Sequence record: ON529851.1
DNA: 64,000 nucleotides
Direction: 5' to 3' (one strand)
Below are positions 1 to 64,000 of this stretch, piece by piece. The notes under the pieces are model-generated. The model did no database searches. It was not told the DNA's origin and was given only the letters and a program-made list of their open reading frames with translations. Each line of letters opens with the position of its first letter. Positions within the stretch are counted from its first letter, which is position 1. A program made the position numbers and the translations under genes.

Positions 1-303
1 TCGCCCGTCGTCGCCGACCGCTTGCGCCAGCACGTAGCGGGCCACGGCGGCGTCCGCCGGGACGGCCCACGCCACAACCATATCCAGCGTGTTACCGTCG
101 GCGTCGTGGGCGAAGATCGGGGAAACAGGGCCAGGTTCTTCCACGACGTCGGACGGGTCGAGGCCGAAGGGTCCGTCGAGCCAGACGGCGCGGGCCATGG
201 TCAGGCCGTCGCTGTAGGCGTCGCGTTCGGCCAGCGTCGCAAAAGGGCCGTGAAGGATATTCGCCGGGCAACGCAGATAGTGTCCAACCGCTGAATCGGT
301 CAT
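1..303 (-). CDS. Hypothetical early protein, runs off window start
   Basis: ATG at 303-301 after GGGAGG RBS and CtrA-type promoter (346-360); frame open to base 1 (MTDSAVGHYLRCP...). Confidence 0.7.
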   Translation of the reverse strand, partial: MTDSAVGHYLRCPANILHGPFATLAERDAYSDGLTMARAVWLDGPFGLDPSDVVEEPGPVSPIFAHDADGNTLDMVVAWAVPADAAVARYVLAQAVGDDGR

Positions 304-411
304 TGGGGCCTCCCTTGAATGAGCCTCATGCCTAGCACCGATTCGTTAACAAGAGGTTAACGCCGTGCGGCGGTCGGGCGTTAACCTTAACGGGCGTTAG
401 GAAAGCCAGGG

Positions 412-822
412 TCACAGGCCCCGGCACGTTGGGCCGAACCCGGACTCGATCGACGCGGGGTCGGTCAGGGGCAGGGCGCAGCGCCCGCAGCGGCCCTCAT
501 GATAGACCTTGAGCGCGGGCGGGATGCGCCCGGCGGCGAGGTGGGGCCACGCCCACGCGAAGGCGCGCGCGGACGGGGCGTCGGCGCCGATGCTGGCGCG
601 GCGGCCATGCCGGAACGAATCATCGGCGAAGATCGTGCCGAGGAAGGTGTAGTCGGCTTCGTTGTCCGCGCCCGTCAGGACCGACACGAACCAGACGCTG
701 TCCTTGGCGCCCACGCGATAGGTGAAGCGGGCGCCGGTGGTCTCGCTGACCAGCGTGACGCGGGCGCGCCCGGCGAGCATGAAACGGCGGACGGTTTCGG
801 CGGACATTTCAGCGGCGGACAT
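412..822 (-). CDS. DUF6011-like Zn-ribbon protein
   Basis: C-terminal CGRCALPLTDPASIESGFGPTC matches the recalled DUF6011 pattern. Confidence 0.7.
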   Translation of the reverse strand: MSAAEMSAETVRRFMLAGRARVTLVSETTGARFTYRVGAKDSVWFVSVLTGADNEADYTFLGTIFADDSFRHGRRASIGADAPSARAFAWAWPHLAAGRIPPALKVYHEGRCGRCALPLTDPASIESGFGPTCRGL

Positions 823-964
823 GGGGTCGGCTCCGGGCGGGTGATCCTGTCACCCTAGAGCCGATTCGTTAACAAAAGGTTAAGCCCGCGCCGTCGCCGG
901 GACGCGTTAAGGTTAACCGGCGGCAGGCGGGAAAACGCCGCCCGGCGAACCGGGCGGCGCGGGA

Positions 965-1474
965 TCAGGGGGCCAGAGGATCGGGGGCGGGGATGATCTC
1001 GACTTGACGCCGGCCCTGCTTGACGCGCCCGACCTTGATTCGCTTCTCGACGGCGGCGCGCGCCCATTCGTTGCGCGTGGTCTCGGCGGCGTGGCGGCCC
1101 GTCTCATCAACGGCGCTGTAGATGGAATACAGCAGGCCGAACAACGCGACCTCCGGCATGGCCTTGACCGCCTCCAGCATTTCGCCGTTATCGTAGGCGC
1201 CTGACACTTCCACGACGCGCGTCCCCGCGCCGTGCTGCATCAGAATGTAGAAGGTCGATTTGCGGTCGCGGCGGCGCTCGCTTTCGCCGGTGCGGCGGAC
1301 GGCCAGCTTGACGTCATAGGCGCGGTAACAGACGCCCGTGCCGGGCTTGCCGTTGTCGCTTCCCAGGATTCGCATTTCGCGTTCCGGCAGGGGATGGCGC
1401 AGGACCTCGAAGGGCTCGAAAGTCGTGTCGTCGGCGTAGCCCGACCCACGGGCGATGATGGCGCTTTTCAGCAT
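965..1474 (-). CDS. Hypothetical early protein
   Basis: ORF track; GGAGA RBS, CtrA-type promoter, downstream terminator. Confidence 0.8.
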   Translation of the reverse strand: MLKSAIIARGSGYADDTTFEPFEVLRHPLPEREMRILGSDNGKPGTGVCYRAYDVKLAVRRTGESERRRDRKSTFYILMQHGAGTRVVEVSGAYDNGEMLEAVKAMPEVALFGLLYSIYSAVDETGRHAAETTRNEWARAAVEKRIKVGRVKQGRRQVEIIPAPDPLAP

Positions 1475-1528
1475 GAGGGGTCTCCGGTTGCGAGCCTGTA
1501 TCTCTACAGGCCCGGCGTTAACAGGGGC

Positions 1529-1966
1529 TTAATACGTGATGTCGTTCGTGCGGTCCCGCAGGGCCTCGGCGTAGGTGTCGAAGGGCGCCGATTCGGCCTC
1601 TTCTTCGGCGTCATACCAATGGAACTTCTCGACCGGGGCGGCGTCTTCCGTCGCGCCGGGGTAGGTGCGCAGGAAGACTTCCAAGTCTTCCAGATCGGCG
1701 TCGTCCGGGTCCATTTGCAGGGCGAGGGCCTTGGGCTGGGCCGGGACCGCGCCGCCCGAATAGACGTCCACGCACACGCCCATGAAGGTCGCGATTTCGG
1801 TCGCCTGCTTCAGGAACAGCCGCTGATTGTCGCGGGGCAGGGCTTGGGCCACGGCCACCGTATAGGCGTCGCTGGCGAGGCTCCAGACCAGTTCGGTGAA
1901 GGTCTCGACGCCGTCGTCCATATCGGCGTAACCGACGACGGTGTAAAAGGCGGGGGATTCGGCCAT
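1529..1966 (-). CDS. Acidic hypothetical early protein
   Basis: ORF track; RBS and promoter; D/E-rich. Confidence 0.8.
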   Translation of the reverse strand: MAESPAFYTVVGYADMDDGVETFTELVWSLASDAYTVAVAQALPRDNQRLFLKQATEIATFMGVCVDVYSGGAVPAQPKALALQMDPDDADLEDLEVFLRTYPGATEDAAPVEKFHWYDAEEEAESAPFDTYAEALRDRTNDITY

Positions 1967-2156
1967 GGGGCGCTCCTGTTTCGTTGGGGATACCCTAGAC
2001 CGCAGAAGTTAACAATAGGTTAAGACGATGCAGTTTTTCGGGCGGGCGCGCCGGGCGTTAACCTTAACAAGCCGTTAACCTTACCGGCGGGCGGGCAGGG
2101 GCGGCCCCGGCCTAGAGCCGGGGCGCCGGGGCGGCGTCGTTCCGCCCCGTTCCTTG

Positions 2157-2360
2157 TCAGTCTTCGTCCGGGCGGTAATCCGGGTCGGGATCGAAGCGAC
2201 CGCAGAAGGTGCGGCCCTCCGATTCCATGTCAGGCTGAAAATCCCGGATGACGTAGAGCGCCCGGCCCACGGTGTTGAGGTTGAGCACCGCGACCGGGGC
2301 GCCCTTCCGGTCGGCGGTGCGTTGCGCGTCGCGCTTGGCCTGATCGAGGGTCATGCTCAC
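2157..2360 (-). CDS. Hypothetical protein
   Basis: Start overlaps upstream stop; terminator at about 2104-2125. Confidence 0.75.
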   Translation of the reverse strand: MSMTLDQAKRDAQRTADRKGAPVAVLNLNTVGRALYVIRDFQPDMESEGRTFCGRFDPDPDYRPDED

Positions 2361-2725
2361 CCCTCGTAACGGTCGTGAACCGAAACCGGGCCGCCGAAGC
2401 GCGAGCCGCCGAGACGTTCCACGGCTTCGTTAAAGCGGCTGTCCGAGGTTCCGGCGTAGTTGCCGCCGAACATCAGCCAGCGCGTGTCCATCTCGCCGGT
2501 GTCCGTCGCCGGGACGATCTTGACCGCGCCGCGCACGTTGCCCTTGACCAGATAGGCGGCGGGGCGCGACGGGTTGGGGTCGAACGGGCCGTCGACGTTG
2601 ACCAGGGTCAGTTGCGCGACCTTGGACGACACGCCGCCGTTGGTGCAGTCCACCGAGTCCAGCTTCAAAATGTCGCCCGGTTGGTCGGCGGCGCAGCGGC
2701 GGTAGATGGAAACGATCAGGCCCAT
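2357..2725 (-). CDS. Phage hypothetical protein
   Basis: RBS, promoter; TNGGVSS / MFGGNY..TSDSRF motifs recalled from phage proteins. Confidence 0.8.
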   Translation of the reverse strand: MGLIVSIYRRCAADQPGDILKLDSVDCTNGGVSSKVAQLTLVNVDGPFDPNPSRPAAYLVKGNVRGAVKIVPATDTGEMDTRWLMFGGNYAGTSDSRFNEAVERLGGSRFGGPVSVHDRYEG

Positions 2726-2798
2726 GGGGCTCTCCTTTGTTTGACCTTCACACCATAGCGCGAAGGTCTTAACAAGAGGTTAACGCCGGAAAGATTTT

Positions 2799-2963
2799 TC
2801 AGGCGGCGGGAAACAGGGCAGCGGTCGAGACGCCGCCTAGCAGGGCGCGGCGGAACGGGTCGAGCGCGACCACGGCGGCGGCCTTCGTCTTGCGGGCGCG
2901 CGGCTTGGGGGCCTTCGCGGCGGCGGGCTTGCGGGCGCGGGGTGTCTTCGGGGCGTCGGTCAT
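2799..2963 (-). CDS. Small K/A/R-rich basic peptide (54 aa)
   Basis: ATG 2963 below degenerate box at 3020; MTDAPKTPRARKPAAAK... Confidence 0.5.
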   Translation of the reverse strand: MTDAPKTPRARKPAAAKAPKPRARKTKAAAVVALDPFRRALLGGVSTAALFPAA

Positions 2964-3123
2964 GGCAGGGCCTTTCAGCAGGGGTTGAAGTCCAGAGCCC
3001 GCAGCCTCGCATTGATTCCTTACCAAAGGATTAACGGGCCAGGCGCCGCCGCCGGGCGTTAACCTTAACGGATCGGGCGGGACCGTTAACCACGGCGGAG
3101 GGGGGTCCGCCGTGGTCGTGGGG

Positions 3124-3462
3124 TCAGTTCACCCCGGCGATGATCGACAGGTCGCCGTAGAACTTGCCCTTGAACGGGATGCAATCGCCTTGCGGCGAGA
3201 GTTGGTGTTCAATCCAGAACCGGTCGTCGCCCTCGACCTTGGAGCCGTGCACGTTGCTGTAGCCCTTGGCTTCCCACTCGGCCATGACCTCGGGGAAGGC
3301 GGCGCGGAAGGCCTCGCGCTCCATGGCGAACTTGAGTTCGCTCATGTAGGTGATCTGGATATAGCGGAAGGGGCCGATGGTCGGGCCTTCGAATCCCCAG
3401 TCCTCCATGTTCTGATCGGCGTCGTCGCGGCCATGGAACAGGCGCAGATGAACGTCGGACAT
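3124..3462 (-). CDS. Hypothetical early protein
   Basis: Start re-assigned to MSDVHL after GGAGA RBS. Confidence 0.8.
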   Translation of the reverse strand: MSDVHLRLFHGRDDADQNMEDWGFEGPTIGPFRYIQITYMSELKFAMEREAFRAAFPEVMAEWEAKGYSNVHGSKVEGDDRFWIEHQLSPQGDCIPFKGKFYGDLSIIAGVN

Positions 3463-3640
3463 TGGTCGTCTCCTCTTTCGATACAGACCACTATAGAGGC
3501 GATTCGTTAACAAGGAGTTAACGCCGGGACGATTTTTCGGGCGGCGCGGGCGGGCGTTAACCTTAACATCCTGTTAACCTTAACAACCGGTTTACAGGCC
3601 CGTTAACCATGGCGGGGGCGCCGCCATGGTCGGGGTCCGG

Positions 3641-3892
3641 TCAGGCCGCCGGGGGCGGCGGGATCGGGTGGCGCTCGGCGAGGCTCTTGGCGGTCCACGA
3701 GTCGGGGGTCGAGAGGTCATAGGACTCGGCGAACAGGCGGGCGCACTCCTGCACCGTCTCACCCTTCAGGTGGTCTTCATACCAGCTACGCAGTTGGTCT
3801 TCATCGGCGCCCGCGTCGCGGTAGTCGATGCCGTAGCCCGCCAGCAAGGCGGCGTTGGCGGCGGCGAGCCAGAGTTCAAACGTGGGATACAT
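3641..3892 (-). CDS. Hypothetical early protein
   Basis: ORF track; RBS and promoter. Confidence 0.8.
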   Translation of the reverse strand: MYPTFELWLAAANAALLAGYGIDYRDAGADEDQLRSWYEDHLKGETVQECARLFAESYDLSTPDSWTAKSLAERHPIPPPPAA

Positions 3893-4080
3893 CGGGCGTC
3901 TCTCCTTGTTCCGATGCTTAGATCATACCCGGCAGAAGTTAACAAGAGGTTAAGACCAGAAAGATTTTTCAGGGGCCGACCGGGGCGGCGTTAACCTTAA
4001 CAGACCTTAATCTTTTGTTAAGGTTAACGGGCGGGGCCAGGAAATGGTTAACGGCCGTTAACCACTCCCCTTAACCGTCC

Positions 4081-4365
4081 CTAGTTGGGACGGTCGTCGG
4101 TGAACTCGATTTTCTTTTCCGTGGCGGCGATCAGGGTCGTGACGTCGGCGATGGCGTCGTCCAGCTTGGCGGCGCCCTTGTAGGTCTTGCCGGTCCAGCC
4201 GCCGACCATCGCCAGCAGGTTCTTGGCGGTGTAGGCCCGGTTGACCTTCATGCCGATCTTGAGGGCGTGCAGGCCCCGCCGGACGGCGATCATCTGGTAG
4301 CGGGCGATGGCCTCGCCGGTGTGGGTGACGGCGCCGTGTTCGGAGATGTGGACTTGATCGGTCAT
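4081..4365 (-). CDS. Hypothetical early protein
   Basis: ORF track; RBS and promoter. Confidence 0.8.
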   Translation of the reverse strand: MTDQVHISEHGAVTHTGEAIARYQMIAVRRGLHALKIGMKVNRAYTAKNLLAMVGGWTGKTYKGAAKLDDAIADVTTLIAATEKKIEFTDDRPN

Positions 4366-4562
4366 GTCTGTGTTCCCTTGTTGGTGAGATCACTATAGCG
4401 GCCTAGTTCTTAACAACAAGTTAAAATCGAAATAAATCGTGCCTAACGGAAAGGGTTAATTTTTCGGGGCCGGGCGTTAACCTTAACAAGAGGTTAACGG
4501 CTGTTAAGGTTAACGCCAGCGGGTCAGGCGAGACCGCCCCGGCGAACCGGGGCGGCGGGGGG

Positions 4563-4808
4563 TCAGCCGATCTGAAACAGGATGCGCGACAGCTTCTCGC
4601 GCTGCCGGCGCCCGCCGACCGGGGCGAGCACTTTACGCACCCGCAGGGTCCAGCCGCGATCCGGCATGACCACGGCGGGGTGATCGTTCCACATCGCCCC
4701 GGCGCGGCGCTCGACGGCGGCCAGCGTCCCGGTCAGGGTTTCGGTGCGTTCGCCGGGCTCGCCGTGGCGGTTGGCGATGGTCAGGCGGTAGGTGGCGAGA
4801 TCGGTCAT
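4563..4808 (-). CDS. Hypothetical early protein
   Basis: ORF track; promoter 4853, terminator about 4535-4560. Confidence 0.8.
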   Translation of the reverse strand: MTDLATYRLTIANRHGEPGERTETLTGTLAAVERRAGAMWNDHPAVVMPDRGWTLRVRKVLAPVGGRRQREKLSRILFQIG

Positions 4809-4903
4809 GGGCGGCTCCCGGTGGTTGATCCCGCCACACTACAGGCGAGGTCTTAACAAGGGGTTAACAGCAGGGGCGCCCCGGCGAACCGGGGCGGCGG
4901 GGG

Positions 4904-5527
4904 TCAGCCCAGATGAATGGCGCCGTCGTCGCCGGTGTAGAGATAGACCTCTTCGGGGTATTTTTGCGCGGCTTCCGTCAGGGCCTCGCCCTCCGCTTCG
5001 GGCCAGTCGCCGTCTTCCCAATACCCGACGCCGCTGCGGGTCCGGGTCATGTAGAAGTCATAACCGGCTTGCTCCTGCACCGAACAATTGACCGCGCGGA
5101 CCTCGCCCGACGCATAGGCCGCTTCCAAGGTGGCGGCGTTCTCGCGTTGGAAGCGTTCGCAATCCGCGACCATTTCGCGCAAGCCGTCCGGGTGAATCTC
5201 TTCCGGGCAAATCGTGTTGTCGCGGTCGTGGTCCGCGTTGGGGTGTCCGGTCGGATACTCGGCGCCGTTGGAGGCGGCGGCGGCGATGTAGCCGCGCGTG
5301 AACGAATCGCACGGCGTCAGGATCGACCAGGACTCGGCCTCATAGGCGGCGCGCGCCTCGGCGTTGGCCTCTTCGAGGGCGTCCACAACGGCGCGGGCTT
5401 CCGCGACCAGAGCGGCGGGTTCCGTGTGTGGGTATTGCATCACCGTCAGGGCGGCGATCTGCTTCGCCGTCAGGGGGCTATATTCGGGGACCGTGGTTTC
5501 GGCGGTCAGCTTGGCGAGGGTCGTCAT
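4904..5527 (-). CDS. Phage hypothetical protein (AGxDF.MTR..xGxG.W type)
   Basis: Start MTTLAKL after RBS; QAGYDFYMTRTRSGVGYW motif. Confidence 0.8.
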   Translation of the reverse strand: MTTLAKLTAETTVPEYSPLTAKQIAALTVMQYPHTEPAALVAEARAVVDALEEANAEARAAYEAESWSILTPCDSFTRGYIAAAASNGAEYPTGHPNADHDRDNTICPEEIHPDGLREMVADCERFQRENAATLEAAYASGEVRAVNCSVQEQAGYDFYMTRTRSGVGYWEDGDWPEAEGEALTEAAQKYPEEVYLYTGDDGAIHLG

Positions 5528-5896
5528 GGGGTTGCTCCCGTTGATGTGTGAGCATATTGCACGGCAAGGTCTTAACAACAAGTTAACGCCACGCAGATTT
5601 TTCAGCGGGCGGGCGGGCGTTAAGGTTAATGCGAAAGGCTCGCAAGGGGCGGCGTTAACCTTAACAGAATCGCCCGAAAAATTAACCACGCCCGTTGACG
5701 CTTTCTTAACGACTCGGCGCTAGGCTCAAGGGTTCCATAGCCACGCCTCGCGCCGGGTCCGACCCCCCGCGCGCGGTGGTCCGCGCTCGCCTCATCCGGG
5801 GCGGGGCGCCCGGCCACGCGCCCCGACATCAGGAGGCGCGAGCCCGCCCGGCTGGGCGGTCGATCGGTCATGCCGGCGGCCGCCAGGGCGGGGGTG

Positions 5897-6056
5897 CGTC
5901 GAATCGAAACGGCGTCAGGTCAAGTCGGCCGGCGTCAAATCGAAATGGCGTCAAGTCAAGTTTGATCGTGTCAAATCGAAATGGCGTCAAGTCAAGTTCG
6001 CCCGCGTCAAATCGAAACGGCGTCAGGTCAAGTTCGCCCGCGTCAAGTTTGATCCG
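5897..6056. repeat. 4 x 36-bp tandem repeat, two CGTCAA-type motifs per unit
   Basis: Units at 5897, 5933, 5969, 6005 (cgtcaaatcgaaayggcgtcargtcaagt...) plus partial at 6041. Confidence 0.95.
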
Positions 6057-6080
6057 CCAGGACCTGAGCGAAAACGAAGA

Positions 6081-6109
6081 CGCCCGGCGCGCATGAAAGC
6101 GGCCGGGCG
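6081..6109 (-). terminator. Intrinsic terminator
   Basis: CGCCCGGC...GCCGGGCG stem below the 22-aa peptide ORF. Confidence 0.6.
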
Positions 6110-6124
6110 TCAGGGGTCATCCGT

Positions 6125-6193
6125 TCAGAAACAGAGACCCACAATCATGAGGGCGAAAACGATCTTGGACGCGGAACAGAGTTTATCGAGCAT
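6125..6193 (-). CDS. 22-aa hydrophobic peptide MLDKLCSASKIVFALMIVGLCF
   Basis: AGAAGGAAG upstream, terminator downstream, paralog at 23546-23614. Confidence 0.65.
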   Translation of the reverse strand: MLDKLCSASKIVFALMIVGLCF

Positions 6194-6217
6194 ATTCAGG
6201 GGCTTCCTTCTACTAAG

Positions 6218-6361
6218 GAGTCACGCCCGGTAGTAAACGTGACAGGTCGTGGGAACGCTACAGGGAGAAAACTCGCGAGTCATCGTTCGGGGCTAACGTG
6301 ACTGAACTATTTGTTAATCCGGGGCCGGGTCTGGAGTCACGCTGGGTGGGAAACGTGACTC
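6218..6361. repeat. Three 28-bp dyads AGTCACG-N12-CGTGAC
   Basis: Dyads start at 6218, 6277, 6334. Confidence 0.9.
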
Positions 6362-6374
6362 CGGGGTTTCGGTT

Positions 6375-7358
6375 TCAGGCCTCGGCTTGGCGGACGACCG
6401 TGGCGGCGGTCGTGCGGCTGGCGAACTGCTCGCTCGCGATGTCCCCCTTCAGCCCCTCAAAGGCCATGATGCTCGCCCTCAGGTCCGGGGTGATGTAGTC
6501 GGTCCCCTCAGCGGTCGCGTCCGCCTGAAACAGGTCCAGCAGGCGCGCCCGCACCCCGGCGGCGTCGTCCGCATAGAGGATCGGCGCGCCCTCCTGCTCG
6601 GGCTCGATCCGATACGGGCGCCGCTCGCACTCGATCTCGAACGGCCCTTGCCAGTTGCGGACCTCGACCGGCGCCAGGGCGGCGTCGGACAGTTCGTCAA
6701 AGACGCCGTTCTCACGGTCGCCGCATTCCTCGACCTCGGCCTGAGACACGAAGAACTCATGGCGGGCGTCGTCCGCCGCGATAGCGTGGTCCATGATCCA
6801 CGCCTGACCTTGGAAGGTCGCGCGATAGGGCAGGGTTTCGGGCGCCGGCAGGGCGGACGCCGGGGGGTCGCGGTCCATCCAGAAGCGGTAGAGGGCCGCC
6901 CAGGCGCGCGCCCGCTGGCGGTCGCCGGTCGCGGGCAGATAGGCGTCGTGCAGGGCCTCGGCGGCGGCGGCCCGGTCCGGGCCGTCCGGATCGGCCTGAT
7001 CCGCCTCATGGGCGTCGAAGGTCAGCAGGACGGCTTGCGTATGGCGGGCGGTCCATTCACCGGCCGGACCCGCCGCCAGAACCTCGCGCACCTCGGGGAG
7101 GGTCAGGTGGGAAAACTGGGCAGGGTCCCCGGCGATCAATTCCGCAGGGTCCCCGGCCTTGGATTCGGCAGGGTCCCCGGTGATGAATTGGGCAGGGTCC
7201 CCGGCGATGGATTCGGCAGGGTCCCCCCGCTCGATTCCGTCCGCGATGACATAGAGCCGACCGATGAGGCCTTGGGCGGCTTCCGGCGTGGGGTTGTGGC
7301 GCAGCGCCAGCACTTGGGCGGCGGCGGCGCGGATCAGGGCGGGATAGGTGGTGCTCAT
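6375..7358 (-). CDS. Hypothetical protein with 5 x GDPA 8-aa repeat
   Basis: ORF track; GGAG RBS; repeat encoded by a 24-bp GGGTCCC array. Confidence 0.8.
   Translation of the reverse strand: MSTTYPALIRAAAAQVLALRHNPTPEAAQGLIGRLYVIADGIERGDPAESIAGDPAQFITGDPAESKAGDPAELIAGDPAQFSHLTLPEVREVLAAGPAGEWTARHTQAVLLTFDAHEADQADPDGPDRAAAAEALHDAYLPATGDRQRARAWAALYRFWMDRDPPASALPAPETLPYRATFQGQAWIMDHAIAADDARHEFFVSQAEVEECGDRENGVFDELSDAALAPVEVRNWQGPFEIECERRPYRIEPEQEGAPILYADDAAGVRARLLDLFQADATAEGTDYITPDLRASIMAFEGLKGDIASEQFASRTTAATVVRQAEA
7123..7225. repeat. 5 x GGGTCCC at 24-bp period inside a CDS
   Basis: 7123, 7147, 7171, 7195, 7219. Confidence 0.95.
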
Positions 7359-7496
7359 AAAGGGCTCCTCTTGGAGGGAGATGATCAGAGGTCCTGTCTA
7401 CCGGGAAGAAGTTAACATCCGGTTAACGGGGCGCATTCAGCGGCGGCGGCGCGTTTACCCGGCGTTAAGGTTAACGGCGGACGGGCGACCCGAAAG

Positions 7497-7530
7497 CGCC
7501 CGCCGGGGGAGACAACCCGGCGGGCGCGGT
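7497..7530 (-). terminator. Terminator hairpin with GTTGTCTCCC loop (also 15116-15145, 18645-18678)
   Basis: GCCGGG/CCCGGC stem, same loop in three places. Confidence 0.7.
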
Positions 7531-7550
7531 CCTGACGGGGAGACAGTCCG

Positions 7551-8033
7551 TCAGGAGATCGGGGTCAGTTCGTCCTCGAAGGCGTCGTATTCGGCGCCGT
7601 CGTCGGTGCGGACCCGATACATCGGGCCGACCTCCGCGTCGGCTTCGTCCTCAGCCAGCACGCGCAGAACCTCAGCCGGTGTGTCCGGGGCGGTGATGGC
7701 GTCCGAGCAGGTCGAGGTGAACAGGACTTGGGCGCCGGGCTCGAACGCAGGGGCCTGGGGCTCGGCGCCGTCTTCGTCGTCGTTAGACGCCTGGAACTCC
7801 GCCGACGACCCGTCGATCTGGGTGCCGGGCCAGGACACGCCAGGATCGGCCAGCATCCGCAGACAGCCGCTGATGTCGGGCTGGGCGCGGGTGCCGATAT
7901 AGTCGCTGTAGGCATCGGGGACGCCGACCGGGGTTCCGGGGTTCTCGGCGTGGTAGCGTTGCAGGGCCGCGTCGAACAGTTGGCGGGGGTCGGTCACGTC
8001 GAGGGTGATGGTGATCTGATAGGCGTCGCGCAT
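7551..8033 (-). CDS. Acidic hypothetical early protein
   Basis: ORF track; RBS, promoter, terminator. Confidence 0.8.
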   Translation of the reverse strand: MRDAYQITITLDVTDPRQLFDAALQRYHAENPGTPVGVPDAYSDYIGTRAQPDISGCLRMLADPGVSWPGTQIDGSSAEFQASNDDEDGAEPQAPAFEPGAQVLFTSTCSDAITAPDTPAEVLRVLAEDEADAEVGPMYRVRTDDGAEYDAFEDELTPIS

Positions 8034-8102
8034 GGGGCTCTCCCGGCTGGGGTGTTGATGACCTGACCCTACAGGTCAGGTCTTAACAAACGGTTAACAG
8101 GA

Positions 8103-8855
8103 TCAGGATTTGACCGGGGCGATGAGGCTGAACAGTTCGTTGTAGTCGTCGCCCTCGGGCGCCTTCTCCTCGGCGTTCAGCTTGTCGTCATAGGCCTTCG
8201 CCGCCGCGACGGTGCGGTCGTAGGCGTCCGCCTTGGCCTTCATGTCCGAGGCGTCCGTGCCGCCCGTCGCGGCGATCAGGGCGTGGCGCGCGGCTTCGGG
8301 CAGGGCGTCCCAGGCCTGATCATCCAGATCAAAGGCGCCCATGGCGCGGCTGGCGTCGTCGCGCTCGGCCTCGTCCAGTTCAGCCACGCGGGCTTGCAGC
8401 CGGGCGCGCTGTTCGGCGTCGGCCAGATTGGCGACGATGAAGCGCAGGTCCACCGGCTTGATCCCGTTGCCGCGCAGGAAGGCGACGACACGATCCCAGT
8501 CCGCGACCTCGGCCAAGGCGTCGCGCGGTTGCAGATCGTCCAGGCGGGCGGCGTGGTTGTCGCTGGCCTCGGACAGCATGGCGACCAGGGCCGGCGCCGT
8601 GGCGTCGTCCAGCAGGGCGGTGGAGCGGGCCAGGACCTTGCAGTGGGCTTGGTCGATGTCCCAGTCGATGGTTGAGGTCAGGGTCAGTTCCGACATGGCG
8701 GTCCAACCGTCTTGCAGGTCGGTGTCTTGCGCGAGCAGGGCGCGGGCGGCGACGACGGCCTCCTGCCCGCTCGCGGCCTCGACCGCGACGACCTTGAAGG
8801 CGTTGAGGGTGGCGTAGGCGGTGATGTGGAAGCTGTGCAGGGCGGGGCTGGACAT
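8103..8855 (-). CDS. Hypothetical early protein
   Basis: ORF track; RBS and promoter. Confidence 0.8.
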   Translation of the reverse strand: MSSPALHSFHITAYATLNAFKVVAVEAASGQEAVVAARALLAQDTDLQDGWTAMSELTLTSTIDWDIDQAHCKVLARSTALLDDATAPALVAMLSEASDNHAARLDDLQPRDALAEVADWDRVVAFLRGNGIKPVDLRFIVANLADAEQRARLQARVAELDEAERDDASRAMGAFDLDDQAWDALPEAARHALIAATGGTDASDMKAKADAYDRTVAAAKAYDDKLNAEEKAPEGDDYNELFSLIAPVKS

Positions 8856-9014
8856 GGTGTCTCCTGTCGTTGCGTTGAGGCTGTTCTAGCAGCCATTCCT
8901 TAACAAGAAGTTAACGCCAGTCAATTCTTTTCAGGCGGCGGGGCGACCGCCAGGCCCGTTAACCTTAACGCGAGCGGGTCGCAGAACGCCCGGCCAAAGC
9001 CGGGCGCCTTTGAC

Positions 9015-9758
9015 CTAGACCGGAGGCAGGTTGTTGAGATTGACGGTCGGCGGGGCGCCGTCTTTGCCGGTCTTGGCGGCTTGGAGGATCGACTCCATCA
9101 GGGTCTTGGTCGCCGTGCCTTCGCGCAATCTTTCAGCGGCGGAAGAGGCGTTGATGTTCTCGGCGTTGGCTCCCGGCGACGACAGGATGGCTTGGAGGCA
9201 AGCCCGCATCGCACCTTTAGCGGCGAGGTCGGCTTGCGTCGCCGCGTCGTGCAGGGCGGCGGCGTAATCCCCCTGCCCTTCGTCCGCCATCTGCATAAGA
9301 CGGGCGCCCTCTTGCAGCATCCGCACCGCTTCGTGGGCGGTGATGGCGATGGCGTTGGGCAGTTCGTCGGCCTCTTTGGCGTAGAGCGTCAGCAGCCGCG
9401 ACGCCTCTTCGGCGTCGCCGTTATAGACGGCGCCGGCGTCAGACCAATTGCTCGCCAGCACCGCCAAAGCGGCCTGAGCGGCGTAGTGGGCCAGGGTGGA
9501 GCCGCTTTCGAGGTTTTCAAGCTGCTGCGCCAGCCGCAGGGTCAGCGGGTCGGTGCTCTGGGCCAGCGCCAGGGTCAGGAACTCGGGCTGGACTTGGAAC
9601 TCCGTGACTGAGCCGTCGTCGGCGTCCGCCGACAGGCCTTCGGCGTCCCTGTAGTGCTGAATGGCGAACTCCAGCGAGCGACGGACATGGTCGGGGCTCA
9701 CAGCGCCGCCTTCGATCTGCAAGCTGACGATGTAGTTGATGGTGACGGGTGCGGTCAT
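9015..9758 (-). CDS. Hypothetical early protein
   Basis: ORF track; RBS, promoter, terminator. Confidence 0.8.
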   Translation of the reverse strand: MTAPVTINYIVSLQIEGGAVSPDHVRRSLEFAIQHYRDAEGLSADADDGSVTEFQVQPEFLTLALAQSTDPLTLRLAQQLENLESGSTLAHYAAQAALAVLASNWSDAGAVYNGDAEEASRLLTLYAKEADELPNAIAITAHEAVRMLQEGARLMQMADEGQGDYAAALHDAATQADLAAKGAMRACLQAILSSPGANAENINASSAAERLREGTATKTLMESILQAAKTGKDGAPPTVNLNNLPPV

Positions 9759-9892
9759 CGGTGTCTCCTGATGTGGCGTTGATCCTGTTCTAGCACCGAT
9801 TCGTTAACAACAAGTTAACGGCGTGAGGAGATTTCGGCGTTAACCTTAACGCGACGGGGTCGCAAAACGCCCGGCCGAAGCCGGGCGCTGCG

Positions 9893-10666
9893 TCAGGCGG
9901 GGACGCGGGAGAAGTCGGGGCTGTCGCCGTCCGCGACCGTCAGTTCGATCCACGACATACGCTCCATGTGGCGTTTGACGGACCCCTCCGACGACAGGCC
10001 GTTGAGGATATAGGACAGGGCGAGAATCTTGCCCGCCTCGCTGGCTCGGGCGCTGATCTGGGTGCAGTAGGACGAATCCTCCACGAACTCCCAGACGTCG
10101 TTGATCCGGCGCTCGACGGCGACCCGCATCAGGGGCTCGTCGCCGCTGTCGGTCGGGTCATAGTCGCCCGACGCGCCCTCGCCCTCGAAGTCCAGAATCA
10201 CCGCCACGTCGTCGCGTTCCAGGCGCAGCGATGGGAAACGGATCACGTCCGGCTCCGGGGGCGCATCCGGCAGAAGGTCGGCGGCGGCGACCGCCCAGTC
10301 TTCCAGCAGGGTCGAAGCCTCGACCATGGACGCCCCGGCTTGGCGCGCGTCGGTCAGGGCCTGAATATGGACGATGGCGGTTTCCAGCGCCGCCTCCATC
10401 CGAACGACATCGGCGCGTTGGGCGTAGGCCTCGGCGGCGGCGATCAGGCGTGGCTTGAGCGCGGCGACCTGGGCCTCGTTCAGGGGAAGGCTGTCGCTTT
10501 CGTCGCCGTCGATCAGTTGCAGGTAGGAGCCATCGCCGGGGGCGTCGGCGAAAGAGAACAGGACGGCGATGTCAGAGTCGCCGGACTCGTCGGTGGGCGA
10601 GTTCCAGATGTCACAGCGGAAATCGAGGTGGCCGTCATTCTGTGTCATAAAGATCGGGGCGGACAT
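9893..10666 (-). CDS. Acidic hypothetical early protein
   Basis: ORF track; RBS, promoter, terminator. Confidence 0.8.
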   Translation of the reverse strand: MSAPIFMTQNDGHLDFRCDIWNSPTDESGDSDIAVLFSFADAPGDGSYLQLIDGDESDSLPLNEAQVAALKPRLIAAAEAYAQRADVVRMEAALETAIVHIQALTDARQAGASMVEASTLLEDWAVAAADLLPDAPPEPDVIRFPSLRLERDDVAVILDFEGEGASGDYDPTDSGDEPLMRVAVERRINDVWEFVEDSSYCTQISARASEAGKILALSYILNGLSSEGSVKRHMERMSWIELTVADGDSPDFSRVPA

Positions 10667-10804
10667 GGGCGTCTCCTGTCATTGCGTTGATCCTGTTCTA
10701 GCACCGATTCGTTAACAAGAGGTTAACGCCGCGCTGCGAAACACTCGCGTTAACCTTAACGGCCGGCGCCCAGAAAACGCCCCGACCGAAGCCGGGGCGC
10801 GGGG

Positions 10805-11122
10805 TCAGCAGACGGTGTTCGCGCCGACCGTTTCGGAGACGTGGGTGGGCTCTTCGTCATCGTCGGCCTCGGCGGCGACCTCGGACGCCATGTCGTCATA
10901 GGTCGCGCCCATGTCTTCGGTCCAGCCCTCCAGGGCGTTGACGGCGCCGGCAAGGTCGCCGCTCGCCCAGTTGTCCACCACGCCTTGCGCCAGCAACACG
11001 CCCTCGGCGGCGTCCTGATAGAGGCTCAGCAGCAGGGCCGTGGACAGGGTGACGGTCTTCTCGCCCGCCGCCATGGCGGCGTCGAGGACGGAGTCGATGG
11101 TCGGTTCAGCGGCGTCGGTCAT
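10805..11122 (-). CDS. Acidic hypothetical early protein
   Basis: ORF track; RBS, promoter, terminator. Confidence 0.8.
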   Translation of the reverse strand: MTDAAEPTIDSVLDAAMAAGEKTVTLSTALLLSLYQDAAEGVLLAQGVVDNWASGDLAGAVNALEGWTEDMGATYDDMASEVAAEADDDEEPTHVSETVGANTVC

Positions 11123-11177
11123 GGGTGTCTCCCGGTGGTTGATGGTGTGACCCTACAGGCCAGAGGTTAACAACTCG

Positions 11178-11582
11178 TTAATTGGCTTTGACTTCTTCGC
11201 CGTCCAGATAGACCAGCGAACCCATCATGCCAAAGACAGGGTTGCGGTCGCCGCGATCCTTTTCGGCGGCCTCGAACCGTTCGAGAATGGCGGGCTGGCG
11301 CGCGAACCGGATATTGCGGAAATACGGCGTCTGCTTCTTGTCCATCCCGTCGAAGGCGAACCACTCGCGTTCGTGCGTTCCGCCGCCGAACCACGTCCGC
11401 TTGCGGCGAATGTAGATGGCCCGCTCGCCGTTGCCGGCCAGCAGCCACACAGACCGACCCGGCAGGGCCAGCGACAGGTCGCGCAGGGCGTCGCGCATCA
11501 TTTGATCCGACAAGGCGAACAGGCGGATTTCCGCCGCCTCGACCGTTTCGAGGGCGACGACGAAGGGATCGCGGCGGCTCAT
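11178..11582 (-). CDS. Hypothetical protein
   Basis: Coupled (ATGA) to upstream gene. Confidence 0.75.
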   Translation of the reverse strand: MSRRDPFVVALETVEAAEIRLFALSDQMMRDALRDLSLALPGRSVWLLAGNGERAIYIRRKRTWFGGGTHEREWFAFDGMDKKQTPYFRNIRFARQPAILERFEAAEKDRGDRNPVFGMMGSLVYLDGEEVKAN

Positions 11583-11878
11583 GCGGCGACGGGGACGCAG
11601 CGCGTCCCTTCCGGCAGGAGGTCGAGCGCGGCTTGGGTGAAATGGAAGCGGATTGGCCCCTCATAGTCGCCGCGCGCGATGGCGTCGGCGGCGGCGGTTC
11701 CCCAGCCCGTGGAAATCGAGCCCTTGGGCGTGACATCAACCCAGTTGGGGGCGTCATAGAGAATCCTGATCCGCAGGGTGTTTTCGGTGTGGCGGATCAG
11801 AAAATACTCGGTCCCGTCCGGGCCGACGATCTTGTGCGTCGGCTTGGACAGCTTGGCGCTCGGGGGCAGGAAGGCCAT
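11579..11878 (-). CDS. Hypothetical protein
   Basis: RBS and promoter. Confidence 0.8.
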   Translation of the reverse strand: MAFLPPSAKLSKPTHKIVGPDGTEYFLIRHTENTLRIRILYDAPNWVDVTPKGSISTGWGTAAADAIARGDYEGPIRFHFTQAALDLLPEGTRCVPVAA

Positions 11879-12019
11879 GAGGTGTCTCCTTTGTTCCTGA
11901 TCGTTCTAGCAGGGATTCGTTAACAAGAGGTTAACGCGCAGCGAAAAACGCGCCGGGCCGGCGTTAACCTTAACGCGAGCGGGTCGCAGAAAGGCCGGGG
12001 CGAACCCCGGCCTTGCGCG

Positions 12020-12715
12020 TCACTCTTTGGCGTGGCCCGCGTCGATCTTCACCGCCAGTTCGTCCATCCGGTCGGCCTTGTGGCGCAGCCAGTCGGCGGC
12101 GCGCTCGATGACCTCGACCATCGGCAGACGGTGCACCAGACCGGACGGGAACGACCCCGACAGGTTGTCCAGCAGCGTGATCGGCGGGACGTGACCGCAG
12201 GCGATATAGGCCGCTGCAAGGTGGTCGGTCAGGTTCATGCCGCCGCCGGTCAGGGCGATTTCATAGTCCGGTTCGTCGTGGCGCCCGTTGTCGATCTCAA
12301 TCAGGGTGCAGGCCAGACCCCAGGCGTCGAAGCGCGCGGCGATGGCGGCGATGCCTTCCGAGTCGACGTATTTCAGATCGACCGGCCAGCCGTAATTCAT
12401 CATGGGGTCGAAGCTGTCGCGCCACTCGTCGTATCCCTCCGTCTGGCGGAAGGCGTCTTCCAGTTCTTCGTCGGCCAGCACGGCGGCGCCGTCCACCTCG
12501 AACAGGGCGCGCGCCTTGGGGAAGTCGTCCCACAGGTCCGCCGCCCGCTCGTCGATCACGCCCAACGTGATCGCGGGCAGGACCGATTGGAAGCCGGGTT
12601 CGCCGGTGTCGGCGTTATAGAACTCCGACCAGTCGCGCTCCATCGAGTCGTTGGTGATCGAGGCCAGCGAGAAGGCGGCGTCGGCGGCGATGGGGCGGGG
12701 GAAGGGGTTCGACAT
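12020..12715 (-). CDS. Phage hypothetical protein
   Basis: RBS; PMMNYGWP / IALTGGGMNL motifs. Confidence 0.8.
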   Translation of the reverse strand: MSNPFPRPIAADAAFSLASITNDSMERDWSEFYNADTGEPGFQSVLPAITLGVIDERAADLWDDFPKARALFEVDGAAVLADEELEDAFRQTEGYDEWRDSFDPMMNYGWPVDLKYVDSEGIAAIAARFDAWGLACTLIEIDNGRHDEPDYEIALTGGGMNLTDHLAAAYIACGHVPPITLLDNLSGSFPSGLVHRLPMVEVIERAADWLRHKADRMDELAVKIDAGHAKE

Positions 12716-12892
12716 GGGGTCTCCTGATCCAGCATAGGGGTCTGATGCTGTTGAACATAGACACCATGTCTTAACAAAAGGTTAAAATCAAGCGGCATTA
12801 GAACCCTATGCTGGAAGAAAGTGGTTAATCCCGCGTTAAGGTTAACGACCGCCGCCGGGCAAAAGAAAACCCGGCCGAAGCCGGGTCTCTCG

Positions 12893-13603
12893 TCAGGGCT
12901 GATCGGGTTCGGCGCCGTTCATGACATCGACCGCCCCCGCCCAGGCCTCGTCCTCGCTGACGGCCCAGACCACTTCATCGCCCTCGGGGTTGATGGCGGT
13001 GTAGGGGAGGGGGTCGCCCTCCTTCTCGGAGAAGACGACCGAATAACCCGCCGCCGAGGCGGTGGTCTCGTTGTCGTCGTCGTCGTCCTCGCTCCTGAGG
13101 AGGCCGTCGCCCGCCAGCAGGTCGTCAATCGCCTGATTGCCGCGCTCGGACAACAGGTCTTCGATGCGGCGGCTGTTGTCGCGCAGCCAACCTTCCGGGT
13201 CGTCGCCGCCGTAGCGGTCGGTCAGGTCGTCGGTGGTGAAGACGACCGGCACGGCGCCGGCGGCGCGGATGGCCTCGGTCAGGGTATAGACATCGACCTC
13301 GGCCCAGGTGGCGTGAATGTCCGACTGGAAGTCCGCGAATTTCTCGGCCAGCATCACCGTCTCATTGTCGGTCAGATCGTCCAAGGCTTCAATCTGGTCG
13401 AGCGGTTTGATCGTTTCGATCTCGTTGTCGGTCAGGGTTTCACGCAGGGTTTCAGGGTCGGAGCCGATGTAACCCAGGCGGTTGGCGGCGGCTTGCACCT
13501 GCGCCTTGATGGCCGCGCCGCGACAGGCGAACGTCACGGCCTCGGGGGCGTTGTTGCGCGACTGGTGGTTGAGTTGGAAAAGCTGGATGCGGGCGGTGGT
13601 CAT
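12893..13603 (-). CDS. Acidic hypothetical early protein
   Basis: ORF track; RBS and promoter. Confidence 0.8.
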   Translation of the reverse strand: MTTARIQLFQLNHQSRNNAPEAVTFACRGAAIKAQVQAAANRLGYIGSDPETLRETLTDNEIETIKPLDQIEALDDLTDNETVMLAEKFADFQSDIHATWAEVDVYTLTEAIRAAGAVPVVFTTDDLTDRYGGDDPEGWLRDNSRRIEDLLSERGNQAIDDLLAGDGLLRSEDDDDDNETTASAAGYSVVFSEKEGDPLPYTAINPEGDEVVWAVSEDEAWAGAVDVMNGAEPDQP

Positions 13604-13664
13604 GACGGGTGTCTCCCGGTGAATGTCGATGGGCTGACCCTAGCGGCCAGAGGTTAACAAGAGG

Positions 13665-13772
13665 TTAACCGATGGTGTAGCGGCGCCAGATTTGTTGCCC
13701 CAGCATGACGGCGAACACCGCCAGCATGACCAGCACGGTCACGACCAGGGTCCGGGGTCCGGGGCGGGCCAT
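13665..13772 (-). CDS. 35-aa single-TM peptide MARPGPRTLVVTVLVMLAVFAVMLGQQIWRRYTIG
   Basis: ATG overlaps upstream TGA; hydrophobic core. Confidence 0.6.
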   Translation of the reverse strand: MARPGPRTLVVTVLVMLAVFAVMLGQQIWRRYTIG

Positions 13773-14233
13773 CAGTCGCCCTCGTCGTCAAGGGTCTCGA
13801 TGTCGCGGATGCTGCCCTCCCACAGGTCGCCGACCGGCCAGTAGTCAAGCTGCATCTTGACGCGGGCGTAACCGGCGTCAGCGTCGGTTAGGCCCTCGGT
13901 GATGATCTCGACGATCTCGCCCCGGTCGCCTTCGTCGGGGCAGAGGGCGCGCTGACCCACTTCCCAGTCGCCCACCTCGACCTCGTCTTCCTCGTCCTCC
14001 TCAGCCGTGAAGGCTTCCAGCCCGCGCATGGCGTCGGCCCAGGCCGTGACCGCCGCGACGTTGTCGCCGAGGATCGGGGTGGTGGAGCCCCACTGATGAT
14101 AGGAGCCCTCGTAATAGGAGGCCTTGATGAAGTGCTCCAAGCCGCCGGGCTCGCGGCGGTGGAACACGACCCAGGCGCCGTCCTCGGCTTCTTGCGCGCT
14201 CGGGCCGCGAATGTCGATCAGCTTGGAAGTCAT
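13772..14233 (-). CDS. Acidic hypothetical early protein
   Basis: ORF track; RBS and promoter. Confidence 0.8.
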   Translation of the reverse strand: MTSKLIDIRGPSAQEAEDGAWVVFHRREPGGLEHFIKASYYEGSYHQWGSTTPILGDNVAAVTAWADAMRGLEAFTAEEDEEDEVEVGDWEVGQRALCPDEGDRGEIVEIITEGLTDADAGYARVKMQLDYWPVGDLWEGSIRDIETLDDEGD

Positions 14234-14393
14234 GACGGGTGTCTCCTGTCGGATGGCGTTGAAGCCTGTCTAGCAGGAAGGTCTTAACAATAAGTTAACG
14301 CTGGGCCAAGGGGCGATTTTAACTTATCGTTAAGGTTAACGGGCGGCGGTCGGAAAAGAAACGCCCGGCGGTTTGAAAGCCGGGCGTTTGGGT

Positions 14394-15005
14394 TCAGACG
14401 TAGGCGGCGGTTTCGGCCAGCATCTCCGTCAGGGTCTCAGCGGAGATCATGGCGGCGAGTTGGTAGCGGCGGGCCGCAGCGCGGTAGGTGGCGGCGGTCT
14501 CTTTGGTCGGGTCATCGTTGAAGGCGGCGCGGGCCTCGTCCAACGTCGGCTCGGGGGTGTCATGGTCCTCGCGAATCGTCAACAGCGGTTCGTCTCGGCC
14601 GATGGCATAGAGGAAGACCGACACATCGCGGTCGGGCTGGGCGAAGCCCTGCTGATTCCAGATCATCCCGGCGAAGTGTTCGGCGGCCTCGCGATCCAGC
14701 GTGTCCGCGATCCGGTTGTCCAGCACCGTGTCCGTGCGGTGGTCGAAGGCGACGACGCGGAAGCCGGGCAGCGCGGCGGGCTGCACCGCGAACTCATAGT
14801 GAATGTCGGCTTCGGCGATCCAGCGGCTGATCGCGGTGATGGTCGGTTCCAGATCGTCCGGGGCGTCGTTGTCCTGCTGACACTCGCGCACGACATCGCG
14901 CAGGGCCGCGTCTTCGCTGATGTGGAGCGAGGCGCCCAGCCCGCCCGAATGGGACGTGACCAGTATGACCAGGGCGGGCAGGCCGGGGATGGTGGAAAGC
15001 TTCAT
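14394..15005 (-). CDS. Hypothetical early protein
   Basis: Start MKLSTIPG after GGAGA RBS. Confidence 0.8.
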   Translation of the reverse strand: MKLSTIPGLPALVILVTSHSGGLGASLHISEDAALRDVVRECQQDNDAPDDLEPTITAISRWIAEADIHYEFAVQPAALPGFRVVAFDHRTDTVLDNRIADTLDREAAEHFAGMIWNQQGFAQPDRDVSVFLYAIGRDEPLLTIREDHDTPEPTLDEARAAFNDDPTKETAATYRAAARRYQLAAMISAETLTEMLAETAAYV

Positions 15006-15149
15006 GGGGGGGTCTCCTTCGGTGAGGCTCCCTTGTCGCACGGATTCATTAACAAGAGGTTAACGCGCCGCGTTTATTTTCCGTTAAGGTTAACGGCCAG
15101 GCCGGGACCGAAAAAGCCCGCCGGGGGGAGACAACCCGGCGGGCTCGGT

Positions 15150-15233
15150 TCAGATCAGCGTCAGCAGGCTGAGCGCGATCAGAAGGTTCATGGCGATGAC
15201 CGGGCGGACGTGCGTCCTCAGGACGGCGGTCAA
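15150..15233 (-). CDS. 27-aa hydrophobic peptide
   Basis: TTG overlaps upstream TGA; (M)TAVLRTHVRPVIAMNLLIALSLLTLI; terminator follows. Confidence 0.45.
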   Translation of the reverse strand: MTAVLRTHVRPVIAMNLLIALSLLTLI

Positions 15234-15541
15234 GCGCCGGGCTCCGGGAAGCGCATCCCGTCGCCGGTCAGGACTTCCAGCGCGGTCGCGGCGGGCTTCA
15301 ACCCGGACTGTTCCAGGTCGACGCCCAGCGAGCGGACGGCGTCCTTCTCATCCTCGCGCCACGCCCCGGCGACCGGGATCGCGCGTTCCAGCACCTTCTT
15401 GCGGTCGTCCTGATAGGCGCCGAGCGCCCGGAACTGGACCGGCGAGGCCTTGGTGCGCTGGCGGCTGAGCATGGTCACGACCAGCCGACGCTGCGGCGAG
15501 ACGGTGACGCGGAAGGTGCGGGTGACGGTCGGGGTCGGCAT
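15230..15541 (-). CDS. Hypothetical protein
   Basis: AGGAGGT RBS. Confidence 0.75.
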   Translation of the reverse strand: MPTPTVTRTFRVTVSPQRRLVVTMLSRQRTKASPVQFRALGAYQDDRKKVLERAIPVAGAWREDEKDAVRSLGVDLEQSGLKPAATALEVLTGDGMRFPEPGA

Positions 15542-15708
15542 TCAGACCTCCTTTCGGGGGAGTTGTTTCAGAGCCCAGCGCCGGGCCGCCCCTCGGGTCG
15601 GCAACGGGTTGGACATGGCGATCAGGGTGTCGTCGCCGTTCCAGGCGGCGCCGTAGTAGGTCCCGTCAGGGCAGGCGGCGGTGGTGACGTAGGCGGGGGC
15701 GCGCACGG

Positions 15709-16083
15709 TCAGTCCTCATCCTCAAAGACCAGATCGAACTCGCTGTCCGGGTCGTTGAACTCCAAGGCCGTGGATTCGGATACGGTGGTGGTGCGCGAGG
15801 CGCCGAAGAGACCCATGGCCTCGCCTTGCGAGACGACCGAATAGGTCATGCGGACATCGGTGATGCTGGCGAAGTCGCCGAAGTGCTGATCGCGGCGGAC
15901 CAGCCCCTCGATCGCGGTGACTTTGGCCGAGGCCAGCAGTTCACGGCGAAGCGACTGGACGGTGTCGCGGGCCTCGGCCGAGCCGTTGAACGGACGGACC
16001 AGTTCCAGCGTCTCGATGGCGCTGATCGTCTGATTCATCCAGCCGGTCCCGACCAGATAGAGTTTCAAGGCAGCGTGGCTCAT
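15709..16083 (-). CDS. Hypothetical protein
   Basis: RBS and promoter. Confidence 0.8.
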   Translation of the reverse strand: MSHAALKLYLVGTGWMNQTISAIETLELVRPFNGSAEARDTVQSLRRELLASAKVTAIEGLVRRDQHFGDFASITDVRMTYSVVSQGEAMGLFGASRTTTVSESTALEFNDPDSEFDLVFEDED

Positions 16084-16143
16084 GCGGGGTCTCCTTCCCG
16101 GTGGTCGATGGTCTATCCCTACAGGACAGGGGTTAACAATCGG

Positions 16144-16767
16144 TTAACGCGCGATGTCTCTTTCGCCCGCCTGCCATGCGTCGGCGAGGTCGTGGATTTG
16201 CTCGGCGGACAGGCCGGGGTGCTCCATGCCGTTGGTCAGGATTTGACCGATGTCGTTGTCGTCGGGGGCGACCCGACCGGCGGCGAGTTCACGCGCCAGC
16301 AGGCGCAGGCCCGCCATGGCGGCGTCGTATTCACGCGGGCTGAGGCCCAGGACCGACGCGTCGCGGGGGTCGTTCAGACCCTGGGCGATGACGGTCGCCT
16401 CGGCGCGGGACAGGACGCCCTGCCCCTCGACCAGGGCCAGGATGAAGTCCGAGCGCGAGGTCTGCGTGGCCTTCAACCCGTCGCGGTGCTCCTCCCACAG
16501 GGCGGCGGCGTCGGACAGGCTGAGGCCGCCGCTTTCCAGCCGGTCAATGTCGAACGACAGGGCCAGATGCTCGGCGCGGCGCAGGGCGGCCGACAGGTGG
16601 TCGAAGTTGTCGTCGGCCTCGCCCTGATCCACCACCTGATAGGGCGAGCGATCCGGGTCCACCACGCCCGTCCAGTCGATGACCGAAAACGCGCCGGTCG
16701 GCCCGGTGCGCTCGGCGGCGGTGCGCAGGTTGGCGCTGATCTCGTTGAGATGGATGGGCGCAGGCAT
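16144..16767 (-). CDS. Hypothetical early protein
   Basis: RBS and promoter. Confidence 0.8.
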   Translation of the reverse strand: MPAPIHLNEISANLRTAAERTGPTGAFSVIDWTGVVDPDRSPYQVVDQGEADDNFDHLSAALRRAEHLALSFDIDRLESGGLSLSDAAALWEEHRDGLKATQTSRSDFILALVEGQGVLSRAEATVIAQGLNDPRDASVLGLSPREYDAAMAGLRLLARELAAGRVAPDDNDIGQILTNGMEHPGLSAEQIHDLADAWQAGERDIAR

Positions 16768-16823
16768 GGGGCGTCTCCCGTGTTTCGATGATCTGACCCT
16801 ACAGGACAGATGTTAACAAGAGG

Positions 16824-17366
16824 TTAATGGTAGGCGTCGATTTCCGACAGCGGCGGCAGGATGCGGAAGGGGATCGCCTCGCCGCCGTTCGCCTTGGCGA
16901 AGGCGTTCTCATAGGTCTTGTAGAGGCGGTCGCGGCGCCCGTCCGTGCGCAGGGTCCACTTGGTCGGGTGGCCGGGTTCCCAATTCTGATTGTGAGCGGC
17001 CTCGACGGCGGCGATGAAGTTCGCGACGGTCATTCCGTCATGGTCCTGCCGGGTCGGGGAGATGCTGTTCAGTTCGTGCCAGGGGTGGTCGTCGGCGTAG
17101 TGGGCGCCGCCGCCGTCGCTGGACCACGAAGCCGATTCCATCCCCAGCATGACGGGCAGGAAGTCGTCGCCGTCGCCGGTCAGCAGGGAACAGACCTTGA
17201 CCGCCTGCTCCATCGTCATCAGGCCGTCCAGAATGAATTCCAGATGCTCCTTATAGTTGGAAGCGTCGCGATACATATAGGACAGGCGCGTGTTCTGTCC
17301 CGGATGGCCCGCCCAGACGGACGGGTTGATCTGGTGCGGCAGGGCGGCGGGGGTCTGGTCGGTCAT
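16824..17366 (-). CDS. Hypothetical early protein
   Basis: RBS and promoter; YMYRDASNYK motif. Confidence 0.8.
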   Translation of the reverse strand: MTDQTPAALPHQINPSVWAGHPGQNTRLSYMYRDASNYKEHLEFILDGLMTMEQAVKVCSLLTGDGDDFLPVMLGMESASWSSDGGGAHYADDHPWHELNSISPTRQDHDGMTVANFIAAVEAAHNQNWEPGHPTKWTLRTDGRRDRLYKTYENAFAKANGGEAIPFRILPPLSEIDAYH

Positions 17367-17429
17367 GGCGTCTCCTCCATGGGGTGATCTCGATTGAGAC
17401 CACCCTACAGGACAGAAGTTAACAAGAGG

Positions 17430-17912
17430 TTAATCGGCGGCGGGAATTCTGAGGTCCACGCCGAAGACGTGAACCAGTTCGCCGGTCGGCTTGCGCACGA
17501 TCACGCCCAGCCACTGCTCCTCGACAAAATAGCCCGTCACCTCGGCGTCGCCGATGCGATTGACGGCGACGCGCACGGTCGCGCCGACCGGGGGCGGGGA
17601 GTCCTCGCCGGACCACAGGACGGAACCGGCGAGGCCCGGCGGCAGCAGTCGGCCGTCCTTCCAGCGCGCCAGTTCATAGGCGGGGACGTGGGGGCGCCAC
17701 AGGGGGGCGTAGACCTCCATCAGCCACGTCGGGCCGTAGGTGTTGCGGATCGCGCGCAGCAGTCCGCCGTCCGCTTCCTGGGTGTCGCCGCCGGTCGCCC
17801 ACAGGAGGGTCAGATGCTCTTTCCAACCGCCTTCGACCTTGGCGTATTTGTCGGCGAAGTTCAGCAGGGCGGCGGACGCCTCGGGCGTCAGGGCGGGGTA
17901 GGTGTCAGGCAT
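17430..17912 (-). CDS. Hypothetical early protein
   Basis: RBS and promoter. Confidence 0.8.
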   Translation of the reverse strand: MPDTYPALTPEASAALLNFADKYAKVEGGWKEHLTLLWATGGDTQEADGGLLRAIRNTYGPTWLMEVYAPLWRPHVPAYELARWKDGRLLPPGLAGSVLWSGEDSPPPVGATVRVAVNRIGDAEVTGYFVEEQWLGVIVRKPTGELVHVFGVDLRIPAAD

Positions 17913-18068
17913 GGGGCGTCTCCCTTGTTCGATGATCCCTTATAGCCACAATGTCTTAACAAAAGGTTAATTCCATGACAAGGGCGTGCGGGCGTTAACC
18001 TTAATGTGGCGTTAAGGTTAACGCGACCGGGTCGCAAGAAAGGTCCCCGGCCGAAGCCGGGGACGGGG

Positions 18069-18533
18069 TCAGGCGGCGTCCTTGTATTCGGGGAATTTGG
18101 CGATCAGGGCGGCGACCGTCTCCTCGACCGACTTCATGTTGGGGAAGTAGTGGTCGGCCGGATCGGCGAAGTCCAAGGCGAAGTCGCAGATGAAGGGGAT
18201 CGCGTCCCACTGCCAGCAGCGGCAGCATTCGAACCAGTCGCGCCCGTCCTGATTGAAGGCGATCCACACCGCCTCGAAATAGGGGCCAAGGCGCATCATC
18301 ACGTCGCGCATCTCGGCGGAGCCGTAGCCGTCCAAGGCGTCGTCCCAGCGCGCGTAGGCGGCCCGCCGCTCCTTGTCCTTGGCGCGCTGGTTGCGCGAAT
18401 CGACGGACAGGGCGACATACTCCCACGCCGCCATGGACGCGTGGATCGCGGCAGACGGATAGCTGGCGCGCATCTTGCGATACTTCTTGGCCGTGGGCGT
18501 GGGCTTGAACGTGGTGCGGTGCTTGTAGGGCAT
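18069..18533 (-). CDS. Hypothetical early protein
   Basis: Start MPYKHR after GGAGGAGA RBS. Confidence 0.8.
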   Translation of the reverse strand: MPYKHRTTFKPTPTAKKYRKMRASYPSAAIHASMAAWEYVALSVDSRNQRAKDKERRAAYARWDDALDGYGSAEMRDVMMRLGPYFEAVWIAFNQDGRDWFECCRCWQWDAIPFICDFALDFADPADHYFPNMKSVEETVAALIAKFPEYKDAA

Positions 18534-18688
18534 GGGCGTCTCCTCCCGGTTGATCCTGAGACCATAGACCCTAGAAGTTAACAAGAGGTTAACGCCGTGA
18601 ACGTCATGCGCCGTTAAGGTTAACGCCCGCGTGCGGGGAAAGCCGCGCCGCCGGGGGAGACAACCCGGCGGCGCGGCAGGCGGCGACC

Positions 18689-19246
18689 TCAGACGTTGTA
18701 GTCGCCGTATTCCGTCCCGCACTGGACGATTTCGCCGGTGGCGTCGTCCCAGTGGATGCGGTTCAGGCGCAGGATGCCGCCCCTGACGTGGGTCCATTCC
18801 ACCTGACAGGTGATCATGTCGTCGAAGATCGCCTTGGGCTCGCCGTATTGCGACCAGTCGATGCCGCCGCGCTGATCGACCTCGCCCTTGGCGTCGGACA
18901 GGATGCGGGCCAGCACGTCGGGCATGAGGCGACCCGGCGCCCTCTTGGTCCCATAGGAGCCGCGCCCGCCGTTCGTCATGTTGCTGAACTTCGTGAGGTC
19001 CTGCACATAGTTCTCGACCTCGACCGTCCCCGGCTGGGGCAGGTCATACATCAGGTCCGACAGAATGTCGCCGACCGGATAGGACTCCGTGGCGGCGTCC
19101 AGCCTGTCGGCCAGTTCGGCCCCCTCGTCGCCCGGCTGGACGTAGAGTTCGGCGCCGTCGGCGCGGCGCGCCAGGACGCCGCCCATCGAATCACGCCAGG
19201 CCTTGAACCCGCCGTCGTCGCTCTCCCAGGTCGGCGCCTTGCTCAT
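18689..19246 (-). CDS. Hypothetical protein
   Basis: Coupled to upstream gene; terminator follows. Confidence 0.8.
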   Translation of the reverse strand: MSKAPTWESDDGGFKAWRDSMGGVLARRADGAELYVQPGDEGAELADRLDAATESYPVGDILSDLMYDLPQPGTVEVENYVQDLTKFSNMTNGGRGSYGTKRAPGRLMPDVLARILSDAKGEVDQRGGIDWSQYGEPKAIFDDMITCQVEWTHVRGGILRLNRIHWDDATGEIVQCGTEYGDYNV

Positions 19247-19659
19247 GCCTCGACCTCCTCTTCGACTTCGGCATAGGCGCTGGGGATGCGCTTGTTCGTG
19301 TGATCGCAGAACAGATCGGGGTCCTCATAGTTGATCTGGACGCTGTCGAGGCGCCAGCCGGTCGAGGCGTCGTGCAGGTGGTCGTCACAGACCAGCGTGA
19401 AGTTCGCCTGCACCGCGTCGAACGACAGGGCGACGCCGTCGCGGGTGGCGAAATAGAGCGGATAGCCGCCGAGGTCCGTGTAAGGCCCGGCGCGCAGCGC
19501 GGCCTTGACCTGCTGAAGCGCCTTGACCGGATCGGCGTCGAAGCGGGCGGCCGATCCCTTATAGGCGGCGCGCAGCGGCTTGGCGGTTCCCCAGCCGGGC
19601 TGGCGGGTGTCGTAGAGGGCGCCATCGGACGAGGCGAAAAGGTGGGCGGGCAATGTCAT
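19243..19659 (-). CDS. Phage hypothetical protein (GGYPLYF...INYED..L.CDH)
   Basis: RBS, promoter, recalled phage motif. Confidence 0.8.
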   Translation of the reverse strand: MTLPAHLFASSDGALYDTRQPGWGTAKPLRAAYKGSAARFDADPVKALQQVKAALRAGPYTDLGGYPLYFATRDGVALSFDAVQANFTLVCDDHLHDASTGWRLDSVQINYEDPDLFCDHTNKRIPSAYAEVEEEVEA

Positions 19660-19828
19660 GGGGTCTCCTCCCGTTGCTGACCCTCCCTGTATCGCATGAA
19701 GTTCTTAACAACAAGTTAACGCCGCGTTTTATTTCCGGCGGCGGACGGCGGGCGTTAACCTTAACGCGCTGTTAAGGTTAATGCGAGCGGGTCGCGGAAG
19801 GGGCGCCCGGCCGAAGCCGGGCGCCGGT

Positions 19829-19969
19829 TCAGGCGGCGGTGCGGTAGCGGGTGTGGCCCCGGTCCCAGGTGTAGGCCTCGACCGATCCGCTCGGGTGGGG
19901 GTTGTTCCACCACTTGACGCCCCGGCGCGCGGCGGCGTAGCCCGCGCCTTCGATCTGGGCGGCGTCCAT
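19829..19969 (-). CDS. Rmf-like 46-aa protein
   Basis: MDAAQIEGAGYAAARRGVKWWNNPHPSGSVEAYTWDRGHTRYRTAA resembles the Rmf G.Y.A...G...(N/C)PY......W..G pattern. Confidence 0.5.
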   Translation of the reverse strand: MDAAQIEGAGYAAARRGVKWWNNPHPSGSVEAYTWDRGHTRYRTAA

Positions 19970-20214
19970 CAGGCGCCGATCCGGTGGGCCGGGCAGAAGC
20001 CCGACACGACCTTGACGCGACCACGCTTGAAACCGGGGCGCAGGGCGCGCGCCGAGCGTTCGGCGTCGGCGGTCTTCATGTGACCGCAGGCGCAGGACGC
20101 GCCGGGGTCGCGGGTCTGGGCCTCGCGCACCTTGTCGGCGCCGGCCTGTGTGCCGAGCCAGCCGCAGAAGGGCTCGCCGCCGACCGTGATGTGAGCGGGT
20201 TGGGTGTTAATCAT
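19969..20214 (-). CDS. Hypothetical protein
   Basis: Coupled ORF. Confidence 0.7.
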   Translation of the reverse strand: MINTQPAHITVGGEPFCGWLGTQAGADKVREAQTRDPGASCACGHMKTADAERSARALRPGFKRGRVKVVSGFCPAHRIGA

Positions 20215-20743
20215 CGTCGCCGTCCTCCTCGTCCTGGGGCATATCCTCGGCGTCGGTCAGGCCGGTGACGGTCCACCAGCCGAGGCCTTGAGCGTCACCC
20301 GACGTGTAGCCTTCGCGGACCATCGTCGCCATCGCTTCCAGCGCGTCGGCCACGTCCTCGTCGGTCATGGCGTCGTGACCGTTGAAGGTGAAGGTCGGCT
20401 TGACCGTCACCGGGGCGGGGGTCGATTCGCTGTTGATCTCTTCATGATGCGTCACGCTCTCGGCGACGATCTCAGCGAGGTCGTCGCCGACCAGCATCCA
20501 GTCTTCGGCGTCGCCGTCCGGGTCATAGACGACGAAGGCGCCGGGGTATTGCGCGACGCGGGCGCGCCAGCCGTTGCGCACCTCGGCGTGTTTCTCGCCG
20601 ATCCAGTCGGCGCCCATATGGGTTGCGCCCTCGTAGGCTCTGACCGGGAAATTGGTCGTCATCAGTTCGCTGCGGGTGGCGACGCGCAGGCCCCACACGT
20701 CGAGGGCGGTCTGGGCTTGCGTCAGGGTCATGGCGTCGGGCAT
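20207..20743 (-). CDS. Hypothetical protein
   Basis: Start MPDAMTL after AAGGAGG. Confidence 0.8.
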   Translation of the reverse strand: MPDAMTLTQAQTALDVWGLRVATRSELMTTNFPVRAYEGATHMGADWIGEKHAEVRNGWRARVAQYPGAFVVYDPDGDAEDWMLVGDDLAEIVAESVTHHEEINSESTPAPVTVKPTFTFNGHDAMTDEDVADALEAMATMVREGYTSGDAQGLGWWTVTGLTDAEDMPQDEEDGDDD

Positions 20744-20753
20744 CGGGGCCTCC

Positions 20754-20951
20754 TTAGAGATGGATCGCGGCGTCGAACGCCTGGGATTGCAGTTTCTTGG
20801 CGGCTTCGGCCTCGGCGGGGTAGAGCCGGGCCAGGCCGTCAAAGCGTTCTTTCTGATGCGAGCGCTCGCCCTCGGCGGCGGTCATGTGCATGACCTCGCC
20901 CCACAGGTGGGCCATTTCGAGGATCAGGACAGAGCGGCGGGAAGCGTTCAT
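20754..20951 (-). CDS. Hypothetical protein
   Basis: RBS and promoter. Confidence 0.75.
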   Translation of the reverse strand: MNASRRSVLILEMAHLWGEVMHMTAAEGERSHQKERFDGLARLYPAEAEAAKKLQSQAFDAAIHL

Positions 20952-21003
20952 GGCGGTCTCCTTGTTGACCTCGCCACCCTAGCAGCGAGGTCTTAACAAG
21001 AGG

Positions 21004-21249
21004 TTAACAGCGGCGGAGCATTTCACGCATCAGGGCTTCCTCGTTGCGGGCGATGTCCAGCGCGGCGCGGTCGTGGCCTTGCTCATGCGCCTGCTTGGCC
21101 TGCTGTCGGCAGATGTCCTGGCGCTTGCGGATGTCAGCCTCCGACAGGGTGCGGAACAGGGCGTCGGCCTCCTGATCGACCTTGACGGTCCAGTGCTGCT
21201 GCGATTCGTCGTCGGCGCGGAGATGGGCGGGGAAGTAGGCGTCGGCCAT
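21004..21249 (-). CDS. Hypothetical coiled-coil protein
   Basis: AGGAGG RBS. Confidence 0.75.
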   Translation of the reverse strand: MADAYFPAHLRADDESQQHWTVKVDQEADALFRTLSEADIRKRQDICRQQAKQAHEQGHDRAALDIARNEEALMREMLRRC

Positions 21250-21257
21250 GGGTCCTC

Positions 21258-21569
21258 CTAAAGGTTCTGGTCGCGGACGCGGGCGAGCGCGGTGTGGACG
21301 GCGGGGAGCAGGGTCGGCGTCTGGCCGCTCATCCAGAACTCGGTCGCGTCGCCCTCGCCCATCTGATGCGAGACGCCGTAGAAGCAGGCGCCGCGCGGGG
21401 TGTCGTCATTGGGGCATTGGACCCAGACCGGCAGGTCTTGGCCGTCGCGGGTGAGGACCAGCGCGTCATCCGTGCTGCCGTCGTCGGCGACCTCATAGCG
21501 GGCCGACAGGCCGGCAGCGGTCAGCAGGGTCATGGCGGCGGTCCAGGGGGCGCCTTGGGGAAGGGGCAT
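21258..21569 (-). CDS. Hypothetical protein
   Basis: RBS and promoter. Confidence 0.75.
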   Translation of the reverse strand: MPLPQGAPWTAAMTLLTAAGLSARYEVADDGSTDDALVLTRDGQDLPVWVQCPNDDTPRGACFYGVSHQMGEGDATEFWMSGQTPTLLPAVHTALARVRDQNL

Positions 21570-21704
21570 TGCGATCTCCTTTGTGCTGACCCTGTTCTAG
21601 CAATGATTCGTTAACAAGAGGTTAACGTCCTGCGCGGTGGTCCGGGGCGTTAACCTTAACAGGGTCAGGCCGGAAAACGCCCCGGCCGAAGCCGGGGCGC
21701 AGGG

Positions 21705-22595
21705 TCAGCCGACCCGCTCCTTCTTGAGGTGGTAGGACCGACCGTGGGTCATCAGGGAGCGGAACCCGCCCAACCGGGTCTCGCCCGGCGCCGGGGTCAC
21801 GACATAGACCGGATCGAGGAAGTCGTCGTTCCAGCGGATCACGTCGTCGAACGCCTGCGGCGTGTGCAGCACGACCTTATAGGGTTCGCCTTCGGGCGCG
21901 ACCAGATCGGTGGTGTGGTCCTCGTCGCCCTTGTAGCCGAACACCGACAGGACCGCGACCGGCAAGCCGTCGTCGAGCGTCGAGAGGTCTTGCAGGGCGC
22001 GGGCCTCGGCCAGCCGCTTGTGCGGCTCATAGAGGGCGCAGTCGCGCTTGAGCAGGTCAGCGCGCAAGGCGACGACACGCTGGGGCGTCAGGTCCAGAGA
22101 CGCGCAGGCCCCGATGACGACGCCGTAGATGAAGCCGAGTTCGTGCTGCGTGAGCGACACCATGCCGTCCATTCCCGCCGTCGCGACCTCCTGATTTTTC
22201 AGGCCGAACGCCGCCAGGGCGCCGGCGACGTCGCGGCACTCCTGCCGGGTCGGGGCGGTCTTGGCCTCGATGTGGAGGCGCAGGGTGTCGCGGGCCTTCA
22301 TCAGGTCCACAATCGCCAGCGACAGGCCGGTGTAGCGTCCATCTTCGACCGGGGCGGGCTTGGGCTTCGGGGCCGGGTAGGTCTCGACGCACAGCAGGCG
22401 GGCGCGGGTCTCCTCGACCGTATAGACCTCGACCTGATAGGCCATGCCGAGCGCCACGCGCAGTTCGTTGCGGATCGCCAGACCGGCCTCGGGGTCGGTG
22501 GTGGTCAGGCGCAGTTCGCCGATCCGGCGGTCCTCGCCCTGGGCGGGATGGCGGCGCGACAGTTCGAGGCGCAGGTCGTAGGGGGCGTCGGTCAT
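21705..22595 (-). CDS. Hypothetical early protein
   Basis: RBS, promoter, terminator. Confidence 0.8.
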   Translation of the reverse strand: MTDAPYDLRLELSRRHPAQGEDRRIGELRLTTTDPEAGLAIRNELRVALGMAYQVEVYTVEETRARLLCVETYPAPKPKPAPVEDGRYTGLSLAIVDLMKARDTLRLHIEAKTAPTRQECRDVAGALAAFGLKNQEVATAGMDGMVSLTQHELGFIYGVVIGACASLDLTPQRVVALRADLLKRDCALYEPHKRLAEARALQDLSTLDDGLPVAVLSVFGYKGDEDHTTDLVAPEGEPYKVVLHTPQAFDDVIRWNDDFLDPVYVVTPAPGETRLGGFRSLMTHGRSYHLKKERVG

Positions 22596-22648
22596 CAGGG
22601 TCTCCCGTGGTTGAGCGTCCGGTATAGCCGGAAGGTCTTAACAAACCG

Positions 22649-23020
22649 TTAACGGCGGTCTTCGCTGAGGCGGGCGAGTATTTCGTCGTTCGTCATCGTG
22701 TCCAGCAGGTCTTGCACCTGACGGGCCTTTTCGTCCTCGACCGCCTGAGCCGCCGCCTTGGCGCGGCGATGCTCGGCCAGCGCCGCCTTGCCCGCTTCGG
22801 TCGTCTCCGGGTCGATGGTCATGTAAAGGCTGACCTCGCGGCCCTGCCGATCCACGAAGGTCAGGCTTCCAGACGGACGCACCTTGACGGTGAACATCGC
22901 CTTGACCAGCCGCTCGGCGGTCTCTTGACCGAAGTCGCCGCCGAAGCTGCCGCCCGCCGCCTTGAGGGTGTTGTCGCTCTTGAGGCGGGTGTGATAGCCG
23001 ATGTTCTTGTAGGTGTGCAT
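22649..23020 (-). CDS. Hypothetical protein
   Basis: Start MHTYKNIG after AAGGAG. Confidence 0.8.
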   Translation of the reverse strand: MHTYKNIGYHTRLKSDNTLKAAGGSFGGDFGQETAERLVKAMFTVKVRPSGSLTFVDRQGREVSLYMTIDPETTEAGKAALAEHRRAKAAAQAVEDEKARQVQDLLDTMTNDEILARLSEDRR

Positions 23021-23030
23021 GGGGCGCTCC

Positions 23031-23369
23031 TTAGAAGGGAATGTCGTCGTCGAACGCGGGCGTCGTGACATAGGTCTGGGCGGGGCGGGCGCGGCGGGCG
23101 GCGTCCATCTCGGCGCGCTCCTCGTCCGTCGCGCTCCAATACTCGTCGTCTTCCGGGTGCGCGCCGGGCTCGCCGCGATAGTGCGGGTTCTTCACCCAAG
23201 CGTCGAACGGGTGCAGCAGCCACTCCACGTCAGGCGCCTCGAAGCCTTCCGACTGAGCGAACCCCGACAGGGCCAGGCTCATGTATTCGCCCTGGCTCAG
23301 CGACTCCATCGCCAGAGCGTCTTCCTTTTCGCGGCGGGCCTCTTCGGCCATTTCGATCACATCGCGCAT
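23031..23369 (-). CDS. Small acidic protein ending in SSB-like tail DDDIPF
   Basis: C-terminus PAFDDDIPF; W..NPHY.G.PG.HPE motif; no OB fold evident. Confidence 0.8.
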   Translation of the reverse strand: MRDVIEMAEEARREKEDALAMESLSQGEYMSLALSGFAQSEGFEAPDVEWLLHPFDAWVKNPHYRGEPGAHPEDDEYWSATDEERAEMDAARRARPAQTYVTTPAFDDDIPF

Positions 23370-23545
23370 CGGCGTCTCTCCTTGTGAGCCCCCTTTATGC
23401 CAGACAGAAGTTAACAACAAGTTAACGCCGACGCTTTTCTGCATTTTTCTTCAGGCGGCGGCTGCGGGCGTTAACCTTAACAGCCTGTTAAGGTTAACGG
23501 GCGGGCGGGGCCTGGGAAACGGCGTCCCGTAACGGGACGCCTCTC

Positions 23546-23614
23546 CTAGAAGGTGAGCATGATGACCAGCAGGGCCAGAAAGAGGCGGGAGGCGCCGGCC
23601 AGCTTGTCGATCAA
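23546..23614 (-). CDS. 22-aa hydrophobic peptide MIDKLAGASRLFLALLVIMLTF
   Basis: TTG overlaps upstream TGA; paralog of 6125-6193; hairpin follows. Confidence 0.6.
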   Translation of the reverse strand: MIDKLAGASRLFLALLVIMLTF

Positions 23615-24081
23615 GACTCGCTGTCCGCTTTCATCGCCGCGCACAGGGTTTCGACCAGCCGCTTGTGACGCGCCAGAGCGGCGGGGTCGGCGCGCTCGCC
23701 TTGGAAGGGGACCAGCACCAGAGGTGTGGCCGAGGGGTCCAGCGCCCAGAAGATTTCCGTCTCGCCGTCCGTCATCTGGTAGGTATAGACGTTCAGGTCG
23801 GCGGGGGCGTGGTCGAGGAAATAGACGCGCCCGTTGAACTTGACGTCGAAGGGCTGATCCGGCGTCGCCAAGTCGATCTCGGCCAGCACGGCGTCGCGCA
23901 CGGCGTCAATCGGGTGAACGCCGTCTTCGCCGATTTCATCAGGACGGGATTCGGCCTCGGCCTCCGCGTCGCGCTTGATGTCCTCGACCACGGCGGCGCG
24001 CGCCTCCTCCCAAGTCGCACAGGCGCTGGGCTCCTCGTCGGGCATGAAGCCCGAGACATTCGATCCGGTCACATAAGGCAT
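23611..24081 (-). CDS. Acidic hypothetical protein
   Basis: Start MPYVTGS after AAGGAGA. Confidence 0.8.
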   Translation of the reverse strand: MPYVTGSNVSGFMPDEEPSACATWEEARAAVVEDIKRDAEAEAESRPDEIGEDGVHPIDAVRDAVLAEIDLATPDQPFDVKFNGRVYFLDHAPADLNVYTYQMTDGETEIFWALDPSATPLVLVPFQGERADPAALARHKRLVETLCAAMKADSES

Positions 24082-24233
24082 CGGGGTCTCCTTGTTGGTT
24101 CCGATGGTGCAGACTACCCGACAAGGTCTTAACAAAAAGTTAACAGCGGCGCAATCGCTTTTCTTCGCGACGTTAACCTCTTGTTAACTTCCGTGTGGGA
24201 TAAGGGACAGGTCAACAACACAGGAGATCGCCG

Positions 24234-24479
24234 ATGGGCGAAGTCATCCCGCACCGCGTCTGGCGCAACACCCGGACCGAACGCACCGCTGGCGTGTTCG
24301 GCGCCGTGCCTTGGGTCTCGGACGCGGAGAAGTCCGACTGGGAACTGGTCACGGTCGGCTGGACCGTTCGCCACCCGGACGGCACGACCGGGGTCGGTCG
24401 CTTCGCCTTCGAGACGAAGGACGAGGCGCAGGCTTGGGTCGATGAGAATCCCAACTTCCCCGGCATGAGCCAAGGCTAG
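24234..24479 (+). CDS. Hypothetical protein, only + strand gene of the early zone
   Basis: AGGAGA RBS, inverted CtrA box 24173-24187, terminator about 24485-24515. Confidence 0.8.
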   Translation: MGEVIPHRVWRNTRTERTAGVFGAVPWVSDAEKSDWELVTVGWTVRHPDGTTGVGRFAFETKDEAQAWVDENPNFPGMSQG

Positions 24480-24533
24480 TCACAAGGGCGTCGGTCGCAA
24501 GGCCGGCGCCCTTCGCCGCTGCGACCGGCTCGC

Positions 24534-24893
24534 GTTAACCTTAACAGGGCGTTAACCTTAACAACCCTGCCCGCTCTAGGGGTATGACCGGGTAGGGCCA
24601 GGTATGACCGGGTCATACCGGGGCGGATTCCCGCTGAAAATCACCCAAATTCGCCGAATTTCGCCCAAAATCGCCGGATTTTGACCTTAAATCACTGTTT
24701 TTACTCGATTTTTCAGGTTTTCAGGCGGTTCAGCGGCCGTTAACCTTAACAGGGCGTTAACCTTAACGCTGGAATGGTTAACGGGGCGTTAACCTTAACG
24801 CGGGGATGGTTAACGCGGTGTTAACCTTAACGCCCGGATGGTTAACGGGCCGTTTACCTTAACGCCGGGAGGGTTAACGCCCCCAGGGTTAAT
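24534..24893. promoter_or_regulatory. Dense gene-less cluster of TTAA boxes; GGTATGACC-G-GGTCATACC palindrome at 24601-24619
   Basis: Chained GTTAACCTTAAC and TTAA-N7-TTAA units. Confidence 0.75.
24631..24727. repeat. Phased A/T-tract segment, inverted relative of 25802-25893
   Basis: A/T tracts about every 10 bp; reverse complement aligns by eye with 25802-25893. Confidence 0.7.
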
Positions 24894-24901
24894 CCGGGGC
24901 G

Positions 24902-25137
24902 CGTCAAATCGGGCGCGCGTCAAATTCGGCCGGCGTCAAATCGAAACGGCGTCAAGTCAGGTCGGGCGCGTTGAAGCGCGCTCGCGTCAAATCCAGATCG
25001 CGTCAAATTCGCGGGGCGTCAAATCGCGCTCCCGTCAAATCGGCCGCGCGTCAAATTCGCAGGGCGTCAAATCGGCCGCGCGTCAAATCGGCGGGGCGTC
25101 AAGTCGACCAGGCGGCGTTGAAGCGCGCCGACGTCAA
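24902..25137. repeat. 13 x CGTCAA, mostly at 16-bp period
   Basis: 24902, 24918, 24934, 24950, 24985, 25001, 25017, 25033, 25049, 25065, 25081, 25097, 25132. Confidence 0.95.
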
Positions 25138-25340
25138 GTCGGGCTGCCAGGGCGCGCCCGAGCGGGCTTGCGCGGCGCTCCGCCTTCCAGGGAGGACGAC
25201 CCGGAAGAAACGGCCTGAAACGCGCCCTGACGCGTCTTTGTAGCCCAGGCAGGGGCGCGGTCAAGCCGAGCGGGGCCGGGAAGGCCGTTTTCCGGGCCGT
25301 GGAGCGCCCTGGCGCGGGCGCGGCGGCCGCAGGGTCGCCG

Positions 25341-25789
25341 GAGTCACGAAATCCATCCACGGGCCGGAAAACCAGGCCCTGCGGGCGATCGTCAGTCACG
25401 ATACCTATGAAGCGTGACTCTGCTTGGATTTTTGTCAGTCACGAAACCCGGAGGCGGGCTCCGCCGGCGATCCTGGCGCCCAGGCGGGTCAGCGTCAGCG
25501 GTTGTGTCAATGCAGGACACAATAAGGCGCGATTGCGGCGAAACAGGATTTCAGACCGGAGTCACGTTTGCCGGAATCGAGGCTTGGGGCTTTTGTTGAT
25601 TTCATTGAGGTTTTTCTGGAAATCGCCGCGAAACGGAGTCACGAAGTCCGTTGTGCAGTGCAGCAATGCGCCGGATTTGAGCGGGTCCAGGCGGGGCGAA
25701 ACAGAGTCACGTTTCCCTAAGCCCATGAGATCGTTTAGCTTTTCAGGCGGGGTCGGCACCTGAGTCACGTTAGACACCAACGATGACTC
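25341..25789. repeat. AGTCACG cluster including N12 dyads at 25393 and 25762
   Basis: Half sites at 25341, 25393, 25413(rev), 25436, 25559, 25636, 25704, 25762, 25782(rev, degenerate). Confidence 0.9.
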
Positions 25790-25868
25790 CGGCAACAGAG
25801 GCCCGAAAACAGGCAAAATCGCTGTAAAATCAGGTATTTAGGGGTATTTTCGGGGATTTTAGGCGAAT

Positions 25869-26051
25869 TCAGCGCCGTTTTCGGTGAAATCGGGCCACAG
25901 ACTGGCTGGGAAGGTCTTGCCGCCCCGCTGAACGCCCGGCACGCTGCCGATGTCGCCGCTTCCGCTCCCACGGCGTGGGGTGGATGATCTGGACCGCCCA
26001 GAAGAGCAGCAGAAGGAAGACCAGGCCGCCCATCACGATCGCTATCGCCAT
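25869..26051 (-). CDS. Small membrane protein with basic tail
   Basis: MAIAIVMGGLVFLLLLFWAVQ...; AGGAGAG RBS. Confidence 0.6.
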   Translation of the reverse strand: MAIAIVMGGLVFLLLLFWAVQIIHPTPWERKRRHRQRAGRSAGRQDLPSQSVARFHRKRR

Positions 26052-26084
26052 TTCGCGCTCTCCTGCCCCCTGGGGAAACACCCA

Positions 26085-26290
26085 GGGTCCCTGACGGAAA
26101 AATTCGGATGGGTCCCCGGTCAGGAATTCGCCAGGGTCCCTGGACGAAGAATTCCGAAGGGTCCCCGGCGGGAAAATTCGCCAGGGTCCCTCGACCAGAA
26201 AATCCCGATGGGTCCCCGCCCGGATTATCGCCAGGGTCCCTGGGCGAAGAATTCCGAAGGGTCCCCGGCCCGAAAATCCGGAAGGGTCCC
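26085..26290. repeat. 9 x GGGTCCC at 24-26-bp period with AATT/AAAAT spacers
   Basis: 26085, 26110, 26134, 26159, 26184, 26210, 26234, 26259, 26284. Confidence 0.95.
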
Positions 26291-26650
26291 CGCAGGCTAC
26301 CACGCGGCGGCCGGCGCCGCCATGGGCGCCCGGCGTTAACCTTAATGGGGCGTTAACCATCCCTGTTAAGGTTAACGCCGGGGCAGGCCCCGTTAACCCT
26401 TTGATCGTTAAGGTTAACGCCGGGTGAATCTGGCGCGAGATCGTTGACAGGCGACTCAGGCGGGGTGTCGCGCTTATGCCACAGTTGAGCGGCGCCTTTG
26501 ACTGTCAACGAATCGCGTCTGGAAATCGCTTCCAGCGGAGCCCCGGTTTTGGACCTCTTCCTGACCTTTCCTGGATCATATCCCAACATCCAAAGAAAAA
26601 GGCCGGTGCAGGGCACCGACCTCTTTCGAGTCAGACGGGAAGGGGCCGGA

Positions 26651-29374
26651 TCAGCCGAACGAGCCGATCTTGCGGGAGCCGAAGCGGGTCCGGGAACCCT
26701 TCATCCACTGGAGGGCCTGGGTCATGGCGTCCACTTGGTCGTCGTGCGCGCCTTCGGGGAACTGCCCGACTTCCTTGGTGAAGGCGTCCATCCACTCGGC
26801 CTTCTTGGGCAGGAAGACGTCGCCGGCGGTGATCAGCGGGCTGACCTCGTCGAAGCGGAATTCCTTGGACTGGCCCTTGGGGTCGATGCCGACGATGGGG
26901 GCCGGGGCCAGGCGGCGGTGGCTGGTGGTCTGCCCCCGGTTCTGGATGTAGGCGGTGCCCTGGCCCTTGTCTTCGACCAGGATCACATCGACGCCGTCCT
27001 TGACCGCCTGCTGCTCGATCATCTCGATCATGGCGTCGAACTCGACCTTCTTGCGGGTCTGGCGCAACAGGTAATACTGGCGGTCGTTGGTCTCGCCCCA
27101 GGTCTGCACGACCGTGTAGTCGGCCCGCTGGTTGACCTTGGCGGCGCAGTCGACCGACAGGACGATGCGGCGGAAGTGGGCGCGCTTGTTCGGGATCGCC
27201 TTGCCGTGCTCATCGACATGGCCCTCGGCGCGTTGCTGCTTCAGCGCCTCCTCGGTCAGGTGCGGGGGCCGCTCGTAATACTGGAAGCGGCCGGCGATCG
27301 AGTCGTCGGAGGTCGCGGTGGCGTTCTGCTGGTAGACCAGGGCGAAACGCTGGTAGGACCATTCCGTCTTCTTCGTCTTGAAGAACGACAGGTCGTAATA
27401 GTCCCACAGCACGTCGCCCAGCTTGCGCCCGAGCACGTCGGTGTCCTCGTCGATGCACAGGGCCGGGGCCTCGACCTGGGTCCACTGGGCGTAGGCCGGC
27501 AGACGCGGGTTCATCTCCATCAGGTGGCCCGTCAGGTCGTGCTCGTGGAAGCGCGTCATGATCAGGAACATCTTGCCGAAGGGCAGCATCCGCGAACCGA
27601 TGTCGCCGACGAACCAGGTGTTGACCTTCTCGCGGGCGGCGGCCGATTCCGCCTCCTCGATCTTGGCGTAGGGGTCATCGACGCAGGCGAAGTTGGCGCG
27701 GAAGCCGTGAACGGCCTGCCCGGTGCCCTTGGCGACATACTGCCCGCCGTAGCCGGCGATGGCCCATTGGTCGGCGGCGCGCGTGGCGTAGTCGACCACC
27801 ACCTCGGGGAAGACGCGACGGAACTCCTGACCGCCGACCAGGGAGCGAATCTTCTTGGAGAACTCGTTCTCGACGAAGCGCTGGCTGTGGCCGCCGCCGA
27901 TGATCTTCAGCTTGGGATTGCGGCCCAGGCGCCAGGCGACGAACAGGCGCGAGGCGTAGGTCGAGTTGTGCACCACCACGCCGTCGGCGGTGAAGGTGTG
28001 ATCGCCGAACACGGTCAGGCAGCGGCACTCGCCGACGCCGGCGGCCTCGACCATCGCCACCTTGTCCGTCACCTTCGAGCCGTAGGGCAGGCGCTTGGCG
28101 ATGAAGTCCGGTTCGTGGCGGCCGTGGAAACTGATCCCGGCGTCGAGCAGGCGTTCGATCGCCGGCCCGCGCACCACCAGGGCCGCGCGGCGGTTCGCCT
28201 GCGGATGCTCGACCACGGCGTCGACGTCGTAACGGGCCAGCAGCTTTTGCAGGTCCTGGGCGAAGTCGGCCGACTTGATCCAGGCGATCAGGGTGGCCTG
28301 GCTGTATTTCTTCGGCGTCTCGCCGCGCAGGCGGAAGTAGGTCGTCAGGAAGTGCTTGATCTTCTCGTCGTCGCCCCGGAACACGAACTCGGGCACGCGG
28401 CGCTCGCCGGCGCGCTTGGTCATACCGAGTAGTTCCTGGTAGGGCCGGGTCGTTTTCGAGCGCAGCCGGATCAGGTGGCGCTTGTTCGCCGGCACCCAGC
28501 GACGGGCGTAGCGGATGCCCAGGGCGTCCAGCACCCGCTCGGCCTCCTCGACATGGGCCAGGGAGGAGAACCACATCTGGAGGTTCTGGTAGGGGGTGCC
28601 GTTCGGCGCGGTCGCATCGGTGTAGGAGCCGAAGGCGGCGATGAAGGCGGCGAGGGCAAAGACGTCCTTGGGCTGACCGGACGTGTCCTCGGGTTTTTCC
28701 GGGGTATGGCTGGTCATACCGACCACGCTCAGGTTCATGCGCGGGCGCAGGTTCTGGGCTTCGATCCAGTCGCCGTCGACCAGGAAGGGGTGGTCCGGGG
28801 CCGACCAGATCGTGCGGCCCTTCTCGGTCGTGATCTTCAGCAGCGGCAGTTCGCCCTGAACGTGGACCGCCTCGACCTTGCGGCGGCGGCCGGCGTGGGT
28901 GACGACCTCTTCGCCGACCTCGATCTCGCCCAGGGGCTTGTAGGCGCCCGAGCCCATCAGCACCGGGGTCGAGACGTGCAGCGGCTTGGCGTGACCGGGC
29001 GGGCAGTTCAGGATGAAGCGATCCAGTTCAGGATCGTTCTCGATCTTCTGGAGCAGTTCGGTCAGGTAGATGTGCCACTTGGATTCCGGCGGCTCATCCG
29101 GCGAGACGTATTCGCAGAAGGCGTTGAAGTCGTCGCGCGCCAGCGGCAGCAGCCGCTCCAGGTGGCGCTTTTGCAGTTCGTCGCCCAGGCCCATCAGGGC
29201 GTCGATCTGCTGATTGACCTCCTGGACGCCGGTGATCTTGATGATCCCCTGGCGGGTGTTCTCGGGCAGGATCAGGCCGCGCTCGGCGGCGCGCTTGGCT
29301 TCGGCGGCGAGGTTGTGGAGTTGCTTGGTGGCCTGCCGCGCCTTGATGCGGTCGGCGATGATGTAGTCAGACAT
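26651..29374 (-). CDS. terL: Terminase large subunit with intein
   Basis: Walker A CPPGHAK|ST split by intein; Walker B FACVDDP; MTRFH; nuclease IVLSVDCA...HDDQVDA. Confidence 0.95.
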   Translation of the reverse strand: MSDYIIADRIKARQATKQLHNLAAEAKRAAERGLILPENTRQGIIKITGVQEVNQQIDALMGLGDELQKRHLERLLPLARDDFNAFCEYVSPDEPPESKWHIYLTELLQKIENDPELDRFILNCPPGHAKPLHVSTPVLMGSGAYKPLGEIEVGEEVVTHAGRRRKVEAVHVQGELPLLKITTEKGRTIWSAPDHPFLVDGDWIEAQNLRPRMNLSVVGMTSHTPEKPEDTSGQPKDVFALAAFIAAFGSYTDATAPNGTPYQNLQMWFSSLAHVEEAERVLDALGIRYARRWVPANKRHLIRLRSKTTRPYQELLGMTKRAGERRVPEFVFRGDDEKIKHFLTTYFRLRGETPKKYSQATLIAWIKSADFAQDLQKLLARYDVDAVVEHPQANRRAALVVRGPAIERLLDAGISFHGRHEPDFIAKRLPYGSKVTDKVAMVEAAGVGECRCLTVFGDHTFTADGVVVHNSTYASRLFVAWRLGRNPKLKIIGGGHSQRFVENEFSKKIRSLVGGQEFRRVFPEVVVDYATRAADQWAIAGYGGQYVAKGTGQAVHGFRANFACVDDPYAKIEEAESAAAREKVNTWFVGDIGSRMLPFGKMFLIMTRFHEHDLTGHLMEMNPRLPAYAQWTQVEAPALCIDEDTDVLGRKLGDVLWDYYDLSFFKTKKTEWSYQRFALVYQQNATATSDDSIAGRFQYYERPPHLTEEALKQQRAEGHVDEHGKAIPNKRAHFRRIVLSVDCAAKVNQRADYTVVQTWGETNDRQYYLLRQTRKKVEFDAMIEMIEQQAVKDGVDVILVEDKGQGTAYIQNRGQTTSHRRLAPAPIVGIDPKGQSKEFRFDEVSPLITAGDVFLPKKAEWMDAFTKEVGQFPEGAHDDQVDAMTQALQWMKGSRTRFGSRKIGSFG
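27965..28984 (-). mobile_element. 340-aa intein with degenerate LAGLIDADG domain, Pro1 (class 3-like)
   Basis: Starts PLHVSTPV, block B DHPF, block F CRCLTV, ends VVHN|S; LAAFIAAFGS and FLTTYFRLRG as decayed endonuclease motifs. Confidence 0.9.
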
Positions 29375-29378
29375 GCTG

Positions 29379-29615
29379 TCAGTAGGTCTCGTGGGTGTCG
29401 AGCGCTACGGCCGCCAGCAGGTCGTCGACGTGAAAGATGAGGTCCGCATCGCCGCGTTGGCGCGTCAGGTGACGAATGGTGCGGAGGGTGTTTTCCAGCC
29501 GCAGAATGCGGCGGCGAAGGCGCGAGGCGCGGAGCATCAGCCCCGCCACCCCGATCAGGTAGACCGCGCTCAGGGCGAGCATCGTCCACAGGAACGAAGG
29601 CGGCAGGTCAGGCAT
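29379..29615 (-). CDS. Small single-TM protein
   Basis: N-terminal hydrophobic helix; coupled between terS and terL. Confidence 0.7.
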   Translation of the reverse strand: MPDLPPSFLWTMLALSAVYLIGVAGLMLRASRLRRRILRLENTLRTIRHLTRQRGDADLIFHVDDLLAAVALDTHETY

Positions 29616-30307
29616 CAGGAGAAGTCCGGCTCATCGAAGGCTTCGAGCGGCTCCAGGGCGTCCAGCTTGCCCATCACGTCGGCGGCGCGCGCGTCGTCCA
29701 TCAGGGCGACGTCGGTCTCCGATCCGGTGGTCAGCTTGCGGTCGCTCGGCGCGACCCGTTCGGTCTTCTTGACGTGGCCCTGGATCAGTTCCATCGCCGT
29801 CTCGTGACCGAACTCGCGGCTCAGGTCGGCCTCGGACTTCTCGGCCTGGGGCAGGGCGTTGATGGCGTCGCCCAGCATCACGTCCAGCTTGTCCAGGTCG
29901 AAGGACTGCGGCACGCTCGATCCGGTGTCGTCGCCCTGGCCGCCCGAGAACATGCCCAGGTCCTTGCCGATCAGTTCCAGGGCCGCGTTGGACTCCTTGA
30001 ACTGTCCGTCGGCCGCCGCGTTCTGGGCGTTCTCGGCCAGCTTCTGGATCACGAAGGCGCGGCTGACGCCGGTCATCTGTCCGACGACCTTGGCGGCTTC
30101 GACGGCGGCGAGCCGCTGGGATTCACGCTGGGCCTTCTGTTCCTCGAACAGTTCTTCGATCCGGGCGATGACGTCCGGGTCGGTTTCCAGGTGCTGGGTG
30201 GAGGAGCCGGGCGCATAGCCGGCGGCGAGCGCGGCTTTCGCGGCGTTCATACCCTTGGCGCGGTGGCGCGCGTAGAGTTCGTTGCGTTCGTTGGCGAGTC
30301 TTGCCAC
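29615..30307 (-). CDS. terS: Terminase small subunit-like protein
   Basis: N-terminal ELYARHRAKGMNAAKAALAAGY helix-turn-helix typical of TerS; upstream of terL. Confidence 0.7.
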   Translation of the reverse strand: MARLANERNELYARHRAKGMNAAKAALAAGYAPGSSTQHLETDPDVIARIEELFEEQKAQRESQRLAAVEAAKVVGQMTGVSRAFVIQKLAENAQNAAADGQFKESNAALELIGKDLGMFSGGQGDDTGSSVPQSFDLDKLDVMLGDAINALPQAEKSEADLSREFGHETAMELIQGHVKKTERVAPSDRKLTTGSETDVALMDDARAADVMGKLDALEPLEAFDEPDFS

Positions 30308-30316
30308 TATGGTTTA

Positions 30317-30568
30317 CTACTTCGAAAGGTCAGCCAGCTTTCGGGTCAGCTTGCCAATACGGATGTTGATGTCGAGGAAGGCTTCGTAATAGAAGGTCGC
30401 CTTGTCGCGGTTCTCTTCGATCACTTCATCGGTCACGTCCTGGAACACCAGAGACACGACCGAAGACTGGAATGAGGTGAAGGCGTCGGCCGTCAGTTCC
30501 GCCCGGTCCTGAAGCGCCTTGATCTCCTTACGGAGTCGCTGGCGCTCGGCGCGGGCCGTATCAGGCAT
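30317..30568 (-). CDS. Hypothetical coiled-coil protein
   Basis: Start MPDTARAE after GAGG. Confidence 0.75.
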   Translation of the reverse strand: MPDTARAERQRLRKEIKALQDRAELTADAFTSFQSSVVSLVFQDVTDEVIEENRDKATFYYEAFLDINIRIGKLTRKLADLSK

Positions 30569-31049
30569 CGTCCTCGGCCGCACCGGCGTCGACGAAATCG
30601 ACATCGACGTTGACCCGGACGCCCTGGGCGCCCAGGGCCGCCAGCACCTCGGACAGATTGACGGTCGAGCCGTCATCGTCGGCGTCGTCATCCTCGTCGG
30701 GCGGGACGTGATCGACGCCGCAGCCGATGTCGGAGACCGACAGCATGTCCTCGGGGATGATCGCCTCGACCTCTTCGGGCTCCTGGTTCTCCCACATCTT
30801 GTGGAAGCCCATCGGCACCTTGATCGGGATGCGCACCCGCACCAGCATCATGCCGCGATGGTCGAGCACGCCGACCGGGGTGATGATCGGTTCGCGCGGG
30901 TCGTCCACCAGGTGGTCGGCGGTCCAGGAGATCGAGCCGTCGTCCGAGGGGATCGGCCCGCCGCGCGGCCGTTCGGCCAGGTAGCGCCGCAGCGGCTTGC
31001 CCGAGAACTCGCGCACGGCGGCGCGGATGGCGGTGGTGTAATCGGTCAC
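30561..31049 (-). CDS. Hypothetical protein
   Basis: GTG start overlaps ruvC-like stop. Confidence 0.75.
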   Translation of the reverse strand: MTDYTTAIRAAVREFSGKPLRRYLAERPRGGPIPSDDGSISWTADHLVDDPREPIITPVGVLDHRGMMLVRVRIPIKVPMGFHKMWENQEPEEVEAIIPEDMLSVSDIGCGVDHVPPDEDDDADDDGSTVNLSEVLAALGAQGVRVNVDVDFVDAGAAEDDA

Positions 31050-31558
31050 AGGCTCGGGAACTCTACCAGGGTCAGGGGTTGCGGCGGCGCGGTCCGCAGA
31101 ACTTGCAGCACGGCGTAGAAGGCGATCATCGCCGCCTCGGCCCGGCCGTCGTCCTTGGCGCGCGAGAACAGGTCGTAGGCGCAGGGGAAAACCTGCATGG
31201 CCCGGCGGCGCGCTTCGTTCTTGTCCTTGGGCGTCTTGGTCAGCGTCTTCCACTCTTGCGGGCGCACCTTGGTCAGCATCGCCCGGCTGGCGGAGGCGCC
31301 TTCCAGGATTCCCAGGTTGCGGCCGAAGTTGAACGCCGAGACGACGCCCATCTGCGGGCTGGACCAGACGTCTTCGATGTAGACGTGGTCGGGCGCGGTC
31401 GCGTCGAACAGACGCGCGACGCCGGCCGGCGACACCGCCTCCTTGCCGCCCTTGCCCGGCTCCTTGGGCATGTCGGTGATGGCGACGGTCCAGACCTCGG
31501 TGTCGATCAGGGCCAAGGCCCCGTTCTTGCCGGGGTCGATTCCAATGATGCGGCTCAT
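31046..31558 (-). CDS. ruvC: RuvC-like Holliday junction resolvase
   Basis: IIGIDPG, YIEDV, SAFNFGRNLG, DDGRAEA motifs. Confidence 0.85.
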   Translation of the reverse strand: MSRIIGIDPGKNGALALIDTEVWTVAITDMPKEPGKGGKEAVSPAGVARLFDATAPDHVYIEDVWSSPQMGVVSAFNFGRNLGILEGASASRAMLTKVRPQEWKTLTKTPKDKNEARRRAMQVFPCAYDLFSRAKDDGRAEAAMIAFYAVLQVLRTAPPQPLTLVEFPSL

Positions 31559-32100
31559 GCGGACGCTCGCGGGACCGGGCGCATCAAGTCCTCCAGTTCG
31601 GCCTCCACGCCTTGACGCGTCGTCCGGTCGTAGAAGGAGGCGCGCTGGCCCTTGTAGTCCGCCAGCAGCCGGTCGTAGCGGGCGCGCAGATCGATGAGAG
31701 CCGCGTCCAGTTTGACGTTGCGGTCACGGGCGAGGCGAAGCTGCTCGGTCGCGTCATCGACGAGCGTCGGGTCCTGCGCCGCCAGGCGGGCGGCGGAGCG
31801 GCGAATGATCTCCATCGCGTTGGAGTCGTCGTTGGTCTGGGTGGCGAAGGGCGGATCGTCGCGCAGGTGCGGCCCCAGGGCGAAATCACCGCGCCGGACT
31901 TGGCTCTGCTTGATCATCTGCCAGGCGAGGTCTTCCGCGTAGCGGTGAATGGTCTCGTGAAAGGCCGTCAGGTCGTCCTGGCGCAGGCTCGACAGATCGA
32001 CGCCGTCGGGCATCTCGACCGACACGGTGAACCCCCGGTCATGGGTGGCGATGGTGTAGTGGCTGCCGGGCGTCGAGCAGGGCGTCTTCAGGCGGCTCAC
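31555..32100 (-). CDS. Hypothetical protein
   Basis: Coupled ORF in operon. Confidence 0.75.
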   Translation of the reverse strand: MSRLKTPCSTPGSHYTIATHDRGFTVSVEMPDGVDLSSLRQDDLTAFHETIHRYAEDLAWQMIKQSQVRRGDFALGPHLRDDPPFATQTNDDSNAMEIIRRSAARLAAQDPTLVDDATEQLRLARDRNVKLDAALIDLRARYDRLLADYKGQRASFYDRTTRQGVEAELEDLMRPVPRASA

Positions 32101-32264
32101 AGGCGTTCCGCCTTTTCTTCGAGCGCCGCGATCGCCATCTCCAGGGAGAGGATTTCAGAGTGGCTCATGTGATGTTCGGCGAGGGCGCGTTTCCACGCGT
32201 GGAGTTCCACGATGGCGGCGCGTTTGGCGTCGAGCGACGCCTGGGGGCGGTCGAGGCCGGTCAT
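32097..32264 (-). CDS. Hypothetical 55-aa protein
   Basis: ATGA coupling; MTGLDRPQ...AERL. Confidence 0.6.
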   Translation of the reverse strand: MTGLDRPQASLDAKRAAIVELHAWKRALAEHHMSHSEILSLEMAIAALEEKAERL

Positions 32265-32485
32265 GCGAAGTCCTGCCCGAAGCGCAGGGACAGGCGGTCG
32301 CTCTCGGTGTTGTCGTCCTGCTTCTGCTGCATGCGCAGGAAGGCGGCCTCGAAGGTCAGGCGCTGCATCTCGGCGAGATAGTCGCGCAGGACCTGGGCGT
32401 CGGGCGAGCCGGCGGCGTCCAGCGCCTCGACGTGCTGTTCGATCAGGGTCCGGCCGGCGGAACGGATGGCGGCGCTGTCGGTCAC
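32261..32485 (-). CDS. Hypothetical protein
   Basis: Coupled ORF. Confidence 0.7.
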   Translation of the reverse strand: MTDSAAIRSAGRTLIEQHVEALDAAGSPDAQVLRDYLAEMQRLTFEAAFLRMQQKQDDNTESDRLSLRFGQDFA

Positions 32486-32649
32486 CAGGCGCTCTCCTCG
32501 GCCCGCACCTTGTGGGCGATCTCGGCGTATTCGTCGGTCGGGTCGTAGTCGGCGTCGAACTCGTCGAAGGCCTTGTTGAGCACGCGCAGCGGCGGCGTCA
32601 GCACCTGGACCGGCGAAGGGGCGGGGCGGTTAACCTTAACGGCGGTCAC
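32482..32649 (-). CDS. Hypothetical 55-aa protein
   Basis: GTGA coupling; MTAVKVNRP...ESAW. Confidence 0.55.
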   Translation of the reverse strand: MTAVKVNRPAPSPVQVLTPPLRVLNKAFDEFDADYDPTDEYAEIAHKVRAEESAW

Positions 32650-33221
32650 GCGGCGGTTCCCTTGCGCGCGGGCAGCGTGCTCACGCCGTGCTCGTCGGTG
32701 GTGATGTTGGACACGACCCGTTCGGCCAGGACCCGGCGCGGCTCGCCGGCCTTGACCAGACCCTCGAAGCCCTGCACCAGGGCCGAGGCGTAGCCGTTGT
32801 CCACGGCGATGACGGTGCCGGCGCGCAGCTTGTCGTTGTGATCGGCCCAGACGATCTGATGATGGGACTTGCCGGGGAAGCGGAAGCCGGTGCGCATCGC
32901 CCATTCGGCGGTCTCGATCCGCAGAGAGAAGGCGAGGCTGTCGGTGACGTCGCGCAGCAGCAGGGCCAGGGCCATGTCGGCGGGCCAGGAGAATTCGTTC
33001 TTCAGCACCAGCGCCATGCGGAAGCCGTCCGCGCCCGCCGCACGCAGGGCGGTGGTGACAGCAGCGGTGACCTCGGCGTCGGGCAGCGCCGGGATGCGGG
33101 GCTTGAGCCAGGCCTGGAGGCCGTCGAGGTGGCGACCGATCGCACGGACGACAACGCAGTCAGCAAGGGGATCAGGACGGGCGTCGCCTTCAGGGGGCGT
33201 GCGCAGGAAACCGTGGGCCAT
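32646..33221 (-). CDS. Hypothetical protein, first gene of packaging operon
   Basis: ORF track. Confidence 0.75.
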   Translation of the reverse strand: MAHGFLRTPPEGDARPDPLADCVVVRAIGRHLDGLQAWLKPRIPALPDAEVTAAVTTALRAAGADGFRMALVLKNEFSWPADMALALLLRDVTDSLAFSLRIETAEWAMRTGFRFPGKSHHQIVWADHNDKLRAGTVIAVDNGYASALVQGFEGLVKAGEPRRVLAERVVSNITTDEHGVSTLPARKGTAA

Positions 33222-33270
33222 GAGGCGGGAGAACTCGGCAGACCCCGGAGGTGGGTTCTGTTACGAGGCC

Positions 33271-33301
33271 GATTTCTTACATAATTTCCGCCGTCTGTCA
33301 A
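33271..33301 (-). promoter_or_regulatory. Sigma70-type promoter of packaging operon
   Basis: TTGACA at 33301-33296 then AT-rich -10 region. Confidence 0.55.
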
Positions 33302-33559
33302 GATTTACGGCAGTCAGAGTCAGCCTTAACGGCAATCGACCCTGCAAGCAAGGGGTTTGTCGATCGCGCACGCTGACGACCGGCGAGACCACCGCGAAGG
33401 CGGCGACCAGGGATTTACGAGCCCTGAGGAACAATTCTGAATTGTTGGACTCTGAGGACCAATTACCCTCTCTCCTTACCCCCCATACTGCAAGTTTGGG
33501 ATATTATTAATGAAAGAGAAAGAAAGAGAGGAAGCGACTTTAGCCTCGTCATTCTCTAT

Positions 33560-33850
33560 CATTAAACGTATCCCAAAATGGTAATAGAAGAGATAGGGGG
33601 TAGGGCAGGGCAGTTTAGCCCTTGGTGTTCGTTTCCATTAAACGTATCCCATAATCGTAGTAGTAGTGGTAGGGGGTAGGGCAGGGTCTCTCAGGCTATG
33701 GTGTTCGTTTCCATTAAACGTATCCCATAAACGCTGTAGCAGCGGTAGGGGGTAGGGCCTATGTGTTCGTTTCCTTTAAAACTATCCCAAAATAACGGTG
33801 GATACTGGTGTGTGGTGGGCTTCCATACTTAGCCTTTAAAACTAACCCAA
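33560..33850. repeat. AT-rich iteron-like array (76-bp unit), candidate replication origin
   Basis: CATTAAACGTATCCC at 33560, 33636, 33712, variants 33774, 33834; TAGGGGGTAGGGC at 33594, 33670, 33746. Confidence 0.85.
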
Positions 33851-33940
33851 CATTTCCCTGGTGTATCCAAGGGACCTCCAGGCAGCAAAAAGCCCCAGGC
33901 GGCGAACCTGGGGCCTTGGGTCGGACCACCGTCTGGAGGT

Positions 33941-35137
33941 CTAAGACATGCGCGCTTCCCGGTAGGCTTCGATCTCCGACATGCGCATCGCGTCGGGCGT
34001 TTCCCGGTTCGGCCGCAGCTTCTCCCCTCGGAAGTCGAGCATGAGGACGCCTCGGCTCGCCATCACCGGGTCGATCCCCAGTTCGCGGGCCAGTGTCTCA
34101 TAGAAGCTGACCGGCGCCCAGCAGTGGATGTTGATGCCGCAGCCGATCTCGGGGCTCTCGAACCGGTCCAGCAGGTCCAGCAGCAGCGACAGGCCTTCAC
34201 GGCTGTTGCGCCGATCCTCGCGGAAGTCCGCCACCTGGTCGGTCGTGGCCCCCTGCTCCAGCATGGCGTCGACCTTGGCCTGGGTCTCGCCGGCGAACCA
34301 GTCGTGGGTCTCGCGCTTGATCGCCTGTTGCTGCATCAGGGCGTAGAGGGCGGCGGCGACCTTCGGCTTGCGCACGAAGTCCTCACGCTTGATCCCCATG
34401 GAGCGCCGCGCCGCATTATAGACCGCCCCCACCTGGACGAAGAAGTCGTCACGCGCCGCCGACTGCTTCTTCTCGTTGCCGCCCAGTTCGGCGACGGTCA
34501 TCTTGACCATCAGGCCGCCGAAATAGCCCCGCAGGGTCATCTGGTTCAGTTCGTCCTGGGGCAGGTTGTAGAGGCCGATGCGCAGCAGGTCCTGGCGGAT
34601 CACCTCGCTCTCGCGCAGCAGCTTCTTGATCTGGGCGTAGCCGGTGGTGTCGCGGGGATCGTAGGCGGTGCGCAGCGCGTTGTCTTCGGCGGTGTCGGTG
34701 CCGTAGCGGCGGCGCGTGGCCTGCTTGCGCACCTGGGTGAAGTCCTCGCCGGCCGGGCGCAGCCCGTGGTCGTCCATGATCTCGGCGAAGGTGGCGAAAC
34801 CACCGCGTTTACGGATGGAGTCCAGGATCGACTGCTCGATCTGATCGGCCATGCCCAGCCCCTTGCGGTGGAAACCACCGCTGACGGTGTAAGCGCCGCG
34901 CCGGCCCTCGATCCGCGTGAGCGCGCCGGACTTCCACATGTTGATCAGGGTCTGCGACACCACCTTGCGCCCGGCCGGCGTATCCCATTCCTCGCCGAGG
35001 AACGGCAGCACGTCCAGCGCACCACCGCCCTCCTCCATCCGGCTCAGCGCGTCAGCGATCGCGCGCTTGAAGACGTTCTGGGTCACGGGCTTGCCGTGGA
35101 GGGTCTTTTCGAGGTTGTCGGAGCCGGAGGTGCGCAT
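33941..35137 (-). CDS. Putative DNA-binding protein with winged-helix-like segments
   Basis: Two wHTH-like segments judged by eye; next to iteron array. Confidence 0.6.
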   Translation of the reverse strand: MRTSGSDNLEKTLHGKPVTQNVFKRAIADALSRMEEGGGALDVLPFLGEEWDTPAGRKVVSQTLINMWKSGALTRIEGRRGAYTVSGGFHRKGLGMADQIEQSILDSIRKRGGFATFAEIMDDHGLRPAGEDFTQVRKQATRRRYGTDTAEDNALRTAYDPRDTTGYAQIKKLLRESEVIRQDLLRIGLYNLPQDELNQMTLRGYFGGLMVKMTVAELGGNEKKQSAARDDFFVQVGAVYNAARRSMGIKREDFVRKPKVAAALYALMQQQAIKRETHDWFAGETQAKVDAMLEQGATTDQVADFREDRRNSREGLSLLLDLLDRFESPEIGCGINIHCWAPVSFYETLARELGIDPVMASRGVLMLDFRGEKLRPNRETPDAMRMSEIEAYREARMS

Positions 35138-35162
35138 ATAAATAGCCTCTATGAATCGCCGT

Positions 35163-35192
35163 CATGTTAACCATGCTGACATTCAATGTCAA
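35163..35192 (-). promoter_or_regulatory. Promoter TTGACA-17-TAACAT overlapped by TGACATT-C-AATGTCA palindrome and TTAACCAT
   Basis: Palindrome 35177-35191; TTAACCAT 35167-35174. Confidence 0.75.
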
Positions 35193-35264
35193 GATTATGG
35201 GATATAAATAATGTCGCGTAATGGAAAAATAGGCGAAATGCGCCAGACCACCGCCCGAAACGAC

Positions 35265-35320
35265 ATCACTCGTGCGCTTCGCGCCCTCGTGCCTGCCTCC
35301 GGCAGCCCTCCTTCGGAACT
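35265..35320 (+). repeat. Dispersed two-hairpin element, copy 1
   Basis: ATCACTCGTGCGCTTCGCGCCCTCGTGCCTGCCTCCGGCAG. Confidence 0.85.
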
Positions 35321-35364
35321 CCCTGCGGCCGCTACTGCGTGAACCTGTTTCGGTCCAGACCAGC

Positions 35365-35514
35365 CAAGGCCTGGCACGGCTGGATCGGTTGGATCGGTTG
35401 GATTGGTCCCTGCGGGCTCATTCAGTCAAGGTCGGACAAGGCTTGGCACGGCTGGATCGGCTGCTTCGGGCTCGCTCGGTCAAGACCAGACAAGGCCTGG
35501 CACGGCTGGATCGG
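35365..35514 (+). repeat. 3 x CAAGGCYTGGCACGGCTGGATCGG
   Basis: Copies at 35365, 35437, 35491. Confidence 0.9.
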
Positions 35515-35611
35515 TTCTCCGGTCAACATGGCTGGCCGGCGCCACCGTCTGGTCGGCTTCACAGCATGACAACCTTCGGACCTCCACGACGGGTCGGCCG
35601 AACCGAGTCCA

Positions 35612-35668
35612 GGGCTTCCGGAGGACGGACGGCGAAGCCGGGCACGAGGGGGCGAAGCCCACGAGTGG
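35612..35668 (-). repeat. Dispersed two-hairpin element, inverted copy
   Basis: Reverse complement CACTCGTGGGCTTCGCCCCCTCGTGCCCGGCTTCGCCG...CCTCCGGAA. Confidence 0.85.
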
Positions 35669-35982
35669 TAGCGAGCGCTGACAATAGGATTTGTCATCGC
35701 GCCCTTACAATCTGCCACTGTCATTTTTCACGGCGGTGGTTGACAGCACCACCGGCAGTCCGTAGACAACCTGGGCCGGGAGCGTTCTGCTCAGTCCGTG
35801 ACCGGCTCTGGAAGAGAAGAGCGGCCGGCCCCTCCCGTACGAGGATGCTGGTCGCTCCGATCTCGCGGGATCAGGCTTTCCTGAACTTTCCTGAAATGTA
35901 TCCCAACATTCCGAAGGGGTCCCGCAGGACCACCGCCGTGTAGAATGCAGGACCACCGCCCGCATAATGCGCCAGGTCGAGC

Positions 35983-36125
35983 ATCACTCCTGCGCTTCGC
36001 GCCGTCGTGCCCGGCTCCGCCGGCCGCACCTCCGGTCGCCCTATAGGATAAGGCCCGGCACTCGAACGCAGGTCGAGCCGGCCGCAACGTCAACACGGTG
36101 CCCGACAAGGCTCGGCACAGCCGTG
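35983..36125 (+). repeat. Dispersed hairpin element, copy 3
   Basis: About 95 nt near-identical to 43478-43580. Confidence 0.85.
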
Positions 36126-36244
36126 TGATTGCTTGGACTTTCCTGAAATCTATCCCAAAAAATCGCAACAGCCTTCACGGTCAAACCAATTTTCAACCGA
36201 CTCGGGCTCACGCCGGCCTTGTCCTGGAGGGGCCTAGTCGGCCC

Positions 36245-36532
36245 TCAGCGGGCCTCTGGGATCAGCGGGACGCCGTTCAGGACCGCGTCGAACTGTTCGA
36301 TCAGGTCGTAGGTGGATTTCATCTCGCCGTCGATCTCGACCTCGTCCAGGTTCCAGTCCGTGGCGATGCTGGCGAGTTGCCGGGCGACCCGGACCGCTTC
36401 GAGCGCGGCGAGCAGGCGCTGATAGTCGGGGTCTTCCAGGATCAGGTCCTGGTCGTCCGGGTGGACGCCGATCAGGCGGGTGCGGATATAGCTGGCGAGG
36501 ATGTCGGCTTGGGTCGGGGGTGCTGAGGTCAT
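36245..36532 (-). CDS. Hypothetical protein
   Basis: ORF track; AAAGG upstream. Confidence 0.7.
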   Translation of the reverse strand: MTSAPPTQADILASYIRTRLIGVHPDDQDLILEDPDYQRLLAALEAVRVARQLASIATDWNLDEVEIDGEMKSTYDLIEQFDAVLNGVPLIPEAR

Positions 36533-36614
36533 GCCTTTATGTGTCAGGCATCTTGACCGGGGTCAAGGGGATCGCCGCCCGCCCCGGTGCAACGGAGCGG
36601 GCGCGCAGCCTGGT

Positions 36615-36718
36615 CAAACAGCAAACCCCAGGCGGGCGCACCACAGGGGCGCCTCGATCTCGCGCTCACCGAAGAGCGCCACGTCCGCCGCAGTAGGAAC
36701 GAGAACCTGCGCGAACGG
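36615..36718 (-). ncRNA. Candidate sRNA-3
   Basis: TTGACC(36753-36748)-17-CAATGT; stem with pyrimidine-rich loop, then GCGCTC/GAGCGC hairpin; 3' end uncertain. Confidence 0.5.
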
Positions 36719-36830
36719 ACCTGGACATTGCCGTCGATCCTGACAAAGGTCAAGGAAAATCCCCGCATGTCCACAGGCGCGTCGCCCAGGCCGGTCAAGG
36801 AAAATGCCGCCCTGCGGTGGTCCGGCCAGC

Positions 36831-36953
36831 AAAAACCCGCCGGCGAGGGACCGGCGGGTTCGGGCTCTGTTCAGGAAGCCGCGCTCGTGAAGAGCGCCAC
36901 AGCCGCCTTGCCGGGGAGGTACTGAAAGGAGTCGACGGTCCCGGCGCGACTGG
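36831..36953 (-). ncRNA. Candidate sRNA-2
   Basis: TTGACA(36988-36983)-17-CATACA; no ATG; intrinsic terminator 36831-36860. Confidence 0.65.
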
Positions 36954-37001
36954 ACCTTCTGTATGCCGGGGCTGGCAGTGTGTGTCAATGGGGCTGACAC
37001 G

Positions 37002-37095
37002 AAAAGACCCGCCGGCGAACCGACGGGTCTGGATCGATCAAGATGCTTTATCTCGAAAGCCGGAGCCCCGGACGGCACAGGATACGCGTGCCTTG
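37002..37095 (-). ncRNA. Candidate sRNA-1
   Basis: TTGACA(37129-37124)-17-CATAAG; no ATG; three hairpins; terminator 37002-37030. Confidence 0.65.
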
Positions 37096-37171
37096 TTCCC
37101 CTTATGGGGCGAACCGTGCTGGGTGTCAAGAATCCAGGCAGCCGAGATTCCTCCCGAGGGCGGGCGCCGGG

Positions 37172-37609
37172 TCAAGAGACGGGGCGGACGGCGGTCGCGT
37201 AGTTGTCGAACGCGTCGATTCGGATGCAGAAGGAGACGATGTCCCCCGGCTTGAACCGGTTGTCCGCCTCTGCGATCCAGGCGTCCCCGTCGACAGGTCC
37301 TGTGCGGCGCACGTAGAGGCGTCCCGAGGGGTGGGTGCGTACGATCCCCCTGTAGCGGTTGTTCCTCAGCTTACGGACATCAACCGCGTGGTCGGTGCCG
37401 TCCTCGGTGACCTGGAGATCGAACGCCACGCGCTCGCCCCGATACAGAGGCGCGCAGCCGGAGCGGAATGCGGCGTCCGTGAGCATGGGGACGCGGCGGT
37501 CCCCAGCGGTGGTGTCCGTGATGATGCTATAGGCGCCATCGCGTAGGTCGAGGTAACCGTCTCTGACGTATTCCTTGCGAAAAGCGTACTCTGCGGGTGT
37601 TTCGCTCAT
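37172..37609 (-). CDS. Protein with two cold-shock/OB-like repeats
   Basis: GERVAFDLQVTEDGTDHAVDV and PGDIVSFCIRIDAFDNYATAV resemble CSD C-termini. Confidence 0.6.
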   Translation of the reverse strand: MSETPAEYAFRKEYVRDGYLDLRDGAYSIITDTTAGDRRVPMLTDAAFRSGCAPLYRGERVAFDLQVTEDGTDHAVDVRKLRNNRYRGIVRTHPSGRLYVRRTGPVDGDAWIAEADNRFKPGDIVSFCIRIDAFDNYATAVRPVS

Positions 37610-38322
37610 CAGTCTTCCCTTCTCTCGGGCACGCCGTATTCGGCCTCCGGGTATTGGTCGTGGGTGTAGTCCTCGACCGCGTCGAAGCCTTGCTCCTTGG
37701 CGATCTCCAGAGCCTCGTCAGCGCTGCTGGCGCGGATCGTCCACTGGTCGCGGCTGGTCCAGGTCACGTCGATGTCGTAGAGGCCTTCGCCTTCCGGCTC
37801 AGGTTCCGGCGTCGGGTCGGACACGGTGATCGTTATGGCGGTGGTCTCGGCCGCCTGCCCCTGGACAGTTTCCCGGATGGTGACGACGCCTTCGTCGGTC
37901 GCCGAGAGGACTTCCACCCGATGACCCCGGAGCGCGCTCAGGCGCCCTTCTTCATGGGCCGCCGCGATGATCCGATTGAGATAGTAGCGCGACACCCCGT
38001 CCATGAAGACCTTGAACTCGGGCTCCAGCAGCACGCGGCGGATGAAGGCTTCATCGGTCACATAGGCGCCGATGTTCGATCGCAGAAAGCGGTGGCGATA
38101 GTCCGGCAGGGACTCGGGCGCGACCGCGACCAGATCGTGCGCGACCAACTCGGTATCTTCGGCTCGCAGGGCGAACTCGACCTGGGCGAAGCGCGGCAGA
38201 TCGGCCAGGCCTTGCTGGGCGCCGTCGGCGACGCGCACCGTCCTCACGGTGGGTTCGCGCTGCGCGACGAACCAGCGGTCGTTGAACTGGAAGAGGCCTC
38301 CGCGATTAGGGCGTTCGGTCAT
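37609..38322 (-). CDS. Hypothetical protein
   Basis: Start MTERPNRG after AAGGAGA. Confidence 0.75.
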   Translation of the reverse strand: MTERPNRGGLFQFNDRWFVAQREPTVRTVRVADGAQQGLADLPRFAQVEFALRAEDTELVAHDLVAVAPESLPDYRHRFLRSNIGAYVTDEAFIRRVLLEPEFKVFMDGVSRYYLNRIIAAAHEEGRLSALRGHRVEVLSATDEGVVTIRETVQGQAAETTAITITVSDPTPEPEPEGEGLYDIDVTWTSRDQWTIRASSADEALEIAKEQGFDAVEDYTHDQYPEAEYGVPERRED

Positions 38323-38392
38323 GGGGTCTCCTTGGGGATCAGATCGGCGTTGAAGTGGGCGCGGCCACGCCTGTCGGTGAAGAAACCCTCCA

Positions 38393-38599
38393 TCATGGGT
38401 AGACCTGCTTGACGTCGGCTGCTCGGTCGCCGCCCTCGCACACAGGCGCCAGACGATAGGTGACAATGTCGCCCGGCGCGAAGACCTTGTCGTCCACGCC
38501 ACCCTCAACGGGAAGCCAGTCCTCGTAGCCCGACACCTGGGTGGTCAGGAAGGCGTTCGGACCCGCACAGTGCAGGATGCCTTGAAGACGTTCGGTCAT
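38393..38599 (-). CDS. Single cold-shock/OB-like protein
   Basis: 68 aa; PGDIVTYRLAPVCEGGDRAADV. Confidence 0.6.
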   Translation of the reverse strand: MTERLQGILHCAGPNAFLTTQVSGYEDWLPVEGGVDDKVFAPGDIVTYRLAPVCEGGDRAADVKQVYP

Positions 38600-39486
38600 C
38601 CCGCCACCGGCATGATGTCGACCGCAAACGTCTGGCCGGTCTGGTTGCGCTCCAGTCGGTAGGTCACGACGGGGCTATCGCCTTCCTCGATCTGCACCAC
38701 GAAGGTGCCGGCGGTGGCGATCCAGTGCTGGTGGTTCGACTCCTGGGTCGCCACGAAGATGTCGCGACCGGAGCGGATCAGGATGCCGCGCTTGCGCGGC
38801 GACGGGTTGCTGCCGTCAGCCTGGCCGCAGGCGTCATAGGTGCTGTTCGGCAGGGGCTTCCTGGGGGCGAAGGGCCGGATGGCGGTCGCGTAGCGCTGCC
38901 CGGAATTCCCTTCGATCACCGCGTAGGAGACGCGCTCGTGCGGCCGCAGCCCGTATTCCTGCCCCGAGGTCAGCCTGATCGCGTCGCTGCCGTCCTCGGG
39001 GTAGATCACGACCCAGGCGTGCGACATGCCCGGCGTGTCCGTGGGCTCCTTCTGGGTGCCGATGATGCCGGTGAACCGCGCGGGCGCCTTCGCCGTCTCG
39101 GGCGACCCGCCGGGGACGAAGAACTCGCCGCGTTCCTGCACCTGGAACAAATAGTCGATCCGCTCGCGTTCTTCCTGGGTCACGTAGTCTGGGCCGTGCG
39201 CCCGCTGCGCGACATCCAGGGCGTCGCTGATGAAGTTGATCTCGCACTGCCTGCGGGGCGTCCCATTGTGCATACGGGCGCCGACCAGCATGCCGCTGAG
39301 TTCGGCGTCCGACGCGATGTCGAAGGGGATTGTCCGACAGAGGAACAGCGCCAACGCCAACGCGCGGTCCATCCCGAGCCGCGCGCCATGCCCCTGCGGC
39401 AAGCGACGATGATAGTCGTTGTCCACCGCCTTCTCGTATAGGAACAGGATCAGGGCGGCGTGCTGCTCGCGCGTCTTCGGGGTCAT
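38596..39486 (-). CDS. Protein with two C-terminal cold-shock/OB-like repeats
   Basis: ERVSYAVIEGNSGQRYATAI and VVTYRLERNQTGQTFAVDI. Confidence 0.65.
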   Translation of the reverse strand: MTPKTREQHAALILFLYEKAVDNDYHRRLPQGHGARLGMDRALALALFLCRTIPFDIASDAELSGMLVGARMHNGTPRRQCEINFISDALDVAQRAHGPDYVTQEERERIDYLFQVQERGEFFVPGGSPETAKAPARFTGIIGTQKEPTDTPGMSHAWVVIYPEDGSDAIRLTSGQEYGLRPHERVSYAVIEGNSGQRYATAIRPFAPRKPLPNSTYDACGQADGSNPSPRKRGILIRSGRDIFVATQESNHQHWIATAGTFVVQIEEGDSPVVTYRLERNQTGQTFAVDIMPVAG

Positions 39487-39584
39487 CGGGGCTCCTCTTG
39501 TCTGTCAACGAACGACGTAGCAGGCGCCGACAGGATATGCAACAGCGATTGACAGGATCGGCGGCACACGCTTATGGTCGCGTC

Positions 39585-40322
39585 ATGATCCTGACCGACC
39601 TCGCCCAGCATAACCAGAAGCGGCTGAAGAAGCACGACGTCATGTCGATCGCCCGCTCGGTGAAGAAGCACCTCTCGCGCCTGACGTCCATGGGCTACGT
39701 CGCCGGCGCCGTCGCGGCGGGCGAGCGCGGCATCGTCACCGTCACCACGCAAGGCCGCCGCTTCGAGGTCGCGGTGCGCGAGATTTCCTGCGATGAAGAG
39801 ATCGACCAGGCCAACGCGTTCAACGCGGCTCGCAAGGCCCTCGACCCAGAGAACCTGCCGCCGGTCGCCGGCCCTGCCCCCGAGGGCGTCATCCAGACGC
39901 TCGCTGCCGAAGCGCGGCACGGCTGTCCGATCAAGACCTGGGTTTCCGCACCTCCGCCTGGGGTGATCACCGGCAAGGCGTCGCGCGTCCTGGAAGCCCG
40001 GAGCACCCTGGCCGGGCTCAACATCGACGGCGAGTACGTCTATCGCAACTACGCGGTCAACTATGACGGCCGGACCTGGGACGACCTGACGCCGAGCGAG
40101 CGCCTGTCGTGGGACGACCAGGCGGCGCTGCTCGTCGGCCGCCTCGCCCGGAAGAAGGCCCCGGAGCCCGTCGCAGCGGTCAAGACGCCCGAGCCGGTCA
40201 CCGGCCGCGACCTCTACATGACGATGATCGACAACTCCGGCGTCCACTGTAACCGCTTCCCTGGCTGGGACGAACTGGACGCGGCCGCGCAGGCGGATTG
40301 GAACCGAAAGGCTCAAAACTGA
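39585..40322 (+). CDS. Hypothetical protein
   Basis: ATG just after TTGACA(39549)-TATGGT promoter, probably leaderless. Confidence 0.7.
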   Translation: MILTDLAQHNQKRLKKHDVMSIARSVKKHLSRLTSMGYVAGAVAAGERGIVTVTTQGRRFEVAVREISCDEEIDQANAFNAARKALDPENLPPVAGPAPEGVIQTLAAEARHGCPIKTWVSAPPPGVITGKASRVLEARSTLAGLNIDGEYVYRNYAVNYDGRTWDDLTPSERLSWDDQAALLVGRLARKKAPEPVAAVKTPEPVTGRDLYMTMIDNSGVHCNRFPGWDELDAAAQADWNRKAQN

Positions 40323-41122
40323 TGCACTGGGTCCTGCAAGAGAACATGTTCGGCGAACTCGCCTACGCCGAGTTCTGCCGCACGCTGGGCCGGCTCGGCC
40401 TGCCCTATTCGGTCCACCGGGTCGTCCCCTTCATCGGGACCTTCCTGGACGAACCGCAGATCGACACGAACAACGCCATCTGCATGGGCTCCTACTCGAT
40501 GCGCTACAAGGCCGCCGAGATGGGATGGAATCCCGGTGTGTTCGATCTGGAGCCGTTCGACTTCCCCGTCCAGCACGCCCACTGGGGCGCCAACATGCTG
40601 AACGCGGACTCGCGCGTCCTGCCGCTGCGCGAGGTGAACCTGGGCGAGACGCGCGCCTTCATCCGCCCGAGCCACGACACCAAGGCCTTCCCGGCGAAGG
40701 TCTATGATCCGTTCGAGTTTGTGGAGTGGCAGGCCAGGGTCGAGAAGCTGGGCGACATGCCTCGGGAAATGCTGGACCGCAACACCCTGGTCCAGGTCAG
40801 TCCCGTGCGGGAAATCTATGAGGAATACCGCTTCTGGGTGATCCGGGGCGAGATCGTCTGCGCCTCGCTCTACAAGCGCGGCGACCGGGGGCTCCATGAC
40901 GCCGACGTGCCGCTGGCCTACCACGAGTACGTCCGCGCCATGATCGACATCTGGCAGCCGCACGAGGCCTTCGTGATCGACGTGGCGAACGTGCCCGACG
41001 ACGGCGACGGCTGGCGCGGGATCAAGATCATCGAGATCAACACGATCAACGCGGCGGGCTTCTACGCGGCGAACCTGCCGAAGCTGGCGATGGCGTTCGA
41101 AGACGCCTTCAACGAGGGCTGA
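40322..41122 (+). CDS. ATP-grasp domain protein (DUF4343/R2K-like)
   Basis: FIRPSHDTK.F, EYRFWVIRG, FVIDVA, IIEINTIN..GFY. Confidence 0.8.
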   Translation: MHWVLQENMFGELAYAEFCRTLGRLGLPYSVHRVVPFIGTFLDEPQIDTNNAICMGSYSMRYKAAEMGWNPGVFDLEPFDFPVQHAHWGANMLNADSRVLPLREVNLGETRAFIRPSHDTKAFPAKVYDPFEFVEWQARVEKLGDMPREMLDRNTLVQVSPVREIYEEYRFWVIRGEIVCASLYKRGDRGLHDADVPLAYHEYVRAMIDIWQPHEAFVIDVANVPDDGDGWRGIKIIEINTINAAGFYAANLPKLAMAFEDAFNEG

Positions 41123-41295
41123 CGGGTGTCGTTCGGCCACCGCCCGCCGATCTCTGATGATGTAATCCGACACATCCGCAGTACCGAGACGACCGACAAG
41201 ACGCTGTGCGGGCGGGCCATCGGCCGGGTCTATGACGAACGCCCAGGCTCCCCCGCCACCTGCAAGAAGTGCATCCGCCTGAGAGACGCCTGTCC

Positions 41296-41652
41296 ATGCT
41301 GAAGCTGTTCCGCCGCCGTCCTAAACCGCCGCCGGCGCCGCCCGCTTTTCAACCGCCGCCCCAGGTCGAGATCGTCGAGACCTATGACGGCTACCTGATC
41401 CGCCAGGCGGGGACGGGCCTATACGCCTGGTTCGCGAACGCTGATGTCCCTCATTGGCATCCGCGCGACTGGCGCAATCATGATCACCCGTTCGGTTACG
41501 CCTACTCGCTCTACCGCTCCAAAGACCTCGAACTCGCCCGCACCACCTGCGCTCAGGTCGAGGCCTACATGGGGCGTGAGGCGGAGCGGGACCATCGCAC
41601 CGCCGTGGAGGCCTTCGAGCGCGCCGTCTACGCCGAGCGGGTGATCACCTGA
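41296..41652 (+). CDS. Hypothetical protein
   Basis: GAGA RBS; MLKLFRRR. Confidence 0.7.
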   Translation: MLKLFRRRPKPPPAPPAFQPPPQVEIVETYDGYLIRQAGTGLYAWFANADVPHWHPRDWRNHDHPFGYAYSLYRSKDLELARTTCAQVEAYMGREAERDHRTAVEAFERAVYAERVIT

Positions 41653-41906
41653 TGCCCGCCACCGAAACCTACATCTGCCTCACCTGCCGGAAGGACTTCA
41701 CGGCCCGCACCGCCGACCGCCTGCGCGGCTGGGCGCGGTTCTGCTGCAAGTCCTGCAAGGCCAAGCAGATGAAGCCGGGCATTCGGGGCCGCCGCGTCAC
41801 CCACGTCATCGTCGACGAATACGCCCTGGGCGGCTCGGTCGCCAACGGCGCCTATCACGACTTCGACGACACCCACCCCTTCTCGGGCGACGCCCTGGAG
41901 CCGTAG
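41652..41906 (+). CDS. Small Zn-finger protein
   Basis: CLTC...FCCKSC. Confidence 0.7.
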   Translation: MPATETYICLTCRKDFTARTADRLRGWARFCCKSCKAKQMKPGIRGRRVTHVIVDEYALGGSVANGAYHDFDDTHPFSGDALEP

Positions 41907-41908
41907 CG

Positions 41909-42283
41909 ATGCAGATCAAGATGAAGGGCCGGGTGGTCTATGCCGGCGGGCTTCTGGAGATTGACGGCTTCACCGTCTCCAATCCGCTGGACTCGACGCC
42001 CCTGGGTGAAATCCCCGAGACCCTGACCCTCACCGGTGAACTGGTCATGACGGAGACGCAACGCGCCCGTTTCGAGGCCTGGGCCGAGGAGATGCGGGCG
42101 AAGGAACTGGCGCGGATCAAGGCGCTGGCGGCCGCGTCGGGGCTCTCCGTGGTCTATGACACCACCGTCTTCGAGATGGCGTGGTCGCCTCAGTATGGCG
42201 CTGACGGCGCCGTGCTCGGCTGGTTCAGCAACACCACCGACGAATACCGCGCTGGCCCTGACTATCCTGGAGACGACGCGTGA
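41909..42283 (+). CDS. Hypothetical protein
   Basis: ORF track, operon context. Confidence 0.7.
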   Translation: MQIKMKGRVVYAGGLLEIDGFTVSNPLDSTPLGEIPETLTLTGELVMTETQRARFEAWAEEMRAKELARIKALAAASGLSVVYDTTVFEMAWSPQYGADGAVLGWFSNTTDEYRAGPDYPGDDA

Positions 42284-42386
42284 CCATCGCCCTCGTGATC
42301 CTCATTCCGCTGGCAGTTGCCGTCCTGCTTGAACTCATGTGCTGTGTGTCAGCGCCGAACCCTGTCCTCCCCGGAGACGAACGCCC

Positions 42387-42647
42387 GTGACCTATCGCAA
42401 GCGCTTCGACGCCCTGACCCATGGCGACCTCTTCTATCTGGACCTGGACAGAGGTGTGATCGCGCTGTCGTATGGGATCACCACCGTTCCCGACGGTCAG
42501 GTCCAGATTCACTACGTCCTGCCCGGCGACGGGTCCGTTTACCGGCGCACGGTGACGGCGGCGCACCAGACTCTCATCCTCACCAAGCCCTCTCGCGCCG
42601 AGGTGCGGGAACTGAAGGCGTACAACGGATTGCATGCACCATGCTGA
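42387..42647 (+). CDS. Hypothetical protein
   Basis: GTG after GGAGA. Confidence 0.65.
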   Translation: MTYRKRFDALTHGDLFYLDLDRGVIALSYGITTVPDGQVQIHYVLPGDGSVYRRTVTAAHQTLILTKPSRAEVRELKAYNGLHAPC

Positions 42648-42892
42648 GCACCCCTGCATGGGTTAAGCCCTGTACCGCCCTCGCCCCTGGCGACATCTTC
42701 TTCGTCGACCTGGGGCAGGACAAGCGCGGCCGTGTCGTGTCGGCCGCGCTAGTCTTCGGCGGTGCCCTCAAGGTGGTCTATGAGGCTGAAGAGGGTGAGA
42801 AGTATCGCCTAATCATGGCGCAGGATCGTCTGGTCTGCGTGATCGCCCCAGCGCTCTGGGACGACGACTCCTACACGGCGTTCGGTCGGTGA
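42641..42892 (+). CDS. Hypothetical protein
   Basis: Overlaps upstream stop. Confidence 0.65.
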   Translation: MLSTPAWVKPCTALAPGDIFFVDLGQDKRGRVVSAALVFGGALKVVYEAEEGEKYRLIMAQDRLVCVIAPALWDDDSYTAFGR

Positions 42893-42902
42893 GGACCACC
42901 GC

Positions 42903-43421
42903 CTAGAGCGTGATGGTGATGCGGACGTTCTCCGGCGGCACGCCGAAGTGATCGGCGACCAGGTCCTTGGCCTGGTCGACCACCGCCTTCGGTTCCTGAA
43001 TAGGGTCGACTTCGATCCAGATCAGGGCGTTCAGGTCGATGTCCAGATCGCCCGAGTCGAAGTATTGCACCGGGTTCTTACCCTTGAACGGGATCAGCAG
43101 CGGGCCGTCCACCAAGGCATAGCGCTCGAAGGTGATCTTCTGCCGGCCGTCGCCATCGTCGGCGTCCACGATCTCGCCGACCTCGCCTATCAGGAAGGCG
43201 TGCTTGTGCTCGACATCGGCGGTCTCGCCCTTGTGGCTGTAGGGGCCGTGCAGGTTGCGGGCGCAGATGACCCACCCGGTCCGACGCAGGCGGCTGCGGT
43301 CGGCGCGCCAGGACTGCGTCCCGCCTTCGCGGAGAATTTGGTCGACGCTCTTGTAGGTCAGGACGGCGACGTAGGTGTCAGGCTGCGCCAAGGCAATGTT
43401 CTCCATGAATGATGCAAACAT
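42903..43421 (-). CDS. Hypothetical protein of bacterial appearance (moron-like)
   Basis: ILREGGTQSW, KNPVQY, AKDLVADHFGVPPENVRITI; start may be ATG 43406. Confidence 0.75.
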   Translation of the reverse strand: MFASFMENIALAQPDTYVAVLTYKSVDQILREGGTQSWRADRSRLRRTGWVICARNLHGPYSHKGETADVEHKHAFLIGEVGEIVDADDGDGRQKITFERYALVDGPLLIPFKGKNPVQYFDSGDLDIDLNALIWIEVDPIQEPKAVVDQAKDLVADHFGVPPENVRITITL

Positions 43422-43477
43422 CCATAGGACAGGCCCAACATTGCGTCAATACCACCGCCTACAATGCGGCAATGTTT

Positions 43478-43660
43478 ATCACTCCTGCGCTTCGCGCCGT
43501 CGTGCCCGGCTGCCGCCGGCCGCACCTCCGGTCACCCTATAGGAAAAGCGATCAGCCCCGGCACTCGAACGCAGTTCGAGCCGCACGGCCTATTCGACCA
43601 CCACCGTCCTCTGTCCCAGGACACAGGACACCAGGCTCGGCACGGCCTATTCGACTGCCT
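43478..43660 (+). repeat. Dispersed hairpin element, copy 4
   Basis: ATCACTCCTGCGCTTCGCGCCGTCGTGCCCGGC...; GGCAC-loop hairpins follow. Confidence 0.85.
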
Positions 43661-43949
43661 CGACCGGATCGCCTTTCCCGTTCAGGCCAGGCTCAACGTC
43701 ATCCCCGTTCAGGCCCGGCACGACCGCAACGACCTCTCGGCCCGTCCGCCGGCATGTCTCCAGCAGCGTCTCTTCCAATCGACCGGCCCGGTTCCTGGAC
43801 CGCCACACGATGTCGACCTGGCAGATGAAGGGCTGGTTGTTCAGGATGCGGACGGCGCGAGCGCGCGCCGAGTCCATGTCGAACGCCTCCGACAGCGGCT
43901 CCAGCCGCTTGACGAAATGATGTTCCTGGTGGCGTCGGGTCCCGATCAT
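43647..43949 (-). CDS. Hypothetical protein
   Basis: Coupled ORF. Confidence 0.65.
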   Translation of the reverse strand: MIGTRRHQEHHFVKRLEPLSEAFDMDSARARAVRILNNQPFICQVDIVWRSRNRAGRLEETLLETCRRTGREVVAVVPGLNGDDVEPGLNGKGDPVEAVE

Positions 43950-44113
43950 CGACCCATCGCCCAGACGGCAAGCAGGAAGGTGGCGGTGGCGAGGTTGATC
44001 GGATTGAAGTCGAACGGTCCGACGCCAAAGCCCACCAGGTAACCCCCGATGACCAGCACGGCGACACCGACGTCGACGCTGTAGCGGATGATGCGGTCGA
44101 CATCCATCTTCAT
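43946..44113 (-). CDS. Small two-TM protein
   Basis: Hydrophobic; GGGAGA RBS. Confidence 0.7.
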   Translation of the reverse strand: MKMDVDRIIRYSVDVGVAVLVIGGYLVGFGVGPFDFNPINLATATFLLAVWAMGR

Positions 44114-44130
44114 GTTGTTCTCCCTGGTGA

Positions 44131-44871
44131 TCATTCGACGATCAGGCCGTGCTTCAAGGCTTCCTCGCGCGTCAGGTTCTGCTTCTCATCCAGGACCAAC
44201 ACCGACTCGGCTCTCGCCGAGGTCGGATACCGGCACTGGATCGAGATGCGGTGCCCGTGGTTGTAGGCCCAGAAGTGACCGCGCCCATACTGGGCGTCCA
44301 GCGCCGCTTGCAGGTCCGTGCGGATGTCGTTGATGTGACGGCCGTCGCGGGGCGTGTCGTTACAGATCAACCACTGCATCGGCGCCAGTGTCGCGGCGTC
44401 CAGAAGCATGCGATCGAAGTCAGCGAACTGCGACGGCTTCTTATCCCAGTTCGGCCGGCGATCCGGGGGCCGATTGTCGGTCATGTTCCAGGGCCTCTCG
44501 GGCGCCTTGAACGGCACGGCCTCGATCCAGTAGGTCTGGAGCGACGTGCTCCAACGTAGGCGCTGCTCCAACCCGGACGCGTCTTCCAACGCCTTCAGCC
44601 GCTCCAGGGCGGCGGCGCGGGCGAGGTCGCGTGCATCGCTCCCCGCCCGGACGGCTTCGGCGGCGAAGTCGGCGCACGCATACACGTCGGGGCCGGGGGT
44701 CAGGATCGGCTCGACGATATAGGCCTCCTGGGCGGGGTCCCAACGCCGGCGAAACTGAGCGACGCCCGTCCGCTCCAGCGCCTTGATGCGGTCAGCGGCC
44801 GCCATCGCGGCCTGGGCCTGACCATCATCGGCGCCCTTCTGGGGATAGTCGGCTGCGCGGTAGATGGGCAT
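44131..44871 (-). CDS. Hypothetical protein
   Basis: RBS; promoter 44901-44927. Confidence 0.8.
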   Translation of the reverse strand: MPIYRAADYPQKGADDGQAQAAMAAADRIKALERTGVAQFRRRWDPAQEAYIVEPILTPGPDVYACADFAAEAVRAGSDARDLARAAALERLKALEDASGLEQRLRWSTSLQTYWIEAVPFKAPERPWNMTDNRPPDRRPNWDKKPSQFADFDRMLLDAATLAPMQWLICNDTPRDGRHINDIRTDLQAALDAQYGRGHFWAYNHGHRISIQCRYPTSARAESVLVLDEKQNLTREEALKHGLIVE

Positions 44872-44928
44872 CGGGGCGTCTCCTCTTCAGTTGAGGATCA
44901 TGTAAAGGAATGATTTGAGGCTGTCAAC

Positions 44929-45909
44929 CTACTCGTCGTCCGCCCGCGTGACGGGGACGCCGGCGAGGCGCTGCGCGCGCTCCCAGATTTCCGCGTCTGT
45001 CAGGTAGCCCTCGCCGCCCTGGTTGTAGCCGTAGCGCTTCGCTTTCAACTGCCCGACGACGTCGGCCAAGGCCTGGCGCAGCAGGGTGGCGTCGCCCGCC
45101 GCCGCCAACTTGCGCGCTGCCGTCTGTTGCCAATCGGCCTCCGCATGCGCCTTCGCCGCGTCCAGCGTGGGGAAGGTGTCGAACGCGAACGGGTCGTCTA
45201 TCCGCCAGCAGATGAAGTTCTCCAGGTCAGGCTGGATGCTGTAGACGCCGCCGAAGCCCGGCGCGATCAGGATGCTTTCGGCGTGACCGTTGTCCCGATC
45301 GAAGGCGGACGGCTTGCGCCAGTCGAGCGGCAGAATGCCCGGCGTGGGAAGCGCGATCAGGACCATACGTGCGTCGTCCAGGGTGGGGTCGGGGGCGCCC
45401 CCGGCAAACAGGGCGTTCTTGGCCGCGACCAGGACGCCGAGCGGCCAATCCACGGACGCGGCGTCCGGTCCGGGCCGTCCGACATTGTAGAAGTAGTTGT
45501 CCATCACCTCGCGGACGTCCGCCTCGGTCAGTTCGTCGGCGTCGCGGCGCTTACGGTTGACGTTGTAGAGGATTTCCGAGATGTCGCGGTCGGACGGCTT
45601 GCGCGGCACGACCTGCATGACCGCCCCGGATTCCGCCTGCGGCGGTCGCTGGTTCCAGGCCGCGATTGCGGTCGCGTCGTCGGGTGAAATGACGCTGTCG
45701 GGGCAGGGCGGCGCGCCCTCCGTATAGTTCGCGGCGCAGACGACGCGCCGGCGCATGGGACCGTAGGAGCCGCCGTCGACGCCCTTCCCCTTGCCGACCC
45801 AGTCGCCCATCGTGCCGATCAGCTTGCCCGGCCCGCCGCAATGCGGGCAGGGGGCGATCTCCGCCAGTGCGACCTCAGGGCTGGGCTTCACATTGATGTC
45901 GGACAGCAT
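44929..45909 (-). CDS. Protein with N-terminal Lar-like CPHCG Zn ribbon
   Basis: IAPCPHCGG...AIAAWNQR resembles Lar-family motif. Confidence 0.7.
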   Translation of the reverse strand: MLSDINVKPSPEVALAEIAPCPHCGGPGKLIGTMGDWVGKGKGVDGGSYGPMRRRVVCAANYTEGAPPCPDSVISPDDATAIAAWNQRPPQAESGAVMQVVPRKPSDRDISEILYNVNRKRRDADELTEADVREVMDNYFYNVGRPGPDAASVDWPLGVLVAAKNALFAGGAPDPTLDDARMVLIALPTPGILPLDWRKPSAFDRDNGHAESILIAPGFGGVYSIQPDLENFICWRIDDPFAFDTFPTLDAAKAHAEADWQQTAARKLAAAGDATLLRQALADVVGQLKAKRYGYNQGGEGYLTDAEIWERAQRLAGVPVTRADDE

Positions 45910-45967
45910 GGCGATCTCCTCTTCAGTTGAGGCGATCTGTAAAGGAATGAATTGCGCCCGTCAAGCG

Positions 45968-46183
45968 TCAATCGGTAGTCTCGGCCTGGACGAAGCACGC
46001 CCACGCGAAGATGAAACAGACGACAGCGACCGGCAACAGCGCCTCGGCCGCCTGGAACGCCCGCAGGGGCAGGAGGATGCCCAACACCGTCAGGACGACG
46101 CCCGCCCCGCCAAAGAGCAAGCAGGGGACGTTCGCCATCAGACTGAGGGGCTGGCGCCCAGTCTTGTTGTCGCGGGTGTTCAT
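45968..46183 (-). CDS. Small two-TM protein
   Basis: GGAGGG RBS; hydrophobic. Confidence 0.7.
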   Translation of the reverse strand: MNTRDNKTGRQPLSLMANVPCLLFGGAGVVLTVLGILLPLRAFQAAEALLPVAVVCFIFAWACFVQAETTD

Positions 46184-46191
46184 AGGCCCTC

Positions 46192-46287
46192 CTAGTTGTT
46201 CGACAGGATTTCCCCGACCATCATGAAGATGAGCATCAGGAAGATGAAGGCGACGAGGCCGAAAGCGATGTAGTCGACGGGTTGCAT
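46192..46287 (-). CDS. 31-aa TM peptide MQPVDYIAFGLVAFIFLMLIFMMVGEILSNN
   Basis: AAGGAAAG upstream. Confidence 0.6.
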   Translation of the reverse strand: MQPVDYIAFGLVAFIFLMLIFMMVGEILSNN

Positions 46288-46398
46288 GCGTCTTTCCTTT
46301 TGTCTGCGACGGCGATCAGTCGCCTGAAGAAGTCGTCCGGCGCCGGCCGGAGCCAGGGCGTCTGGTAGTATCGGTCGCCGTTACGGGTCCAGTAGGAC

Positions 46399-46698
46399 TC
46401 AGCCGGCATGGTCGTCCGCCAGACGTTTGTCGCGGGCGTCCATCGTCGCCAGCATCATGGACAGGCTACCGATGCACGCAAACGCCTTGGGGTAGCTGTT
46501 CGGCTCCGCCTCGGCGTCACGGCAAACCGCCTTAACACCCGCCGCCATGTCCTTGACCGCCAGCGTGCGCTCGTCGGCCACACGCTCGTCGGCGCGCTCC
46601 TGCATGATCTGGTGCGTCACGAGGAAGGTGGTGGTGACCGCGAGCATCACGGCGATCCCGAACAGCGCCCATAGGGCGGCCTTGTCAGTCTTCGTCAC
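46399..46698 (-). CDS. Single-TM protein
   Basis: N-terminal TM; similar layout to 47361-47639. Confidence 0.7.
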   Translation of the reverse strand: MTKTDKAALWALFGIAVMLAVTTTFLVTHQIMQERADERVADERTLAVKDMAAGVKAVCRDAEAEPNSYPKAFACIGSLSMMLATMDARDKRLADDHAG

Positions 46699-46993
46699 TG
46701 GCGCGGAACTCCTCTTTCAAGCTGTAAAGGCGCAACACGCGATTGCGTCCCAGGCTGTCACAGGCGTGGAGCCGTCCGATCTCGAAACGCTCGTCCCGGC
46801 CGAGCCAGGACGCCGCGACCTGGGCGCGGTTGAGCGGGTGCGGGCTCATGCCCTTCCACAACTTGGGTTCAGGCACGGCGTCGCAGAAGGCCGAGTTCAT
46901 CCAGCCGTCCATGACACAGACGCTCCAGATGACGCCGCCGCCTTCGCGGCGCATCAGGGCGATCATGGCGTCGCCGACCGGATTGGTCTTCAT
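46685..46993 (-). CDS. Hypothetical protein
   Basis: ATGA coupling; MKTNPVG. Confidence 0.7.
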   Translation of the reverse strand: MKTNPVGDAMIALMRREGGGVIWSVCVMDGWMNSAFCDAVPEPKLWKGMSPHPLNRAQVAASWLGRDERFEIGRLHACDSLGRNRVLRLYSLKEEFRASDED

Positions 46994-47364
46994 GCCGTGA
47001 TCCCCATGCGGCGCATCAGGCCGCTGATGTAGCGGGCGCCGAAGGCGTGGTAGGTGAAGAAGAGCGACGGGTGTCCGAAGCAGTCGTCGTTGCGGCCGAC
47101 CTCGTTGCGGGCGGCGCGCTCGCGGGCGTCGCTCGGCATGATGCAGCCGTTCGCGGCCGTATGAAGGGCGCCGACGCAGTAGGCGGTCTCGGGGTTCTCG
47201 GGGCCGTGGTCGCGCAGGTGGCAGGACGGGACCTGGTTCTCCTGCACCACGTCGGCATACCATTGCGCTTCGTGCCCGCCCAGGTAGCCCTGGAGGGCGT
47301 CCTTGCGCCACGGGCACTCGTTGCAGGGGGTCTTGTGGATCAGGCGGCGGTTGTCGGTGGTCAC
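46990..47364 (-). CDS. DUF6283-like Cys/His protein
   Basis: PCNECPWRKD, PSCH, YCVGAL. Confidence 0.7.
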   Translation of the reverse strand: MTTDNRRLIHKTPCNECPWRKDALQGYLGGHEAQWYADVVQENQVPSCHLRDHGPENPETAYCVGALHTAANGCIMPSDARERAARNEVGRNDDCFGHPSLFFTYHAFGARYISGLMRRMGITA

Positions 47365-47639
47365 GAAGGCTCCTGGATTTCGCGGTGGCTCAAGCGCGCC
47401 CAGACGAAGGCGCGCATCCGTCCGGCGCCGACGCATTGTTCGCGCGAGGCGTTCGGGGCGGGCTCGGTGCAGATCATCTGCTCGGCGTCTGCGAGGTCTT
47501 TGAGCACGGCGCGGCGTTCGTCGACCTCTCCCTGCTGGGTCTGGCTGGAAACCCCGGCGGCGAGGCCGACCACGAAGATGAGGGCGGCGGCGAGAAACGC
47601 CACCACCGTCACCAAGGGGGTAGTCCGGCGGTCGCCCAT
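47361..47639 (-). CDS. Single-TM protein
   Basis: N-terminal TM. Confidence 0.7.
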   Translation of the reverse strand: MGDRRTTPLVTVVAFLAAALIFVVGLAAGVSSQTQQGEVDERRAVLKDLADAEQMICTEPAPNASREQCVGAGRMRAFVWARLSHREIQEPS

Positions 47640-48247
47640 CAGATCGTCTCCAGCTTCTTGCCCGTCAGGGCTTCCAGCGCGGCGGCGGCCGCGCGATAGT
47701 TCTCCAGCCGGAACACCGACGTGGCGGGTCCGCCGACGAAGCCGTGGTCGGTCCAGATTTCATGGCTGCCGTCTTCGGCCGCGTCGTAGCTGCGCACGAC
47801 GGCCGCGAACGGGGCCAGCGCCGCGATCGCCTGTTCGAGCGTTTCCACCGAAGGGGTGGGCGGCGGCGTGTAGGGGCGGATGTAGGAGATGATGCACTGC
47901 CAGGCGACGTCGGGGAAATCGCAGGCGCGGCCGCGCATCACCGCCCCCGTCACCAGCCGGGCCTCGATCACCGTCTCGCCGACGGGGTTGACGTCGCCGG
48001 TGAACTTCAACCAGCCGTCCCGGCGGGGCCGCCCGATGAAGGTGTAGTAGGTCAGCGGTCCCGCCATCCCACCGATGCCGATGCCGCCGCCCTTCGCAGC
48101 GCTGGGGTCCCGCTGAAGGGTTCGGATCGCGCCGAAACACGGACGGCCGCGATGCGTCGCCCACACAAAATCGCCAACCTGGATATGGGCCGAGTTCTGG
48201 ATCGTCAGGCGCTCGCCGAGCGCGGGCAAGGTGGTGGTGTCGGTCAT
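47639..48247 (-). CDS. Hypothetical protein
   Basis: Coupled ORF. Confidence 0.75.
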   Translation of the reverse strand: MTDTTTLPALGERLTIQNSAHIQVGDFVWATHRGRPCFGAIRTLQRDPSAAKGGGIGIGGMAGPLTYYTFIGRPRRDGWLKFTGDVNPVGETVIEARLVTGAVMRGRACDFPDVAWQCIISYIRPYTPPPTPSVETLEQAIAALAPFAAVVRSYDAAEDGSHEIWTDHGFVGGPATSVFRLENYRAAAAALEALTGKKLETI

Positions 48248-48612
48248 GCTTTAAAGCCTGCGTTTCCAATGGACAGGCCTACGGCGGCGGCCATACGGTC
48301 GCTGATCTCGCGCAGCGTGGTGGTCTCGCCGGCGATGAAGGTGTTGCGCTCGGCGACCCATTCCCGGATCAGAGCCTCCAGGTCCGGCGCGTTGTGCGGC
48401 CGGATGACGAAGGGCTCGTCGCAGGGGTCCTCGAAAATAGAGTCCTTGGCCTTGGCGTACCACTGGTAGAGGTCGGTCCCGTCGTAGCGGAACAGACGCG
48501 GGTCGCGGACGCCGACCTTCGGCATCTGGTTATAGGCGAAGGATTCCATGTCAGGGACGTGGGTCCGGTCCGCCGAAGCCGGGAAATCATACGTCAGGTG
48601 CGTGTCGCTCAT
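48244..48612 (-). CDS. Hypothetical protein
   Basis: Start MSDTHL after AAGGAGG; promoter 48639. Confidence 0.75.
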   Translation of the reverse strand: MSDTHLTYDFPASADRTHVPDMESFAYNQMPKVGVRDPRLFRYDGTDLYQWYAKAKDSIFEDPCDEPFVIRPHNAPDLEALIREWVAERNTFIAGETTTLREISDRMAAAVGLSIGNAGFKA

Positions 48613-48661
48613 GCGGTCCTCCTTCGTGGTCAGGGGTGTGTAAAGGAACGATTTGCGTCTG

Positions 48662-50071
48662 TCAACGCTTGCCAGCTTGGTCACGCTTTTCGAGCATGTC
48701 GGTGAAGGCCGTCCACAGACCCTCGTTGACGATGAAGTCGTCGCGCAGCCGCAGCAGGTCCGACCACTCGGCCTGCGCCCGCCACGGATTCTCCTCGTCC
48801 TCAGGCGTCGCCCCCAGGGCGTCCAGGACCTTGCGCGCCTCGGCGTGGGCGAGCCGACCAGCGGCCTCGGCCTGTTTCCAGGCGTTGGTGTCGAGGTGTC
48901 GTTGACCAGGTTCGTAGAAGGCCAGGATGAAGTTGAGCGCGCCCCAGCACTTCTCCAGCGCCTCGGTCGCGCCCTGGAGGGCGTCGGCGTCCCGGAGGCC
49001 CTGCTGACCGGCTTCGGTTTCCCGTTCCTGCGCCGCCGCGTCCAGCCGGGCGTTGTAGGCCGCCACGCCACGCTTCAGGTAGTCCATCCAGTCGATTGCG
49101 GCGCAGCGCTCGAAGTAGGCGGGATCATCCACCGGCAGGGCGGCGTTCGTGCGCCATCCGGCCCGGAACGCCGCGAACTGGTCGGACGCCGCTTGCAGGC
49201 CGATCATCGTCCACAGGTCGTCCGCCAGCAGGCGGATGGCGCCCACGGGCGCCGACTTGTGCGGATGGTCGAAGAGACCTCCCGCGATCAGATCAAACAG
49301 GTGGTCGGCGGACCGCAGGCCTTCCTTCGGACCCGCCGTCGCCTGCGCCAGGATGTCGCCGATCCAGGCGTTCATCTTCTGACCGCTGGCGAGCGCCGCC
49401 GCTTGAGCCGGATCGGCGGCGCTGCGCAGCAGCGGCCACAGGGCGTTCGCCACGTCATCCGCCATCAGATCGTAGTCGCCGGCGCGGCGATGCGTGATCA
49501 GGTCCTTCACCGAAGCCTTCAGCGCCGCCTCATCCTTGAACGCGGGGACATGCGGCGTCGCCTTCAAGGCTTCGGCCGCCATGTCGCAGGCCCGCTCGGC
49601 GACGGCCCGGAACTTCTCGTCGCCGCTGTCGCAGCGGGCGATCCACAGCTTGTCCTGGCACTCCCCCAGAGCGACGCGCAGGTGCTCGACGTTGAGCGGG
49701 TCGGACAGCGCGCGCCCCCACATGCGGAACTGGACGGCCTGGGCGCGACAGGATGCGGCCACGCGCCGGCTGTTGTCGGCGCGCTTGGCCTTCATGGGGT
49801 CGGGGTTCTCCGCCCAGTCGGCCGCGTCTTCGTCGTAACGCACGGCGTCGTCGTCATTCGACTCGGCCTGCCGCAGGCAATAGGCGTGCAGGGCGGCGAT
49901 GCTGGGGTCAGACGTGAGTTCGGCCGCGACAGCGTCGGCCTGGGCCTGCGCGGGCTCGCCATAGATGGCGAAGCCTTCGCCGGGCTCCCAGTGGACGGGG
50001 TAGTCGGCGCCCCACCAGGTGACTTCACGGTCGTTGCGGACCCAGCCGAGCGGCGTGCGGATGTCGGTCAT
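48662..50071 (-). CDS. Hypothetical 469-aa protein
   Basis: AAGGAG RBS. Confidence 0.8.
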   Translation of the reverse strand: MTDIRTPLGWVRNDREVTWWGADYPVHWEPGEGFAIYGEPAQAQADAVAAELTSDPSIAALHAYCLRQAESNDDDAVRYDEDAADWAENPDPMKAKRADNSRRVAASCRAQAVQFRMWGRALSDPLNVEHLRVALGECQDKLWIARCDSGDEKFRAVAERACDMAAEALKATPHVPAFKDEAALKASVKDLITHRRAGDYDLMADDVANALWPLLRSAADPAQAAALASGQKMNAWIGDILAQATAGPKEGLRSADHLFDLIAGGLFDHPHKSAPVGAIRLLADDLWTMIGLQAASDQFAAFRAGWRTNAALPVDDPAYFERCAAIDWMDYLKRGVAAYNARLDAAAQERETEAGQQGLRDADALQGATEALEKCWGALNFILAFYEPGQRHLDTNAWKQAEAAGRLAHAEARKVLDALGATPEDEENPWRAQAEWSDLLRLRDDFIVNEGLWTAFTDMLEKRDQAGKR

Positions 50072-50082
50072 CAGGGGCTCCT

Positions 50083-50631
50083 TCAGATCATGTCCATAGC
50101 GCGCAGGCGCGCGGCGGCGCCGTAGACCCGGACGGTTTCACGGGTGATTCGGGGGTCGCTCAGACTGCTGGTCACCAGGGGCGCGTGACACTCGTCGGTC
50201 GGCTCGAACACGCCCAACGACATGGCGCGCCCGGTGTAGATTTGCTGGTAGGATAGCGGGAACGGGTAGGGGTAGTGCCCCTCCGGCTTGTCGCCGGCGC
50301 AGAACATGCGCAGATAGCCGAGAGGCTCGGGATCACGCACGTCTTCGACGCCGGTCTCCTCACGCAGTTCGCGGAGCGCAGCGTCCAGCATCCCTTCGCC
50401 GGCCTCGATATGTCCCCCCGCCATCTCGATCCCGCGCCGGGTGTTATGTGCCAGGACCACCGCCCAGGTGTCCAGATAGGGGACCATGAAGGCGGTCCGG
50501 GTCAGGTCTTCAGGGGCCTCGTCGTCCGACAGGATCAGATCAACCCGGTTCGGGAGCGGCAGCCAGTCGACATCAAACTCGGTGCGCGCAATCACGGCGC
50601 CTGGCGGCAAGGTGGTCTTGGGGGTGGACAT
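50083..50631 (-). CDS. Nudix hydrolase
   Basis: Nudix box GGHIEAGEGMLDAALRELREETG. Confidence 0.9.
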   Translation of the reverse strand: MSTPKTTLPPGAVIARTEFDVDWLPLPNRVDLILSDDEAPEDLTRTAFMVPYLDTWAVVLAHNTRRGIEMAGGHIEAGEGMLDAALRELREETGVEDVRDPEPLGYLRMFCAGDKPEGHYPYPFPLSYQQIYTGRAMSLGVFEPTDECHAPLVTSSLSDPRITRETVRVYGAAARLRAMDMI

Positions 50632-50798
50632 GGGCGCTCCTTCAACGGTTCTCCCGCCGTGTAAAGGAACGGTGTGAGGATTACAAGCAGAACTTCTTGC
50701 CGCCTGACAAGATTCGTGTCACTCAGAATTTACCGTCAGGGAGAACCCCTGCCGGCGCCAGGCGGCTGCGGCCGTCGATCGAAAGGACCACCGCCCCC

Positions 50799-51947
50799 AT
50801 GAGCGGCACTGACCTGCGCGTGCGCGCGCACATCACCTATTCTGTCACGTCCTATCATGAGACGGGCAAAACCGGCACAAGCCGGGAAGCGGGCTCCGGC
50901 TTCTCGTTGGACTCCGCCAACGCCATCGCCGAGGCCCTTTACGGCGTGTCTTCCCAGCCCCGCGCCCTGTATCAGATCGCGGTGAATGAACAGGTGCATG
51001 ACACCGCCCAACCCAGCGGCGCCCAGCCCGACTGGCTGGCGAGCGCCGCCGCATGGCTCGCACTTCGCCCGGCGGGCACCCTCATGACGGTGGAACGGGT
51101 CGACGCCGGCGACCGGATGGGCACGCGCCTGACCACCTACGAGCCGGTCAAGACACGCAGCGCGCCCGAAGTCTTCACGATCAAAACCTCAGGGTTTGAT
51201 CTGAAGGGCGGCCTGGGTGATCTCCAGAGTGTCGCTGATACGGTCAAGGACTCCATTATGCGCGAGATCAGCCGCATCAACCTGCCCGAGCGGTGGGAGG
51301 ACCTGTCGAGCGAAACCACCCGGCGTGGGCTGGAAGCCTTCATGGCGGTCCAGACGGTGGGCAAGGATGCCTGGCGGGATCATGAGATCGAGGGGATGGT
51401 CAACCGCATCGCTCAGCGCACCGGCAAGGCCAAGATCGACCTGCGGCGTATGTTTGAGAACGCCCAGGAGCGGGTGATGGAGGCCAAACGCATCCTGGCG
51501 GACGCCGTCCCGACCACGGCGCCCCTGACCGCGCGTGAAGAGCATTACTGCAAGAACCGCGCGAAGGGCTGTTCGCCTGTGGTCGCCGCGCGTTATGCCG
51601 GCTACCTCAGCGACTGGCGCTCGACGTTCAACGTGGGCGGACTCGAAAACTCGCCCCCGATCCAGGCGCGGATCGCGGAACTGATCACCGCCAAGGCTCC
51701 GGCCGAAGCCACGCCCCAAGCCCTGCCCGCCGGCGCCGCCCGCCTCGACAACGCCACGCAGGAGTTCTTCGCCCTGAACATCGGCTTCTACGGCATGACG
51801 GTCGAGGCGGCCGCCAAGCAGATGAGCCTGCCGCTGGAAACGGCGGACGGTCTGATGGAGATGCCGACGGTGAAGGCGCGGATCAAGTTCTTCCAGCGCA
51901 CGCTCCGGGCAAACGTCGAGGCCTTCCGCGCGGAAGGGCCGCAATGA
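50799..51947 (+). CDS. Protein with TerS-like helix-turn-helix segment(s)
   Basis: EEHYCKNRAKGCSPVVAARYAGY; AAAGGA RBS. Confidence 0.7.
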   Translation: MSGTDLRVRAHITYSVTSYHETGKTGTSREAGSGFSLDSANAIAEALYGVSSQPRALYQIAVNEQVHDTAQPSGAQPDWLASAAAWLALRPAGTLMTVERVDAGDRMGTRLTTYEPVKTRSAPEVFTIKTSGFDLKGGLGDLQSVADTVKDSIMREISRINLPERWEDLSSETTRRGLEAFMAVQTVGKDAWRDHEIEGMVNRIAQRTGKAKIDLRRMFENAQERVMEAKRILADAVPTTAPLTAREEHYCKNRAKGCSPVVAARYAGYLSDWRSTFNVGGLENSPPIQARIAELITAKAPAEATPQALPAGAARLDNATQEFFALNIGFYGMTVEAAAKQMSLPLETADGLMEMPTVKARIKFFQRTLRANVEAFRAEGPQ

Positions 51948-52291
51948 AGCGCGTCTTCGACGACCACGGCCTCTGGAACCCGGAGGCTCACGCCGCCGGG
52001 CTCCGGGCGCTGCCGCTGGTGAAGCAGGCGTTTGAACTGCTGCTGGGCGAGGGCTACAACCCTCGCGAGGCGCAGGCGCTGCTCAACGCCACGGTGGATG
52101 AGGAGACGCTGGACCGCATTCTTGTGGTCAAGGAGCGGCTTCGTCTGAAGCAGGCCGGGCACGCCGAGGCGGAGCGGGTCGGCAACCTGCGCCGGCATGT
52201 GCCGTTCCCGCCGGCCGACCACCCTGTCTTCACGCCCGAGCACAAGGCGAAGGCCTTCAACTTGGTGCGGCCTGAAGGCGAATCGGTATGA
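51944..52291 (+). CDS. Hypothetical protein
   Basis: ATGA coupling. Confidence 0.75.
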   Translation: MKRVFDDHGLWNPEAHAAGLRALPLVKQAFELLLGEGYNPREAQALLNATVDEETLDRILVVKERLRLKQAGHAEAERVGNLRRHVPFPPADHPVFTPEHKAKAFNLVRPEGESV

Positions 52292-52566
52292 GCCCTGGAT
52301 ACAAGGCGGTCGTGGTCCAAGACGGGTTCCTCCGAAACCGCTACGGATACGAGCAACGTGTCGCGCCGGGCTGCTTCACCATTGTGGACGAGCACGACAA
52401 CCCGATCCGCACCCATGACGGCTTCGCAGTCTTTGCCAGCCTCAAGGAGGCGGCCTGGTGCGCCGAGTTGATGCGCGGCGCCTATTTCGAGGGCGAGGCC
52501 AGCGTCAAGGCGGCCATGCGGAACCTGCTCGACATCCCTGAACCACCGGACGACGAAGACGGCTGA
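52288..52566 (+). CDS. Hypothetical protein
   Basis: ATGA coupling. Confidence 0.75.
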   Translation: MSPGYKAVVVQDGFLRNRYGYEQRVAPGCFTIVDEHDNPIRTHDGFAVFASLKEAAWCAELMRGAYFEGEASVKAAMRNLLDIPEPPDDEDG

Positions 52567-52570
52567 AGGC

Positions 52571-52600
52571 TTGACGGTATGGAGGCGGCCGTGCTACACA
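52571..52600 (+). promoter_or_regulatory. Sigma70-type promoter upstream of tRNA leader
   Basis: TTGACG 52571-52576; GCTACACA 52593-52600 (Caulobacter-like -10). Confidence 0.7.
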
Positions 52601-52607
52601 ACGCCCC

Positions 52608-52640
52608 ATGCTGACCGCCCTGAGACTCAGGACTGCCTAA
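52608..52640 (+). CDS. Candidate leader peptide MLTALRLRTA (AGA, AGG codons)
   Basis: ATG CTG ACC GCC CTG AGA CTC AGG ACT GCC TAA at the predicted start site. Confidence 0.55.
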   Translation: MLTALRLRTA

Positions 52641-52667
52641 GCGCCCCAGACCACCGGGGCGCTTTTT
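52639..52667 (+). terminator. Intrinsic terminator directly before the tRNA
   Basis: AAGCGCCCC-AGACCACC-GGGGCGC-TTTTT. Confidence 0.8.
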
Positions 52668-52668
52668 C

Positions 52669-52743
52669 GCGTCCTGGGTGTGTCGGACAGCACGTTCAGC
52701 TTCTAACTGGAAAGGCCGGGTTCGATTCCTGGAGGACGCGCCA
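52669..52743 (+). tRNA. trnR: tRNA-Arg(UCU)
   Basis: Cloverleaf: GCGTCCT/AGGACGC, D GTGT/GCAC, anticodon TTCAG-CTTCTAA-CTGGA, T CCGGG-TTCGATT-CCTGG, encoded CCA. Confidence 0.92.
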
Positions 52744-52781
52744 TCGCTTGACACCCTTTGAGGGGCGTGCACCATTCTCCT

Positions 52782-53027
52782 ATGAAGAAACACCCTGACC
52801 CATGGTGCGGCGTCGCCGCCTTGCGCGCGCTTCACCTCCCCTACGCCGCCCAATCGTTCCCAGGCGCCACGTACCTACGTACAGAGTTCTGTACGGTATT
52901 TGACAAGTGGACCACCGTCTATCAGGACCCCAAGGGGCAGGAGTGCGTGATGGTTGAGATGTGGCAAGACCCTGAGGGTAAGACCGGCCGCATGGCGGTC
53001 ATCAAACCGCGCGGCGTACTCCACTGA
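52782..53027 (+). CDS. Hypothetical protein, probably leaderless
   Basis: Own promoter TTGACA 52748 and CATTCT. Confidence 0.7.
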   Translation: MKKHPDPWCGVAALRALHLPYAAQSFPGATYLRTEFCTVFDKWTTVYQDPKGQECVMVEMWQDPEGKTGRMAVIKPRGVLH

Positions 53028-53190
53028 TCACTCGTGGGCTTCGCCCCCTCGTGACTGCCTGCGGCAGCCATCCTCCGGAACCCGGCACGCCTGTAACGGC
53101 CCCAGGCTGATCACGCCCGGCACAGCCTGCCGACCGTTTCGACTGATCCCGAACGGGAACATTCCGCCCAGGCCCGGCACCGCCGCAGCG
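53027..53190 (+). repeat. Dispersed hairpin element, copy 5
   Basis: ATCACTCGTGGGCTTCGCCCCCTCGTGACTGCCTGCGGCAG; three CGGCAC motifs follow. Confidence 0.85.
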
Positions 53191-53346
53191 TTTTGATCCC
53201 GTGCGGGATCACGCCGATGGTCGCCATATCATCCGCAACGGCCGATAAGGGTTGATATGGGCGCCATCAGGGCCGGCGGGCAGTCGAGGCGGACGCATCA
53301 GATATGACGCGTTGGGCGGCCTAACGCGTCACTTATGGTGCACGGG

Positions 53347-53736
53347 CTAGGCGCGACGCACCAACGGCGTGTCGACGAAACGCTCATCGGCGAACATCAC
53401 CCCGACCAGTGCATAGAGGTCGGGATCAGCGGCGAAGTCTTCCACCACGTCCATGACGAACAACTCGGCTGTCCAGCCCCATCCGTTGTCCTGGACGATG
53501 GTCTGGTTCAGGTCGAGCAGCCGCTGGACGGCGCGCTCGTCCCACACGTAGAGGGCGCCGCCGAAGACGTTGCTTTCGGCCTGCGTGAACACGCGGTGCT
53601 GGAGGTCGGTGGTCTGGAGCCAGGCCAGCGCCCGTTCCAGGGTCCACCCCGCCATCACGATGGTGCCCAGCGGCAGATACCCCATGGGCTTGTCGCGGCC
53701 GACCCGCAGGAGGTCGTTCATGTAGGATTCGGACAT
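53347..53736 (-). CDS. Hypothetical protein
   Basis: Start MSESYM overlaps upstream stop. Confidence 0.75.
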   Translation of the reverse strand: MSESYMNDLLRVGRDKPMGYLPLGTIVMAGWTLERALAWLQTTDLQHRVFTQAESNVFGGALYVWDERAVQRLLDLNQTIVQDNGWGWTAELFVMDVVEDFAADPDLYALVGVMFADERFVDTPLVRRA

Positions 53737-54344
53737 CAGTCGTTCCCGTAGGGGTGGATGGTGCGCTCGGCGAACCGGTAGGCGTTGTCCTCGGGCAGCA
53801 CGCCCTGGCGCTGGCCGTCGCCGTCGTAGCCGATGCGCTCCTTCAGTCGTTCGGTATAGTGCTTGAGCCAGACGGCGGCCGCGACCTCGGACTTGAATGA
53901 GCGTTCCGTCAGGCGGCCGTAATGGCAAAGCCAGACCGCGTGAAAATCTGGCGGCGGGCTGGAGACGTAGGACCTGCGCTCGGGCGAGCCCGGCGCGCCC
54001 ACCACGTAAGAGCGGCGTTCCGTTCCTTCGGCTTCCGTGTAAATGGAGCGCTCGGTGATGACGAAGTCAGGGTATTCCTCGCCGGTCGCGCGCGCGATCA
54101 CATACTCCGGAAACTGCGCGGCGAAGGCCGCCTTGCGCTCGGCCTCGATCGCGTCATAGGCGTCCCAGAGCGGAGCCCATAGCCGGTCGTTCTCGGCCAT
54201 CTTGGCGTACTCACGCTCGTTCGCTCGCCGGTTGTATTCTTCCCAGGATACGGGGTTACGCCCAGGCCAAATGAGCCACATCAGGAAGACGCACAGGGCT
54301 AACACCAGCAAGGCGCCGAGGATATAGCAGGTGTAGTCGGGCAT
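53736..54344 (-). CDS. Single-TM protein
   Basis: MPDYTCYILGALLVLALCVFLMWLIW; AGGAGG RBS. Confidence 0.75.
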   Translation of the reverse strand: MPDYTCYILGALLVLALCVFLMWLIWPGRNPVSWEEYNRRANEREYAKMAENDRLWAPLWDAYDAIEAERKAAFAAQFPEYVIARATGEEYPDFVITERSIYTEAEGTERRSYVVGAPGSPERRSYVSSPPPDFHAVWLCHYGRLTERSFKSEVAAAVWLKHYTERLKERIGYDGDGQRQGVLPEDNAYRFAERTIHPYGND

Positions 54345-54397
54345 GAGGTCCTCCTGGGTTGTCGTCGAGGATCGTGTAAAGGAATGATCTGCGTTAG

Positions 54398-54739
54398 TCA
54401 AGCCGCCAGAGCGGCGATGGTCAAGGCGACCGCCGCCAGCGTGATCATCTTGCCCGATCCCCTGATCAGGCTGTCGCCATAGGAGAGCGAGGCCGGGTCG
54501 CCCCAACTCCGGCGCTCCCGCCCCGCGAGCGTCATCATGCCCGCGAACAGGGCGAGGAAGCCTGCGGTCGCCAGGAAGGTCAGGACGACCCACCCCACCG
54601 ACAGCGGGAAGAAGGCGAACATGCCCCAGACCAGAAATAGGCCCAAGGTGAATCCGCCTTCGATGTCCCGGTGCAGGGGTTCGTAGTCGGCGGCCGCCAT
54701 GCGGGCCGAGGCGAGACGCAGGTGCGTTTCATGATTCAT
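54398..54739 (-). CDS. Multi-TM protein
   Basis: Hydrophobic; AAGGAG RBS. Confidence 0.7.
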   Translation of the reverse strand: MNHETHLRLASARMAAADYEPLHRDIEGGFTLGLFLVWGMFAFFPLSVGWVVLTFLATAGFLALFAGMMTLAGRERRSWGDPASLSYGDSLIRGSGKMITLAAVALTIAALAA

Positions 54740-55263
54740 GGGAGGGGCTCCTTCAAGGCGGCGAGCACCGCCGCGACCGCGACGGGGTTCATGGTGAGCG
54801 GCTCGCCTTCGCCGCGCAGGCGGGCGGTCCAGTAGGCGTCCTGTTCCCGGACATGGGCGCCCCAGTCCCGGACGTGTTGATCCGGCTGGGCCGGTAAGAC
54901 AGCGGTTCCGGCGCGGATGTCGCAGATCACGCCGAACTGCTCCAGGCAGAAGGTCTCGGCCATCTGGATGGCTTGTTCCGTCGCGGGGCCTTCGGCGGCC
55001 TCGTAGAGGATCATGGCGTGCCACAGGGTCTCCTGCCCGACGGCGAAGGTCTGGCGGACATCTTCACTGATCTCGGCGCCGACGATCTGCATCACCCCCG
55101 CGTGGAATCCGCACATGAAGTCGAAGGCAGCCCGACGTCCGGCATCATCGGCCGCATCCGCCACCGCGTAGATGCGCTCCAGAGCGTCCAGCACCAGGGC
55201 GTCTTCAGTCCCGCGCTGGCAGGCGTAGGCGAACGTGGTGAGGTCGTCGGCGCGCTGGGTCAT
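54736..55263 (-). CDS. Hypothetical protein
   Basis: Coupled ORF. Confidence 0.75.
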   Translation of the reverse strand: MTQRADDLTTFAYACQRGTEDALVLDALERIYAVADAADDAGRRAAFDFMCGFHAGVMQIVGAEISEDVRQTFAVGQETLWHAMILYEAAEGPATEQAIQMAETFCLEQFGVICDIRAGTAVLPAQPDQHVRDWGAHVREQDAYWTARLRGEGEPLTMNPVAVAAVLAALKEPLP

Positions 55264-55562
55264 CCCTCAGGCATGTCCATGGCGGGGCTATCGCGCAGGA
55301 TGCCGTAGGCCTCGGCGTCCGACAGGTTGCTGTCGAGTAGCTGTTGGGCCATCCAGTGGCGGGTGGCGGAGATCGGGTGCGGTCCATCGGCGGCGCGGTT
55401 CAACGACAGGACCTTGACGGCCTCTTCGATCGTCAGGGCGTCCACCAGAGCCGCCGACGGAGTCGGCCCGCCGATGGTGGTCTGGAACAGCCTCTGGTCG
55501 ACCACGCGCAGGGTCGAGGCCATGGCGCGCAGACGGTTCAACAGGGAGGGGGCGTCGGTCAT
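55260..55562 (-). CDS. Hypothetical protein
   Basis: Coupled ORF. Confidence 0.75.
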   Translation of the reverse strand: MTDAPSLLNRLRAMASTLRVVDQRLFQTTIGGPTPSAALVDALTIEEAVKVLSLNRAADGPHPISATRHWMAQQLLDSNLSDAEAYGILRDSPAMDMPEG

Positions 55563-55972
55563 GAGGACCCTTTCAGTTCGGGTGGAAGTTCAAACAGGCG
55601 GCGCTCGCCGGCCCGGTCGCGCCAGGCGTTGATCATCGCGATGGAGGCGGCGTATCCGGTGATCTCGGCGTCCATCGACGGGGTCAGCTTGAAGGCGGCG
55701 CGCAGGGCCTGCGCCCTGGGGTCTTCCCGCATCTGCATCAGGTGCTTGGACAGCACCTTCAAGGGATGGGGCCGGAACAGCAGGATGTCGAGGATGATCG
55801 ACAGGTTCGACCGCCCCGCCTGGTTCATGACCGTATCGTGGATGGCGGTGTTCACAGCGGCGGCGCCCATCCCCGGATTGACGCCGAAGGCTCGACAGAC
55901 AGGCGCGGCGATCTCAGGGTTCGCCAGCAGGTAGCGCACCAGGACGTTCACCGCGTCAGGACGACCGCTCAC
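55559..55972 (-). CDS. Hypothetical protein
   Basis: Coupled ORF. Confidence 0.75.
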   Translation of the reverse strand: MSGRPDAVNVLVRYLLANPEIAAPVCRAFGVNPGMGAAAVNTAIHDTVMNQAGRSNLSIILDILLFRPHPLKVLSKHLMQMREDPRAQALRAAFKLTPSMDAEITGYAASIAMINAWRDRAGERRLFELPPELKGSS

Positions 55973-56301
55973 GCGTCGTCCCGGTAGGCGGCGAAGAGGC
56001 GCTGCGCCTCGGCGGCCCGCTTCAGGCGCCCGGTGATGCCGGACTGGATGACCTGCTCACAGTAGGCCTTGGCGGCGTCCGCCGTCTCGAAGCCCAGCTT
56101 GCCGTTGTTGTTGACCAGCGCGCCCCACTTATGCGTCTCGAAGTCGAAGCCGATGTTCACACGCGCCTCGTAGTCGCCGTGGATCAGCTTCCAGACGGGC
56201 TCGCCGTTGTTCTCGCCGGCGTTGCGCCACGACATGGTGCGGTCGCCGACCGGCTCGGGGGTGAAGCGCTCCTGGGCCAGCGGATTAGGGGCGTCGGTCA
56301 T
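55969..56301 (-). CDS. Hypothetical protein
   Basis: Coupled ORF. Confidence 0.75.
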   Translation of the reverse strand: MTDAPNPLAQERFTPEPVGDRTMSWRNAGENNGEPVWKLIHGDYEARVNIGFDFETHKWGALVNNNGKLGFETADAAKAYCEQVIQSGITGRLKRAAEAQRLFAAYRDDA

Positions 56302-56543
56302 GCGATCTCCTCGAAGTTGATGCGGGCGATGAAATAGCGTTGCGGGACCCGGTCCCAGGCGTCCTTGGTGGTCTTCAGGCGTTCGGTGCGGCGATCGTTC
56401 GCGCTCCTCAGGAAGGCCTGGGCCTCGGCGAGGTCCATAGGAACCGAGACGCTCCAGACCTTTCCGCTCCTCTCGATGCGGACGACGTAAATCTTGTCCT
56501 GCTCAACAGGGGCGGGCGAAACAGATACTGATACAGCAGTCAT
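56298..56543 (-). CDS. Hypothetical protein
   Basis: Start MTAVSV; promoter 56571. Confidence 0.7.
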   Translation of the reverse strand: MTAVSVSVSPAPVEQDKIYVVRIERSGKVWSVSVPMDLAEAQAFLRSANDRRTERLKTTKDAWDRVPQRYFIARINFEEIA

Positions 56544-56659
56544 GGGGTCCCTTCGGTTGATGAGGGTTGGTGTAAAAGAACGATCTGCGTATGTCAACCG
56601 GAATATCACGCTTTGTCAGCCCGAGAGAGTTGACAGACGTCATTCGCCCCTCTAGGAAT

Positions 56660-56819
56660 GCCGTCGTTGGTGGCGCTCCCACCCTCTCCCGAGGCGACGG
56701 TCAGACGGATCAAGAGGGTGACGCGGTAGGAGCCATGACTTTGATGAGGCCTGCCGGATCGCCGGCGTGAACGCAGGCTAGTCCGAGACATGCGGGTTCG
56801 ACTCCCGGCCGCCGGCCCA
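56660..56819 (+). ncRNA. Candidate tRNA-like structured RNA ending in T-arm and CCA
   Basis: CGGG-TTCGACT-CCCG (56793-56807) then CCGCCGG-C-CCA; TTGACA at 56630; no complete cloverleaf. Confidence 0.45.
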
Positions 56820-56837
56820 AATTCACTGGAGGTCCGC

Positions 56838-57284
56838 ATGACCACGATCGCCGAACTGCTGGAGCAGACCCCCGCTCGCATGGACACCGGCATCGAGATG
56901 CTGGTCGGCTCGCGCTACAACCACGTCCAGGAGGTCGAGGACCATCACCTCTACGGACTGATCTATAACGCCGACTTCTGCCCTCGGGTAGAGCAGCACA
57001 TCTTCCACGAGGCGGTCTATGATTACCGGCGGTCCTGGGCCTTGTTCGGGGTCCGGTTCAACGGCGCCTGGGTCATGCTGTGCTCGAACGCCGGCCGCGA
57101 ACTGGACGACTACACCCAACGTCAGGTCCTGGACGCCGAGGCCTATGTCGCCATGATCGCCTACATTCGGTCCGAACTCGTGCGGCACGGCGAGACGCCG
57201 CTGCCCGAGGTCACGCCGCTGGACACGGAAGTCCAGTTCACCTTCTACGGACATGACGTCCGTGAGCCGCACTACCACTTCTAG
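56838..57284 (+). CDS. Hypothetical protein
   Basis: GGAGGT RBS; MTTIAELL. Confidence 0.8.
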   Translation: MTTIAELLEQTPARMDTGIEMLVGSRYNHVQEVEDHHLYGLIYNADFCPRVEQHIFHEAVYDYRRSWALFGVRFNGAWVMLCSNAGRELDDYTQRQVLDAEAYVAMIAYIRSELVRHGETPLPEVTPLDTEVQFTFYGHDVREPHYHF

Positions 57285-57291
57285 GAGCCCC

Positions 57292-57783
57292 ATGAACTTC
57301 GCCGACCTCAAGAACCTGCTGGCCCGACACGGCTTCGGCAACATCACCGCGATCAACCATGTCGCGGGATCACTGCGCGAGGCCGGGCTGATCCAGGCCG
57401 GCACGAAGACGCCCATGACGGCCGAGGACGCCGTGGCGATGATCCTGGGGATGTCGTGCCGGGGGACGGTGCGCGAGAAGTTCCACAACGTGGAGGCGCT
57501 GCTGGCGATGCGGGGCATCAACACTGAGGGCGACAACACCTTCGGCGCCTACCTGGCGGCCCTGCTGCACAATTATCAGCCGGACCAACACCGCTACAGC
57601 CTGACGCTGTCGCCAGACCGCCCCGCCGCCACCATCCGCGCTTTCGACACCTATCTGGGCGAAGGCGTCTCCGTCCCCTGGGGCAAAGCGGTCACCATCA
57701 CCTCGCCCCTGGAGCCGGTGATCTGGTCAGTGGCGATCTATCACGAGGTCCTGCATGACGTCGCCCTGGCGTTGCGCGCATGA
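57292..57783 (+). CDS. Hypothetical protein
   Basis: AGGAG RBS; MNFADLK. Confidence 0.75.
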   Translation: MNFADLKNLLARHGFGNITAINHVAGSLREAGLIQAGTKTPMTAEDAVAMILGMSCRGTVREKFHNVEALLAMRGINTEGDNTFGAYLAALLHNYQPDQHRYSLTLSPDRPAATIRAFDTYLGEGVSVPWGKAVTITSPLEPVIWSVAIYHEVLHDVALALRA

Positions 57784-57965
57784 GCCCCGCCGACAAGGCT
57801 GACAAGGTCCGCCGGGCTCTTCTGATGATCGCCCAGGAGGTTGACGCCGACCACGCCGCGCGGATTGTCACGGCCCTGGATGAGAGCCCAGAAGACACCC
57901 TGGCGCGGTTCTTCGACATCGTCATGCATGGCCGCGACCCCCAGGCCTGCACCACCGCCAGCTAA
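57780..57965 (+). CDS. Hypothetical protein
   Basis: ATGA coupling. Confidence 0.7.
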   Translation: MSPADKADKVRRALLMIAQEVDADHAARIVTALDESPEDTLARFFDIVMHGRDPQACTTAS

Positions 57966-58024
57966 CAAAAAAGGCCCTGCCCGTTCCCAGGTCAGGGCCT
58001 CTATTAGCAGTCGAGCCGCCTATA

Positions 58025-58648
58025 TTAGACGCCGTAGCCCGGCTCAAGCGCGCGACGCATGTTCTGACGCGCCTGAACTTCCAGCGGCTTGAACTGCTCC
58101 GTGAAGAAGATCGATGGCTGCTCCAGGGTGTGCTGGAGGAAGGCGCGACGCCCCTTCTCGTAGGCGGCCGGGTCCAGACCGCCCGACAGGAACTCCAGCT
58201 TCAGGTTCTCGCTGTTGCGGTCGTACTCGACGGGATCGGCCGCCAGCGGCGCCATGTCGAGGTCGACCATGTGGCGGATCATGTGCCGCACCGACGGGTC
58301 GTTATGCTGGAACTCGTCCGGGTTGTGATGGATCGTGACCAGGATCAGCGCCTCGGCGATCTCAGGCTGGACGAACAACCCCTTCGCGCGCCACGCCTCC
58401 AGGCTCTGGCGTTCGTTCCAGCCCTTCTCGCGGCCGATCTGGTAGACGCAGTCGTGCGCAGCCACGGCGGTGCGGAAGATCACCTCCAGGTGATCCGGGA
58501 AGTAGGGCTTGCGGTAGCCGAGGACGCGCAGACCGCGCGTGGCGCCGCTGTCGTGCATCTCCAGCATCTCCAGGACGTGGAAGACGCTGTGGTAGCGGCG
58601 GTGCGGCTCGTCGTAGAGGCGCAGGAGTTCGAGTTGGGTGAGATTCAT
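58025..58648 (-). CDS. HD-superfamily metal-dependent phosphohydrolase (COG4339-like)
   Basis: YDEPHRRYHS..H, AHDCVY, DLDM, Y.KGRRAFL, EVQARQN. Confidence 0.8.
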   Translation of the reverse strand: MNLTQLELLRLYDEPHRRYHSVFHVLEMLEMHDSGATRGLRVLGYRKPYFPDHLEVIFRTAVAAHDCVYQIGREKGWNERQSLEAWRAKGLFVQPEIAEALILVTIHHNPDEFQHNDPSVRHMIRHMVDLDMAPLAADPVEYDRNSENLKLEFLSGGLDPAAYEKGRRAFLQHTLEQPSIFFTEQFKPLEVQARQNMRRALEPGYGV

Positions 58649-58660
58649 GGGGGCCTGCGG

Positions 58661-58894
58661 TTACCGGTTGAGCGAGAGGCGTCCCGCATGGAACGCCCGG
58701 ATCGGGTTGAGCCCGTCGTCCAGCGGCTGGAACGCCTTCCACAGGTCGTTGCGCCAGGGCTTGGTCAGAGCGAGGATGCGGTCGCGTTCGGCGCCCTCCA
58801 GCACTTCACCGGTGTCGGGATCGACGACATAGAAGTCGTGTGTCATCAGCCGGCGGAAGGCGTCGCACATCTGTTCGGAGGGGTTGGACCGCAT
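58661..58894 (-). CDS. Hypothetical protein
   Basis: Own TTGACA at 58928-58923. Confidence 0.7.
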   Translation of the reverse strand: MRSNPSEQMCDAFRRLMTHDFYVVDPDTGEVLEGAERDRILALTKPWRNDLWKAFQPLDDGLNPIRAFHAGRLSLNR

Positions 58895-58943
58895 AGCTTC
58901 ACCTTGCGCATGCCGCCGCGAATGTCAAGGATACCGACAATGC

Positions 58944-59155
58944 AAAACGCCCCCGGCGAACCGGGGGCGTCAGGGTGGCGTAGAACAAACGACACGATCC
59001 GAAAAGGGTCCGGGCTCCACTCCCCCGTTAGCTGTTCGGTCGGCTCACCGTAAGGCCCGACGGTGATCGTCGCCGGGTTGCAGTCCCACCCCCGGCTGGC
59101 TTGGCTTAATCCGGGGACCGAGGTCCCTAGTTGCTGCGCCGCTATGCCTGTGCAT
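58944..59155 (-). ncRNA. Structured ORF-poor segment ending in a terminator (sRNA or long 3' UTR)
   Basis: Hairpins 59114-59127, 59072-59096, 59045-59066; terminator 58944-58970. Confidence 0.4.
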
Positions 59156-59177
59156 GGTGCCTGAATAGGCGTAAAAG

Positions 59178-59387
59178 TCAAGCTTTCGGCGCCGCCTTGC
59201 GCATCCTGGCCGCCAGAGGATCGTCGGCGCCGCGAGGCTCGGCGCCGTCCGGCAGCACGCTATAGGCGACGAACGGGTTGTGCCGGTGCGCGCCGACCTT
59301 GATCATCGATAGCACGGTCTTCTCGCGCAGGATCAGGTAGCGAGGCTCGTCCCGGAACCAGACCTCAAAGCGCCGGCGTTTCGACAT
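59178..59387 (-). CDS. Small basic protein
   Basis: Coupled ORF. Confidence 0.7.
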   Translation of the reverse strand: MSKRRRFEVWFRDEPRYLILREKTVLSMIKVGAHRHNPFVAYSVLPDGAEPRGADDPLAARMRKAAPKA

Positions 59388-59572
59388 CAGTCGGGGAACA
59401 TCGCCGCGCGCTGTTCCGGCGTCAGGCGCGGGCTCGGCAGGCGTGTCCGTAGACGTGTGGCGATCCGCCGGGCCAGGTCATAGTCGGCCTCCTCCAGGAA
59501 CTCCGGGGTCACGTCTTCCAGCGCGTTGAACCACTGGCGCAGCAGGTCGATCTCTTCATCGCTGAAAATCAC
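59387..59572 (-). CDS. Hypothetical protein
   Basis: GTGA coupling; MIFSDEEID. Confidence 0.65.
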   Translation of the reverse strand: MIFSDEEIDLLRQWFNALEDVTPEFLEEADYDLARRIATRLRTRLPSPRLTPEQRAAMFPD

Positions 59573-60093
59573 AGCTTCACAATCCCCTCGCAGGTGCGGG
59601 TGTAATAGAGCGCGCCCTGGACGGCCGGGTGCTGGTAGTAGGAGAAGCCGCAGCGGCAGACGACGTCGCCGCCGGCGCGCGGCACGCCGACCTCGTCGAT
59701 GAAGAGGCGGTCCGCCTCGGCCAGGAGGGCGGGCGCGTTGCCGTGGTGATCGTAGCCCAGGCTCTCGCGCATGGTGTCGGGGATGCCGAACAGGCGCTTG
59801 TCGCGCCGAGCCTCGATCTCCTTGCACAGGTCGCTGTAGGCTTTGATGATCCACAGCGACGCGTCGCGTTGGGCGCTCGGGTCGCCCTCGTAGTAGGCGA
59901 TGACTGGGTTCATCTCGTTGAGGTAAACAGTCCATCCCGGCCCTTTCGCCTTGGTCCCCTCTACCTGGACGCCGTAGATGTCCCCTTGATACCTGCGCAG
60001 GACGGTCCTCAACAGGTCCCCGCCGGACCCAGGCTCCATCTCCACCACGCCTTCCGGCAGGAACTTCGCCCGCCGCTCGCGCGCTGTCGTCAT
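59569..60093 (-). CDS. Hypothetical protein with C-terminal CRC..H...C motif
   Basis: Coupled ORF. Confidence 0.75.
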   Translation of the reverse strand: MTTARERRAKFLPEGVVEMEPGSGGDLLRTVLRRYQGDIYGVQVEGTKAKGPGWTVYLNEMNPVIAYYEGDPSAQRDASLWIIKAYSDLCKEIEARRDKRLFGIPDTMRESLGYDHHGNAPALLAEADRLFIDEVGVPRAGGDVVCRCGFSYYQHPAVQGALYYTRTCEGIVKL

Positions 60094-60287
60094 CCGTATC
60101 GTCCTTCATCTTCACGCCGACGCGGCATGTCATGATCTTCGCGGCGGTCCTCGAAGACCTCGATCGCCCGCGTCAGGCGCTCTCGCACATGATGCCGCCG
60201 CGCGTCTTTCCTGATCTTCGGCAGTTCCGCCAGCGCCAGGCGCAGGGCGTCCTCGATCATGTCGCCGTAGTCGTCGTCGATGATCAC
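60090..60287 (-). CDS. Hypothetical protein
   Basis: Coupled ORF. Confidence 0.7.
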   Translation of the reverse strand: MIIDDDYGDMIEDALRLALAELPKIRKDARRHHVRERLTRAIEVFEDRREDHDMPRRREDEGRYG

Positions 60288-60538
60288 GCGGGGGCCGCCT
60301 TCGGCAGCGAATCCACGATGACGTGCCCCGCGACGTCGAGCCGCAGGCCTTGGCCGTCCCCCGCGAACTCGCCCGCCAACTGCCGGGCCGCGCCGGACGG
60401 ATCAGGCTTGTGCCAGACCTGCCAGCCGCCGGCACGGGTGCAGGTAACCGCGACATTGTAGGGCAGGTCGAAGATCGACGTGCGCTCCATGTCCTCGGTC
60501 GTCAGGTGCAGGTCGTGATAGGAGGGCGCCTCGCTCAC
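60284..60538 (-). CDS. Hypothetical protein
   Basis: Coupled ORF. Confidence 0.7.
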   Translation of the reverse strand: MSEAPSYHDLHLTTEDMERTSIFDLPYNVAVTCTRAGGWQVWHKPDPSGAARQLAGEFAGDGQGLRLDVAGHVIVDSLPKAAPA

Positions 60539-60837
60539 CGCTTGACCTCGAACGTCTTGCCGTTGGGACTATGGAGGATTTCGCCGTACAGCGGCACGAC
60601 GTCGAACACCTCGGTCGAGCCGTCGGCCCAGCCCTTCAATCCTCGCAGGTCCCGCTCCCGGAGCAGACGCAGATGCGCCTCGCCGGCCTCGAAGGAGGTG
60701 AAGATGGTCGCTCGGGTCGGCGCCCGGTTCCACATGGGCGGCGTCTCGTAATAGACTACGCGGACAACGCCGTCGGGCGACGTCTTGGTCGACCGCAGGA
60801 CCCAGCAGTGCTCTTCCAGCAGGGTGATCTTGCTCAT
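60535..60837 (-). CDS. Hypothetical protein
   Basis: Coupled ORF. Confidence 0.7.
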   Translation of the reverse strand: MSKITLLEEHCWVLRSTKTSPDGVVRVVYYETPPMWNRAPTRATIFTSFEAGEAHLRLLRERDLRGLKGWADGSTEVFDVVPLYGEILHSPNGKTFEVKR

Positions 60838-60922
60838 GCCTGACCACCCAGGAGGAAGCGCAGGTTGCCCAGCGGGTCGAAGAAGCCGCGCCAGCCGGCG
60901 CCGAGGTGACGCAAGACGAACG

Positions 60923-61234
60923 TCACAGTCCGGCCGCCTTGCGCGCCGCCTTGATGTCGCCGATGCGCACCGAGACGTTGTTGAGCACGATCCGGTCGTC
61001 GTCCTCCAGGCCGCGCCACTTGCCGTCGCTCGGCGCGCCGTAGTAGTCGGCCGCCTTGCGGGCGACCGCGTCCAGGGCGCTGATCCGCACGAACGCCGCG
61101 CTCAGCAGATCGCGGGCGTGTCCGCCCAGGCCGTGCGGGGTCAGGGCGTCGGTCGCATCCAGCGCCAGCAGGGCGCCGATGCTGCCCAGAAGGTTGGCGT
61201 TGTCGCCCCGGAAGGTGTCGGTGATCTCGGTCAT
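60923..61234 (-). CDS. Hypothetical protein
   Basis: AGGA RBS. Confidence 0.75.
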   Translation of the reverse strand: MTEITDTFRGDNANLLGSIGALLALDATDALTPHGLGGHARDLLSAAFVRISALDAVARKAADYYGAPSDGKWRGLEDDDRIVLNNVSVRIGDIKAARKAAGL

Positions 61235-61237
61235 GGT

Positions 61238-61669
61238 CTATCCTATGCGGAAGACGATGCGCTCGACGCCCATCGCCTGCATCTGGTGGAGGTCGGTAAA
61301 GAAGTCGTCGCCCAGGTGCTCCCGGACCGTCATGATCTGACCGCCTTCACGGAGATTGGTGAAGGTCTGATCGTAGTCAAACGCCAGCAATTCTGTCAAC
61401 GTCAGCCAGGATTTTACACCATCCCCCAGGTCGTAGGCGTCCGCCCAGGCCGTCCACTCGCCGAAACGGCCCATCTCGTAGGGAGGCTCCGCCGGCCAGT
61501 CGCTCGGAAGGTAGCGCGCCTCGGTGATAAAGGGCGCTTCGGCGTAGTTGCGCTGGTTGGCGAGAACGCCGTAAATGGCGTAGCTGGTCCATTCAGGCGT
61601 GAACCCGACCGGCTCCCACAGGCCTGCGCCGTTGCGTCGCTGCGCGATCAGTTTGATGAAAGCGCTCAT
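61238..61669 (-). CDS. Phage hypothetical protein
   Basis: YAIYGVLANQRN, SWLTLTELL, RIVF motifs. Confidence 0.75.
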   Translation of the reverse strand: MSAFIKLIAQRRNGAGLWEPVGFTPEWTSYAIYGVLANQRNYAEAPFITEARYLPSDWPAEPPYEMGRFGEWTAWADAYDLGDGVKSWLTLTELLAFDYDQTFTNLREGGQIMTVREHLGDDFFTDLHQMQAMGVERIVFRIG

Positions 61670-61989
61670 GACGACAGGCTCGCAAGAGCCTCTCGCGCCT
61701 TCCCGTACTCGATCTCCAGGAGCCCGGCGATGTGCGTCTCAGGGTCGTATTGATGGGCGAAGTCCGGGTGGAACCAGAACCGGGCGTGGTCCGAAATCCC
61801 GTCCGGCTCGCGGTAGGTCCAGAGCCCGCCATGACCCTGCATCAGTCCTTCCGACAGGCTGTAACCAGGGCGTCGCGTGACGCCGTCGAAATGTCCGCCG
61901 TCGATGTATCCGGGCATCGCCGGACCCCCGAACGCCGCATAGATGGTCCGGAACATCAGACGTTCCTGGTTGGTGGCGTAGCGGATCAT
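61666..61989 (-). CDS. Hypothetical protein
   Basis: Coupled ORF. Confidence 0.7.
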   Translation of the reverse strand: MIRYATNQERLMFRTIYAAFGGPAMPGYIDGGHFDGVTRRPGYSLSEGLMQGHGGLWTYREPDGISDHARFWFHPDFAHQYDPETHIAGLLEIEYGKAREALASLSS

Positions 61990-62411
61990 GCGGCGGCCTC
62001 GAACAGGCGTTTCAAATCACGGACCGCGAGGCGCACCCCCCGTCGTGTCCAGACCGGGGTCCCGGCGTGCTCAGCCAGAAGCTGCGTGACCTGAGGGTCC
62101 CACGGCGACAGCCCCGCGTTGAAGGTCCGGAAGAGGTCCCGCTGCGCCTTGAGGAAGGCGGAACCAGGCAGGCCGTATTCCTCGCGCACGAGGCCACACC
62201 AGAAATGCATCATCCGCTGGACGTGTACGAAGTCGGCGCGATAGGCTTTGCGGGGATCGATGCAGCAGCGCCGGCCGTCCCATCCGGTCGCGGCGACCGC
62301 CTCGCGGAACTCGCGCCGAAGCCGCGCTTCGGCCGTGACGATCAACTCGACCTGGAAGGTTTCGACCTGCGCCCGCAGGCGCGCCCAGGTGTCTTCGGAG
62401 ACGGCGGTCAC
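61986..62411 (-). CDS. Hypothetical protein
   Basis: GTGA coupling; MTAVSEDTW. Confidence 0.7.
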   Translation of the reverse strand: MTAVSEDTWARLRAQVETFQVELIVTAEARLRREFREAVAATGWDGRRCCIDPRKAYRADFVHVQRMMHFWCGLVREEYGLPGSAFLKAQRDLFRTFNAGLSPWDPQVTQLLAEHAGTPVWTRRGVRLAVRDLKRLFEAAA

Positions 62412-62623
62412 GACGCTAACCGGACCAGCCAGGCGATTGATCCCGTGACGCCCGCAAGCCCCCCGGCCAACAACACGGTGTAGAGGCCGTAGCGGACCCA
62501 AAGCCCGCAATCCCCACGACCTTCTCCGCCGAAGCGCAAAACGCCGCCCACGCCCACGCAGACCAAACCCGTGAACAGGAGAATCGCGGCGATGCTGTAG
62601 TAAATCACTTCGTTCTGGGTCAT
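62408..62623 (-). CDS. Small two-TM protein
   Basis: GGAGG RBS; hydrophobic. Confidence 0.7.
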   Translation of the reverse strand: MTQNEVIYYSIAAILLFTGLVCVGVGGVLRFGGEGRGDCGLWVRYGLYTVLLAGGLAGVTGSIAWLVRLAS

Positions 62624-62907
62624 GCGGTGGCCTCCCGCGCCAGGAACCGCCGCCTCGCCTCTCGCGCCTTCATCCCGCATTCGGTCGTGATGGAGCCGAA
62701 CGGCTCCCCGTCGCCCTCCAGGCAGGCGTCCTCGTCGTTGGCGTAGCGGGCCAGGGCTTCGTCAACCAGGGCCAGTTCGGTTTCCAGTGCGGCGATGTGC
62801 GCCGCAGCGTCCTTGACGACGGCCGGGCCGCGCCACTCGTCGCAGCCCAGTTTGGCGGCCTTGTCCAGGAAGTAGGCGGCGCGGGGTTTGATCAGATCAG
62901 GACCCAT
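62620..62907 (-). CDS. Hypothetical protein
   Basis: Start MGPDLIKP. Confidence 0.7.
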   Translation of the reverse strand: MGPDLIKPRAAYFLDKAAKLGCDEWRGPAVVKDAAAHIAALETELALVDEALARYANDEDACLEGDGEPFGSITTECGMKAREARRRFLAREATA

Positions 62908-63604
62908 AGGCATCGCCCAGCTTGATCTCCAGATTGGCGTACACGGCCTCGGCGGCGGGCTTGAACCATTCGTGGCCGGGACGGAAGGCGTTGAAGTCGA
63001 TCTCCGACCCGGTCTCGCGAGGCTGGAGCGCGGCGTTGTGCCACTCGTTCGGATCGATGCCGGCCTTCCGCGCCAGGGCGAACGAAATGCGGCGGATGGC
63101 GGACGAACGATGATCCATGGAGCCGTGCTCCAGCGCCGACACCATGACCTCGACCAGATCGACCAGGGCCACAACCACCGCCGGGTCCGCTTCGGCGACG
63201 AAGTCGTTCTCTTCGCTGCCGTCGAAGGTGGCGATCCACCCACCGTCACGGTCCGCCAGATAGCCCGATTCATTGCCGTAGAGCGTGCGGGTGCGTTCGG
63301 TATGCTGCCAAGGGGTCGGCGACAGTTCCTGGGCGTCCTGGGCGGCCGCCCGCAAGCGGCGCAGGCGCGCCCGGTCGATCACGGTGTCGTCGGGTTTGTC
63401 GGCTGCGGGCGCATAGCCGACCTGACGGGCCGCCGCCGGCCCCAGCACCAGAGCATAGTGACGCGCGCAGATATAGGCCGTCAGGTTGTGACGGGAGGGG
63501 TTGGGGTCGTCGTGCGGGATTTCCTCACCGATCTTGGCGACGGCGGGCGCGCCGCAGCGGCAGGTCTCGCCCTCGCAGGTGTTGGAGACAAAGGGCGCGC
63601 TCAC
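62897..63604 (-). CDS. Ead/Ea22-like domain protein with N-terminal Cys/His motif
   Basis: DFVAEADPAVVVALVD resembles Ead/Ea22 motif; GTGA coupling. Confidence 0.6.
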   Translation of the reverse strand: MSAPFVSNTCEGETCRCGAPAVAKIGEEIPHDDPNPSRHNLTAYICARHYALVLGPAAARQVGYAPAADKPDDTVIDRARLRRLRAAAQDAQELSPTPWQHTERTRTLYGNESGYLADRDGGWIATFDGSEENDFVAEADPAVVVALVDLVEVMVSALEHGSMDHRSSAIRRISFALARKAGIDPNEWHNAALQPRETGSEIDFNAFRPGHEWFKPAAEAVYANLEIKLGDAYGS

Positions 63605-63999
63605 AGTTCCAGCCCCGCGCCAAACAGCACCGACTTGGCCCGCTCGATTTCGGGCGCGTCTTCCTGATCCTCGGCCAGCATGCCTTCGCCTACCGCCCAG
63701 TCCATCGTCGGATAGATGCTTTCCCATGCTGCGCCCCAGTCGTCGCCTTCGCCGGCGGCACGCGCCATCTCCATGGCCCATTGCGCCATGGGCAGGACGC
63801 CTTGCAGCGCCAGGGCGGCTTCGGTGGGTATCGGCACGCCCGTGATCCAGCCCTCCAACGCCAGGGCGTTGCCGCGCACGCGTTCGACCAGGGTGGGGTA
63901 GGACGAGGCGAGCGCGCCCGCCTCCTCGGCGTTGAAGCCTTGCAGGAAGACGTGCAGGTCGCACAGGTCGCTGTAAGTCTCGCGGATGTGCTCCTCCTG
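63601..63999 (-). CDS. Hypothetical protein, 5' end outside window
   Basis: Frame open to window end. Confidence 0.7.
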   Translation of the reverse strand, partial: QEEHIRETYSDLCDLHVFLQGFNAEEAGALASSYPTLVERVRGNALALEGWITGVPIPTEAALALQGVLPMAQWAMEMARAAGEGDDWGAAWESIYPTMDWAVGEGMLAEDQEDAPEIERAKSVLFGAGLEL

Positions 64000-64000
64000 G

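Follow-up and report, generated by a model that had tools for sequence, protein, structure and literature searches.

What lies in a 640-nt stretch of a giant phage genome in which the public record places no annotated feature? The stretch is a gap between two minus-strand genes of unassigned function, 37609..37172 and 36532..36245, in Brevundimonas phage vB_BpoS-Marchewka (ON529851; 348,421 bp). (Unless marked as genome positions, coordinates are those of the window, the whole 64,000-nt stretch of DNA that was analyzed, which corresponds to bases 62001-126000 of the genome.) Marchewka and Bambus, 100% identical over the region compared, are phiCbK-like giant siphoviruses (Dolichocephalovirinae) whose host is Brevundimonas pondensis. 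The same locus is present in three related lineages, Papperlapapp, Domovoi, and Kabachok, at about 83% identity. Searches of Pfam, PHROGs, PADLOC, and PDB with the neighboring proteins gave nothing informative.

The cassette that fills this gap is best read as a clade-specific set of phage small-RNA genes, three to four in number and outside every known family. A first-pass annotation of the DNA had likewise proposed a phage small-RNA cassette. Comparison with the related phages establishes the anatomy and conservation of the cassette, and upholds the proposal insofar as it concerns independently promoted, non-coding units with strand-specific structure, two of them paralogous; the discrete RNAs themselves remain predictions. 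The parts of the gap, in the order in which the minus strand is read, are these:

37130..37168, minus strand: conserved 39-nt box GGCGCCCGCCCTCGGGAGGAATCTCGGCTGCCTGGATTC, directly upstream of the P1 −35 hexamer.
37101..37129, minus strand: promoter P1, with TTGACA (37129-37124), 17 nt, and CATAAG (37106-37101).
37001..37094, minus strand: unit 1, a predicted RNA of ~94 nt, with a hairpin (37092-37074), a small CCGG hairpin, and then T1.
37030-37005, minus strand: stem of terminator T1, 11 bp and GC-rich, followed by a U run (stem and U run together, 37030-37002).
36960..36988, minus strand: promoter P2, with TTGACA (36988-36983), 17 nt, and CATACA (36965-36960), starting 13 nt past the T1 U run.
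36831..36957, minus strand: unit 2, a predicted RNA of ~125 nt, with stem-loop 1, hairpins 2 and 3, and T2.
36952-36900, minus strand: unit 2 stem-loop 1, with a 7-bp outer helix, a 6-bp inner helix, and a 24-nt C/U-rich loop containing CGACUCCU.
36897-36881, minus strand: unit 2 hairpin 2 (GCGCUC/GAGCGC).
36880-36863, minus strand: unit 2 hairpin 3.
~36861-36831, minus strand: terminator T2, a 12-bp stem (~36861-36837) and then U5.
36754..36798, minus strand: duplicated element of ~45 nt, with a second TTGACC and the box CCTGTGGACATGCGGG.
36725..36753, minus strand: promoter P3, with TTGACC (36753-36748), 17 nt, and CAATGT (36730-36725).
36612..36722, minus strand: unit 3, paralogue of unit 2, with an uncertain 3' end.
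36717-36682, minus strand: unit 3 stem-loop 1, with a 7-bp outer helix, a 4-bp inner helix, and the loop GUUCUCGUUCCUA.
36679-36662, minus strand: unit 3 hairpin 2.
36574..36606, minus strand: GC-rich hairpin of 10-14 bp with no U tail, between unit 3 and P4.
36530..36566, minus strand: promoter P4, with TTGACC, 17 nt, CACATA, 5 nt, and ATG, its −35 hexamer inside the palindrome CTTGACCnnGGTCAAG.

Each of P1, P2, and P3 joins a perfect −35 box to a −10 box that is weak by the E. coli consensus, and this is why an E. coli-style promoter scan calls no promoter at these positions. They resemble the alphaproteobacterial promoter type, (C)TTGAC-N16-17-CTATAT. The pattern TTGAC-N18-CAWW, defined post hoc from the three sites themselves, matches three times on the two strands of the 64-kb window against a shuffled expectation of 0.58, and the matches are P1, P2, and P3. 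The −35 and −10 hexamers of P1 are conserved in all relatives; those of P2 also are conserved, around a spacer that drifts to 74% identity; and the 40-nt block that includes P3 does not vary among four phages. The 640 nt contain seven TTGAC boxes, all on the same strand. (Dense TTGAC clusters elsewhere in the genome were rejected as promoters, being iterons of a different kind.) The whole 348-kb genome contains 48 strong terminators but only four pairs of promoter and terminator 40-220 nt apart, two of which are units 1 and 2. As −35-dependent sites of host type, P1-P3 suggest that the cassette would be transcribed by the host RNA polymerase, early in infection. (A 'motA' annotation in the record, which would have dated −35-dependent promoters as early, was dropped for want of Pfam support.)

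The first-pass annotation had placed three minus-strand −35/17/−10 sites at 37129, 36988, and 36753, each followed by some 95-125 nt with no ATG, and had closed the first two of these runs with intrinsic terminators. Coordinates and motifs are as it gave them. Units 1 (37094-37001), 2 (36957-36831), and 3 (36722-36612) are all free of ATG, and both T1 and T2 combine a strong stem with a U run, albeit a short one of 4-5 residues. That the third unit lacks a clear terminator, as the same annotation implied, also holds: no canonical terminator was found there, and the 3' part of unit 3 consists of GC-rich hairpins and a broken U tract, ending in GGGGUUUGCUGUUUG. Relative to shuffled sequence, the fold of unit 1 has a z-score of −2.96 and that of unit 2 a z-score of −2.72; the value for unit 3, only −0.82, is no better than that of shuffled sequence.

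Could the region nevertheless encode protein? Codon-phase GC across the cassette is flat (0.72/0.63/0.63); the flanking genes display the codon signature of a 66% GC genome, with GC2 of 0.39-0.49 and GC3 of 0.81-0.91. Insertions and deletions relative to the other phages, of 1, 2, 3, 7, and 19-20 nt and one of ~160 nt, break every reading frame. One candidate, a 171-aa ORF that begins at TTG (37129..36614), was set aside as not conserved, having no counterpart in Papperlapapp. The other comes from the records themselves: those of Kabachok and Domovoi annotate a gene that starts at an ATG within the P3 −10 hexamer and reads through unit 3 into the next gene, and the Papperlapapp frame through unit 3 is open too. 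At 66% GC, however, 63 codons without a stop are not unusual (by a rough estimate, ~0.2). Moreover, indels in the RNA loop and in the U tract interrupt the long Kabachok and Domovoi frame in both Marchewka and Bambus, and P4 and its ATG are conserved downstream; the longer ORF through unit 3 is most likely an annotation artefact. As far as sequence comparison reaches, a coding function for either ORF is excluded, and we give it almost no chance.

The cassette is well conserved relative to its surroundings. Identity to the three related lineages is 92-96% (unit 1, 93-96%; unit 2, 92-93%; P3 with unit 3, 95-96%), compared with 77-92% for the flanking genes (91-92% for the best one, 77-89% for the upstream gene). 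In Kabachok and Domovoi the upstream gene encodes a largely different protein (32-36% identical), and still the cassette begins unchanged at its stop codon. In Papperlapapp and Domovoi, a fourth unit separates unit 1 from unit 2. This unit X, which is absent from the entire Marchewka genome, comprises a promoter (TGGACA-17-TAGACT), ~110 nt, and a duplicate of T1; it contains GGAGG, then 5 nt, and an ATG that opens a nine-codon ORF. Unit X thus has been gained or lost as a whole promoter-to-terminator block, which shows the units to be independent modules.

Conservation extends to structure. Pairing in the stems overall is kept in 97-100% of cells, versus 19-54% after a shift of the 3' partners by 1-3 columns; for unit 1 the values are 100% versus 44-53%, and for unit 2, 99.2% versus 34-48%. 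The few changes within stems include G-C/G-U/A-U in unit 1 hairpin 1; A-U/G-C in T1; C-G to U-A in unit 2 hairpin 2; and A-U/G-U/G-C, G-C/G-U, and U-G/U-A in the unit 2 outer helix. The unit 1 hairpin (37092-37074) keeps its loop GCGUAUCCU invariant while its stem covaries, and in the relatives this unit has an additional hairpin of 19-20 nt. The unit 2 loop is mostly the least conserved part of its RNA, with only CGACUCCU retained. Covariation among the orthologues of unit 3 was not found. Altogether five pairs have changed on both sides. Because there are only three independent lineages, this covariation is not significant alone: shuffles matched the observed values in about 100 of 500 trials for units 1 and 2, and in 5-9 of 500 for the alignment of unit 2 with unit 3 (range, 5-133 of 500). 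It is consistent with conserved structure and not decisive. Several of the G-U pairs, however, are possible in the minus-strand RNA only; they thereby identify the strand and favor structure at the level of RNA over that of DNA.

By their sequence and shared fold, units 2 and 3 are true paralogues. Both begin with AGGUCC at the 5' end, and both have a 7-bp outer helix, a bulge on the 3' side, an inner helix, and a pyrimidine-rich loop; a 2-nt linker then joins this stem-loop to a GCGCUC-loop-GAGCGC hairpin. The outer helix reads CAGUCGC/GCGGCUG in unit 2 and CGUUCGC/GCGGACG in unit 3, so that two pairs have changed on both sides. The part most conserved between the two units is the hairpin with its flanks, not the loop. 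A covariance model of the shared part (R1) scores unit 2 at 89.4 bits and unit 3 at 72.6 bits, and recovers the same two copies, at 75-89 bits, in each relative. Searched over the Marchewka genome, R1 reveals no third paralogue, the next best match scoring ~22 bits (at most 22.5). The AGGUCC..CGCGC start, stem, pyrimidine-rich loop, and GCGCUC/GAGCGC hairpin that the first-pass annotation had described as common to its second and third RNAs thus are borne out, as a family of two copies per genome.

The gap contains other conserved elements besides the units. Four phages have an almost unchanged 39-nt box upstream of P1, even though the gene before it varies by lineage. A blastn search of the genome located a 34-nt copy of this box, 88% identical, at genome positions 141632-141664; the search for a second copy of the cassette found nothing beyond this 34-nt box at 141.6 kb. 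The box may assist the promoter as an upstream element or bind a regulator. The ~45-nt element before P3, of which Kabachok has one copy and Papperlapapp and Domovoi two, may be a weak terminator or an operator. The GC-rich hairpin at 36574..36606, where one substitution (U-G/C-G) leaves pairing intact, may either serve as the structured 3' end of unit 3 or impede read-through. P4 is the promoter of the next gene, 36532..36245, which encodes an acidic protein of 95 aa. Its ATG, and the distance of 5-6 nt between this and the −10 hexamer, are conserved in all four phages; the gene probably is leaderless.

What, then, might the RNAs do? All three main loops contain UCCU: GCGUAUCCU in unit 1, CGACUCCU in unit 2, and CGUUCCUA in unit 3. 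A rough composition estimate, applied to what is a post hoc observation, puts the chance of this at less than once in ten thousand. UCCU is complementary to AGGA, the core of the Shine-Dalgarno sequence, so the simplest mechanism is pairing in trans with ribosome-binding sites, as practiced by AbcR, ar14/CcsR, and many other small RNAs. Within the phage genome, the longest perfect complementarity to a target is 13 nt, which is the chance level, and the loop 8-9-mers precede only one annotated start, at genome position 184135. With no phage site above chance, the targets, if any, probably are in the host.

We infer the following scheme, in which transcription, RNA ends, timing, pairing mechanism, and targets all are read off the sequence. 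The gap would hold three tandem small non-coding RNA genes, and its counterpart in two related phages four. Host RNA polymerase would read each unit from its own promoter, with a strong −35 and a weak −10 box. Strong intrinsic terminators would set units 1 and 2 free, as RNAs of ~94 and ~125 nt; the end of unit 3 would be less sharp, formed by GC-rich hairpins shortly ahead of the next gene's promoter. In each RNA, a stable stem would present a UCCU loop. These loops would pair in trans with ribosome-binding sites of the AGGA type, probably those of host mRNAs, and thereby change the translation or stability of the mRNAs early in infection. We think it probable that units 1 and 2, at the least, are genuine small-RNA genes. 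That these two act by pairing with ribosome-binding sites is a tentative proposal, which may well prove wrong. For the explanation as a whole, tandem small-RNA genes whose UCCU loops act on ribosome-binding sites, we lean slightly toward acceptance, and it is the best that we can offer.

A bolder version starts from the Marchewka unit 2 loop, which carries CUCCUUUC and ACCUCC. Here the cassette RNAs would mimic the 3' end of 16S rRNA; synthesized in bulk early in infection, they would mask host Shine-Dalgarno sequences, and phage genes such as the adjacent, probably leaderless 36532..36245 would escape. We consider such an RNA-based shut-off of host translation very unlikely.

Quite different readings deserve consideration. 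The cassette lies upstream, and on the same strand, of gene 33941..35137, whose homologues head the terminase operon in CcrColossus and Kikimora. It might therefore be a cis-acting transcription switch placed before the operon leading to the genes for terminase and head: T1 and T2 would halt any RNA polymerase that had not been modified, and the short RNAs would be by-products. Modification could come from a phage factor that is loaded at the promoter, as in the lambda PR'/6S RNA/tR' region with Q, or else from the nascent two-hairpin RNA, as for HK022 putL and putR. The put RNAs have a paired two-hairpin layout similar to that of units 2 and 3, which begin right at their promoters, share their first transcribed bases, and join two hairpins through 2 nt; unit 3, moreover, has no clean terminator. 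Yet a switch has no need for three or four different tandem units, or for a new promoter directly after each terminator. The next gene has a promoter to itself and an apparently leaderless start, and a TTGACA-N17-TAACAT site belongs to gene 33941..35137, so that neither gene would depend on read-through. Furthermore, the syntenic loci of Kikimora and CcrColossus, before the same operon, contain no homologue of the cassette, and protein-family searches found no Q-like gene or antiterminator protein. A cis-acting switch thus appears unlikely. One also could regard the gap as regulatory DNA only, its promoters, operators, and terminators insulating early from later transcription and its transcripts functionless. 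The seven TTGAC boxes on one strand accord with this, as do the repeated boxes and palindromes (CCTGTGGACATGCGGG, CTTGACCnnGGTCAAG, and the 39-nt box) and the neighboring gaps, which likewise are full of repeated DNA motifs. However, the sequence from promoter to terminator is conserved as much as the promoters or more, while the P2 spacer drifts; and the changes within it preserve RNA pairing, including G-U pairs that would be mismatches on the other strand at the level of DNA. Mere regulatory DNA is, in our estimation, decidedly improbable.

The RNAs might also be bound by protein rather than pair with mRNA. They would then be decoys: either an anti-defence RNA, in which the GCGCUC/GAGCGC hairpin mimics a solitary CRISPR repeat in the manner of Racr, or a sponge for an RNA-binding protein or RNase. 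It is, after all, the hairpin with its flanks that is most conserved between units 2 and 3; it resembles type I-C repeats by eye; and the order of promoter, ~60 nt, hairpin, and tail fits that of RacrIF1 (PMC10651486). The product of the next gene is small and acidic, a kind often used against host defences, and Marchewka also encodes a module resembling Ro60 and Y RNA, so that this phage already uses protein-binding RNAs. Specific searches gave a different picture. No Rfam CRISPR repeat family was found on the RNA strand, even when only ~43 nt were searched. Matches to two type I-C consensus repeats were beaten or equalled by 111 to ~51,000 other windows of the genome, according to repeat and unit, and type I-C mimicry accordingly was rejected as unsupported, lying within the genome background. 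A metagenome scan with a 21-mer from the unit 3 hairpin returned eight contigs, each with a single chance match (17-26 bits) and none with an array, and the cassette neighbors include no defence or anti-defence family. We regard a decoy as quite unlikely, and retain the small-RNA genes with UCCU loops as our preferred reading.

Should this reading be correct, what would follow? Known phage regulatory RNAs are few; almost all are from enterobacterial or Pseudomonas phages, and most are single genes. A conserved multi-gene small-RNA cassette from a 348-kb phage with an alphaproteobacterial host would take RNA-based host takeover to a new phage group and a new host class. It also would offer a compact, testable locus, with three or four units, the natural gain or loss of one, and a pair of paralogues. 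More generally, the case illustrates that large 'empty' gaps in the genomes of giant phages can conceal RNA genes, which annotation pipelines either overlook or cover with spurious ORFs, as happened for Kabachok and Domovoi.

How does the cassette compare with known RNAs? An Rfam/Infernal search, one of the checks proposed along with the first-pass annotation, assigns it to no known family at threshold. At the gathering threshold, the whole window yields only a tRNA, and at E values up to 10, the Marchewka cassette and that of Papperlapapp yield only chance-level matches. The best of these, of unit 2 to ar14 (RF02344), scores 20 bits (E = 0.24) against a gathering score of 58.8, with the hairpins of the model unpaired in the match. 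ARAGORN detects no tRNA or tmRNA in the cassette. In the phage collection, the cassette occurs in five Brevundimonas phages only, and four patterns searched against IMG/VR gave zero matches. A scan of genome contigs, made with a pattern that was too loose, gave at least 120 chance matches from all phyla; the 12 alphaproteobacterial ones among the matches listed rescored at 18 bits or less. In these searches relatives were found within one phage clade only, so that no independent support emerged.

Comparison therefore is by layout. AbcR1 and AbcR2 are tandem, paralogous RNAs of ~110 nt, each with its own promoter and intrinsic terminator, whose C/U-rich motifs pair with ribosome-binding sites. 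The first-pass annotation had likened the loops of the cassette to those of AbcR. The pyrimidine-rich loops are real; the likeness is an analogy of layout (tandem paralogous RNAs, own promoters and terminators, C/U-rich motifs), and neither sequence nor model of AbcR (Rfam ar15, Rhizobiales) matches the Marchewka or Papperlapapp cassette at E up to 10. The cassette, moreover, is phage-borne, includes a third, unrelated unit, and has no known link to Hfq and no known target. The ar14/CcsR 'cuckoo' RNAs of the Alphaproteobacteria similarly are tandem small RNAs whose loops carry pyrimidine-rich anti-Shine-Dalgarno motifs. Their motif CCUCCUCCC, however, is absent from the loops of all four orthologues; only ACCUCCCC is present, in Marchewka alone, and it is not conserved. 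A type III toxin-antitoxin RNA of the ToxI kind was ruled out: the units differ in sequence and do not share promoters or terminators, and the gene that follows is promoted separately.

Among phage elements, the lambda PR'-6S RNA-tR' region also places a promoter, a short structured transcript, and a terminator in direct succession ahead of the late genes, and HK022 putL and putR, compared by layout alone, are paralogous two-hairpin RNAs. In contrast to both, the cassette has three or four tandem units of different sequence, with each promoter following the previous terminator. RNA anti-CRISPRs (Racr; PMC10651486) share with it a phage-encoded promoter, a short 5' region, and one conserved hairpin; similarity to CRISPR repeat models or type I-C repeats does not rise above the genome background. 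Finally, phage and prophage small RNAs such as lambda OOP, DicF, and AgvB/AsxR (reviewed in PMC12197685) likewise are short, phage-encoded, non-coding RNAs that are made by the host polymerase and act on mRNAs of host or phage, as is predicted for the cassette. Those RNAs, to which the cassette has no sequence relation, mostly are encoded singly in enterobacterial or Pseudomonas phages; here, three to four such genes would stand in tandem.

The cassette sits at a hotspot of module exchange. In two related lineages the counterpart of the gene on its upstream side (window 37172-37609) is a different, shorter protein (32-36% identity), and the replacement is largely complete in both Kabachok (L003 3092-3385) and Domovoi (L004 3092-3391). 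Downstream, an 837-nt gene has been inserted in Papperlapapp and Kabachok only.

The number of cassette units also varies. An extra, fourth unit is present in Papperlapapp (L002 3785-3935) and Domovoi (L004 3592-3742), and is absent from Marchewka. In both phages it comprises a promoter (TGGACA-17-TAGACT); a body with an AT-rich start, followed by GGAGG and a nine-codon ORF; and, at its end, a duplicate of terminator T1.

The next gene, together with its promoter-like site P4, occupies window 36245-36566 (Kabachok L003 3834-4331; Domovoi L004 4037-4549), and encodes an acidic protein of 95 aa for which a search found no family match. Only 5-6 nt separate the end of the P4 -10 box from the conserved ATG, which is not preceded by a Shine-Dalgarno sequence. 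Judged from this arrangement, the gene appears to be leaderless. The Kabachok and Domovoi records set its start too far upstream, by about 190 nt, so that it falls within unit 3.

Upstream of P1 lies a conserved box (window 37130-37168), of which one further copy exists (34 nt, 88% identical):

Marchewka genome 141632-141664 (L008 15632-15664): second copy, in another intergenic spacer, which separates genes 02710 and 02720

A non-coding gap of 1.1 kb (window 35138-36244), about 84% conserved among the relatives, contains:

a GC-rich element of 50 nt, present twice (...GCCGGGCACGA.GGCGCGAAGCGCA.GAGTGATG)
GGCGGTGGTC boxes
TTGGGATA..ATTTCAGGAAAGT boxes
three direct repeats of about 45 nt

In phage Kikimora (L133 5450-5890), both the 50-nt element and the GGCGGTGGTC boxes are found again upstream of the homologous gene. 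This gap may encode a structured RNA or serve as an operator region.

Besides the iteron-bearing region at window 24400-26400 (below), iteron arrays with TTGAC occur at two places in the Marchewka genome, with TTGACTTGACGCC(A/G)TTTCGATTTGACGC as an example of the repeat unit:

window 5923-6046, minus strand: iteron array
genome 54471-54613 (L007 4471-4613), minus strand: iteron array

These arrays are probably bound by a DNA-binding protein of the phage.

A further non-coding region, GC-poor and dense in repeats, lies directly upstream of the terminase genes. In the minus-strand reading, window 24400-26400 contains:

about 15 GATTTGACGC iterons
numerous GTTAAGGTTAACG palindromes
about 10 GGGACCCTTCGGAATT repeats
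several TTTCGTGACTC boxes

The region resembles one that controls origin function, partition or packaging, and the physical genome end may lie nearby.

Two annotations in the record merit comment. That of a "middle transcription regulatory protein motA" (L010 26421-27029) looks doubtful, because a Pfam search with the product gave no match at E up to 0.01. The other, an "RNA-binding protein" encoded outside the window (genome 278355-280413; L011 2355-4413), is a Ro60/TROVE and vWA protein (Pfam TROVE, E 2.6e-12). The Rfam YrlA (Y RNA-like) family is matched over its full length immediately upstream of this gene, on the same strand, at 32.6 bits (E 3e-4), which falls short of the gathering score of 69. 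On these sequence matches, the phage probably carries a module of Ro60 and Y RNA.

Follow-up and report, generated by a model that had tools for sequence, protein, structure and literature searches.

A candidate leader-peptide attenuator with AGA and AGG codons before a solitary tRNA-Arg(UCU) gene in the giant Brevundimonas phage vB_BpoS-Marchewka

Positions 52571-52743 of the window (the whole stretch of DNA analysed, 64,000 nucleotides of record ON529851.1, from the giant Brevundimonas phage vB_BpoS-Marchewka) hold a unit made up, in this order, of a host-type promoter, an ATG-started mini-ORF that carries AGA and AGG and whose stop codon is fused to a GC hairpin followed by a T tract, and, one base further on, a gene for tRNA-Arg(UCU). 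This arrangement is a well-supported candidate for a variant of leader-peptide attenuation. In the preferred reading, to which a probability of roughly 0.4 is given, it would be a ribosome-dependent attenuator that couples the solitary tRNA to the speed at which AGA and AGG are decoded, with smooth decoding leading to read-through. The wider proposal of a self-referential tRNA supply switch of either polarity, with a leaderless ORF and the ribosome acting as a meter of AGA/AGG, is judged slightly better than an even bet. The coordinates originally predicted for the promoter, mini-ORF, Arg codons, hairpin and tRNA-Arg(UCU) all match the sequence, and the features of the locus are as follows.

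52288..52566, + strand: upstream gene for a 92-aa hypothetical protein, the last of a + strand operon (annotation)
52571..52576, + strand: -35-like hexamer TTGACG (sequence)
52591..52600, + strand: extended -10-like element GTGCTACACA (sequence)
52608..52640, + strand: mini-ORF of 10 codons plus stop, MLTALRLRTA, unannotated (sequence, conservation)
52619..52631, + strand: small hairpin CCUGA-GAC-UCAGG, -5.5 kcal/mol (folding)
52623..52631, + strand: AGA-CTC-AGG, two rare Arg codons around a hypervariable codon (sequence, conservation)
52639..52664, + strand: terminator-type hairpin with 5' arm 52639-52647, loop 52648-52655 and 3' arm 52656-52664 (folding)
52663..52667, + strand: T tract TTTTT (sequence)
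52669..52743, + strand: tRNA-Arg(UCU), CCA-encoded (ARAGORN, Rfam)
52748..52776, + strand: promoter-like TTGACA ... GCACCATT, 5 nt before the ATG of the next gene (sequence)
52782..53027, + strand: downstream gene for an 81-aa hypothetical protein (annotation)

Phage tRNAs are usually seen as constitutive patches for codon usage or as decoys against tRNA-cleaving defences, and to our knowledge almost nothing is known of how their expression is controlled. If the proposal is true, it would be the first known case of a leader-peptide attenuator acting on a tRNA gene, and attenuation by the tRNA's own codons would be a new logic of regulation for genes of this kind. It could guide the search for similar units before rare-codon tRNAs of phages and of bacteria. 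At 61 nt it would be a compact natural sensor of how much of one isoacceptor is available, of use as a reporter or synthetic part, and it would help to explain why one tRNA of a giant phage lies off the 20-tRNA cluster and under a host-type promoter.

The mini-ORF reads ATG CTG ACC GCC CTG AGA CTC AGG ACT GCC TAA, with the ATG at 52608, AGA at 52623, AGG at 52629 and TAA at 52638. Across the 114 genes of the window AGA is used 0.53 and AGG 1.70 times per 1000 codons, together 38 of 17,050 codons (2.2 per 1000, or 0.22%), and the two make up two of the nine sense codons after the ATG of the mini-ORF. As a random ATG-started ORF of ten codons with the same composition would hold two AGR codons about 4% of the time, their presence in the mini-ORF of one genome taken alone is only suggestive.

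Relatives were found solely by protein searches followed by contig look-ups, which gave a sample of 12 distinct phage genomes or contigs, Marchewka included, that fall into two clades. Despite flanking proteins that are down to 33-70% identical, all 12 loci hold an ATG 5-7 nt past the -10-like element, ten codons with an in-frame AGA-NNC-AGG, a stop codon fused to a hairpin, and the tRNA. The original prediction had named as one possible refutation homologous loci that keep the terminator and have lost the ORF or the AGR codons; this comparison was carried out, and the 11 other loci all retain the ATG, the 10-codon frame, AGA-x-AGG and the fusion of stop and hairpin. The encoded peptides come in nine different forms among the 12 loci, so that conservation applies to codons and frame and not to a protein. 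Between the clades the mini-ORF differs by two compensating 3-nt indels, which leave its length at 33 nt. Approximately 24 substitutions are found in the mini-ORF, of which one lies in the 12 critical bases (ATG, AGA, AGG and stop), a TAA/TAG exchange that preserves the stop; under a uniform neutral model this has a P of ~9e-5, or 3e-3 with the first seven genomes. Because these features are retained at 12 loci with diverged flanks (P ~1e-4), the comparison supports a functional leader ORF that depends on its frame and carries AGR codons, and the independent observations are few as there are only two deep lineages. The leader evolves faster than its flanks in clade 2, as can be seen from Kikimora and Gurke, which are 98% identical in the flanks and 88% in the mini-ORF; it still retains the features, and its hairpin shows a compensatory G-C to A-U change. 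Homologues of the upstream 92-aa gene are 64-73% identical, and the leader 87-97%.

In the clade-1-type loci nearly every base of the leader is invariant, including the promoter spacer GGTATGGAGGC and synonymous sites. This is more than a codon model needs, so RNA- or DNA-level constraints act as well, and it also counts for an explanation in which no codons are sensed. In such an explanation the ORF would be untranslated, its bases kept by promoter-proximal sequence, small hairpins or a protein-binding site, the promoter would simply happen to precede the hairpin, and the locus would be a leaky terminator or insulator of the upstream operon and/or an element in the 5' leader of the pre-tRNA for stability or RNase P. 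It gains from the overlap of AGA and AGG with the small hairpins (CCUGA/UCAGG in clade 1, CUGA/UCAG in clade 2), and from the codon between them, which is CTC, ATC, ACC, CAC, CGC or TGC and thus varies in its first two bases with the third always C, the reverse of a coding pattern. However, the small hairpins have different registers in the two clades, that of clade 2 being CUGA-N3-UCAG at nt 4-14, which leaves the in-frame AGA and AGG unexplained. In clade 2 a separate strong terminator precedes the promoter and the second hairpin is present nonetheless, so insulation alone is insufficient, and the 3-nt indels, the invariant ATG and the fusion of stop and stem at 12 of 12 loci would be unexpected in an untranslated RNA (P ~1e-4). 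An explanation without codon sensing is regarded as rather unlikely.

The promoter resembles only what we take to be the Caulobacter-type consensus, and neither it nor the hairpin was called by a generic E. coli-type promoter/terminator scanner. The -10 region contains GCTACACA at 52593-52600 with TG directly before it; its GTGCTA is invariant in the clade-1-type loci, as is TTGACGGTATGGAGGC of the -35 region (9/9 loci). In clade 2 only TTG(C/T)TT is retained at the equivalent of the -35, and the -10-like elements, GCTATGCT or GGTATCAT, lie 5-6 nt before the ATG. The -10-like element ends 5-7 nt before the ATG at every one of the 12 loci and 7 nt before it in Marchewka, a distance from which a leaderless transcript beginning at or beside A52608 is predicted; there is no SD at these loci, and the Marchewka mini-ORF has no other in-frame start upstream. 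Leaderless mRNAs are frequent and well translated in Caulobacter (PMC4117421), in agreement with the original prediction. The window has other leaderless-looking genes with similar promoters; none of its annotated genes has GCTA at the promoter-to-start distance of the mini-ORF, a point in favour of the absence of codon sensing. A second mini-ORF, GGAGG-N5-GTG (52591-52614, overlapping the ATG), was also considered; its loss in the relative L025 and in clade 2 excludes it from the conserved unit.

The hairpin (52639-52647:52656-52664) has seven G-C and two A-U pairs around an 8-nt loop and a stability of -18.1 kcal/mol. Its 5' arm begins within the TAA stop, and the first two T of the tract pair with the AA of the stop. 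At all loci there is a GC hairpin of -15 to -20 kcal/mol followed by a U-rich tail, and in every variant the stem pairs at 100%, one of the changes in it being fully compensatory and two one-sided; L025 has lost one C:G pair from both arms. The tract varies in the relatives (UUUUC, UUUUG, UUCUUG, UUUACU, UUCACU), and in clade 2 it is weak (UUUACU, UUCACU), which counts against the coupling model and for an RNA that senses no codons. Our own terminator scan gave 27 matches in the window, 20 of them intergenic, and places the hairpin as typical of the phage's gene-end terminators. It is of the intrinsic-terminator class and would be expected to terminate transcription.

The tRNA-Arg(tct) was called by ARAGORN at 52669-52743 and matches Rfam RF00005 with 42.6 bits against a gathering score of 29; ARAGORN also calls tRNA-Arg(UCU) at all the other loci. 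It is the sole Arg tRNA among the phage tRNAs found, and is located ~106 kb from the 20-tRNA cluster. The gap of 1-5 nt between hairpin and tRNA leaves no room for a promoter, and the tRNA must therefore be transcribed through the hairpin. The claim that nothing but the tRNA is gated by the terminator is valid only for Marchewka and Kabachok, which alone have the promoter-like sequence at 52748, and fails for three relatives, in which an ORF of 94-95 aa begins 1-2 nt past the tRNA with no promoter between. Two tRNA alleles occur in clade-1 phages, with compensatory stem changes. Within the phage the leader design is unique to tRNA-Arg, as the 20-tRNA cluster is tightly packed and the Cys/Met/Met tRNA group has long spacers with no ATG mini-ORF before tRNA-Cys. 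A pairing of the leader (AGACUCAGGAC.GC) with the 5' strand of the tRNA in the minimum free energy fold of Marchewka was judged to be fortuitous; judged by eye, it falls to ~4-6 pairs with the type-B tRNA allele and is scattered in clade 2.

In the preferred reading, host RNA polymerase would initiate at or beside A52608 to give a leaderless mRNA, and a 70S ribosome would translate the 10-codon ORF. By default transcription would end at the stop-fused hairpin and U tract, 1-5 nt short of the tRNA. Only once a ribosome is past both AGR codons, on codon 9, codon 10 or the stop, would it cover the 5' arm and prevent the hairpin, so that the polymerase could read on into the tRNA and also into genes that some relatives have fused behind it. 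If AGA/AGG were decoded slowly, ribosome and polymerase would uncouple and termination would be favoured, so the polarity is most likely one in which more read-through follows from more usable tRNA-Arg(UCU). The switch would then most likely be autocatalytic or licensing, of the pyrE/pyrBI coupling type and not the trp type, with positive and not homeostatic negative feedback, although the benefit of positive feedback is less obvious than that of homeostasis. Between the stop of the upstream gene and the tRNA promoter there is no terminator in Marchewka. In clade 1, transcripts from the upstream operon would carry the mini-ORF internally without an SD; untranslated, they would stop at the hairpin, which would thus insulate the upstream operon as well.

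The footprint of the ribosome was modelled by masked folding in seven genomes. With the mask at the stop codon the hairpin is gone in all seven, with the mask at AGA it is intact, and with the mask at AGG it loses 2-4 basal pairs in clade 1 (from -18.1 to -16.1 or -10.8 kcal/mol) and 0-1 in clade 2. The distance from AGG to the hairpin differs by 3 nt between the clades, whereas that from the stop to the hairpin is always 0. Conservation of the geometry thus extends to the stop codon but not to the stall sites, which points to read-through on smooth AGR decoding. For comparison, a translated stop codon 5 bp before tR2 lowers termination from ~90% to under 10% (PMC4824070).

The AGG values in clade 1 also bear on the opposite, homeostatic polarity, in which a ribosome stalled at AGG or AGA would block the base of the stem, so that scarcity of the tRNA induces the tRNA; with plentiful tRNA the ribosome would terminate and already be gone when the polymerase arrives at the U tract, so that the terminator would form. 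An AGG stall in clade 1 leaves 7-9 free nt, below the 10-15 nt from A site to hairpin that permit full folding (PMC4824070). Negative feedback is biologically intuitive and would provide an inducible answer to host tRNA depletion, the phage's own genes for tRNA repair (RtcB, RNA ligase, CCA-adding enzyme and Pth) are a further point in favour, and the conservation evidence counts equally for both polarities. In clade 2, however, AGG lies 3 nt further off and the masked hairpin is intact, so the stall geometry is not conserved, and the sole candidate antiterminator is absent there. As the stop-codon ribosome destroys the hairpin in every genome tested, fast translation would also favour read-through unless release is very fast. 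On balance the homeostatic polarity appears improbable.

Evidence from other systems counts against coupling itself. An E. coli terminator 30 bp past the start codon loses only ~10% of its efficiency to translation, since over the first ~100 nt the ribosome catches up with the polymerase only if the latter pauses (PMC4824070); these kinetics count against ribosome action so near the start, and within 60 nt of the TSS they favour an element that senses no codons. Caulobacter ribosomes in normal growth show no preferential pausing at rare codons (PMC4117421), which would likewise count against the coupling model. The leader has no evident U-rich stretch ahead of the hairpin. The small hairpin (52619-52631) is kept in the clade-1-type loci, in L025 with a C-G to U.G change, and has -2.7 to -5.5 kcal/mol across both clades; that it might be an RNA polymerase pause or 5' structure element is possible and conjectural.

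The original prediction of a self-sensing switch had pointed to CGCCCUG (52616-52622) as able to pair alternatively with CGGGGCG of the 3' arm side (52655-52661), a duplex of -11.3 kcal/mol in Marchewka. The pairing is found in the clade-1-type loci and not in clade 2, where the best alternatives use other bases and reach -5.0 and -3.9 kcal/mol, and a trp-like three-helix switch is therefore not conserved. What stands of that prediction is the leader ORF with its AGR codons, conserved at 12 of 12 loci.

In the literature searched there was no leader peptide or attenuator governing a tRNA gene, and no earlier case of codons that gate the tRNA by which they are read. The E. coli MG1655 pheU/pheV genes were considered as an attenuator-like precedent and rejected; the promoter lies directly before the mature tRNA, with no leader ORF in either. 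The trpL, hisL, pheL and ilvL leaders, of which ilvL is seen in Caulobacter too (PMC4117421), have like the phage unit a promoter-proximal short ORF with regulatory codons and then an intrinsic terminator; in the trpL type, as proposed here, the position of the ribosome decides the fate of the terminator and the product feeds back on decoding of the regulatory codons. The trpL type regulates biosynthetic enzymes through leaders of 140-200 nt, whereas the phage unit would regulate a tRNA through 61 nt, with a predicted leaderless mRNA, no conserved antiterminator helix and a predicted polarity that is probably reversed. It has two regulatory codons, chosen by codon (AGA/AGG) and not by amino acid; Gurke tolerates the Arg codon CGC between them.

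The coupling attenuators of E. coli pyrBI and pyrE (rph-pyrE; Bonekamp et al. 1984, cited in PMC6941894), together with the repression of terminators by stop-codon ribosomes (PMC4824070), resemble the phage unit in having no antiterminator: a close-following ribosome that arrives at a stop codon in or beside the stem blocks it, and uncoupling leads to termination. The overlap of the stop codon with the first stem pairs, seen at 12 of 12 loci, is what coupling-type attenuators require. The variable of pyrBI/pyrE is polymerase speed, through UTP-sensitive pausing, whereas in the phage unit it would be ribosome speed at two rare codons, with no evident U-rich pause region and a tRNA as target. 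The leaderless polycysteine short ORFs of mycobacteria (Canestrari et al., bioRxiv 10.1101/834739) are likewise 5' sensory ORFs in which decoding of cognate codons controls downstream genes; they unmask a ribosome-binding site and sense an amino acid, whereas the phage unit has a terminator-type hairpin and a tRNA as output. T-box riboswitches are also cis leaders with a terminator that read a specific tRNA through a codon-anticodon relation, but they bind the tRNA directly without a ribosome, span ~200-300 nt against 61 nt here, carry specifier and T-box sequences and precede synthetase or amino-acid genes. In the Streptomyces bldA-AdpA loop (Higo et al. 2011, cited in PMC3814723), as in the proposal, expression of a rare-codon tRNA depends through positive feedback on translation of the codon that it reads; that loop acts in trans through a transcription factor with UUA in its mRNA, whereas the phage unit would act through a cis leader ORF and a terminator.

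The lambda bar minigenes and early AGA/AGG codons (PMC2490762) would share with the mini-ORF the critical dependence of very short ORFs on tRNA-Arg(UCU), with involvement of Pth. They act in trans by sequestration as peptidyl-tRNA, are inhibitory, and have no cis link to a tRNA gene or terminator. They bring in a further explanation, in which the product would be the terminated leader of ~60 nt, either a stable leaderless mini-mRNA that ties up or probes host tRNA-Arg(UCU) as peptidyl-tRNA or a trans-acting sRNA that base-pairs with a target, and the tRNA would come from residual read-through. In E. coli, AGA/AGG within the first ~8 codons and minigenes promote drop-off of peptidyl-tRNA(Arg4), which Pth counters (PMC2490762), and the phage encodes its own peptidyl-tRNA hydrolase and has a protective hairpin at the end of the leader. 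There is, however, no clear logic in sequestering a tRNA that is supplied next door, and its fixed fusion to the tRNA, seen at 12 of 12 loci, speaks for a role of the leader in cis. Each genome has the leader once, with no second copy or target-like complement, and its match to the sRNA family ncS54 in Rfam is weak and below threshold (21.7 bits against a gathering score of 43). A leader kept for its own sake is considered very improbable.

Apart from the tRNA, the Rfam E-value search of 52000-53400 gave sub-threshold noise, with no T-box and no leader family. A scan of IMG/VR with the tRNA pattern returned three unrelated low-GC phage tRNAs only, and a metagenome scan two unrelated tRNA clusters only; the leader pattern had no match in IMG/VR and two chance matches without a tRNA in genome contigs, and a search of IMG/VR with the upstream protein gave no match. 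Neither the upstream 92-aa nor the downstream 81-aa gene has a Pfam or PHROG match, and the neighbouring proteins give no clue to function. The downstream gene may be reached by read-through or from its own promoter. It contains no AGR codons and is also leaderless in appearance.

The window is 100% identical to vB_BpoS-Marchewka (ON529851.1), a 348-kb phage of the Dolichocephalovirinae, and window coordinates are record coordinates minus 62000. The published description of this phage gives 24 tRNAs and does not discuss tRNA regulation (PMC10070969). A tight minus-strand cluster of 20 tRNAs, none of them an Arg tRNA, spans the record origin, and a Cys/Met/Met group at 275 kb has long spacers and no mini-ORF. 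The tRNA-Arg(UCU) gene is solitary, on the plus strand and ~106 kb away from the main cluster. Three hypothetical genes precede it, with no terminator between the last upstream stop codon (52566) and its promoter in Marchewka. The Cys/Met/Met region (ON529851.1 274400-279000) includes ~1.3 kb without annotated genes, promoter-like TTGAC sites, and inter-tRNA spacers which are GC-rich and possibly structured. Marchewka also encodes a set of tRNA-maintenance proteins (peptidyl-tRNA hydrolase, tRNA-His guanylyltransferase, CCA-adding enzyme, seryl-tRNA synthetase, RtcB ligase and RNA ligase), as well as a peptide deformylase and a GatB-like protein.

The unit, comprising promoter, ten-codon mini-ORF (leader), stop-fused hairpin and tRNA-Arg(UCU), occupies 52571-52743; the coordinates originally given for it were all correct when checked against the window sequence.

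Features of the unit and tRNA-maintenance genes
52571, plus strand: TTGACG (window sequence)
52593-52600, plus strand: (TG)CTACACA (window sequence)
52608 (ATG), plus strand: mini-ORF, ATG CTG ACC GCC CTG AGA CTC AGG ACT GCC TAA (sequence)
52639-52647 / 52656-52664, plus strand: hairpin arms, -18.1 kcal/mol by folding
52663-52667, plus strand: TTTTT (window sequence)
52669-52743, plus strand: tRNA-Arg(tct), Rfam tRNA 42.6 bits
ON529851.1 154933-155361, 171619-176053, 196621-197931, 229681-230919, 270434-271672: tRNA-maintenance, peptide deformylase and GatB-like genes, outside the window

The hairpin stem has seven G-C and two A-U pairs, the latter between the AA of the stop codon and the T run's first two residues. 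Across loci the tRNA begins 1-5 nt past the U tail, which leaves no room for a promoter between them, so transcription can reach the tRNA only by passing the hairpin. The mini-ORF is unannotated in ON529851.1, and a generic promoter/terminator scanner reported neither the promoter nor the hairpin. Searched separately for GC hairpins with a T-rich tail, the window has 27 (20 intergenic), nearly all co-directional with the genes beside them; that at 52641-52662 is typical of these and the sole purely plus-strand intergenic one. Within the spacer GGTATGGAGGC (52577-52614 region), GGAGG lies 5 nt upstream of a GTG opening a 7-codon ORF that overlaps the leader and ends at the TGA of ATGCTGA.

AGA and AGG (AGR) are very rare in the phage genes of the window, with 9 AGA and 29 AGG among 17,050 codons (2.9% of Arg codons) and any AGR codon present in only 26 of 114 genes. 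As at least two AGR codons are expected in ~4% of random ATG ORFs of the same length and composition, their presence in the mini-ORF is only suggestive when judged from one genome alone. Codon 3 is AGA in the terminase small subunit gene (29615-30307, minus strand), and codon 4 is AGG in a 62-aa gene (43946-44134, minus strand); in E. coli, AGR codons near the start of a gene respond most strongly to how much tRNA-Arg(UCU) is available.

By BLAST against phage records, six more Brevundimonas phages carry the unit. Scans of IMG/VR, metagenomes and genomes with DNA patterns returned nothing related to it, and five metagenomic phages were added via flanking-gene protein searches and then contig look-ups. 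L025 was reached via the 92-aa protein encoded directly upstream (64% identical; the 382-aa flank is 52% identical), L036, L033 and L035 via the 382-aa protein (46%, 42% and 33% identity respectively), and L027, present in six samples, via the Kikimora flank (70% identity). The 12 loci belong to clade 1 (nine clade-1-type loci, including Marchewka and Kabachok) and clade 2 (including Kikimora and Gurke). All 12 have a -10-like element 5-7 nt upstream of the ATG, an ORF that is always ten codons long, a stop codon whose final bases open the hairpin, a tail beginning UU after the stem and tRNA-Arg(tct) 4-6 nt past the stem. A comparison of leader Arg codons among relatives had been proposed, and AGA-NNC-AGG is in frame in every locus. 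The 7-codon GTG ORF is lost in clade 2 and L025 (1-nt deletion).

There are nine leader peptides (MLTALRLRTA, MLIALRIRTA, MLTALRTRTA, MLTALRIRTA, MLIALRTRTA, MLTALRTRTI, MLTIRHRMTA, MLKIRRRMIA and MLMIRCRANA), and the codon separating AGA and AGG takes six forms (CTC, ATC, ACC, CAC, CGC and TGC). Two compensating 3-nt indels distinguish the clades, placing AGA/AGG at codons 6/8 in one and 5/7 in the other while the total stays at 33 nt. None of the variants leaves a stem position of the hairpin unpaired: one change is fully compensatory (G-C to A-U, in Gurke), two are one-sided, and L025 has lost a C:G pair by deletion from both arms. Clade-1-type leaders are 87-97% identical to Marchewka and the 270 nt upstream 56-95%; the clade 2 leader evolves faster than its flanks with its features kept (Kikimora versus Gurke: flanks 98%, ORF 88%).

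By parsimony, ~24 substitutions have occurred in the ORF (~7 separate the clades, at least 8 arose among the clade-1-type loci and 9 among those of clade 2), and only one, TAA to TAG, touches the ATG, AGA, AGG or stop. Under a uniform neutral model, the joint survival of start, frame and end together with two or more AGR codons has P ~9e-5 for the 12 loci, which represent just two deep lineages and in which mutation is not uniform in reality (3e-3 with the first seven genomes). The unit structure is real, unannotated and conserved well beyond chance. Nearly all leader bases are invariant in the clade-1-type loci, including synonymous sites and the promoter spacer, so nucleotide-level constraints act as well; the spacer is invariant in nine of nine, which is unusual for a spacer. 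Small hairpins over the AGR codons occur in both clades in different registers (CCUGA-N3-UCAGG, nt 12-24; CUGA-N3-UCAG, nt 4-14), and therefore do not by themselves explain both codons staying in frame.

The original prediction was that AGR decoding in the leader gates the cognate tRNA, with an antiterminator opposing the hairpin. The antiterminator (-11.3 kcal/mol) is confined to clade-1-type loci, so a trp-type switch is not conserved, but the core idea stands as the best-supported reading, and gating by AGR decoding, in either polarity, is given a probability of roughly 0.55. Ribosome-sized masks were applied in folding for seven genomes. With AGA in the A site the hairpin was intact (7/7), with AGG in the A site clade 1 lost 2-4 basal pairs and clade 2 lost 0-1, and with the ribosome at the stop codon the hairpin was abolished (7/7). 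A homeostatic polarity of the same attenuator, opposite to the coupling type, may apply, notably in clade 1, in which a ribosome stalled at AGG extends to the base of the stem. The stop-to-stem distance is constant, as the two overlap, and the AGG-to-stem distance varies. At E. coli tR2, termination falls from ~90% to <10%, in a translation-dependent manner, once a stop codon is placed 5 bp ahead of the terminator, and a stem can fold with 10-15 free nt between it and the A site (PMC4824070). Given the effect of the stop-codon mask, the invariant stop-to-stem distance and the tR2 precedent, a pyrE/pyrBI-like coupling attenuator is the best-supported model, and coupling-type polarity is likely. 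Read-through into the tRNA would need a ribosome that is past AGA and AGG and trails the polymerase to the stop codon, and slow AGR decoding would uncouple the two and lead to termination; the model predicts positive autoregulation of tRNA-Arg(UCU).

An E. coli terminator 30 bp past the start codon was barely changed by translation (PMC4824070), because the first ribosome lags unless the polymerase pauses; such a pause at the leader is conjecture. Rare codons cause no general ribosome pausing in Caulobacter during normal growth (PMC4117421), and the clade 2 U tails are weak (UUUACU, UUCACU). In clade 1 the leader hairpin should also halt untranslated read-through arriving from the upstream operon. 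In clade 2 another strong terminator stands upstream of the promoter, yet the leader hairpin is kept, which argues for a role beyond insulation. The upstream terminator (GACCCGCGCCGGACCACCGGCGCGGGTTTTG) has a T tract that runs into the tRNA promoter's -35, and it follows a small SD-led ORF (MKANTTVIGD..., 27-36 aa; L006 ~1286-1370, L012, L027 3743-3853).

Compared with known systems, the unit has the ORF, regulatory codons and terminator of leader-peptide attenuators but no conserved antiterminator, and its geometry is the one that defines coupling attenuators (pyrE/pyrBI). It is not a T-box by Rfam search. Mycobacterial Cys short ORFs are leaderless and sensory, as the mini-ORF is predicted to be, but control translation (10.1101/834739), and the bldA-AdpA loop, as outlined in PMC3814723, is a precedent for positive-autoregulation logic, but in trans. 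Minigenes and early AGA/AGG codons stress tRNA-Arg(UCU) via peptidyl-tRNA drop-off (PMC2490762); action of the leader in trans as a minigene is a minor alternative, with which the Pth encoded by Marchewka is consistent. No described case of a tRNA gene under a leader ORF with the codons of that tRNA was found in the literature searched, and E. coli pheU/pheV, a candidate precedent, was rejected as such a leader was absent on genome check.

At least three promoter-like classes are present in the window. The tRNA-Arg(UCU) promoter belongs to a host-type class, TTGAC...GCTxxxxx, and resembles the Caulobacter-type consensus; three further cases lie 5-7 nt upstream of an ATG without an SD and so look leaderless. 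A second repeated motif, TTGAC(A/G)-N~12-(A/T)TCATTCCTTTACA, occurs at ~44100-56600 ahead of at least six genes (44131, 44929, 48244, 50083, 53736 and 56298). Minus-strand genes at ~400-24500 are preceded by a promoter-like repeat, GTTAAC(C/T)TCTTGTTAA(C/G) and, ~10 nt further on, (G)CTAG/TATAG, which is present in more than 25 copies and lies 35-45 nt upstream of an SD and ATG. Its TTAA-N7-TTAA resembles the Caulobacter CtrA box, which suggests that this phage gene block is wired to the host cell-cycle regulator. In Caulobacter, 9.6% of coding sequences are leaderless and are translated as well as leadered mRNAs (PMC4117421).

Otherwise close phages carry two tRNA-Arg(UCU) alleles, type A (Marchewka, Kabachok) and type B (Domovoi, Papperlapapp, Bambus), which are ~76% identical with compensatory stem changes; their leaders are 92-97% identical. 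Sequences beyond the tRNA show no relation from phage to phage, which, with the allele split, makes the 3' side of the tRNA a recombination breakpoint. Directly after the tRNA in Papperlapapp (L004 2099-3064) is a gene annotated as 'RNA polymerase'. The sole domains of its 321-aa product are several HTH (HTH_23, Sigma70_r4), and PHROG matches are DNA-binding or HNH-associated proteins; the gene resembles an insertion of the DNA-binding or homing type rather than a polymerase. In L033 (5982), L035 (2863) and L036 (1902), a conserved 94-95-aa ORF (MGGITI.YSPL...) begins 1-2 nt past the tRNA CCA end with no SD or promoter present, followed by a 61-aa ORF. The claim that the hairpin gates the tRNA alone does not extend to these three loci, where it probably gates more; a tRNA-mRNA co-transcript would yield an mRNA that turns leaderless upon tRNA 3' processing. 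A ~60-nt GC-rich element (..ACCGGCTCCGCCGGCCGCACCT(C/T)CGGTCG..) lies downstream of the tRNA in L006 (1594-1654), Domovoi and Bambus, and has an 88.7% match within 'hypothetical protein' genes of the Caulobacter phages CcrColossus and CcrPW.
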